A model generated the notes under the pieces. The model did no database searches and was not told the DNA's origin. It saw nothing but the letters and a program-made list of their open reading frames with translations. DNA of 35,201 nucleotides from an uncultured archaeon (lineage in GTDB: Archaea > Asgardarchaeota > Thorarchaeia > Thorarchaeales > Thorarchaeaceae). Each line of letters starts with the position of its first letter. Position 1 is the stretch's first letter. Location: the NCBI GenBank assembly GCA_964458565.1, contig CAYWJO010000032.1:1-35201 (forward strand). Reading direction: 5' to 3'. Shown here in pieces: positions 1 through 35,201 of the stretch. The translations under genes were made by a program, and so were the position numbers.

Positions 1-169
1 TTTGGTCGTGTTTGACTTAAAGAGTCTTCGATAAAACAATCGATTGGATTTTTGGTTTCATTAAATTACGGAGAATGTGGCCCGAGGATAAGGAGAGAGA
101 GAACCCCGGGCCTGTGTGAACAAATTACTAAGCAATCGGTACGCGTGATATGATGAGAGCATTACATTG

Positions 170-427
170 TCAAGTGACTGAAAATAATGGGGGATACATC
201 ACAAAGTATTGGATTACTACGGCAAGGAGTATACCACTAGCTACCAAACCCTTTCCTCGTTTATCATTCGCTGAGGTGAACCATAGGATCGCTCCTGAAA
301 GTACAACAACTACTGCTGATATACGACCGATGAATATCAAGAAATCCCATATCTCTGCAAAATGCATAGATATCATGTTCGCAAAGTCTGACAGTGGGCT
401 CAAGATGTATAGATGCAATTCTACCAA
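170..427 (-). CDS. small two-TM membrane protein, function unknown
   Basis: 85 aa ORF with two hydrophobic segments (ISAVVVVLSGAILWF, LVASGILLAVVIQYF) joined by a basic loop. Confidence 0.6.
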   Translation of the reverse strand: MVELHLYILSPLSDFANMISMHFAEIWDFLIFIGRISAVVVVLSGAILWFTSANDKRGKGLVASGILLAVVIQYFVMYPPLFSVT

Positions 428-493
428 TACCCATACTAACGTCCTTTGTTAGCAATATAAGCTCCTAGAAAGGTGGATACAGAACGAAATACT

Positions 494-1285
494 CTATTGA
501 GAGAAAGTGCCTCTTAGGCCCTCACAAAATGCAAAAATATTTGCACCAAGGTCTGAATGGTTGTACCCTCCTTCTAGCAAACCATACCGTCTTCCACCAC
601 ATCTCTCTAGGGCAAATTCATACATCAGTAGACCTATCTTTCCAAAGCATGCTGTTGTGATGTTTCCTCCCCATCCATCAATATATTGATCAAACCCAGC
701 AGAAGCCACTATGATATCTACATCTGGGCATTCATCCATCGCTCTTTTGATATCTGCAAGGAACGCATCATCACCTCGCCCATGGGGATTGTGAATCGTG
801 AATGATTTATCATCACCTAAGATGTTAATGTTACCATCACCCTCGTGCAAATCAAAATCGAGGATGAATGCACTCTTGATCAGGTCTCTAGCCTTGAGGG
901 TTAAAAGAGATACAGCAATGTTGTTGAAGTAACAGAACCCCCAATAGCTGGACCGAGATGCATGATGTCCTGGAGGTCTGATCAGTCCAAACGCAGGGTC
1001 TCCAGAGAGTGATAATTCCGCTGTCTGGATAGCACCACCCGCTGCAAGAAGTGCAATCTCATAAACACGACTACTGTAGTATGAATCACTTTCGGATTTT
1101 ACCATTGATATGTGACCTGATGTATGTGCCAGTAATAATTGCGTTTCAGTTGCCTGTATTGCCTCTATGAAGATATAATCAGGTTGGTTCTCTAACACCT
1201 CTAATGCCGTATCCAATCTTCCTGGAGCACCTGCAGGTGTTCCATCATAGCTGTTTTTCATTTTAGGATGATATACAATTTTCAC
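494..1285 (-). CDS. histone deacetylase family protein (AcuC/AphA-like)
   Basis: motifs RPPGHHA, GFCYFNN, DFDLHEGDG, SAGFD, LEGGY. Confidence 0.93.
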   Translation of the reverse strand: MKIVYHPKMKNSYDGTPAGAPGRLDTALEVLENQPDYIFIEAIQATETQLLLAHTSGHISMVKSESDSYYSSRVYEIALLAAGGAIQTAELSLSGDPAFGLIRPPGHHASRSSYWGFCYFNNIAVSLLTLKARDLIKSAFILDFDLHEGDGNINILGDDKSFTIHNPHGRGDDAFLADIKRAMDECPDVDIIVASAGFDQYIDGWGGNITTACFGKIGLLMYEFALERCGGRRYGLLEGGYNHSDLGANIFAFCEGLRGTFSQ

Positions 1286-1327
1286 GTGAAAATTACTGTA
1301 TACTCAATGATTTGTGTGTGTCGATTC

Positions 1328-1371
1328 AAAAATAGTGGGAAGTGGGCAGCAGTTATGAACTCCTGCCACTT
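1328..1371 (-). terminator. hairpin plus T-tract after rpl12
   Basis: minus strand AAGTGGCAGGAGTT-CAT-AACTGCTGCCCACTT followed by CCCACTATTTTT, just downstream of the rpl12 stop. Confidence 0.5.
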
Positions 1372-1394
1372 TGAACTGAAGAGAACGTTCTCTT

Positions 1395-1706
1395 TTAGCC
1401 AAACAGGCTTCCGAGACCAACAGTGGCCTCCTCTTCCTGCTCTTCCTCTTCTTCCTTCTTTTCCTCAGCGGGAGCAGCTACGGCAGCTGCAGCACCAGCA
1501 CCGCCTGCTGAGGCGGCGACAGCCATAGGCATTGCAGCACTTTTCAGTGCCTCATCAATGTCTACGCCTTCAAGAGCTGCGAGAAGTGCCTTCACTCTAC
1601 CTTTATCGGGTGTAACTCCTGCAGCAGTGAGAACCTCTTCCATTTTCTTGGTACTGAGTTTCTGACCTGCTTTGTGGAGAAGAAGTGCAGCATATACATA
1701 TTCCAT
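1395..1706 (-). CDS. rpl12: 50S ribosomal protein L12 (P1/P2 stalk)
   Basis: [12 protein letters not shown]-terminus, Ala-rich hinge, acidic tail ending GLGSLFG. Confidence 0.98.
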
Positions 1707-1727
1707 AATATTTTCCTCTCTGTTTTT

Positions 1728-2744
1728 TTATCCAAATAGGTCTCCTAGACCTACAGTTGCTTCTTCCTCTTCCTCCTCTTCTTCTTCAGGTTCTTTATCT
1801 TCAACCGGTGGTGCTGCTGTTGTTGGTGCAGCTGATGCCACTGCTGATTGAACCTGACCAAGAATGTCAGAAGGTATTGCTTCAGGATCTCTCTCCGCAA
1901 TAGCACTCACTAGAGCGAATGCCTCGGAGTTTGCTTTCGCGAGGAACTCATCAAGCATATCTGGCGTGAAGAAGCTGATGTTCAGAGCCAGACTCTTGGA
2001 TTCAGAGTTAGCCATCGCGAGCAGTACTATGATATTGTCCACAGTTGGATATGCAACATTGACTGTCAGATTAACAGCATACTGATGTCCAAGAATGAGT
2101 TGATTGAGAAGATAACTTAGATCCACATCAAAGGCTTCGGTTGTTAAGACTGAACCATCTGAGTATGCAGCTATCAGCTTCAACTGAAGCTCCATAGGTT
2201 CAATACCTAACCTTCCAAGCATTGCTGCCATAGCATTTGAGATTGTTTCTCCTTTTGCAACAGCGACTGTATCATCAGTGATATGAATTACGCCCCCCCT
2301 AACCCTTGAAGGGATTTTCAGAGCGGCTAACTCACTGATGAATGGACCTGGTGCAACACCGGTGTTCATCGCGGGTATGACAATATCTTTGGGTGCAATC
2401 TGACCTCCTTTTGCAGGTGCAGATGCCTTGTTTTCACTAAGGAAATTACTCAATACGAATGGATCTTGATCACTAAATACAAAGGCGATTGGGCCTTTCA
2501 CATGTTCTATCAAGCCATCGATGCCTTTCTTTTTGGCATCATTTAGAGCACGAATCATCAAAGTATTTCTAGCCATTTTGATAGTGGCTGATTTCCTTAG
2601 ACTTTCTCTTATTCCTTGGAGCTGTTTGGCACCGACTCCCTCTACATTGACGAGACCTATCATCTCGCTTTCGGAGATTTCCTTTGCGAGTTCCTTGACT
2701 GCATCCTGTTTCCATTGTGGTATGTGTCTTTCATACACTGACAT
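1728..2744 (-). CDS. rpl10: 50S ribosomal protein L10 (P0)
   Basis: IPQWK, MARNTL, PAKGGQIAP, TGVAPGP motifs; acidic tail GLGDLFG; position in the L11-L1-L10-L12 cluster. Confidence 0.98.
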   Translation of the reverse strand: MSVYERHIPQWKQDAVKELAKEISESEMIGLVNVEGVGAKQLQGIRESLRKSATIKMARNTLMIRALNDAKKKGIDGLIEHVKGPIAFVFSDQDPFVLSNFLSENKASAPAKGGQIAPKDIVIPAMNTGVAPGPFISELAALKIPSRVRGGVIHITDDTVAVAKGETISNAMAAMLGRLGIEPMELQLKLIAAYSDGSVLTTEAFDVDLSYLLNQLILGHQYAVNLTVNVAYPTVDNIIVLLAMANSESKSLALNISFFTPDMLDEFLAKANSEAFALVSAIAERDPEAIPSDILGQVQSAVASAAPTTAAPPVEDKEPEEEEEEEEEATVGLGDLFG

Positions 2745-2757
2745 TCCACATTCACCT

Positions 2758-3414
2758 CTAGAACGGTACCTCTATTGCTGGTCCCATGGTAGTCTTGACT
2801 AGCACACTACCCACACGTTCCATTAGACCCTTACTCACTACAAAATTCAAAACTGCCAGAATATTATCTGCAATCTCTTTGTCACCCATCTTCACGTGAC
2901 CCACTTTAGCGTGGAATGTAGGAGTGTTCCTCATTCGTATCCTAACTGTTCGTTGATACTGACTTACGATTGGGCCAAGATCGACCTGTGTTGGAAATGG
3001 TCTTGGCATCTTACCTCTAGGACCAAGTGCTTGACCGAGATATCTACCAACAAGTGGCATAGTATCAGTTGATGCTATGAAGAAGTCGTAGGTTATAGCT
3101 AATGTCTTTCTACTCTTCTTATCTTCACCAACCTTGGGAATTTCCTCCTTACCTACAACATGCTCCACACCGGCTTGAGTTGCCTTCTCTGCGAATTCTC
3201 CATCGCCGAAGGCACACACCTTCGCAGGTGGATAAAGTTGGTTTGGAAGTGATAATTCCTGGTTTAGTCTGTTTTCAGGCTTTGTTACGTCCAGTTCCTT
3301 CTTTCTAAAGTTGACTGCGATATCGAAGCTCTGCTCGAACTTAATACCACGTTCTATACCTTTCGCACGTGCCTCTGCCACTGCGGCTTCAATGGACTTG
3401 AGATTGAATGACAT
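2758..3414 (-). CDS. rpl1: 50S ribosomal protein L1
   Basis: KFEQSFDIAVNF, GRYLGQALGPRGKMP, KTTMGP motifs. Confidence 0.98.
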   Translation of the reverse strand: MSFNLKSIEAAVAEARAKGIERGIKFEQSFDIAVNFRKKELDVTKPENRLNQELSLPNQLYPPAKVCAFGDGEFAEKATQAGVEHVVGKEEIPKVGEDKKSRKTLAITYDFFIASTDTMPLVGRYLGQALGPRGKMPRPFPTQVDLGPIVSQYQRTVRIRMRNTPTFHAKVGHVKMGDKEIADNILAVLNFVVSKGLMERVGSVLVKTTMGPAIEVPF

Positions 3415-3418
3415 ATTG

Positions 3419-3925
3419 TCAGTCCTCCCTCAGTGGTTCGTCTAATTGACTGTCCCAGGTTCCATCCCTTACCTCTTGTTGGAACTCCTTTGGGGTCTTG
3501 CCTTCAATGGTAACTCCCATTGAAACACAAGTTCCAGCTACTATCATAACTGCTGTTTTCATTGTCAGGGCTGAGATGTCAGCTGCTTTTCCTTTGGCAA
3601 TAGTCTTCAATTGGTCAACTGTCATATTTCCAATGATAGTCTCGTTGGGTAAGGACGACCCTTTAGGTTGTCCGATCTCCTTGAGAATCAGAGCACTTGT
3701 CGGTGGGGTACCTACCTCCACTTGAAATGTCTTATCTGATGGGTTTACAGTTATTTTCACAGGAACTTTCAATCCTGCGAATGGAGCTGTTACCTCATTG
3801 ATTTTCGTGACAACTTGGAATATATTGACACCAGTTGGACCTAGTGTACTTCCGATTGGTGGGCCACCTGAGGCTTTTCCGCCTTCTACCATTACCTCTA
3901 CTATAATTGGTTTTGATTCACTCAA
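3419..3925 (-). CDS. rpl11: 50S ribosomal protein L11
   Basis: GGKASGGPPIGSTLGPTG, PPTSALI, GTCVSMG motifs; TTG start. Confidence 0.98.
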   Translation of the reverse strand: MSESKPIIVEVMVEGGKASGGPPIGSTLGPTGVNIFQVVTKINEVTAPFAGLKVPVKITVNPSDKTFQVEVGTPPTSALILKEIGQPKGSSLPNETIIGNMTVDQLKTIAKGKAADISALTMKTAVMIVAGTCVSMGVTIEGKTPKEFQQEVRDGTWDSQLDEPLRED

Positions 3926-3942
3926 TTTTCACACATCTCCAG

Positions 3943-4031
3943 ATGCAGTATACGTGACTCGATGAACATCTCGCCACTTTGGACGACACATAGGCTACAA
4001 TGAGTACAATGGCCTATGATGTCTACTGCAT
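3943..4031 (-). promoter_or_regulatory. structured 5' leader of the rpl11 operon (candidate r-leader)
   Basis: closing stem ATGCAGTA/TACTGCAT enclosing two hairpins, just upstream of the rpl11 start. Confidence 0.5.
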
Positions 4032-4170
4032 ACATTATCATTTTTTTCACCCCAGACATGATACTTACTGTTCATGTCAGATTAAGGAGTGGGCCTTCCA
4101 CTACTAGTCGCGTTTTAAGCATTATGGATTGGCATTGAACCTGAAGTTGTTCTTCTTTTGTCTTTTAGAA

Positions 4171-4848
4171 CTAATCATGAGCCCAGAATGAATCATCATC
4201 AAATTCATCTTGTTCATCACGCTCTTCCTCATCTTTAGAGGGTACTTGTACAGGCTCTTCACGTTTTGCTTTCTCAACAATCTTGGCAAAATCAGCATGT
4301 ACTCTGATTGGAATAGTATGAGGACTATCAAGCAATTCAAGAATAAGTTCTTCTTTTGCTGAATCAACTCTAGCAACTTTGGCACGCTCACCCTTGAATG
4401 CACCCGAAATGATTTCCACCACATCACCTGGTGCGATGCCCTCTGCTGCTGGTTTTGGAACTAGGAATTTGTCTATCTCGTCAAGACTGACTTTTCCACC
4501 TACACGTCCTCGGACATGTGGTACTCCTGAGATAGCTATCTCAACATCTCTAAACTCCAATGTTTCAATGAAGACGTAACCACGAAGGGTTTCTGGTACC
4601 AGGATTGCCTTTACACGTCCAAGAAGTTGATTCTGTGAAATTAATCGAGGTTCCTCATCTTTCTTCTTTTTCTTCTTACAGCTCTTCATATGGCGCTTGG
4701 TTGTCTGACTAGACGAGAACTCTTCACCACAATACGGGCAGATCCACACATCAGTTTCACCAATTACTGCTGTGGTAATTAGATCAGTTACTCCTTTTTC
4801 CTGACCAATGGTTGTTCTTACTGCATATATGCTAGTGCCAGATTCCAA
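4171..4848 (-). CDS. spt5: transcription elongation factor Spt5 (NGN+KOW) with an inserted C2HC zinc finger
   Basis: IYAVRTTIGQE, LRGYVFIE, KOW motif GDVVEIISGAFKGERAKV; start moved to TTG at 4848, which follows a GGAGG RBS. Confidence 0.96.
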   Translation of the reverse strand: MESGTSIYAVRTTIGQEKGVTDLITTAVIGETDVWICPYCGEEFSSSQTTKRHMKSCKKKKKKDEEPRLISQNQLLGRVKAILVPETLRGYVFIETLEFRDVEIAISGVPHVRGRVGGKVSLDEIDKFLVPKPAAEGIAPGDVVEIISGAFKGERAKVARVDSAKEELILELLDSPHTIPIRVHADFAKIVEKAKREEPVQVPSKDEEERDEQDEFDDDSFWAHD

Positions 4849-4922
4849 ATCAATGCCTCCGATGATGTTCCAAAGTATCATTATAGTGCTAACAAGGCCA
4901 CAATTTCTAAATCATTTTACAG

Positions 4923-5108
4923 CTAGGATGTTGTACCCCACTTTGCAGTTAGAAGTGACATTACAATTTGAATGACAAAACTGAGCATTCCAACAAGAAA
5001 CATTGCAAGAATACTGACTCGAGCGCTCATCCAGAGCTCTTTCTTTGAAGGTTTTGTAGCAAGTTTCAGTATACGTCTGCTATCATTGATAAAGCTGCCA
5101 ACACCCAT
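4923..5108 (-). CDS. secE: protein translocase SecE/Sec61-gamma
   Basis: RRILKLATKPSKKEL followed by one TM helix; lies between ftsZ and spt5. Confidence 0.95.
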   Translation of the reverse strand: MGVGSFINDSRRILKLATKPSKKELWMSARVSILAMFLVGMLSFVIQIVMSLLTAKWGTTS

Positions 5109-5206
5109 TAGATTTCACATCTTTGTTAAATTAGTATGACTAACTGGGGAGTCGACTGCCAACAACGGAGTTTTGCTTTTAACATTTGCTGAGTGACTAC
5201 TATAGC

Positions 5207-6334
5207 TCATCCAAGTCTTGATAAACCTAATTCGGATTTCAAATCACTAGCAAGGGGGGTTACTGTTTCTGTTGCTGGTGAGAATATGTATGGTGAACTC
5301 ACGCCAGATGCTATTATTGTGACACGAAGACGATTCTCAAGCTCGGGGATGATTAAGGCTCCATAGATTACTTCTGCATCTGGATTAACCTGCTCTGTTA
5401 CAAGCTCTACCACGCGTTTTGCTTCTAGAAGTTGCATGTCAGCGCTTCCACTAACATTAACAAGGATGTTACGTGCATTTTCAATTGAAACGTCTATCAG
5501 AGGATTACGCAGGGCATTGAAAACAGCTTCTTCTGCTCTATCTTCACCCTGACCCTCACCAAGAGCAATAATAGATACTCCTCCGTTTTTCATTGTGGTT
5601 CTAACATCTGCAAAATCCAGATTCACAAGACCTGGTTTAGAAATCAACTCTGCAATTCCCTTCACTGCACGAACCAATACCTCATCTGCTACCATGAACG
5701 CTTCAGGTAATGATAGGTCTGGTGCAATCTCCATGAGCTTCTCATTTGGAATTGCAATCATTGTATCTACATACTCCATGAGCGCATTAAGACCGCGAGT
5801 TGCATTCTTCTTTCGAATTGATCCCTCTACCTCAAAAGGAAGACAGACAATCGCAACTGTAAGTGCCCCATTTTCTTTTGCAGCCTTAGCAATGTGAGCT
5901 GCTGCACCTGTACCGGTACCTCCACCCATTCCTGCTGTGATAAAAACTAGATCGCCTCTTACGACATCCTTAATCACTTCATATGTTTCAATGGCTGCAG
6001 CTTCTCCCAAATCCGGATCATTGCCCGCTCCAAGACCACCACAGGTCTCTTTTCCGAGAAGCAATTTATGATTCGCGTTACAGAAATAGAGGTCTTGTGC
6101 ATCCGTATTGGCGGCAAGAGTTTCAGCACCTTCGACACCGACTTCCATAAGTCGAGTCACCGCATTATTTCCAGCACCTCCGACACCCACTACTAGTATT
6201 CTGGCGCTTACAGTTTCCAATAGACTTGCAAGTTCATCATCCGTGATGGCTGATTCGTATTTCTTCTTCTTGTTGTCTGTACTTTGAACCCTTTTCGGAT
6301 TTCCAAGTACTTCTTCTAGTAGTGGATGCACCAT
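5207..6334 (-). CDS. ftsZ: cell division protein FtsZ
   Basis: [24 protein letters not shown] signature, T7 loop NLDFAD. Confidence 0.98.
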
Positions 6335-6408
6335 TGAAATTCACCTCTAATTGCTGTTATAACTGGTGTATTATGCTAACAAAAAGTAGAATACTACCGA
6401 GGTAATAC

Positions 6409-7380
6409 TCACCTGGGGCGGCGTCCGTAACGCTTTCCAGATGTTCTAAATGTACGACTAATCTCGTTGATATTTATTCCATGTTTCTTCATGAACGCTG
6501 ATAGTTCTTCTAATGATGGTTGTCCATTCTGAGCCCCTTTTTGTGTAATAGTGAGAGCAGCTATCGCATTACCAATGTGCAGTGCTTGTTCTATATCTTC
6601 ACTTCTTGTCCAGGCTGTTACAAATCCGGCAGCGAATGCATCTCCTGAACCCAATGTATCCACTACTTCTACCTCAAAGGATGGCGATGAACAATACTCG
6701 AATCCATCAGTTGCCAGAGCACCCTTTTTCCCTCTCTTTACAATCAGAATTCCCGGAAATGTCTTAGCGAAACTCATAAGCTGGCTCTTCGAAGGAGCGA
6801 TATTGAAATATTCCTTTAACTCTTGAGTGTTTACAAAAAGCAAATCGACCTTTTTTAGTATCTTCTCAAAATCAACAGAGGACGCTGCTCGTCCCGGATC
6901 AAATGACAGTATAATCCCCTCTGTATTTGCTATCTCTACAGCCATGGTTGTCATCATCGGAAATCCGCCTGCGACATGAAGTACTGTTGCTCTATTGATA
7001 TAGCTCTCATCTAACGTATGTTTATCGAGGAATTTGTTTGCTCCCGGATTAGCAAATACCATTCTAGTGCCTGTTTTGTCCGTAGCTACAAAGAATAATC
7101 CAGTTCTTTGCTTCTCTAGAACAAGGACTCCTTTTGTATCAACGCCCTCCTTTGAAAGAGCCTTCATTGCCAATTGACCATATTGATCATCACCAATACA
7201 GCTTACCAACCCTGTTTTCACTCCCAATCGAGCGCTCTGCATTGCAAAATTAGCTGCAGAACCTCCCACTGAGATATAACCATCATTCGAAACAACATGA
7301 TCTGGCTGCTTTGGTAACCTATCAACGCTCATGGAAATATCGATGTTTACTCTGCCAATCGCAGCGACCTCGACGGTCAA
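6409..7380 (-). CDS. PfkB-family carbohydrate/nucleoside kinase
   Basis: GGSAAN, VKRGKKG, DTLGSGDAFAAG motifs. Confidence 0.93.
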   Translation of the reverse strand: MTVEVAAIGRVNIDISMSVDRLPKQPDHVVSNDGYISVGGSAANFAMQSARLGVKTGLVSCIGDDQYGQLAMKALSKEGVDTKGVLVLEKQRTGLFFVATDKTGTRMVFANPGANKFLDKHTLDESYINRATVLHVAGGFPMMTTMAVEIANTEGIILSFDPGRAASSVDFEKILKKVDLLFVNTQELKEYFNIAPSKSQLMSFAKTFPGILIVKRGKKGALATDGFEYCSSPSFEVEVVDTLGSGDAFAAGFVTAWTRSEDIEQALHIGNAIAALTITQKGAQNGQPSLEELSAFMKKHGININEISRTFRTSGKRYGRRPR

Positions 7381-7391
7381 TTATATCGCTC

Positions 7392-8318
7392 CTATACTAT
7401 CAACGCAAGAATTGCTTTTTGTGCATGAAGACGGTTTTCAGCTTGATCGAAGACTACACTATATCTCGCATCGTCCATTATATCACTTGTGAGTTCCTCA
7501 TCTCGATGAGCTGGTAGGCAATGCATGACAATGACTTCTTCATTGGCATATTCAACCAATTTCCTGTTTACTTGGAATGGCATTAATGCGTCTTCCTTTT
7601 CTTTTGACTTTTCTTGACCCATGCTAAAGAAAGTATCAGTATAAATCACATCTGCTCCTGTTACTGCATCCTTTGGATCATTACTAACGGATAGGGTTGT
7701 TCCATATCTTTCACTGAGTTGAACGCTTTTCTTCATTATTTCATCAGATGGTGTGTATCCTTTGGGTGAACCTATGGTAACATCCATACCCATTATGGTA
7801 CATCCCTGCATGATTGAATTGCTAACATTATTTGAGTCTCCAACGTATGCAATTTTTAGCCCCTTCAATTGACCCTTATGCTCCTCGATTGTCTGCATAT
7901 CCGCCATAATCTGACATGGATGGTTGTAGTCTGAAAGTCCATTCACAACAGGAACGGTGGCGTATTCTGCAAGTCCTGTTACATCACTATGTGCAAATAC
8001 TCTAGCCATAATTGCATCACAATATCTGCTCAAGACCTGTGCAGTATCACCAATCGTTTCTCCACGACCTAATTGGGTTCCACTAGGTTGCAGATAGAGT
8101 GCGTGCCCTCCCAATTGTGTCATTCCAACTTCGAAAGACACTCTTGTTCGTGTTGATGACTTCATGAAAATCATCGCAAGTGATTTGCCTTTTAGAAGCT
8201 CATGTGGTTCATTACGTTTCTGTTTTCCCTTAAGGTCATGCGCGGTATCCAATATTCTTCGTAACTCAAATCTTTCAAAATCTGCTAAATCGACAAAGCT
8301 TCTACCCTTCAGACTCAT
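7392..8318 (-). CDS. argF: ornithine carbamoyltransferase
   Basis: SSTRTRVSFE, HPCQ, SMG, HCLP, QAENRLH motifs; start moved to ATG 8318, which follows a GGAG RBS. Confidence 0.96.
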   Translation of the reverse strand: MSLKGRSFVDLADFERFELRRILDTAHDLKGKQKRNEPHELLKGKSLAMIFMKSSTRTRVSFEVGMTQLGGHALYLQPSGTQLGRGETIGDTAQVLSRYCDAIMARVFAHSDVTGLAEYATVPVVNGLSDYNHPCQIMADMQTIEEHKGQLKGLKIAYVGDSNNVSNSIMQGCTIMGMDVTIGSPKGYTPSDEIMKKSVQLSERYGTTLSVSNDPKDAVTGADVIYTDTFFSMGQEKSKEKEDALMPFQVNRKLVEYANEEVIVMHCLPAHRDEELTSDIMDDARYSVVFDQAENRLHAQKAILALIV

Positions 8319-8377
8319 TGTTGACACTCCAGAAGATATGATTGCGCAACGTCTGAAGTCCATTATAAAATTGATGT

Positions 8378-9289
8378 TTAATCAATACTGACAAGCCTTC
8401 GTGCAAACCACTCAGGATCAAATTTCTGAAGGTCTTCGTAGTTCTGCCCAACACCTACATACACAATTGGTCTTCCTGTGATAAATGCTATTGAGAGTGC
8501 AGCACCTCCTGATGGGTCTGCATCAACTTTTGTAAGAATCGCTCCATCTATTCCAATTGCCTCATGAAACTTCTGAGCTTGCGAGAGCGCATCATTACCT
8601 GCTAACGCATCCCCCACAAAGATCTTCAAACTTGGTTCAGCGACCCTTGCGATTTTCCGCATCTCCTCAAGTAGATTCCTGTTGCTCTGCATTCTTCCTG
8701 CAGTGTCAATTAATACAACATCAATGTGTCTTGCTTGAGCATGTGCAACTGCATCATATGCAACGGCTGCAGCATCAGCACCATAATCCTGTTTTATTAT
8801 CCGAACTCCCAAGTTCTGTGCATGTTTTTCTAGTTGCTCGATACTTCCAGCTCTGAATGTATCTCCTGCGGCGATAACTACTGAATAATTATTTTTTTTA
8901 AAGAGATTGACAATCTTTGCTAAAGTAGTTGTCTTTCCTGTTCCATTCACACCCACGAACATTATTGATGTCAATTCACCCTTCTCTTTCTGGGCTGCAG
9001 CGAATTCAAGCAGGTCCAAAGGATGTATCGGGGTTAGAACTTCAAGTACTGAATCAAAAATCGCTTTCTTGAAGAGCCTAGTTAGATTCTCTAACCTCCC
9101 CGTTCTTAAGCCTAAAATCTTCTCCTTTGTGCGTCTACAGACCTCCTCAGCTACTTCTACTGCAACATCATTCTGGATGAGGACAAGCTGAAGCTCCCAC
9201 ACTGCATCATTAAGATTCTTATCGCTCAGTTCTTTTGTTGTAACTTTGGTGACAGCTAAATCTAGCGCACCACGAATCTTGTCAAACAC
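8378..9289 (-). CDS. ftsY: signal recognition particle receptor FtsY
   Basis: GVNGTGKTTT, DTFRAG, DTAGR, TKVD, GVGQ motifs. Confidence 0.97.
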   Translation of the reverse strand: MFDKIRGALDLAVTKVTTKELSDKNLNDAVWELQLVLIQNDVAVEVAEEVCRRTKEKILGLRTGRLENLTRLFKKAIFDSVLEVLTPIHPLDLLEFAAAQKEKGELTSIMFVGVNGTGKTTTLAKIVNLFKKNNYSVVIAAGDTFRAGSIEQLEKHAQNLGVRIIKQDYGADAAAVAYDAVAHAQARHIDVVLIDTAGRMQSNRNLLEEMRKIARVAEPSLKIFVGDALAGNDALSQAQKFHEAIGIDGAILTKVDADPSGGAALSIAFITGRPIVYVGVGQNYEDLQKFDPEWFARRLVSID

Positions 9290-9298
9290 CGGTTATTC

Positions 9299-9733
9299 TC
9301 ACTGTCCTTGACCTTGTATCTTCTCTGCTAGTTCTTGAAACTGTGAATTTAGTATCGAAAGGTTTGTGACAAGCTTCTCATATTGCTTTGAGAGTTCCTC
9401 ATATTGCTTCTCAAGAGTGGTTATTGAAATTTCAAGTGCCTTTTTAGCTTCTTCAACACCTTGCTCGATTCTTACACCACTGCCAATGCCACGTATGACT
9501 ACAGATGGATCTACAACTCTTGCTTTGACAAATATGCTCCCTCCCACATTCATAAGCATCTCTTCGTTCTCGGTTCTTCCTTCCAGTTCTTTGAGTACCT
9601 CAAGTCCAGACCGATAATTTGTTAGATATGCAGAAACCAGCTCTAGACGTTGTTGTACAAGCCCTATATTTGATTCAGCCATTTTCTGCTCGACGTATAT
9701 CTGTTGAAGATGTTGTCGTTGTTCTTCGCTCAT
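9299..9733 (-). CDS. pfdA: prefoldin alpha subunit
   Basis: coiled coils flanking MNVGGSIFVKA...GIGSGV beta-hairpins; canonical position between rpl18a and ftsY. Confidence 0.92.
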   Translation of the reverse strand: MSEEQRQHLQQIYVEQKMAESNIGLVQQRLELVSAYLTNYRSGLEVLKELEGRTENEEMLMNVGGSIFVKARVVDPSVVIRGIGSGVRIEQGVEEAKKALEISITTLEKQYEELSKQYEKLVTNLSILNSQFQELAEKIQGQGQ

Positions 9734-9984
9734 TAGAACTCAGTCTCCAAGCCAAGTGCTTTTCTCAACTCTAGATCAGTCACTTCCTCGGGTTTTATCT
9801 CCTTGATCTCGGTAAATTCGACACTATTTCTTTTCACCCGATGTCGACTACCTAATTCAGACAATATCTTCTCTCGGACGTGTGGTTCTTTTTCTGCAAT
9901 CATTTCTTTTCCGAAGACAAAGACACGATTGCTCTTTCGATATTTTCCTTCTACTCGCCAGATTTTCATACTCATCATTTGCAC
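9733..9984 (-). CDS. rpl18a: 50S ribosomal protein L18Ae/LX
   Basis: MKIWRVEG, EKILSELGSRHRVKR motifs. Confidence 0.93.
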   Translation of the reverse strand: MQMMSMKIWRVEGKYRKSNRVFVFGKEMIAEKEPHVREKILSELGSRHRVKRNSVEFTEIKEIKPEEVTDLELRKALGLETEF

Positions 9985-9988
9985 CTCT

Positions 9989-10654
9989 TTATACGAATCC
10001 TAATACCTGTGAGATGTGAGCAAGCTCGACTCCTGTGGTTTCAGTACCTGCAACCATTCCGTCTATGTTAGCTATGACACCAAGGTTTGTGTACGGGCAT
10101 CCTCTGTTGACCGTACCCACCTCAACATGAATTTTTAGTAATTCTGAAACAATTTCAATCTCTTGGTCTGACGCCATTGGATGTACTACTGCACCTTGAT
10201 TTGTCACTATCGCGTTCGCTCCTACAATAGGAAGTCTTGCCATAGTACCACGAACAACTTCAACATCCAATACATCAGAAATCTTCTCTATTGCTTTGTT
10301 GTCAAACTCAGGATGACACAATGCTGCTTTATCATTAGTAAGGATGATATTGCCGAGGGCTGTCATCTTGCTATCAATCCAATCCACTTTCACATCATCG
10401 TATCGCTTCAGTTCAGCTAATTCATCATCGGTTGTAGTATAAGGTAATAATATTCCGTTAGAATTGGCTACAGACATGAATCCTACTGTATCTAGAGTAG
10501 CCACTGTGCTTTGAACAAGTGGTAAATTGAAGGTCTTCTCAATTGTTGATAGTGACTTCTCTGACATATTTGACGATACAAACACGAACCTATCGGTAGC
10601 TGTTCCAAAGGCTCCAACATTTGAATCGCCCTCGAAATCTGTTCGGGCGATCAA
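9989..10654 (-). CDS. eif6: translation initiation factor 6
   Basis: SNVGAF, ANSNGILLP, ALGNIILTND, GTVNRG, TTGVEL motifs. Confidence 0.97.
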   Translation of the reverse strand: MIARTDFEGDSNVGAFGTATDRFVFVSSNMSEKSLSTIEKTFNLPLVQSTVATLDTVGFMSVANSNGILLPYTTTDDELAELKRYDDVKVDWIDSKMTALGNIILTNDKAALCHPEFDNKAIEKISDVLDVEVVRGTMARLPIVGANAIVTNQGAVVHPMASDQEIEIVSELLKIHVEVGTVNRGCPYTNLGVIANIDGMVAGTETTGVELAHISQVLGFV

Positions 10655-10660
10655 GGAATA

Positions 10661-11080
10661 CTAGCCCTCCGCGAGATATACACGGACTAGGTTGTCAGCG
10701 TTCTTTGTAGCACGAATCCTTATTCTCCGTGGTGGTTTTTGAATACCACGATTCCAGATTCTCTCGTTGACTTCTGGTTGAATAAGTAGCTCCTCAGGTT
10801 TCATATGTCTCTCGACAAATTGCTTGAGAATTCTAACCGCCTTGTTAGATCGTCGGAGTCTACTACCTGTCCAATACGCTCTTCGTAGGGGAACTGTATA
10901 GATTCTCTCATCAATAATCTCCTCTTCCTCTGCGACTTCTTCTTCAGTAGGTTCTACTTCTGCAGCCGGAGTTATCTCAACATCTTCCTCCAACTCAATG
11001 TCCGGTATATCAACCTCTTCTGATTCGTCTATTTCTGGTTCCTCTTCAGAGGTTTTCATTTCCTTCTTTTTGTCTGACAT
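10661..11080 (-). CDS. rpl31e: 50S ribosomal protein L31e with acidic N-terminal extension
   Basis: ERIYTVPLR, VNERIWNRGIQKPPRRIR motifs. Confidence 0.96.
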   Translation of the reverse strand: MSDKKKEMKTSEEEPEIDESEEVDIPDIELEEDVEITPAAEVEPTEEEVAEEEEIIDERIYTVPLRRAYWTGSRLRRSNKAVRILKQFVERHMKPEELLIQPEVNERIWNRGIQKPPRRIRIRATKNADNLVRVYLAEG

Positions 11081-11094
11081 CTATGTACACCTAT

Positions 11095-11250
11095 CTATGG
11101 TTTCAGTTTGGATTGACGCCAGTTTCGCTGCCCTGGAGTTCTTCGTACCTTTCCACCAGTCTTTACAACAGCCCATGTAGGAACACTACTGTTGCTTTTC
11201 ATGGCTTTTGCCATTCTCAATTTCTTTGCAAGGGGTTTGTTTCTTGCCAT
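11095..11250 (-). CDS. rpl39e: 50S ribosomal protein L39e (absent from the ORF track)
   Basis: manual translation [51 protein letters not shown] (51 aa); GGTGA RBS; canonical position before rpl31e. Confidence 0.96.
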
Positions 11251-11270
11251 TCATATCACCTTGTGCAGCG

Positions 11271-11600
11271 TTATCTGAAAGTAACTTTCCGTTCTCTTTC
11301 TCTACCTTGTAGTTGTTGGAGGAGATTCCTGAGTTGCTCATCTGTGACTCGGCCCTTTAGACGGCCGCTTCCTGCTAGCTGTATCAGCTGCATCTCGATC
11401 TGTTCCGAGAACTGTGGCTTGACCATTCTTATGTTCATCAGGCGAGATCGTGCCTCTGGAGTGAGTATCTGTCTCAAGATTGCTTCCTTCTGGGCTTGTG
11501 CCTCAGCCATCTGCTCCTCCTGTGACTGATCCTGAATTGCCTGATCTCTCATCGCGGCACGTTTCCTCTGCCGGATTGCTTCAAGCTCCTCGTCACTCAT
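11271..11600 (-). CDS. PDCD5-family dsDNA-binding protein
   Basis: DEELEAIR, ILRQILTPEARSRL, IEMQLIQLA motifs. Confidence 0.95.
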   Translation of the reverse strand: MSDEELEAIRQRKRAAMRDQAIQDQSQEEQMAEAQAQKEAILRQILTPEARSRLMNIRMVKPQFSEQIEMQLIQLAGSGRLKGRVTDEQLRNLLQQLQGRERERKVTFR

Positions 11601-11628
11601 TTTAATCACCGAGAAATTGGTTGAGCTC

Positions 11629-12081
11629 TCAATATTTCTCTAGTTCCGGTATAGCCTTCGTAAGTTCTGTTTTTAAACCGGTTGACAGCTTGTCCATGTA
11701 CGACCTGCCAATATCAGTCATCTCTCGCCCCTTAGAACCACGTTTTTTGATGAAACCGGCTCTTTCAAGTTGCTGAAGAGAAGTTCTGACAACTGCACCA
11801 CTTCCACGGTGAAACTTATTGGGTCTTACGCCTCGTCTCTTCCTGCCACCATATTGAATTCTCAGCTTTTCTGTACCGATTGGACCTTGAAGATACACTT
11901 TTCGAAGTACACTAGCGCATCTCACAAACCACCAATCCGGATCATCTGGGGCTCGCTCTGCGTAAGCACCTGTCTTCACAAAGGCCGCCCATTCGGGAGG
12001 GCTGATCTCATTACGAGATTTCAGGTCTTGCGCAAGACGCCTTATCAATATACTAGCTGGAATGTCATACACTGTGGGCAT
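11629..12081 (-). CDS. rps19e: 30S ribosomal protein S19e
   Basis: PEWAAFVKTG, DWWFVRCASVLRK, YGGRKRRG motifs. Confidence 0.98.
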   Translation of the reverse strand: MPTVYDIPASILIRRLAQDLKSRNEISPPEWAAFVKTGAYAERAPDDPDWWFVRCASVLRKVYLQGPIGTEKLRIQYGGRKRRGVRPNKFHRGSGAVVRTSLQQLERAGFIKKRGSKGREMTDIGRSYMDKLSTGLKTELTKAIPELEKY

Positions 12082-12103
12082 AATCTGTCACCATGTCATC
12101 ATG

Positions 12104-12162
12104 ATGGGCATCCGCACTCATAGTCGGCGGATTACCTACCTCAGAAGGCTGGGCACACCCAT
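12104..12162 (-). promoter_or_regulatory. structured 5' leader of rps19e
   Basis: closing stem ATGGGTG/TGCCCAT enclosing two hairpins, between a TTTTAT box and the GGTGA RBS. Confidence 0.45.
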
Positions 12163-12222
12163 AAGAATGCGCATAAAAGGCTTGCGTTAAGGATTTCAAG
12201 TTTTACGAAACACATCACTCTT

Positions 12223-12507
12223 TTACGAACTCTTCATCCCCTTCAATTTGTAAATTACTGCTGTATTCCCACGAATTCCTCCCGATCTTGCACCTGTCTT
12301 CTCACAGACAAGATCGACTATCTGTTCCTTTGATAATCCTGCATCTAATGCACTTCTGAGAATTCGTATCTTCATGTACTTATGTGCCTTAAGCAACCTG
12401 TTCAATTCACGAACCGCACCATCTGTGACTCCTGATTTACCAATCTGCATCATCGCTGGATCTTGCCATACAATCTTAATCCGTGCCGGGTCGACTTTCG
12501 TACTCAT
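12223..12507 (-). CDS. yhbY: YhbY/CRM-domain RNA-binding protein
   Basis: PAMMQIGKSGVT, HKYMKIRIL, IRGNTAVIYK motifs; start moved to ATG 12507. Confidence 0.9.
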   Translation of the reverse strand: MSTKVDPARIKIVWQDPAMMQIGKSGVTDGAVRELNRLLKAHKYMKIRILRSALDAGLSKEQIVDLVCEKTGARSGGIRGNTAVIYKLKGMKSS

Positions 12508-12545
12508 ATCAATCGAGCTCCCCCTTTCATATATCAAATTGCACA

Positions 12546-12872
12546 TTAAGCTTGTCTTGTGATTGGAAATCTCCTGATAGAACCACACTCAAGACAGGTT
12601 ACAGTGAGATGTGTGGAGCGATTGTGTCTGACTCTGATTCGGCATGTCTTTCCTGGTATCAACAAGTATCCACATGTCTTGCAGATTCTTCTACTCATCG
12701 CAAGTGGTAATCTTATGTGTGCCTTAGGTGCAATCTTCTGAGCAATTCGTATCCATCTCTTTGCTAAATCTGGTCGAGAATCAGCAATCTGTAGAGCCCT
12801 ATCCCACAAGATTCCAATCCTTTCTCTCGCTAGGTCTTTGGACTGCCTCTTTGGATATTTTTTTGGGCTCAC
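12546..12872 (-). CDS. rnp4: ribonuclease P protein component 4 (Rpp21)
   Basis: LARERIGIL, ICKTC...LIPG, TCLECG zinc ribbon. Confidence 0.95.
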   Translation of the reverse strand: MSPKKYPKRQSKDLARERIGILWDRALQIADSRPDLAKRWIRIAQKIAPKAHIRLPLAMSRRICKTCGYLLIPGKTCRIRVRHNRSTHLTVTCLECGSIRRFPITRQA

Positions 12873-12951
12873 TCTAATTTTCCTCAGGTCTATTGAAGTG
12901 AGTCATATATCTTATATCGTTTTCAGCATGTGAATAAGATGGGCTACTCAG

Positions 12952-13668
12952 ATGCTTTATGTGATACTTCTTGAATCAGCATTGGAACTTGTACCTTCAG
13001 AGATATCCTCACAGAAATCAATACAGCGTCATGCTGGAAAACGAGGCAAGAAACCAACGGAGCTTCTCCTAGATCAGAACTATCACGGTGAAGCAATGTT
13101 AAAGCTGAATAATCATGAGCGTAGAGGGCGTCCTGATATAGTATACCTTTGTCTTATGACGCTGCTTGAGTCTCCCCTTTGTAAGACTGGATTACTGCGA
13201 GTCTATATTCATCTACAAGATGGGCGAGTAATTGAAATTGACCCAACTGTAAGGCTTCCTAGAAACTATGACCGCTTTGTTGGTCTTTTCGAACAGATTC
13301 TCATTCATGGACAGGTACCACCTAAGGGAGAGTCTTTACTCAAGCTTTCTTCTAAAACTCTCACTGATTTCATGGATGGGTTTGCTAAAAAAGAGGAGAG
13401 CATATCTTTTCTAGCAATTGAGGGTGGAGCCAAGTCTAGCACACAGTCATTGTTTGATCTATTTCCATCCAATCCCGAAAAAACAGTGATAATTGGAGTG
13501 GGAGCTTTCCCTCATGGTGATATGGCAGACTCAACAAAGAAACATTTTACACACCATCTCGAATTAGATTCTGAGGTGATGATGGCTTGGCACGTCTGTG
13601 GAGAAATCACATGGATCTACACTCATAAAATGGGAATTATAGCGAAACGATACGAGTCACTCATTTAG
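12952..13668 (+). CDS. nep1: rRNA pseudouridine N1-methyltransferase Nep1/Emg1
   Basis: ESALELVP, LLDQNYH, RGRPDIV, RLPRNYDRFVGL, GAFPHG motifs. Confidence 0.95.
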   Translation: MLYVILLESALELVPSEISSQKSIQRHAGKRGKKPTELLLDQNYHGEAMLKLNNHERRGRPDIVYLCLMTLLESPLCKTGLLRVYIHLQDGRVIEIDPTVRLPRNYDRFVGLFEQILIHGQVPPKGESLLKLSSKTLTDFMDGFAKKEESISFLAIEGGAKSSTQSLFDLFPSNPEKTVIIGVGAFPHGDMADSTKKHFTHHLELDSEVMMAWHVCGEITWIYTHKMGIIAKRYESLI

Positions 13669-14602
13669 TAAGGCGTTTGAATACCTCATTTGCGATATAC
13701 ACCTCTGTGCCTGCTAATCCCACAGAACAGAACAATGTAATTTCATCATCCGAAGTACGCCCCACTACTTCACCGCTGGCTATTTTTCCGAGTTCCCTCA
13801 TACGTTCTCGATGAATTGTTTTGGCTAAAAAATAGGGATTGGTATACTTTTCATAACTGTCCAATTGTGCAAACGAATCGGTGACAATTACATGGCTTCT
13901 TTCTGCAACCTTCATCTCTATCTCGTTTGTCCCCTCCAGATTCGGACCAAGAGTGGTTACATGCATTCCCCGTTCAAGTAGTTCTGCATTGAAGACTGGT
14001 TTCTTACTTCTTGTTGCACAAATAACAATTTCAGACCCTCCTATTGCTTCATCAGAAGAGCTGACCGCATCTATTTCAAGATTCAACTTTTCTGACATCT
14101 CGGATGCGAATGACTCTCTATGTTCTCTAGTTGGACTATAGACTTTTATTGTCTTTAATTTTCGGACAACACTCGCTGCTTCAAGCTGCGATCGAGCTTG
14201 AGTTCCCGAACCAATTAGGCCTAACGTTTTTGCATCTGATTTTGCTAGATACTTGAGGGCAATACCACCTATGGCTCCTGTGCGAATCACACCTATCCTG
14301 AATCCTGTTACAATTCCTTTTAGGACACCACTCTTTCCGTCAAAAACAACAACTAATTGAGTATTACCTGGACTCTTCTTTGGAAATGTTTCGTAAACCC
14401 GAAATCCGGTAGAAGCTTCTTGTCCCGTTGAAGCACCTGCCGTGAATACAAGATTTCCTTCACCTGAATCTAATACGAACCGAGCAGGTGCCGCCAGAGT
14501 TCCCTCGGCATGTTCATTGAGTGCCGACTCAATCCTTGTGATAGCATCTGTCATTTGTAGAACTTCATCTACCTGCTCGTCTGCAATGATTTGATACTTC
14601 AT
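13661..14602 (-). CDS. ornithine cyclodeaminase/mu-crystallin family protein
   Basis: IRTGA, IGSGTQAR, VICAT, ITLFCSVGLA motifs; start moved to ATG 14602. Confidence 0.9.
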   Translation of the reverse strand: MKYQIIADEQVDEVLQMTDAITRIESALNEHAEGTLAAPARFVLDSGEGNLVFTAGASTGQEASTGFRVYETFPKKSPGNTQLVVVFDGKSGVLKGIVTGFRIGVIRTGAIGGIALKYLAKSDAKTLGLIGSGTQARSQLEAASVVRKLKTIKVYSPTREHRESFASEMSEKLNLEIDAVSSSDEAIGGSEIVICATRSKKPVFNAELLERGMHVTTLGPNLEGTNEIEMKVAERSHVIVTDSFAQLDSYEKYTNPYFLAKTIHRERMRELGKIASGEVVGRTSDDEITLFCSVGLAGTEVYIANEVFKRLTK

Positions 14603-14723
14603 AAAACAGGATTGTCGTCGACACATAATATATCTATTGAGGAGAATGACATCAAGAATGAATTTCGTTGGTTACAGAGCGATTAGTTTAAAACTATGGA
14701 ACCAAGACACTCGAATCACGCAT

Positions 14724-14798
14724 GCGGCCATAGTCTAGGGGCCATGATAGAGCCCTTCCAAGGCTCTGACCCGGGTTCAAATCCCGGTGGCCGCACCA
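14724..14798 (+). tRNA. tRNA-Gly(TCC), CCA encoded
   Basis: acceptor GCGGCCA/TGGCCGC, anticodon arm GAGCC-CT TCC AA-GGCTC, T arm CCGGG-TTCAAAT-CCCGG, ACCA end; TTTAAAA box upstream. Confidence 0.97.
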
Positions 14799-14927
14799 TT
14801 ATTCTTCACTCTTATCTTTGGTATTCAGCAACACAATGCTTTTGTTATTACCACTCTGAGATGGTTGAGTAACAACATTCGATATGATGTGACGAATATT
14901 CGTTTACCCAATGAGGCGTTCAAAAGC

Positions 14928-16934
14928 ATGGAATCTCTATACCATCATGGCATCTTAGTCCTAGAACCTCCTCCGCCGCGTGGGCTCACCATAAGAGCAA
15001 GAGCACAAGATATAGTACTCAACCAGTCGCAGGAAGAGATGGCGTTTGCTTGGGTGAAGAAATTAGGAACTCCATATGTCGAAGATCCCACGTTTGCGCA
15101 CAACTTCATGATGGACTTCAGCAAAGCTCTCAATATAGATCCTCCTTTGAAAGTAGAAGAGGTTGACTTCTCATCAGTAATTGAGGTTGTTGAATTTGAA
15201 CGCACTCAGAAAGAAAACGCGACAAAGGAAGAAAAGAAAGCTGCACGCGAAGAACGTAAGGTACTCAGAGAACAATTGAAGGAGAAGTATGGGTACGCAA
15301 TTGTTGACGATGAGAGAATGGAACTTGCAAACTATCAAACTGAGCCCTCAGGTATATTCATGGGCCGTGGTGAACATCCACTTCGCGGACGGTGGAAACA
15401 GGGTGCAACCTATTCTGACATTACTCTGAATCTTTCTCCTGAAGCTGAAATGCCTCCAGGTAACTGGGGTGAGATAATCTGGGCTCCAGAATGTATGTGG
15501 ATTGCTAAGTGGACAGATGAGTTGACTGGGAAGTTGAAATATATCTGGCTTCATGATAGCACCCCGATAAAACAACAGAGAGAAGCAGAGAAATTCGATA
15601 AGGCATTAAAAGTCGAGAAAAATATTGATGAAATCCGTGAGAAAATAATGGTAGAACTTCGTTCAGATGACCACCGCAGGAGAATGGTTGCAGCAGCTTG
15701 TTACCTCATCGATAGACTAAGTCTTCGAGTTGGTGATGAAAAAGATCCGGACGAAGCTGACACTGTAGGAGCGACTACCCTTCGCGTAGAACATCTCACA
15801 TTCAAAGACAATTCAGTAGTATTCGATTTTCTTGGCAAGGATTCAGTTGCATGGCATAAGGAACTCGAGATGCCTGTAGATGTCTATACAGTCTTCAAAG
15901 AACTCTATGATGTCGCAGTAGACCGAGTTGAATCATTTGAGTCACGAAGGCGTAAGAAAACTCGTGGTGACCCAAAGAAGATTGCTCAAATATTCCCTGA
16001 CATTGGTAGTACCCATGTGAATCGTTTTCTTAGTGAGATTGATAGTGACCTGACTGCTAAGGTATTCAGAACATTTCATGCTACGGTAAAAATGCGTGAA
16101 GAATTGAAAGAAAGTAAGGCAAGGGCAAGCGATCCAGAGTTCATTAAGAAAGCGGCCTTCAAACGAGCAAATTTAGAAGTCGCTCGAGTGATGAACCATA
16201 CAAAACAAGCCCCTATAGGATGGAGCCGAAGTGCTGAACGTTATGAAGGGCGAATAAGGAAGGCTGAGAAACGGATTTCGAAGACAAAGAAGATACTATC
16301 TGAAAAACAGTCACGATTGAAGAAACTAAGGAAGAAGGAACAGGCGGCTCTTACTAATAAACAAGAAATTGTCACAAAACAGAAAACAATCGTTGCAAAG
16401 AACTGGGATTCGGTAAAATCTAAGCGTGAATCGCGTGACAAGGCAAAAACCACATGGGATAATGCTAGAACTAACAAGAGTCGAATCCGGAGCAGTCGTC
16501 GAAAAGCACAACAGTCCAAGAAAGAACGCCTTGAAGATGCACAGGATAGAATTGATAGAACTAAGAAGCGTCTTGATTCAGCTGAAGAAGGCCTGGCCCA
16601 GTCTCGCGAGAGATACGAAAAGAGCAAAGCATCCCTTGAGAAAAAGCAGGAATCACTTGACATATTCAAAGAGAAATCCAAGGAGCGTATTGCTCGTTTC
16701 ATAAAAACCGTTGAACGTGCAAAAGAGAGTGTGATGAAAGCCGAACTTGCAAAAGAAAAAATCAAGGTGGATTATGAGATGGCAAAATCAAGTCGTACAT
16801 GGAACCTAGGGACGTCACTTAAATCATACATCCATCCAAGAGTTGTTGGTAAATGGTGTAAGCGTGTAGAATTTGATTGGACTAAGGTCTATTCATCAAC
16901 ACTCCAAAAGAAATTCAGCCACTTCTTTGAATGA
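14928..16934 (+). CDS. top1: DNA topoisomerase IB, eukaryote-like, with a long coiled-coil linker
   Basis: cap-domain motifs EPSGIFMGRGEHPLRGRWK and WTDELTGKLKY; catalytic pentad R(LRVG) K(FLGKD) R(KVFRT) H(MNH) Y(SLKSYIHPR); start moved to ATG 14928 because the longer ORF overlaps the tRNA. Confidence 0.96.
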   Translation: MESLYHHGILVLEPPPPRGLTIRARAQDIVLNQSQEEMAFAWVKKLGTPYVEDPTFAHNFMMDFSKALNIDPPLKVEEVDFSSVIEVVEFERTQKENATKEEKKAAREERKVLREQLKEKYGYAIVDDERMELANYQTEPSGIFMGRGEHPLRGRWKQGATYSDITLNLSPEAEMPPGNWGEIIWAPECMWIAKWTDELTGKLKYIWLHDSTPIKQQREAEKFDKALKVEKNIDEIREKIMVELRSDDHRRRMVAAACYLIDRLSLRVGDEKDPDEADTVGATTLRVEHLTFKDNSVVFDFLGKDSVAWHKELEMPVDVYTVFKELYDVAVDRVESFESRRRKKTRGDPKKIAQIFPDIGSTHVNRFLSEIDSDLTAKVFRTFHATVKMREELKESKARASDPEFIKKAAFKRANLEVARVMNHTKQAPIGWSRSAERYEGRIRKAEKRISKTKKILSEKQSRLKKLRKKEQAALTNKQEIVTKQKTIVAKNWDSVKSKRESRDKAKTTWDNARTNKSRIRSSRRKAQQSKKERLEDAQDRIDRTKKRLDSAEEGLAQSRERYEKSKASLEKKQESLDIFKEKSKERIARFIKTVERAKESVMKAELAKEKIKVDYEMAKSSRTWNLGTSLKSYIHPRVVGKWCKRVEFDWTKVYSSTLQKKFSHFFE

Positions 16935-16959
16935 TTTAGGTATGGTAATTTGGTGTATT

Positions 16960-16992
16960 GTCCCGGATGAAAAATTAGAGGCCATCCGGGAC
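16960..16992. repeat. perfect 10-bp inverted repeat
   Basis: GTCCCGGATG-13 nt-CATCCGGGAC between the convergent top1 and DUF362 genes. Confidence 0.7.
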
Positions 16993-17221
16993 TGAGATCT
17001 CTGGGGGGCTTTCTGCTATAGCAGATTTGAGAGAGGGTCTCTGTTTCTTTTCGTTCACCAATCAATATCATGTACCTACACTCATAGTTGCAGAACACGA
17101 AAACGGAATGAGTCTATGATTGATATCGAAATGCAATGAAATAGGAGAATGTATGTGTAATTATGTTGAATCTCGCTAGGAGTTTATATGCGTGTGAATG
17201 TGACTTTTACTACCAATCTGA

Positions 17222-18070
17222 TTATCCTTCAACGACTTGAATGTCTTTATCAGACATGGCTCCCAGGCCTATTTTTACCGCATGACTAATCTGTGGAACT
17301 TCCCAAACATCACATTTGAGCTTGTTTTCTGCATTATAGCTCTGCAGTATTTTCACACCTTCCACATCAATTGCAACCATATCCTTACTAGCCATGATTA
17401 GATTTGGTTCCTCTATGTGTCCTGAAGCTGGTCCGCCTGTTACGAAAACCCTACGTGCATCCATAACTATCAAATCAGGTTTGAAGAAGGAAGCGAGATC
17501 AACTACCTTTTCCTCAAGGTGTCGCATGTGTAATCTCACTCGGTCTCGTATTCTCATCCATCCCACGAAGAGCTTCATGCTACCAGTAAACCTCGCAATG
17601 AAATGAGTCTTGATGCATGGTGCTAAGACGAGTTTGTCCCCTTCTAGTACTGGTTTCCCAATCGACACACGCTTGAGTTTTTTCCCCCGTTCAATAGTCA
17701 CATCTTCCCATGGGTGTTCATCAAGAAAAATGAGGTCTGCATCCAGGCTCTCTGCAACGACATCCAAACCTACTTCTTTGGCAACCTCTCGTGTCTTCAG
17801 TCTTAGCATTGAACTATCTATAATACGTATCTTATCAGCACCTGCATCCAAAATCTCTCTTCCTAATGCCTCAATAAATGCAGGGTCACTAGACGCGGGA
17901 TACGGGTCTGCAGTATTCAGATTTGGCTTAATGGTTACAGTGTCTCCTGTTGTGATGACACTCTCAAATCCTCCTATCAGAGATACTGCTCTTCTAATTG
18001 ACTCTCTTAGGTCTATGTCAGTTTTTACCTTGCTCACAAAAAACTGTTGCTTATCCAAATCCGTTACCAA
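17222..18070 (-). CDS. DUF362 domain protein
   Basis: GDTVTIKPNL, PCIKTH, FTGSMK, GGPASG, DMVAID motifs. Confidence 0.88.
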   Translation of the reverse strand: MVTDLDKQQFFVSKVKTDIDLRESIRRAVSLIGGFESVITTGDTVTIKPNLNTADPYPASSDPAFIEALGREILDAGADKIRIIDSSMLRLKTREVAKEVGLDVVAESLDADLIFLDEHPWEDVTIERGKKLKRVSIGKPVLEGDKLVLAPCIKTHFIARFTGSMKLFVGWMRIRDRVRLHMRHLEEKVVDLASFFKPDLIVMDARRVFVTGGPASGHIEEPNLIMASKDMVAIDVEGVKILQSYNAENKLKCDVWEVPQISHAVKIGLGAMSDKDIQVVEG

Positions 18071-18180
18071 TTTTCGTCAACCATCTTTTGCAATCATTTT
18101 ACGTTAGATGATATTAACTCTATCATGTAGTCGAATAGAATATCTTTTGAATACACAACGATTCGTCCAGATGAACAGAA

Positions 18181-19143
18181 TTGGTGTATCAATGGAAGTA
18201 CAATGGTCCCATCTTTGATGCTCATACACATATAGGAAATCCCCAAGACTTGGAGAAGATGGTTTCAATAGAACAGGACTGCGGAATCCATGCACAACTA
18301 GCCATTGTTCATGGAACTGAAAATCTTCAATCCGCAAAATTGTTGGATCCAACTAGATTTGTGTTCGCTAAATACTTACCAACAAGCGAAACAACTCGTT
18401 ACAATGTGAAATTACTCCTTGAAGAGATACACTGCTTGAAAGAGGAGGGCTATCATCTTGCTAAGATGTGGTTTGGTCCTAGGTGGCGTGATTACGTGGA
18501 AAACGCTTCAGATAGTTTCAGAGTGGATGATAGTAGACTTGAGCCTGTTTTTCAAGCTCTTGAAGATCAAAAAATACCACTGTTAATTCACGTCGGAGAC
18601 CCAGACACATACTTTGAGAACCAGTATAGTGACACGAAAAAGTATGGGACAAAGGATGAAAATCTCGCTCAACTAAAGAATATCATCTCTCGCTATCCTG
18701 CACTCCAATTCCAGCTAGCACATATGGGTTCACAACCAGAGATACATCGACTACCAAATCTTGGTCAGTGGCTTGACAACTACCCGAATATCGTATTAGA
18801 CACAGCCTCGTCTAGATGGATGGCTCGAGAGTTGAGCAGAAATCCAGAGACATCACGAGAATTCATAGTCAAGTACTCTGACCGAATCCTCTTTGGTACA
18901 GATGTTTCATCCAATCGAGAACCTGAATATTTTGCGGGTCGATATAACGCTCAGAGGATACTCTACGAAACTGATGTGAGAGATGCACCTCTTCCTTTTG
19001 AAGACCCAGATACAAAGTCGTCAGGTGGGACATTCATCAACGGTCTAGATCTGCCTATTTCAGTTTTGAAGAAGATATACTGGAAGAACGCCATCAGGAT
19101 CTACAATGCATCCCAATCAATTGGCCCGATGGAAAATCTCTGA
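18181..19143 (+). CDS. amidohydrolase family 2 (TIM-barrel metal hydrolase)
   Basis: IFDAHTH, LLIHVGDP, LAHMG, RILFGTD motifs. Confidence 0.9.
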   Translation: MVYQWKYNGPIFDAHTHIGNPQDLEKMVSIEQDCGIHAQLAIVHGTENLQSAKLLDPTRFVFAKYLPTSETTRYNVKLLLEEIHCLKEEGYHLAKMWFGPRWRDYVENASDSFRVDDSRLEPVFQALEDQKIPLLIHVGDPDTYFENQYSDTKKYGTKDENLAQLKNIISRYPALQFQLAHMGSQPEIHRLPNLGQWLDNYPNIVLDTASSRWMARELSRNPETSREFIVKYSDRILFGTDVSSNREPEYFAGRYNAQRILYETDVRDAPLPFEDPDTKSSGGTFINGLDLPISVLKKIYWKNAIRIYNASQSIGPMENL

Positions 19144-19829
19144 TATAATCTGTCTAGGACAATATCCCACGCTCGCACAAAATATTCGTATACCTGATTC
19201 CAATCCTCACCATATCCCCACCCAGCGTGAGTGAGTACAACTCTTGTCTTTACAGAACTTTCCACCTTCAATTGCACAACGACCCACGTCTTCAGCTTTC
19301 TGAGTCTGGGAAATGAAGGAGGTGCATTCCAATCAAATGATATCATCTCCTTTGGAAGATAGCTCAATATTCTCACGCCCTCTCCCCCCTTCGAACCAAG
19401 AGGCGCATCGGGATCAAAGTAAATCTCATAGGCTCCGCCAATCCGAAGATCTACCTTTGTTTCTGGAGCGAAGAAGGTTAATGCACCCTCTCTCGTTGTC
19501 CAAGCTTCCCAGACATCATCTAACCCTGCGTCAACTACCCTCTCTTTTCTTATCGCTTTCTCAATGGGATCAATGCGACGCTCTAATGAGGGGGTACTTC
19601 CTTCTCCAGCTATCTCGAGTACATCAAAGAATGGTATCCTTACAACCAATCCTCCATTTGCTTCCCGAATAATCTTACCCTTCCGGAATAGTCTGTAGTG
19701 TGTTCCCTCTGGTAAAATCGACACAAACATCTTGATGTATATTCCAAGTAAAATCATCATGAGAATCGTTACCAATGCTATGAAAATAGCTAGGTTATCT
19801 CCAAGCCATGCTAAAATTGATGCCTGCAT
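19101..19829 (-). CDS. membrane-anchored SRPBCC/AHSA1-like protein with an SPFH-like N-terminal module
   Basis: N-terminal TM; DVWEAWTT, DLRIGGAYEIYF, ISFDWNAPP, TRVVLTHAGW, WDIVLDRL typical of SRPBCC. Confidence 0.82.
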   Translation of the reverse strand: MQASILAWLGDNLAIFIALVTILMMILLGIYIKMFVSILPEGTHYRLFRKGKIIREANGGLVVRIPFFDVLEIAGEGSTPSLERRIDPIEKAIRKERVVDAGLDDVWEAWTTREGALTFFAPETKVDLRIGGAYEIYFDPDAPLGSKGGEGVRILSYLPKEMISFDWNAPPSFPRLRKLKTWVVVQLKVESSVKTRVVLTHAGWGYGEDWNQVYEYFVRAWDIVLDRLYQRFSIGPIDWDAL

Positions 19830-19841
19830 AACTCTTCCTCC

Positions 19842-20093
19842 TTACAAAGCTAAACCTTCTTCATTTTCTCGCCAGTATGTATAGTCGTTGTGGAGCTTTC
19901 TCATTCGATGGTGTCGTATGAATGTATCGCCATCTAGTTCTCGGGAGAGTTGAAGGCTCTTAACCCCCCATTTTATATGTTTTCTGACTTTCTTTTCATC
20001 AATACCTAATCTTATTGATAGTTGTTGTATAGTGATGACGTCACGCTCATTTGCCTCTCCTATACACCTCATACGCTCCTTAAAATTCCACAT
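19842..20093 (-). CDS. small winged-helix (PCI-like) protein
   Basis: ITIQQLSIRLGIDEKKVRKHI...ELDGDTFIR pattern; GAGG RBS upstream. Confidence 0.5.
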   Translation of the reverse strand: MWNFKERMRCIGEANERDVITIQQLSIRLGIDEKKVRKHIKWGVKSLQLSRELDGDTFIRHHRMRKLHNDYTYWRENEEGLAL

Positions 20094-20214
20094 CAATTAC
20101 TTCCTCTCTCAACTATAGATTATTTTGAAAGGAGATAAGTTTCACGTCCTCAAAATCAGTAAAGTTATGTAAAAATTATGCATTGTATTTTTGATTGTTT
20201 GGTAGTGTTTAAGG

Positions 20215-22311
20215 ATGATCAAAAAGCCATTCCCATTAGCATTGTTGTCAATGGTATTACTTCTACTAATGTCAATGCAACAGGGATGCAATGATGTTCC
20301 TGAAAGAGTTCTACAGAATCCCTTCACAATAAGCCAAGAGAATACAATAATCTACGAGACCATTGGAAATCCTTACTACCTGGATCCACACATAAATTAT
20401 GAGTCCTTTGGTAATTGGATATCATTCAATGTTTATGAAACTCTGTACACCTATCCATGGGATAGTGCTGATTCAAACCCAACTGTACCACTTTTAGCTT
20501 CTGACAAGCACATTTCAGAGGACGGACTGGAATACACATTCTTTCTCAAATCAAACATTGAATTTCATGATGGAACACCCTTCAACGCTAGTTGCGTTAA
20601 GTACAATATTGAGCGAGTATTAGCTGTCTTTGATAGTTGGGGTCCTGCATGGATGATTTCTTGGCCTATATTAGGTGGGAGAGCCGTTGCGGATGCAGTC
20701 TACGAATATGGTGAAGGTAGTCCACAACATATTGGAAATTATACAGCATGGAAATCAGCAAACGATGCTGAAACCGGAGCTATTTTCGTTATGGATACAT
20801 ACACTGTTAGAATTCGACTTGCCTACCCGTATGCTGGATTCATTGCGGCTCTGACCTACTCAGTAGGATCAATGATGAGTCCGACTTGGGTTGAAGCTAA
20901 TGGCGGAGTAGTAATTGGTGAACAAAACGAGTATATTACTGAGCACACTTGTGGTACTGGACCATATATGGTTGAGAGTTGGCACCGTGACTATAATATC
21001 ACTCTGATAAAAAATCAAAATTACTGGAGGGAGTCAGCAGCTCAGTCCCAATTTCCAAATGCGGGTTCAATCAACACAGTCATAATCAGAACAAATGAAG
21101 ATGTCAATTCTCGTATACTGAATTTGCAGCATGGTGTGACTGATGGCTGTTACTGGCCAATCTCACATGCATATCAGGTCTATGATCTAGAACAAGAGGA
21201 AGTCAGGAGTGAGTGGCAAGACAAGGTGAACGTCTGGCCTCACAATCCAACTTTCAATATTATGATGTTGGGTTTCAACATGAATCCATATATCAATCAA
21301 TCAGGAATACTGACTGAAAGCCCCTTCAGACTCAAATCATTTAGACAGGTTGTGTCTTACATCTTCAATTACAGCCACTATATCGATGAGGTGTTGTATG
21401 GTTATGCCCAACGATTACATGGACCAGTTCCGAAAGGGATGTTTGGGCATGCAGATGATCTGTTCATGTACAAGTACAATTTTACAATGGCACTAGAGAA
21501 ATGGAACGAGGCTATGGCTGCTGGTCTTGATGAAATTTGGGCGAACAATTCATACCAGTTCACCATGTACTATAGTTCAGGTAGTAGTAGTGTGCGAGGA
21601 TTACCATCAATGTTAATCAAATATGGAATTGAATCCATTCTTGCAGACCCCGATGCTATACAACCATCTGCCCCTCTCTCTATCGAATCTGAAGGGATTT
21701 CTTGGGAAGACTACCTTTACCTGATCCAGAACAGGCAGCTCCCAATCTTCTACCTTGGTTGGGCACCAGATTACGCAGACCCAGACAACTATGTCGATCC
21801 ATTCGTGAAGAGCACTGGATCCTATCCCCTCAGGATTGGTCTTGGTGTTTCTGAAGGCTGGGATGCACCATACGTTGATGGACTGATTGCTTCTGCATCT
21901 CAGAGTCAGAACAACACCGAGCGAATAGAGCTATACCACGAGATTCAGGAGCTAATTGTTGAACAGACTGCATATCTGTGGGTATACCAAGCTGAGGCTT
22001 TTCATGTCGAAAGAGTTGAGATGAATGGATATCAGTTCAATCCAATGCATTCCTACTGGGGTCGATATTTCTATCATTATTGGAAAGGATTGGTGAACTC
22101 AACTACAAGCACTAGTGTGACAACACATACAACCTCAATTACAACGACTCAAACGCAGACCACAACCTTACCAACAACTTCAGCCTTAGTCACAACTACA
22201 CCTCGATTTGATGAACTATTTGGTAGTCTAGCAATTATAATCACTCTAAGTTCCATCGCAGTTATTGTTGTCTTTGGTGTGTTAATAGTGAGAGATCGCC
22301 TGTATAGGTAA
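20215..22311 (+). CDS. ABC transporter peptide-binding protein (family 5) with Thr-rich linker and C-terminal TM anchor
   Basis: signal peptide; LDPH, NVYETLY, FHDGTPFNA, GTGPY, GWAPDYADPD motifs; TTT-rich stretch followed by a TM. Confidence 0.93.
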   Translation: MIKKPFPLALLSMVLLLLMSMQQGCNDVPERVLQNPFTISQENTIIYETIGNPYYLDPHINYESFGNWISFNVYETLYTYPWDSADSNPTVPLLASDKHISEDGLEYTFFLKSNIEFHDGTPFNASCVKYNIERVLAVFDSWGPAWMISWPILGGRAVADAVYEYGEGSPQHIGNYTAWKSANDAETGAIFVMDTYTVRIRLAYPYAGFIAALTYSVGSMMSPTWVEANGGVVIGEQNEYITEHTCGTGPYMVESWHRDYNITLIKNQNYWRESAAQSQFPNAGSINTVIIRTNEDVNSRILNLQHGVTDGCYWPISHAYQVYDLEQEEVRSEWQDKVNVWPHNPTFNIMMLGFNMNPYINQSGILTESPFRLKSFRQVVSYIFNYSHYIDEVLYGYAQRLHGPVPKGMFGHADDLFMYKYNFTMALEKWNEAMAAGLDEIWANNSYQFTMYYSSGSSSVRGLPSMLIKYGIESILADPDAIQPSAPLSIESEGISWEDYLYLIQNRQLPIFYLGWAPDYADPDNYVDPFVKSTGSYPLRIGLGVSEGWDAPYVDGLIASASQSQNNTERIELYHEIQELIVEQTAYLWVYQAEAFHVERVEMNGYQFNPMHSYWGRYFYHYWKGLVNSTTSTSVTTHTTSITTTQTQTTTLPTTSALVTTTPRFDELFGSLAIIITLSSIAVIVVFGVLIVRDRLYR

Positions 22312-22380
22312 GTACTAACATAGTTCACTAATTTGATTCTATGCCTTCTCTGAGTCTTTGAAGTATAAACGAATAAGATA

Positions 22381-22402
22381 TGGTGCGCTTGGTGGGGTTT
22401 GA
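22381..22402 (-). repeat. orphan tRNA 3'-end fragment (copy A1)
   Basis: minus strand TCAAAC-CCCAC-CAAGCGC-A-CCA = T-loop, T-stem 3' strand, acceptor 3' strand, discriminator, CCA. Confidence 0.65.
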
Positions 22403-22478
22403 GATCGTGCTGCGATAATCTTGCTTAATCCTCGCATTATTTATTCAATGTACAGAGGTTTACTCAAGAGGTATAATC

Positions 22479-23405
22479 GTGAAGATATTTCAAAGACCAT
22501 TCAGTTTTGAGAGAAACTTGGATGAGGTACGTTTGTTCCTGCTCGAGGTCTACAAACAAACCGATGCTCTTCATTACCTGATTCCAATAAAGATTGAGAA
22601 CCAGAAATTTGGTCCATGCGGTGAGGATTATTCTCCTAAAGATGATGAAGCACTTAAGATTTGGAGAACATCAGACAAGGACGATTCTGACATTGTTGCC
22701 ATATCTCATCGTGGTTCAGCAGCAAATTATCACATTGAGATACACCCAAGCAACAAATCATTGGAAAATGATTTGTTTCAAGAGATTGAGAAGCTCGAGA
22801 GAAACATTGTTGGCAAATTAGGCTCTCGAATGTATATGTACACAGTAGGTCCTGATTCTATGAGACCTAAGGTCCTAGCTGAAATGGGCTACGAAGATTA
22901 TGGTCTTCACGAATATAATTATGAATTCCTTCAGGGAGCTTCGATACCTGACAATCCGCTACCAGATGGATACAGAATAAGAGGTCTAAGAGATGAACAA
23001 GATTATGTCAAGTTTATCGAGGTAATCGGTTCAGTCTACGACCATTGTCGTCAATATATGACTCTTGAGAAGATGAGATGGATGACAGAGGCTGAATTCT
23101 ATCATCAAGACCTTAACTTAGCCGTTGCTGATGAAAAAGACAGGTTTGTTGGATTCTGTATGTATCGATTGGATCCCATCACAGGTATCGCAGAAATGGA
23201 ATCACTAGGTGCTCATCCTGATTCCAGTGACTTGGGACTAGAAGAGGCTCTGCTCTCAGAGGGTTTAAGACGTGTGATGAAGCATCAGCCAAGATTAATC
23301 TGTGCAGTTGAGATCGATATTTCAGACCCAATGAATAAGGAGCTCGAATCTGCAGGTTTTGTTCGAAGCGTGACGATGAACATGTGGGGAAAGATTCTAG
23401 AATGA
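22479..23405 (+). CDS. GNAT-family acetyltransferase (tandem domain)
   Basis: LPDGYRIR, FVGFC, AEMESLGAHP...LGLEEALLSEGLRR, LESAGF: GNAT fold with a degenerate acetyl-CoA motif. Confidence 0.72.
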   Translation: MKIFQRPFSFERNLDEVRLFLLEVYKQTDALHYLIPIKIENQKFGPCGEDYSPKDDEALKIWRTSDKDDSDIVAISHRGSAANYHIEIHPSNKSLENDLFQEIEKLERNIVGKLGSRMYMYTVGPDSMRPKVLAEMGYEDYGLHEYNYEFLQGASIPDNPLPDGYRIRGLRDEQDYVKFIEVIGSVYDHCRQYMTLEKMRWMTEAEFYHQDLNLAVADEKDRFVGFCMYRLDPITGIAEMESLGAHPDSSDLGLEEALLSEGLRRVMKHQPRLICAVEIDISDPMNKELESAGFVRSVTMNMWGKILE

Positions 23406-23412
23406 GAAGAAG

Positions 23413-23427
23413 TGGTGCGCTTGGCGG
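23413..23427 (-). repeat. orphan tRNA 3'-end fragment (copy A2)
   Basis: TGGTGCGCTTGGCGG, 14/15 identical to 22381-22395; minus strand reads CCGCCAAGCGCACCA. Confidence 0.55.
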
Positions 23428-23433
23428 TCAAAA

Positions 23434-24279
23434 TCAATTTTGGACTTTGTCCAATTCCTTCCGACGTTTTTGAATTTTCGAGTATAATTCGTCGGAGTTT
23501 TCGGGTGGAACATGCAGCTTCTCTTTTCTCTTCAGCTCCAAAGCATCTGAAGGACAATTAGCAACACATATCCCACAACCGATGCAGCGATCTAGATTGA
23601 TATTCACTGTTTCTTCTTCTAGCGTTACTGCCTCCATCTGACACAAGTCAACACAGGTTCCACATGCAGTGCATAACTTGGAATCAACTTCAGCATAGTA
23701 ATTGGTGGTGAAGAAATCTACTGTACGCGGGGCCATTTTGGTGCTTGCGAGGAGTCCACAGCAACACCCACAACAACTGCATACAAATTCGAGGTTTTGG
23801 GTGTTACTAGGTTGAAGGACTAAGCCCTCATTTTTATTTTGCTCAAGAATGTGAAGCATTTCTTCCTTAGAAACCTCGCGGCCCCACCCAAAATCAGTAT
23901 ATGCTGTTGTGAACTTGCCCACACCAAAACAGAGTTCTCGTCGATCTGTAGCTTTACATGGCTCACCACCGACATCTTTCTCTTCCCGACAAACACAATT
24001 GATGACCACAAATGGGCCCTCTGATTCTTCGATTAGAAGCTGAATATTATCATACTGAGCAACACTATCTTCCCGTCGGATACTTTTTCCAACAGGTATT
24101 GTGCGAATCTGTGGGATGCCGGTTTCCTGAATCTCTTCTATGGGTGGTGAGCTGTAGAAATGTTGAATGTCAGTGACGAGTTCAGGCGTGATATTACCTA
24201 CTTGAAATTCATAAATACCAATCACCCACGGGGCATTGCCATAAAATTTAGTATTGTTTTCCCTTCGGTATGTGATGAA
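23434..24279 (-). pseudogene. 5'-truncated 4Fe-4S dicluster protein (Cys-rich CSCCGCCC family)
   Basis: CVCR, CSCCGCCC and two CxxCxxCxxxC motifs; the frame stays open upstream of the annotated GTG (KTFITYRRENNTKFYGNAPWVIGIYEFQ) to a TGA next to the tRNA, with no start codon. Confidence 0.65.
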
Positions 24280-24311
24280 GGTCTTTCATCGAAATTCAAA
24301 AGAATGAAAAA

Positions 24312-24449
24312 TGGTGCGTCTGCCGGGACTTGAACCCGGGCCGGTTCCGATCTGCGGTCCAGAAGAACATTCCTCCAGACATTGGCAGGGAACCATCATA
24401 GCCCCGTGGCCGATTTTTCAGAATCCGAAAAACCTTAGACAACAGACGC
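24312..24449 (-). tRNA. tRNA-Gly(GCC) with two introns (D-loop 24406-24435; canonical 37/38 at 24350-24382)
   Basis: removing 30 nt and 33 nt leaves the 75-nt GCGTCTG TT GTC TAGGGGCTAT GAT G GTTCC CT GCC AC GGAAC CGGC CCGGG TTCAAGT CCCGG CAGACGC ACCA, colinear with the tRNA-Gly(TCC) at 14724; TTTAAA box ~25-30 nt upstream. Confidence 0.93.
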
Positions 24450-24979
24450 CTAGAAGAAGTCGCGTGTAGTGTGGATTTAAAGATTATGACATGTCATACC
24501 AATATGGAGATGACCATATGATTACCTCATATCGTGAGGGTTCTAAGGGGCAATGATGGATGACCTATTGTTGAAAGCGAGTGAACTTCAACTTCATACA
24601 ACTCATGCGTTCCACCCGTCCCTTGCCAGTGTTACCACCATCCATCATTTTTGAGAAAATGCTAGACTTAGCAAAGGTACTGTCTGTTATCATCGGGATG
24701 GAATCCCTCCTACAGTCCTGGCTTCTTTCTCCTGTTGTGTTCTGGTCGTATCATCTCCAGCAACAGCGAGTGTTTCTGCATCTTTTTCCACAGCCAGGTC
24801 ATTATCACCCTTCCTAACCTCATCACTGAAGTCAAGAAGACTCACTTGAGCATGGTGAACGACCTTGGAATTCTGATGAGGTTTCTCTATAATTGATTCC
24901 ATTATTGAGATAATTTCATTGATTCTCGTCGCTACATCATTAGGAATCAATAAAAGAACGTAGTACCAATCAGTGTTTT

Positions 24980-26107
24980 ATGTCCGACTTGGCAATGGAA
25001 TCCAAAGAACCAATTTCTGCCTCACCTGAAACAAAAAAGAGCGGAACACGGTTAGAGTGGATTGATGTTGCGAAGGGCATTGGCATGTTTCTTGTTATTT
25101 GGGAGCATGCTACCTATGCAGATTTTCCTCCCTTGAATCATGTTTTTGTAAGCTTTGTAATGCCGATGTACTTCTTACTTGCAGGCTTGACCTACAACAA
25201 TAAAAAGTACCGCCAAGATTTGAGGGGATTCCTCTCATCTCGAGGTCGCCAGTTCATGATACCCTATGTGATTCTCATGGGTCTCTGGATTGCTATGGCT
25301 GCTCTTATCCCGGGAACTACGGAACAAGGCGCTGGAGAACTTGTATTCTGGTTTGTATATGGAGCTGGTCCTCCAACTGGATCTCCACACCTCTGGTTTC
25401 TTCCTATGATGTATCTAGCGATGATTATTTTTGTCGTCCTTGACAAGGTGATGGAACGATTGCCATATCAGGCAAAATGGATTCTGTTTCTCGTGTTTCC
25501 ACTGATTGCACTATACTTCAATACCATCTTTGCAGGTTACTTAGTTTCTGCTTGGCCTTATACTACAGGTCTTGTGCCCTGGCGATTGGGTGGTGTGTTT
25601 GTTGCAGCTACATTTATGCAAATGGGAAATGAGATACGGCGCTTCATGAAGCTCAAGGAATGGTCGCTTGGTCGAACATCATTAGATATCTCTGCTATTA
25701 TTGGGATGAGTATGATTCTTCTTGCTCTCTCGGAGATGAATGGTTACACTGACATTGCTTCAGATATCATCGGTTTGATCTGGATATACTTAGCAACTGG
25801 GATAATTGGGACCTATATTATGTTTTCAGGATCTTTTCTAATCACAAAATACACAACACGATTCAAGGATTTCCTTGTGAGGGTTGGTAACAGCTCACAA
25901 GAGATTTATGAACTTCATCCTATGACGATGCGTCTATTACCACCTATTCTTGGAATCTTCGGTGTAGCAGCGGAACTTTGGTGGCTTAACCCTGACTGGT
26001 GGCTCTTGAATTCCATCTTCATTTGCATTACCACCATTCCTCTGGTGTTCTATGTAATTAGTAAGAACAAGTATTTGAGATTCATATTCAAGGGTTCAAC
26101 AAAGTGA
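24980..26107 (+). CDS. acyltransferase family 3 membrane O-acyltransferase (paralogue 1)
   Basis: RLEWIDVAKGIG..LVIWEH, SFVMPMYF, HLWFL, GNSSQEIYELH; ~10 TM. Confidence 0.92.
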   Translation: MSDLAMESKEPISASPETKKSGTRLEWIDVAKGIGMFLVIWEHATYADFPPLNHVFVSFVMPMYFLLAGLTYNNKKYRQDLRGFLSSRGRQFMIPYVILMGLWIAMAALIPGTTEQGAGELVFWFVYGAGPPTGSPHLWFLPMMYLAMIIFVVLDKVMERLPYQAKWILFLVFPLIALYFNTIFAGYLVSAWPYTTGLVPWRLGGVFVAATFMQMGNEIRRFMKLKEWSLGRTSLDISAIIGMSMILLALSEMNGYTDIASDIIGLIWIYLATGIIGTYIMFSGSFLITKYTTRFKDFLVRVGNSSQEIYELHPMTMRLLPPILGIFGVAAELWWLNPDWWLLNSIFICITTIPLVFYVISKNKYLRFIFKGSTK

Positions 26108-26199
26108 TATGTAGCAACAAAAGATGTTAGTCTTCCCTGATGCGAGCTTCGTAAGCAATAAAAGGAATTTTACCTAAAAACGGGTTGTAACAGGAAGGG

Positions 26200-27345
26200 A
26201 TGGATTTGGCAACCTCTCAAGAACCATCGCAGATTACAGAACAAAAGAGGATACAATCTCGAATAGAATGGGTGGATGTTGCAAAGGGTATTGGTGTCTT
26301 CATTGTGATTTATTGCCATGCTACATGGCAGAATGTTCCTCCATGGGACCATCTTCCTGTTAGCTTTGTTATGCCCATGTATTTCATGCTCGCCGGACTC
26401 ACCTACAATAACAAGAAGTATCGTGAGAATATGAAGGAGTTTGCTATTTCTCGTGGTAAACAATTCATGATTCCTTACACCATTCTCATGGCTCTTTGGA
26501 TTCTTATGGCTGCTCTGATGCCCAGTTCTTCTATTCAGACTTGGGATGAGCTGATTTTCTGGTTCTTATATGGTGCCGGACCTCCAACAGGGTCTCCCCA
26601 TCTCTGGTTTCTTCCCATGTTGTACCTAGGAATGATTATCTTTGTGGTATTTGACAAAATACTTGCTGGACTTCCTGACATCTCAAGATGGTTATTGATT
26701 CTCTTCTTTCCACTTGCGACAGTATTTCTCAATGGATATGTCGCAACTTTTCTATTGGAATATTTCCCTTTTACAGCGGGTCTAATCCCCTGGAGGCTTG
26801 GTGGAGTATTCATGACAGCTGCATTTGTAGCCCTGGGAAATGAAATTCGTCGATATATGAAACTCAGGGATTGGACTATTGGTCGTCTTAGTCTGGATAT
26901 ACCTGCAATCGTTGGAATGTCAATGATTCTAGTTGCAGTTTCAACAGTAAATGGATTCACAGATATAGCCTCAGACAACATTGGTCTTGTTCATCCAGTT
27001 TACGTTTCAGTTTGGCTTTACTTGACCACGGGTGTTATCGGGACTTGCATAACCTTTGCAAGCTCTTCATTGATTGTCAAATTGACAACACGTTTCAAGA
27101 ATTTCATGATACGAGTTGGGAACAGCTCCCAGCAGATTTACGAGATACATCCGATGATACTTCGTCTTGCACCACTCTTCTTAGGTCTGTTCGGAATAAT
27201 AATGATTAATCCTGTTGAAAGTGCCATCAATTTCTGGATCTTCAACTATATCTTCATCACAGTATTGTCCATCCCTATTGTCTTCTACGTGATTAACCGA
27301 GTATCAATACTGAGATTCATGTTCACAGGCTCAAAGGATGAATGA
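26200..27345 (+). CDS. acyltransferase family 3 membrane O-acyltransferase (paralogue 2)
   Basis: RIEWVDVAKGIG..IVIYCH, SFVMPMYF, HLWFL, GNSSQQIYEIH. Confidence 0.92.
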   Translation: MDLATSQEPSQITEQKRIQSRIEWVDVAKGIGVFIVIYCHATWQNVPPWDHLPVSFVMPMYFMLAGLTYNNKKYRENMKEFAISRGKQFMIPYTILMALWILMAALMPSSSIQTWDELIFWFLYGAGPPTGSPHLWFLPMLYLGMIIFVVFDKILAGLPDISRWLLILFFPLATVFLNGYVATFLLEYFPFTAGLIPWRLGGVFMTAAFVALGNEIRRYMKLRDWTIGRLSLDIPAIVGMSMILVAVSTVNGFTDIASDNIGLVHPVYVSVWLYLTTGVIGTCITFASSSLIVKLTTRFKNFMIRVGNSSQQIYEIHPMILRLAPLFLGLFGIIMINPVESAINFWIFNYIFITVLSIPIVFYVINRVSILRFMFTGSKDE

Positions 27346-27412
27346 TTGATTTCTCTAGCTCTTGTAGGATAATACATTAGGAGGCCTCTCCTACAAGACA
27401 ACCCGACATAGG

Positions 27413-28105
27413 ATGAGTGCTACACAGGAACTCGTACAGCTCAAGAAAGAGATTATGCAGGAGATATACAGGAATCGAATGCTCTTGACTTCGGTTCGTG
27501 ATAAGCCTGAAGGATGGACTTTGATATCCGGACTTTGGAGTCCGTTCTATATTCAGCTTCGGATTCTAAGTTCTTTTCCCTCAACTCTAAAGAAGGTCGG
27601 AATCGCAATGTCTCAGTTGATAAGAGAGGAATCTCCTGATGTGACCAGGGTGGTCGGTATTGCACATGCAGGAGTACCTATAGCTACTGCAATTTCTTTG
27701 GAATCGGGAATCCCTGCTTGTCATACTAGAAAAATCGCTGGAGTCAGATCCGAAGAGGACTTGAGAGATGCGATACCTAATTATGGTCAGCATTCTCTTC
27801 TTGAGGGGATTATTGAAGAAGATGATGTCTTATGTATCGTTGACGACCTAGTTACAGGGATGAACAGTAAATTGATTGCGAGAGCACAGGTCTTAGAGGA
27901 GATACAAAAGAGGGGTGTTTCTGGTGTTCGATGTGATGCTATTGCTGTAATAGTTGATCGGCAACAAGGAGCGGTAACCATCGCAAAAGAGAGAGGTCTA
28001 AATCTGCACTCATTAATCAAGTTTGTAGATGAAGGATTACCCATTCTGAGGGGTGATATGTCTGAAGAAGAATATACTTCAATCATTGAATACCTTCAGA
28101 ACTGA
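27413..28105 (+). CDS. pyrE: orotate phosphoribosyltransferase-like protein
   Basis: TLISGLWSPFYIQLR, GIAHAGVP, IVDDLVT PRPP motif, IVDRQQG. Confidence 0.8.
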   Translation: MSATQELVQLKKEIMQEIYRNRMLLTSVRDKPEGWTLISGLWSPFYIQLRILSSFPSTLKKVGIAMSQLIREESPDVTRVVGIAHAGVPIATAISLESGIPACHTRKIAGVRSEEDLRDAIPNYGQHSLLEGIIEEDDVLCIVDDLVTGMNSKLIARAQVLEEIQKRGVSGVRCDAIAVIVDRQQGAVTIAKERGLNLHSLIKFVDEGLPILRGDMSEEEYTSIIEYLQN

Positions 28106-28164
28106 GTCTTACAACAAATAGAAAATCCTTTCAGACGCCGATGTAAGTCAAATTTGCAACAGCT

Positions 28165-28614
28165 ATGACCGAAACTATGAATGCTTTGAAGCCCATGTTG
28201 AAAGTAGCAATGGCGACAGTAGGAAATCATTTTCATTTCTATTCCCGTGCAGCTGATACTGTTGAAACCCCTAGAGTGAAGGCTCTTCTCATGGTTTTAA
28301 CTGAATCAGAAGAGGAACTATTGGAAAAGATAGAGGACATGATGCTTACAGGGGTTGTTGATGAGATTCAGGAAATAAGTGGTCTCAAAATGGATAGTCC
28401 AGACGCAATGCCCTTTGACCTTACTCGTGAAGATACTGATCCCAGAATTTACATATGTAATAGAGCTTTAGAGCAAGAGATTAAGGCATTCACTTTCTTT
28501 CTTTCAATTGCCTCCCGTGCAAAATCAGAGGTCATAAGCAGAGTCTTCGAGTACTTTGCGTATGTAAAATCTCAGCAGATTCAACGTATACGAAACGTCT
28601 GCAGCACATTCTGA
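28165..28614 (+). CDS. ferritin-like (rubrerythrin-fold) protein with degenerate metal site
   Basis: two helix-pair repeats (..FYSRAAD..VKALL..L..SE / ALEQEIKAFTFF..A..VFEYFA). Confidence 0.65.
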   Translation: MTETMNALKPMLKVAMATVGNHFHFYSRAADTVETPRVKALLMVLTESEEELLEKIEDMMLTGVVDEIQEISGLKMDSPDAMPFDLTREDTDPRIYICNRALEQEIKAFTFFLSIASRAKSEVISRVFEYFAYVKSQQIQRIRNVCSTF

Positions 28615-28696
28615 TTCTCTTCATTCTTTTTCGGCCAAATTCTACCTCCTAATACTTAGAACACGTGTTCCAATAATTCACAAAATCGCAGGGCGC

Positions 28697-28749
28697 TTTT
28701 TATATTTTATATAAATATATTTATATACATATGATTAATTAATATAAAT
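28697..28749. promoter_or_regulatory. AT-rich tract containing a 20-bp palindrome; probable promoter/operator
   Basis: TATATAAATATATTTATATA at 28708-28727 inside an almost purely AT stretch. Confidence 0.5.
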
Positions 28750-28842
28750 CAAGGGCCTCTGAGGCTGTCCTGAACGTCTGGACCCGAATCCGTTCCATCG
28801 GAAGTGATGGGGTCCGAGGGTCCGAAAATTGGTGATTTCGAA

Positions 28843-29235
28843 ATGGTGTCGGTACCGAAAATAGAAAAACCTGTCATGATACCTCCAATTCTACTGGTTG
28901 ATTATGACGACTTCAAGAACTATGCAAATGACGCTGTTCTTGTGACTTACGATGTGGAATTCTTCAATGGTCCATTTCTGGATGTTGAAAAGAAATTTAG
29001 GAGATTGACTCTCCATGCCATTGGGGTAAAGATAGAAAGCGTTCCACTAACTTTCAAGTTTGTGCTTGACTATAACTCCCTTGAATTGCAGGGTACAGAT
29101 TGGGTGCAAAAGACAACTGATTTGGACGCTCTTGTTAGGAATATTCTTGATGAATTGAATAGTAGTGTCCGACTAGTTAGAGGTACTATTGATCAAGAAC
29201 AAGAGATTGGTGCTGTATTGTCAGCTGTCTACTAG
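28843..29235 (+). CDS. hypothetical protein
   Basis: ATG 28843 follows a GGTGA RBS; no motif recognised. Confidence 0.7.
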   Translation: MVSVPKIEKPVMIPPILLVDYDDFKNYANDAVLVTYDVEFFNGPFLDVEKKFRRLTLHAIGVKIESVPLTFKFVLDYNSLELQGTDWVQKTTDLDALVRNILDELNSSVRLVRGTIDQEQEIGAVLSAVY

Positions 29236-29327
29236 TATGCTCTCACACTATCAATCCTGATTCAGAGTCAAAATCAACAAACCATTATCGTTATCAGCAT
29301 ATGCCTCTTACTACTATTTGAACAAGT

Positions 29328-29855
29328 TTGACCGAAAGGGAACCAGTACCCATTGAAGACATTCTTCCAAGAATTTTACAGGACTACTCCGATGAACCCC
29401 GCGGCTGGAGAATCCTATCGACACCTATAGGTGACATGCTAGTTTTTGGTCCTACTTCTTCTTTTCAACTGAAACTAATCCCTCTTGGTCCCCAGAAATA
29501 CACAGGTGCTGGTGTTGAGATAACTGAATCCAAGAAGACACTCAAACGAATAAGTCGAACTCCTGAATTCGGGTTGAGACCATTAAGCTCTGGGGATATT
29601 ACAGACCTGATTCAAGCTTTTGATGACCCCCAGACCTCTAGTTTGAAGATACAATCAATACTGAGTCGAACACCTCAATCACATTCTGATTTAGCTGAAT
29701 CAGATGTTGACCACATCTTATCCGGTCCAATACTTACACGTCCTGATTTTGGTTCATTAGACCCGGAAATTCTGAAGAGACAACTATTACTTGACCGTTC
29801 TGCTTCTGATGTGTTTAGAAGACGTTATCCAATGAGGTCTGGAATGTATTTCTAG
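29328..29855 (+). CDS. hypothetical protein
   Basis: 175 aa ORF co-oriented with its neighbours; no motif recognised. Confidence 0.7.
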   Translation: MTEREPVPIEDILPRILQDYSDEPRGWRILSTPIGDMLVFGPTSSFQLKLIPLGPQKYTGAGVEITESKKTLKRISRTPEFGLRPLSSGDITDLIQAFDDPQTSSLKIQSILSRTPQSHSDLAESDVDHILSGPILTRPDFGSLDPEILKRQLLLDRSASDVFRRRYPMRSGMYF

Positions 29856-29932
29856 TGTTGCCAGACCAAAATCCTATTACGGCTTTTTGCAAAATCTAGG
29901 ACTCAGTTGCATGGACTGTAAGGGAACTAACC

Positions 29933-30409
29933 ATGATACGCAATATCTTCATCATTGATAATGATGGCAATAGTCTGGTTGCGGTAAACTTTGGAGAATG
30001 CCATTCCTTAAGCGAGAACTCTCGCGTGGTTTCTGGATTTATTAGCGCAATTCATAATTTCTCAAGAAACCTCTCTGGTGAAGGAGCTAACGAGATTCGA
30101 TTAGGTGATCTCTTTTTCCTCATTCGAAATCATAATGATTTTCTATTTGTGTTGACAGCAGACACTGATAACAGAGACGAAAATACGCGTAAATTACAGA
30201 CTATCAGATCACTCTTTATTGAGAGATACGCAGAATATCTCACCGATAACATTGATTCCATTGATAGTACAGTGTTTGATGATTTTGGTTCCTTGCTCAT
30301 TTCTTCAGGGATTGCGGAGTATAATTGTGGTGATAATCCCACCTGCGAAGAATGTGAGAATCGCCACAAGATGCTGCCCCTAGATGAAATGACTGATCAG
30401 ATATCATGA
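29933..30409 (+). CDS. longin-domain protein with C-terminal Cys motif (eukaryotic signature protein)
   Basis: MIRNIFIIDNDG, VSGFISAIHNFS, FLFVLTAD, IRSLFIERY fit the Asgard longin pattern; tail CGDNPTCEEC. Confidence 0.8.
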   Translation: MIRNIFIIDNDGNSLVAVNFGECHSLSENSRVVSGFISAIHNFSRNLSGEGANEIRLGDLFFLIRNHNDFLFVLTADTDNRDENTRKLQTIRSLFIERYAEYLTDNIDSIDSTVFDDFGSLLISSGIAEYNCGDNPTCEECENRHKMLPLDEMTDQIS

Positions 30410-30456
30410 AGAAGTGATGGTAGGTCAGACGTGATTTGAATACGTGACCACCACAT
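30409..30456 (-). repeat. degenerate tRNA 3'-half repeat (copy B1)
   Basis: AAGAAGTGATGGTAGGTCAGACGTGATTTGAATACGTGACCACCACAT, direct repeat of 31542-31587. Confidence 0.75.
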
Positions 30457-30499
30457 ATTGACGATGAACGAAGTATAACAACTACAGTTAGGTTTCAAC

Positions 30500-30778
30500 T
30501 TAACGTTGGCTTACCTTCTCAATCGCTTGAAGTACTTCATCCACTTTCATCTGGGAAAGAATTCCTCTGATGGCATCAAGTTCGCTCTGGCTTCTTATTA
30601 TGATCCCCATCTTATTGATTGGATTTCCACTTTCACCAATCGGATTAATCTCAACAGCTAAGTAGGCTGGCCCATCCTTTGATTGAGGTATCTTTCTGAT
30701 GAATATTCCAGGTTCATCAGTCCGTAATCGTTCCCATTTCCTCCCGTGTCTGAGCATATCTCTCAGTGATGCTTCCAT
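30500..30778 (-). CDS. small archaeal hypothetical protein
   Basis: WERLRT..PGIFIRKIP...LAVEINP pattern recalled from small archaeal proteins; GAGTGA RBS. Confidence 0.7.
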   Translation of the reverse strand: MEASLRDMLRHGRKWERLRTDEPGIFIRKIPQSKDGPAYLAVEINPIGESGNPINKMGIIIRSQSELDAIRGILSQMKVDEVLQAIEKVSQR

Positions 30779-30908
30779 TCAAATCACTCATTTATCTTAA
30801 TTAACCGTCTTGATAAATTATATTGCATCTTGTCTGTGCAACAGATACTCAGGTCCGAATATCTTACGTGCCATGACATATATAATAGCAGTTTATTCAC
30901 TTGAGAAT

Positions 30909-31394
30909 ATGAAAGAAAAATCCAAGTTTTCAGTTACATTCAAGGATGATTCAATTGTAAAGCTTGTGAGAAAGACTGACCACAGAACATTAGCCATCTG
31001 GGCAGTTGATTGTGTCGAGCGTGTCATGCCATACTTTGAGGAAGCGCACCCAGAAGACCCCCGTCCCCGAAAAGCTATTGAAACACTCCAAAAATGGATA
31101 CATACTGGAATATTCAAGATGGCAGATATACGCAAAGCTTCACTTGATGCTCATGCGGCTGCTCGCGAGGTGGGAGAAGATAATGCTGCTCGCTCTGCTG
31201 CTCGTGCCGCAGGTCAAGCGGTGGCAACTGCACACGTTCCCACTCATTCTATTGCTGCCGCAAATTATGCCTTACAGGCTATTCATAGAACCGTCAAACC
31301 CTCTGATGTCGATGCTGCCATAGCCAAAGAACGAGATTGGCAATACCAGCATTTACTTGAATTGAAGAATAGTAATCCTAGTTTACAGCCTTGA
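30909..31394 (+). CDS. Imm5-like putative immunity protein
   Basis: DHRTLAIWAVDCVERV..FE...PEDPRPRKAIE, AHAAAR, AARAAGQAVATAHVPTH; start moved to ATG 30909. Confidence 0.8.
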   Translation: MKEKSKFSVTFKDDSIVKLVRKTDHRTLAIWAVDCVERVMPYFEEAHPEDPRPRKAIETLQKWIHTGIFKMADIRKASLDAHAAAREVGEDNAARSAARAAGQAVATAHVPTHSIAAANYALQAIHRTVKPSDVDAAIAKERDWQYQHLLELKNSNPSLQP

Positions 31395-31541
31395 AAAACT
31401 ATGTTACATCTTGTAGGAGTTTTTTCACGCAGAAACTCTCAGACAATACGGATTTTACTAGAGTGTTGATTCATGAGAAAGTAGTTGACACTTCTCTAGA
31501 TTTTGTCAAATCCAGAGCATAAGCTGCAACAATGAACTAGC

Positions 31542-31588
31542 AAGAAGTGATGGTGGGCCGGACGGGATTTGAACATGACCACCGCACG
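31542..31588 (-). repeat. tRNA 3'-half repeat (copy B2)
   Basis: minus strand ..GTGCGGTGGTCATGTTCAAATCCCGTCCGGCCCACCA-TCACTTCTT: T-loop, T-stem, acceptor strand, ACCA and a pyrimidine trailer. Confidence 0.8.
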
Positions 31589-31703
31589 TTTGAATGTGCG
31601 TGGAAGTCAAGCACATGTGTCATAGAATATGCTTTGAAAAGCAAACATATATAGGCTTATACGTTTGTATAAACAAACATATTTTGCTATTGAGGAATGC
31701 TGC

Positions 31704-32453
31704 TTGAGTGAAGATATTCCAGACCTCTTCCGAGATATTGTGTTGACTCCCGAAGGAGAGAGTCCAATCAAGGAAGTCATGTTCATTACTGATGAGAAAT
31801 CAGCTAGGGCATTTGACCACGAGGCACGTGTAGCCATTCTTACAATTCTCGCACGTGGTATAAAGGACAGGTCCACATCTGTTCAATATGATCAGGAGAG
31901 TGATGTACGAACTGAAACAACTAAGAGAGTAGTTCGAACTGCACTCTCAGTCATAGAGATTGTAAAAATGTCTAAGAAATATGATGATGTCATGCCGCTT
32001 ACTCGCAATCAAATCTATCATCATCTCCCAGTAATGATTGATAGTGGCATCATAGTAAAGCATGGCACTGTACAAAATGGGAATAGATTCACAGATTATT
32101 ACAGACGTACTGCGATAAGTTATGTCTTGACATTAGAAACGCCTGACTATGGGGATGAATTTCTTAGGAAAATAGAATCAGATAGATTAGACAAACTTCT
32201 ATCGATGTTTACATTGAGTCTTGATAATTCCCAGCAGAAGAAACTTCTCGAATTGAGAGTTAAAATGCAAAAACTCCAAGACCGTTGGCGTCCAATGATT
32301 GCTAAGATGGCACAAGATGATGTCACGGACCGAGAGATCATTCGTTTCTATCACTGGCTACTTGACATCTACTCCTTGATGAATCCGGAGTACATTGAGT
32401 TAGGTAAGAGTATTGCGAAGATTCTGTTCCCTGAAGCTTTGGAGGGTCAGTAA
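31704..32453 (+). CDS. ArsR-like winged-helix transcriptional regulator
   Basis: AFDHEARVAILTIL, LSVIEI, LTRNQIYHHLPVMIDSGII, TDYYRRTA; probable TTG start after GAGG. Confidence 0.75.
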   Translation: MSEDIPDLFRDIVLTPEGESPIKEVMFITDEKSARAFDHEARVAILTILARGIKDRSTSVQYDQESDVRTETTKRVVRTALSVIEIVKMSKKYDDVMPLTRNQIYHHLPVMIDSGIIVKHGTVQNGNRFTDYYRRTAISYVLTLETPDYGDEFLRKIESDRLDKLLSMFTLSLDNSQQKKLLELRVKMQKLQDRWRPMIAKMAQDDVTDREIIRFYHWLLDIYSLMNPEYIELGKSIAKILFPEALEGQ

Positions 32454-33838
32454 TGAGAGACATTGGTCACATGGCTGTGGAAGCTGCAAGAGATGCGGGT
32501 GCAGATTTTGCTGATGTACGAGTTGAACGGACACAGAAGTTCAGTATTGAGGTGCATGATAGTATCCCGAGAAAGGGACTTGTCGCGAAGATTACAGGAG
32601 CTGGAATACGTGTACTTGTAGCAGGGTCATGGGGTTTTTGTCCAACCTCTAATCTGGATCCAAGTAATATTCGAGAAGTCGCTAGGGCTGCTGTTGAGCT
32701 TGCGGTATCAAACAAGGATAGGGTCAAGAAAGTGTTTGAGATAGAACTTGACACCTGTGTTGATGAGGCAAAGACCCCAGTGAAGGTCCCATTACAGAAT
32801 GTATCGATTGAAGAGAAGTTAGCTCTACTCAAGGAGCTCAACAAAGAGGCGAGTGATATTGATGCTAGGGTGTTCAACTCACGAACAGCCTATCAAGAAA
32901 CAGTCACTAGCCTTCAAATAATCAACTCTCTTGGTACAGATGTTCATCTTGAATTGTCCATACCTTGGCTCAAGATTTTTGTTGCAGCACGTGAAAACTC
33001 TAGTAGTCAAAGGGGAGTCGCTAGACTTGGAGGGAGTGGCGGTTTTGAGCAGATGAACTATGAGAATGCCCGTGCTACCTTGGAGGAATCGGCAACTCTT
33101 GCCTTGGAAAAACTAGATTCTACCACTGTAAAGGGTGGTACATATGATGTGATTACTGACCCTGACCTGACAGGGGTGCTTGCTCACGAAGCCTTTGGAC
33201 ATGCATGTGAGGCAGATAACTGGGTCTCTAATGTGACGATTTTCAGAGGGCGCTTGGGAAAGAAACTGGGCTCTGAGGTCATCAATATCAGTGATGACCC
33301 TACTATCCTTGGATTGAGAGGGTCCTTTGCTTATGACTGGGAGGGAACAAAGACAAGAAAGCGTGAGCTGATAAAGAATGGTCGACTGAATGAATTGCTT
33401 CATACCCTTGAAACCGCCTCACGGATGAATTTAGAATGTACTGGTGCTGCTCGTTGTGAATCATTCATGTTTGAACCAATTCCTAGGATGGGCAACACTT
33501 TCTTTGAACCTGGTGACTGGAAGGTTGAGGAACTAATTGAAGACACTAAATCGGGTCTGATTCTATGTGGAATAGGTGGAGGGTACACCATGTCGAGCAG
33601 GGGCGTCTATGCCTTCATGTCAACCCATGGATATCTGATTGAATCAGGTGAACGAAGTCAGATCATCAGAGGTACCACCATCTCAGGAGAACATCTTGGA
33701 ACCTTAGTGAAGATTGACGCTCTTTGTGATGACTTCAGGATGAACTCTGGAACCTGTGGAAAGGCTGACCAGCACGTTCCTGACATGTCTGGCGGACCAC
33801 ATATACGAATACGCAATATGGTCGTAGGAGGTCAATAA
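32453..33838 (+). CDS. tldD: TldD metalloprotease subunit
   Basis: FADVR, GAGIRV, HEAFGHACEAD, DDPT, PIPRMGNT, CGK..Q.VP motifs. Confidence 0.93.
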   Translation: MRDIGHMAVEAARDAGADFADVRVERTQKFSIEVHDSIPRKGLVAKITGAGIRVLVAGSWGFCPTSNLDPSNIREVARAAVELAVSNKDRVKKVFEIELDTCVDEAKTPVKVPLQNVSIEEKLALLKELNKEASDIDARVFNSRTAYQETVTSLQIINSLGTDVHLELSIPWLKIFVAARENSSSQRGVARLGGSGGFEQMNYENARATLEESATLALEKLDSTTVKGGTYDVITDPDLTGVLAHEAFGHACEADNWVSNVTIFRGRLGKKLGSEVINISDDPTILGLRGSFAYDWEGTKTRKRELIKNGRLNELLHTLETASRMNLECTGAARCESFMFEPIPRMGNTFFEPGDWKVEELIEDTKSGLILCGIGGGYTMSSRGVYAFMSTHGYLIESGERSQIIRGTTISGEHLGTLVKIDALCDDFRMNSGTCGKADQHVPDMSGGPHIRIRNMVVGGQ

Positions 33839-35188
33839 TTGAAAGAAACACTCTTTGAGATTGGTGAGAGGCTATTAAGGTCTGCAGATAGGAAGAATAT
33901 CAGTCAGACTGAGGTCTATCTTGAATCCCTACAACGCAGAAAGCTCACCGTCGAAGGTGGGTCTGTTAAAACTGCAAAGAGAATCAATGACCAAGGTGTG
34001 GGGATACGAACTGCAATTGGAAGTCAGTTGGGTTTTGCATACACAACATCTCTAGCCTTTTCCGACTGTCAAGATGTTCTTGAGCAGTCAGCTACTCTCG
34101 CACGTGTCAATGACGAAGATCCCCTCTTTGTCGAGTTCCCTACTAGTGTAACATCTTATCCCCGAGTTTCTGGAATCTATGACAAAAGACTCACTAACCT
34201 GAAATCAGAGGAGATATCAACACTACTCTTTCGTGCAGTTGAGAGTAATCAAAATCACTTACGCGCTGGAGAGGTTATAATCTATGGGGATTTGGTAGTC
34301 ACTACAAAATCAATTGCTGTTCTGAATTCCAACGCAGTTCAAACCTTCAATGAACGGACTCAAATCATGCTTGAGATAGATTCGACTCTCAGAACCGATG
34401 ATCAACAACTGACCAGCTATGAGTCTCAATGCGGTACAAGATTGGCAGATGTTGATCCGGAGTGGGTGGGTCAGACTGCAGCGGAGAACACACTCAGAAT
34501 GATACATCCTAAACCAGTGGAGAATAAGCGGATGCCACTCGTGCTCTCACCTAGGACCTTAGAATCACTATTTGGGATGGGCTTCACCTCAGCAGTCAAT
34601 GCTGAGAACTATCTCACTGGTCAGTCCTATCTCAATGGGTTGTTGGAGTCAGATGTTGCATCTGAGGATTTGGTGATAGTAGATGATGGCAGTCTTGAGG
34701 GCGGCTATAATTCCTCCCCCTTTGATGGTGAGGGAAGTCCATCATCACAGACCGAGATTCTAGAGGGTGGAATTCTCAAGAGTCTACTTCACAGTTCCTA
34801 TACTGCAAATGCTTCAGGTTCTACTAACACGGGTAATGCAGTTCGAGACTCATATTCGGCCCTTCCATCAGTAGGTAGAACAAACCTTCAAATCAAGCCA
34901 GGTAAGGGTACTTTGGAGGACTTATTGTCAGAGATGAGTGAGGGTATCTATTGTCAGTTGTCCTTGGATCAGCCAAATTCTCTCACTGGGGAAATCAATG
35001 CACTGATCATGGAGGGATTCTACATCAAGGACGGTAAGATTCAACATCCTGTGAGAAACACAACCTTTGGAATAAACATGTGTGATCTGTTGAATAGGAT
35101 TGTACGTATTGGTGATGACACAAGAATGATGGAAGGATTCCTGAGTCCCAGTGTATTAATTGAATCAGTGGTTGTTACTTCGGATTGA
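33839..35188 (+). CDS. pmbA: PmbA/TldE subunit
   Basis: GVGIRT, PFDGEG, STNTGNA, GFYIKDGKI motifs; lacks HExxxH; directly follows tldD. Confidence 0.9.
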   Translation: MKETLFEIGERLLRSADRKNISQTEVYLESLQRRKLTVEGGSVKTAKRINDQGVGIRTAIGSQLGFAYTTSLAFSDCQDVLEQSATLARVNDEDPLFVEFPTSVTSYPRVSGIYDKRLTNLKSEEISTLLFRAVESNQNHLRAGEVIIYGDLVVTTKSIAVLNSNAVQTFNERTQIMLEIDSTLRTDDQQLTSYESQCGTRLADVDPEWVGQTAAENTLRMIHPKPVENKRMPLVLSPRTLESLFGMGFTSAVNAENYLTGQSYLNGLLESDVASEDLVIVDDGSLEGGYNSSPFDGEGSPSSQTEILEGGILKSLLHSSYTANASGSTNTGNAVRDSYSALPSVGRTNLQIKPGKGTLEDLLSEMSEGIYCQLSLDQPNSLTGEINALIMEGFYIKDGKIQHPVRNTTFGINMCDLLNRIVRIGDDTRMMEGFLSPSVLIESVVVTSD

Positions 35189-35201
35189 TAACATCTTTGA
35201 G

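Follow-up and report, generated by a model that had tools for sequence, protein, structure and literature searches.

Orphan tRNA 3' ends bound small gene modules downstream of intact tRNA-Gly and tRNA-Val genes in a Thorarchaeota genome

tRNA genes are textbook landing pads for mobile DNA, and free-standing homing endonucleases of the phage T4 SegB type are also found in tRNA gene clusters. Among Asgard archaea, HeimV1 lies beside tRNA-Gly(CCC) and aloposons occupy tRNA sites, and the positions at which integrases act within tRNA genes have been grouped into sublocation classes (PMC8813620, citing Williams 2002). Tandem integrative elements at tRNA genes have been reviewed for archaea (PMC8371274), and a model for their formation is available (PMC3293823). 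In Prochlorococcus, tycheposons form islands next to tRNA genes, in which scattered partial tRNAs trace past integrations and the cargo serves niche adaptation or defence (bioRxiv 10.1101/2020.12.28.424599). Here, we compare these systems with a stretch of 35,201 nucleotides from a Thorarchaeaceae archaeon (the window).

The window contains four orphan tRNA 3' fragments, F1 to F4, each on the minus strand and with a terminal CCA (Table 1). An earlier sequence-only reading had described these fragments and their division into two types, for which we can now name the parents, namely tRNA-Gly(GCC) for F1 and F2 and tRNA-Val(GAC) for F3 and F4. That reading regarded them as one window-scale pattern; as there are two parent tRNAs, with a syntenic core block (27413-30409) lying between them, we instead recognise two independent arrays, one downstream of each parent gene. 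Read along the minus strand, the first array runs from tRNA-Gly(GCC) through the Fer4 gene, F2 and the GNAT-like gene to F1, and the second from tRNA-Val(GAC) through the ArsR-like/TldD/PmbA module, F4, and the Imm5-like and 92-aa genes to F3 and the core genes. Both arrays thus resemble tandem integrative elements, in which an intact tRNA gene is followed by direct repeats of its 3' portion on the same strand, with boundaries in the anticodon loop or T loop and older insertions further outward. Unlike those elements, the arrays examined have no integrase or piece of one inside or next to them, and their intervals span 0.5-3.6 kb rather than whole viruses or plasmids.

Table 1. Coordinates of tRNA-derived sites and neighbouring genes in the window
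Feature	Position	Strand	Remarks
F1, tRNA-Gly(GCC) 3' end, T loop to CCA, decayed	22381..22407	-	distal boundary of the GNAT-like module
GNAT-like gene, sole cargo between F2 and F1	22479..23405	+	weak Pfam Acetyltransf_1 match
F2, tRNA-Gly(GCC) acceptor 3' strand, CCA and trailer	23413..23429	-	alignable with the G020 fragment at 28138
4Fe-4S ferredoxin-domain (Fer4) gene, between intact tRNA-Gly and F2	23434..24225	-	Pfam Fer4 families
Intact tRNA-Gly(GCC), two introns	24312..24449	-	parent locus of F1 and F2; orthologs in six relatives
Fifth tRNA-derived piece, inverted, spanning D arm to anticodon stem of the tRNA-Gly(GCC) 5' part	24543..24565	+	
IS605-family tnpB, truncated 3' end and conserved downstream region	24566..24950	-	multi-copy family member
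F3, 3' part of tRNA-Val(GAC) from about position 39 to CCA, decayed	30418..30455	-	
92-aa gene, F4-F3 interval	30500..30778	-	no match in Pfam and PHROG searches
Imm5-like gene (putative immunity protein), F4-F3 interval	30810..31394	+	Pfam Imm5_like, E 5e-43
F4, tRNA-Val(GAC), anticodon loop through 37/38 intron to CCA	31551..31622	-	
ArsR-like regulator and TldD/PmbA pair module, between intact tRNA-Val and F4	31665..35188	+	Pfam
ArsR-like regulator	31665-32453	+	Pfam; homologs named ArsR family or carrying PF12840
TldD/PmbA pair	32453-33838, 33839-35188	+	Pfam

The intact tRNA-Gly(GCC) gene is interrupted by one intron in the D loop and one at position 37/38; its spliced versions are called as tRNA-Gly, the gene itself was overlooked by ARAGORN and its Rfam score is merely 14 bits. 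Many genes in this genome escape standard tRNA finders. On the same strand and downstream of the intact gene are F1 and F2, which have only 12 identical bases in common, by itself weak evidence of kinship. Their parentage is apparent from relatives: in G020 and G017, the same GNAT-like gene lies between well-preserved tRNA-Gly(GCC) fragments consisting of T arm and acceptor, which both F1 and F2 match column for column; the partners of F1 are a fragment at 29220 of G020:C22 and one copy in G017:C2. F2, which is wedged between two convergent stop codons, is also identical at 23 of 26 positions to the 3' end and flank of the G001 tRNA-Gly(GCC). The T arm kept in the G020 fragments has been lost from F1 and F2, and the intact tRNA-Gly of the window differs from both by paired changes on the two acceptor strands. 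Whereas the GNAT-like gene is antisense to the fragments around it, the Fer4 gene is co-oriented with tRNA-Gly; since its homologs adjoin tRNA-Gly(GCC) in G001 and G016, there in the opposite orientation, it may not be a cassette. A fifth, inverted tRNA-derived piece, about 21 of whose 23 bases are identical to tRNA-Gly positions 10-31 of relatives, abuts the right end of a tnpB remnant. The remnant has 60-69% amino acid identity to the C termini of proteins of 374-558 aa that carry Cas12f1-like_TNB and, in one case, an OrfB_IS605 domain, so that the earlier statement that the window is free of integrases and transposases is nearly right, save for this truncated 3' end.

The intact tRNA-Val(GAC) starts at contig position 35332, just beyond the window; its first 31 nt occupy 35332-35302 and the remainder falls into a scaffold gap of 100 Ns. 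In the contigs of two runs, position 35201 is joined to a second copy of 31576-31622, followed by the anticodon stem and a D-loop intron; the second copy of this F4 stretch belongs to the intact gene that the gap conceals. tRNA repeats break assemblies, as at this tRNA-Val. F3 and F4 can be aligned with the intact, intron-bearing tRNA-Val(GAC) of another genus (F4 with 88% identity over 76 nt). A deletion of 2 nt disrupts the T stem of F4, and its L076 ortholog has an intact T arm. F3 retains four of five T-stem pairs and has a mutated acceptor strand; it is the oldest scar, beside the conserved core gene 29933-30409. The intact tRNA-Val in several genomes has an intron that the displaced copies lack, as in the Caldiarchaeum model (PMC3293823). 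More generally, intron positions within one tRNA vary by genus, and intact genes often contain an intron that is absent from displaced copies. As for the cargo, copies of the 92-aa gene with 78-85% nucleotide identity occur in G000:C41, G002:C50 and the close relative L076, and the Imm5-like gene is sporadic (85% in G010 and 77% in G035, which belongs to another family of the phylum) and missing at this site in L076. No tRNA fragment separates these two genes, and none remains at the SBP/AHSA1 end of the island. The ArsR-like/TldD/PmbA trio is also found together in L075 and L076.

To ask how often such fragments occur, the genome was searched with the T-loop-to-CCA 23-mers of its own tRNAs, allowing up to four mismatches, with reversed or shuffled queries as controls. 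The real queries matched 55 sites and the control queries 2-4, and at least 13 orphans were among the real matches compared with 0-4 in the controls, so that the frequency exceeds chance. Each fragment type was found solely downstream of its parent tRNA and not at gene ends generally. With the tRNA-Val 23-mer, 35 loci were recovered in Thorarchaeota, at least 13 of which have one to three downstream orphans. Orphans in the tRNA-Val loci start in the anticodon loop, at positions 36-44 or in the T arm; anticodon-loop positions 32-34 are the start of F4 and of at least nine orphans in other genomes, and the T arm is where several Val fragments begin, as do the Gly fragments in G020 and G017. The repeat boundaries thus have fixed sublocations, clustering in the anticodon loop and T loop. 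The fragment junctions are covered by independent assemblies from four salt-marsh runs. An excised circle, an empty site or a reordered array was not found in the four metagenome runs, which is weak evidence, as these data consisted of contigs only.

One might speculate that tRNA-derived repeats are kept for a function, as terminators, as RNA-processing signals at gene ends or as halves of split tRNAs. Two of the fragments indeed sit 7-8 nt from stop codons, as had been pointed out before, all have a pyrimidine-rich trailer that could stop transcription, and F4 starts in the anticodon loop, the usual split point of archaeal split tRNAs. The intact tRNA-Val 3.6 kb upstream and the broken T stem of F4 speak against a split tRNA gene. 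The purine-rich lead-in that the sequence-only reading saw as a shared feature of the fragments is present, but it is merely the generic pyrimidine-rich tRNA trailer viewed on the opposite strand: the pyrimidine fraction is 0.76 behind intact tRNAs, 0.78 behind orphans and 0.50 at random. In addition, the copies decay freely, as seen in the T stem of F4, the T arm of F1 and F2 and the acceptor strand of F3, and they are confined downstream of their parents, with the intact tRNA-Gly and tRNA-Val adjoining. We therefore regard a retained function, which was one of the two interpretations offered earlier, as highly improbable; judged by their sequences, the tails appear to be decaying scars without function rather than working signals.

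The comparison with relatives shows that the material between the fragments turns over. A unit of fragment, GNAT-like gene and fragment is common to the window, G020 and G017, which represent three genera, and homology ends at the fragments. The gene itself is present in only 2 of 40 relatives (79-82% nucleotide identity), in both of which tRNA-Gly fragments adjoin it. In L076, the flank of F4 is 90% and the 92-aa gene 85% identical to the window; between them lie a beta-lactamase-fold gene, a 181-aa gene and a 281-aa gene, each bounded by tRNA-Val fragments, and the window has the Imm5-like gene alone in their place. The modules contain one to three genes, mostly one, and are usually antisense to the tRNA.

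Such scars could also have been left by ordinary viruses or plasmids that brought integrases to both tRNA genes and subsequently lost the integrase and most other genes, so that only att scars and some of the cargo remain. Integrase-dependent insertion at tRNA genes is on record for Asgard archaea (PMC8813620) and well known from other archaea (PMC3293823), and the boundaries lie in the anticodon loop and T loop, where integrases classically act. Metagenome-assembled genomes moreover often lose mobile elements at contig ends, which is where many of the 20 integrases of the family, found in 11 of 31 genomes, are located. Against this explanation speak the intervals, which are consistently tiny and mostly hold a single gene across many genomes, and the presence of the same single-gene module between fragments in three genera. 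Furthermore, neither an integrase nor a piece of one was detected in the arrays whose ORFs were searched. When cassette ORFs and window ORFs of at least 80 aa not overlapping a longer ORF were run against Pfam and PHROGs, no recombinase was found, nor did Pfam reveal tycheposon-type recombinase or replication genes among them. In a six-frame search of the genome for PF00589, the survey of tyrosine recombinases that had been suggested, the sole match was one gene among housekeeping genes on C53, with none on the contig of the window. Around the 20 family integrases, no T arm plus CCA was present in the nearest 1.5 kb or so, nor in the wider flanks, of up to about 9 kb, that were inspected for 14 of them. 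None of the viral contigs searched carried the two att sequences. We consider ordinary integrase-bearing elements an unlikely source of the two arrays.

A different origin is suggested by G020, where an insert has broken the old tRNA-Val of the syntenic locus, whose 5' part remains at 11041-11063 and whose 3' part at 14404-14426. The insert contains another tRNA-Val, complete and different from the old one, and encodes a protein of 948 aa that has several HTH domains. This protein has two CxxC...HRKDG...CxxCH repeats matching PHROG HNH-endonuclease families. An insert with a complete but inverted tRNA-Gly similarly divides the old tRNA-Gly of G020. In the genome studied here, tRNA-Asn and an orphan fragment have as their neighbour a gene for a 292-aa protein paralogous to the HNH-like part. 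To explain these layouts, a selfish nuclease could cut the resident tRNA gene, whereupon repair would copy in a cassette with a resistant tRNA and cargo while the old pieces remain. As with SegB-type endonucleases, the HNH-like gene of G020 travels with a complete replacement tRNA inside a broken resident one; cleavage by its product is putative, and the HNH assignment comes from motifs and PHROG matches, Pfam and PDB sequence searches with these proteins being blank. The paired acceptor-strand changes between the intact tRNA-Gly and F1/F2 agree with such a replacement. Acceptor strands also vary within the G020 array (CGGATGC, CGGACGC and CGAGCGC) and in the window (CAAGCGC against CAGACGC in the intact gene), so that a simple swap of the 3' part would mismatch the acceptor stem, which indicates whole-tRNA replacement or compensatory change instead. 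Unlike G020, the window arrays contain no nuclease gene, and F1 to F4 have no 5' remnant in the expected place, so that the layout of a homing-nuclease cassette with replacement tRNA is absent from the window. In another array of the same genome, C19, the T stems of the fragments read GCGAG/CACGC and GCGTG/CTCGC, and both would pair perfectly if the arms on one side of the T loop were exchanged. These reciprocal hybrids suit a precise crossover better than break repair. Nuclease-driven replacement of the tRNA genes is thus, in our estimation, rather improbable as the origin of the arrays.

We propose as the probable explanation that small modules devoid of an integrase were inserted one after another into two tRNA genes and left the fragments as scars. 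Several observations speak against it: the differing acceptor strands, the context of the Fer4 gene, the lack of fragments between the Imm5-like and 92-aa genes and at the SBP/AHSA1 end, and, weakly, the absence of circles, empty sites and reordered arrays from the metagenome contigs. How the DNA was inserted we infer as follows. New DNA would enter within the anticodon loop or T loop of the tRNA gene, and each insertion would rebuild a working tRNA at the upstream end and shift the 3' portion present before, together with its pyrimidine-rich trailer, further downstream. Repeated insertion could then give rise to the two co-oriented minus-strand arrays, in which the modules would behave as cassettes and the enzyme that moves them would be encoded elsewhere. 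If serial insertion is correct, a site-specific tyrosine-type recombinase acting in trans comes close to an even chance of being responsible by our rough estimate; breaks made by a homing nuclease and repaired from a donor allele are a distinctly weaker candidate, and plain homologous recombination on short repeats a slightly weaker one again.

The idea of integron-like gene shuffling, which the sequence-only reading had put forward, holds for the layout of small modules bounded by a short recombination-site-like repeat, for their recurrence and for their reshuffling between genomes; it does not extend to the machinery, as there is no IntI, attI or attC and no tyrosine recombinase on the contig. 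Also unlike in integrons, part of a tRNA gene serves as the repeat, the genes mostly converge on it and need their own promoters, and the array is anchored on a working tRNA. The partial-tRNA island layout of tycheposons is likewise seen in the window. Tycheposons themselves encode a tyrosine or large serine recombinase and, in most cases, a replication module, neither of which was found here; in contrast to the islands of Prochlorococcus, the arrays belong to an Asgard archaeon and most of their modules are single genes. More tentatively, and with some doubt on our part, Thorarchaeota might possess a tRNA-anchored form of cassette exchange, in which small promoter-bearing modules, each with a tRNA 3' portion at its end, enter at the anticodon loop or T loop and are stacked and swapped between genera by an enzyme encoded outside the array, such as an unrecognised recombinase or a trans-acting homing nuclease; this would be integron-like, but built from different parts.

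In the literature searched, we found no description of recombinase-free strings of single genes bounded by tRNA pieces across Asgard genera. Displacement of tRNA ends as described here also bears on the old question of why introns are abundant in archaeal tRNA genes. If the modules are truly mobile, they would constitute a route for the flow of accessory genes in the archaeal group closest to eukaryotes.

The sequence-only reading placed four orphan tRNA 3' fragments, that is, tRNA 3' pieces without a 5' half, on the minus strand, and all four are present and end in CCA. The tRNA it regarded as real is a genuine tRNA-Gly(GCC), as orthologs are found in six related genera and ARAGORN calls a tRNA-Gly after intron removal. 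Run on the window itself, ARAGORN and Rfam reported only a tRNA-Gly(TCC) at 14724-14798, and the Rfam scan of the window returned nothing else; most tRNA genes of this genome contain introns and their detection is poor. An ARAGORN call of a tRNA-Asp with a 2.4-kb intron in contig C39 of the same genome was spurious, the region being protein-coding. The scaffold of 39,503 bases whose first 35,201 form the window belongs to a Thorarchaeota MAG that is 93% complete and consists of 93 contigs.

Positions of tRNA-derived and transposon-derived features in the window
Feature	Position	Strand	Description
F1	22381-22407	minus	CCA-ending tRNA-Gly fragment
F2	23413-23429	minus	CCA-ending tRNA-Gly fragment
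Intact tRNA-Gly(GCC)	24312-24449	minus	two introns, in the D loop and at 37/38
Inverted tRNA-Gly(GCC) remnant	24543-24565	plus	about 21/23 match to positions 10-31
tnpB remnant	24566-24950	minus	truncated IS605-family tnpB 3' end and conserved downstream region
F3	30418-30455	minus	CCA-ending tRNA-Val fragment, from about position 39 to CCA
F4	31551-31622	minus	CCA-ending tRNA-Val fragment, starting in the anticodon loop and including the 37/38 intron

A chance origin of the fragments was ruled out by reversed and shuffled controls and by orthologous fragments in relatives. We searched the genome with 34 distinct 23-mers spanning the T loop to CCA of its own tRNAs, plus two family versions, and obtained 45, 48 and 55 matching sites at ≤2, ≤3 and ≤4 mismatches, respectively. 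This is well above the controls, which gave 0, 0 and 2 matches for reversed and 0, 2 and 4 for shuffled queries. After removal of the intact genes, at least 13 orphans were left, nearly all of them a few kb or less from a tRNA gene sharing their acceptor strand. Among species-representative genomes, the exact tRNA-Val 23-mer was found at 35 loci, almost all from genomes labelled as Thorarchaeota or another Asgard lineage, and at least 13 of these have one to three orphans downstream on the same strand, spaced 0.4-2.4 kb. The fragments are not assembly artefacts, their junctions being spanned by independent contigs from four sequencing runs.

F3 and F4 are about 85% alike across roughly 50 nt, including 9 nt past the CCA, and F4 is 88% identical over 76 nt to the intact, intron-bearing tRNA-Val(GAC) of G005, a genome from another genus. 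In the present genome, this tRNA gene starts just past the window end, on the minus strand at contig position 35332; the assembly contains no more than its first 31 nt, and most of the gene lies in a 100-N scaffold gap (35202-35301). Public salt-marsh contigs from two runs join position 35201 to a second copy of 31576-31622 and then run into the anticodon stem and D-loop intron; the intact tRNA-Val therefore sits in the gap. The assembly break was probably caused by the F4-like repeat. The sequence common to F1 and F2 is limited to TGGTGCGCTTGG, which by itself is within chance expectation for 35 kb. F2 and its trailer match the 3' end and flank of tRNA-Gly(GCC) from the related genome G001 at 23 of 26 positions, and both fragments align to tRNA-Gly copies in the relatives G020 and G017, at which inter-genome homology ends. 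In contig C22 of G020, a genome of another genus with reverse-oriented synteny to the window, the GNAT-like gene (82% nucleotide identity) is flanked by two perfectly preserved copies of the T arm, acceptor and CCA of tRNA-Gly(GCC), with two further such copies nearby; G017 has the gene plus one more fragment copy.

Intron positions in tRNA-Gly(GCC) vary by genus (loci L019-L024 and G020): 37/38 only, D loop only, D loop and 37/38, 37/38 and T loop, or the T-arm region only. The last arrangement is that of the intact G020 gene (C22 27117-27257), and G020 is where the T-arm fragments are best preserved. One low-depth contig from the public metagenome run X5 skips the 33 nt of the 37/38 intron (window 24349-24383), which could represent an intron-less population allele or the gene of a relative.

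The co-orientation of the fragments, previously regarded as one window-scale pattern, holds as an observation but not as a single pattern: there are two separate arrays, each trailing its own parent tRNA gene, which accounts for the shared orientation. Along the minus strand, the first array reads tRNA-Gly(GCC), Fer4 gene, F2, GNAT-like gene, F1, SBP_bac_5 and AHSA1 genes and core, and the second tRNA-Val(GAC), PmbA, TldD and ArsR-like genes, F4, Imm5-like and 92-aa genes, F3 and core. Gene order between the arrays (27413-30409) is unchanged in G020, and these genes belong to the core rather than to cassettes. A housekeeping block covers the first 17 kb (ribosomal proteins, Spt5, FtsZ, SRP54-type GTPase and topoisomerase IB). 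No extra fragment bounding the SBP/AHSA1 segment was found at 19.1-20.2 kb; G020 has one at the equivalent junction. Beyond the window, orphans of a third type lie on the minus strand at contig positions 37715, 38301 and 39158, 0.6-0.9 kb apart. Their acceptor strand (CCTCGGC or CCGCGGC) is tRNA-Phe-like, and the outer two each follow shortly after a plus-strand ORF (112 and 215 aa). The eukaryote-type topoisomerase IB (715 aa, 14787-16934, plus strand) starts within the last bases of tRNA-Gly(TCC), at the same place as in G020. Two Acyl_transf_3 paralogs stand in tandem at 24980-27345, and one contig from run X4 jumps from 26110 to 27290; in some of the cells the two may be fused into one.

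A comparison of the window with L076, a closely related Thorarchaeota MAG from NCBI, shows that the flanks persist whereas the gene content at the fragments changes. Both share the F4 flank with its ArsR-like and TldD genes (90% nucleotide identity) and the 92-aa gene (85%). Between these, L076 carries three genes in place of the Imm5-like gene of the window, encoding a beta-lactamase fold protein and proteins of 181 and 281 aa, and a separate tRNA-Val fragment follows each of the three; a TBP-like gene occupies the position of F3. Other MAGs have further cargo at tRNA-Val, including genes for an aminotransferase, an Rce1-like protease and unknown proteins. The GNAT-like gene is found in 2 of 40 relatives at 79-82% nucleotide identity, against 65-70% for the flanking core genes, and tRNA-Gly fragments lie beside it in all three genomes carrying it. 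A 50-nt motif between the 92-aa and Imm5-like genes (30828-30877) has its sole copy in this genome here; contig C50 of the relative G002 has three copies about 1 kb apart with a single gene in at least one interval, and the motif may be another kind of module boundary.

The purine-rich lead-in described for the fragments exists but is not special, being the ordinary pyrimidine-rich tRNA trailer seen from the opposite strand: pyrimidines make up 76% of the 12 nt past the CCA in intact tRNAs (n=31) and 78% in orphans (n=16), compared with 50% at random genomic positions. Each orphan either formed the end of the working gene in the past or arrived with the sequence that then had to serve as its end. 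Convergent cargo genes have their stop codons within this pyrimidine-rich tract. Co-option as terminators or processing signals finds no support, since the fragments are decaying and therefore not working signals: the T stem of F4 has a 2-nt deletion, absent from its L076 ortholog, F1 and F2 lack the T arm that the G020 copies retain, and the acceptor strand of F3 is mutated. Split-tRNA halves are excluded because intact genes adjoin the fragments.

The statement that the 35 kb hold neither integrase nor transposase is correct for integrases but overlooked the tnpB remnant. Its conserved downstream region corresponds to the one from which elements of this kind produce the guide-RNA scaffold. 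The tnpB family has several copies per genome across this archaeal family, many reduced to the same 3' portion, and full-length copies (374-558 aa) have a Cas12f1-like TNB domain. Touching the right end of the remnant, 100 nt from the intact gene, is the inverted tRNA-Gly remnant; in the intact gene, the corresponding stretch contains the D-loop intron. The tnpB element seems to have hit an older copy of tRNA-Gly. The right-end flank is an antisense tRNA match in the window and one relative. TnpB as the engine was rejected, as it shows no general targeting of tRNA genes: 3 of 22 copies with a clear terminus have tRNA-matching flanks, versus 0-4 (mean about 1) in shuffled or random controls.

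None of the ORFs in any array examined matched an integrase, and the 262-aa ORF adjoining F4, considered as a hidden recombinase, is the ArsR-like regulator. A survey of the whole genome for tyrosine recombinases yielded a single PF00589 gene, amid housekeeping genes. Family genomes contain 20 integrase genes (11 of 31 genomes), and tyrosine recombinases tied to tRNAs were rejected, as no T arm plus CCA was found within about 1.5 kb of any of the 20 or within up to about 9 kb of the 14 for which wider flanks were covered. The Val and Gly integration-site sequences had no exact match in IMG/VR viral contigs. Excision or rearrangement joints at the fragments were not seen in four salt-marsh runs, a search of contigs only that says little.

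Several features of the fragments are compatible with a site-specific recombinase, though none is present in the arrays examined. Many tRNA-Val orphans, including F4, start at anticodon-loop positions 32-34, others at 36-44 or in the T arm, and tRNA-Gly fragments start at the T stem. In the tRNA-Ala array on contig C19 of this genome, the T stems of both orphans contain mismatches (GCGAG/CACGC and GCGTG/CTCGC), and exchanging arms across the 7-nt T loop gives two perfect stems, a pattern that would be expected from serial crossovers within the T loop. The intact tRNA-Val of several genomes contains an intron, at 37/38 or in the variable region, that is missing from the displaced copy, in agreement with the model proposed by Sugahara et al. 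(PMC3293823); F4 retains its intron.

Among known systems, the nearest are integrative elements arranged in tandem at tRNA genes, the Prochlorococcus tycheposon islands, which share the scattered partial tRNAs (bioRxiv 10.1101/2020.12.28.424599), and HeimV1 and the aloposons, which occupy tRNA sites in Asgard archaea (PMC8813620). Unlike the window arrays, all of them have their own recombinase or are large. With integrons the arrays have the logic of cassettes in common but no component. Integron-like shuffling, as originally suggested, describes the layout correctly but is unproven as a mechanism. We found no paper on recombinase-free, tRNA-fragment-bounded single-gene arrays in Thorarchaeota.

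Acceptor strands differ among fragments of one array, and relative to F1 and F2 the intact tRNA-Gly of the window shows paired changes on both acceptor strands. Replacement of the whole gene explains this more easily than an exchange limited to its 3' part. Contig C22 of G020 carries inserts of 3-4 kb in both of its resident tRNA genes. Of the old tRNA-Val (11041-14426), a 5' piece of 23 nt and a piece running from the T loop to CCA are left, separated by a 3.3-kb insert. This insert carries a complete tRNA-Val that differs from the old one, and a protein of 948 aa in which several HTH domains are accompanied by two CxxC...HRKDG...CxxCH repeats matching PHROG HNH-endonuclease families. The old tRNA-Gly (23677-27549) is interrupted in the same way, by an insert with a complete tRNA-Gly in inverted orientation and a paralog of 1034 aa, of unknown family; the 948-aa and 1034-aa proteins have an acidic N-terminal region in common. 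PDB sequence searches with the C-terminal part of the 1034-aa protein and with a 292-aa relative of the HNH-like part, encoded beside tRNA-Asn and an orphan on contig C5 of this genome, returned nothing useful. The window contains no nuclease of the G020 type. Taken together, the G020 sequences indicate that cassettes combining a predicted nuclease with a replacement tRNA exist in this archaeal family.
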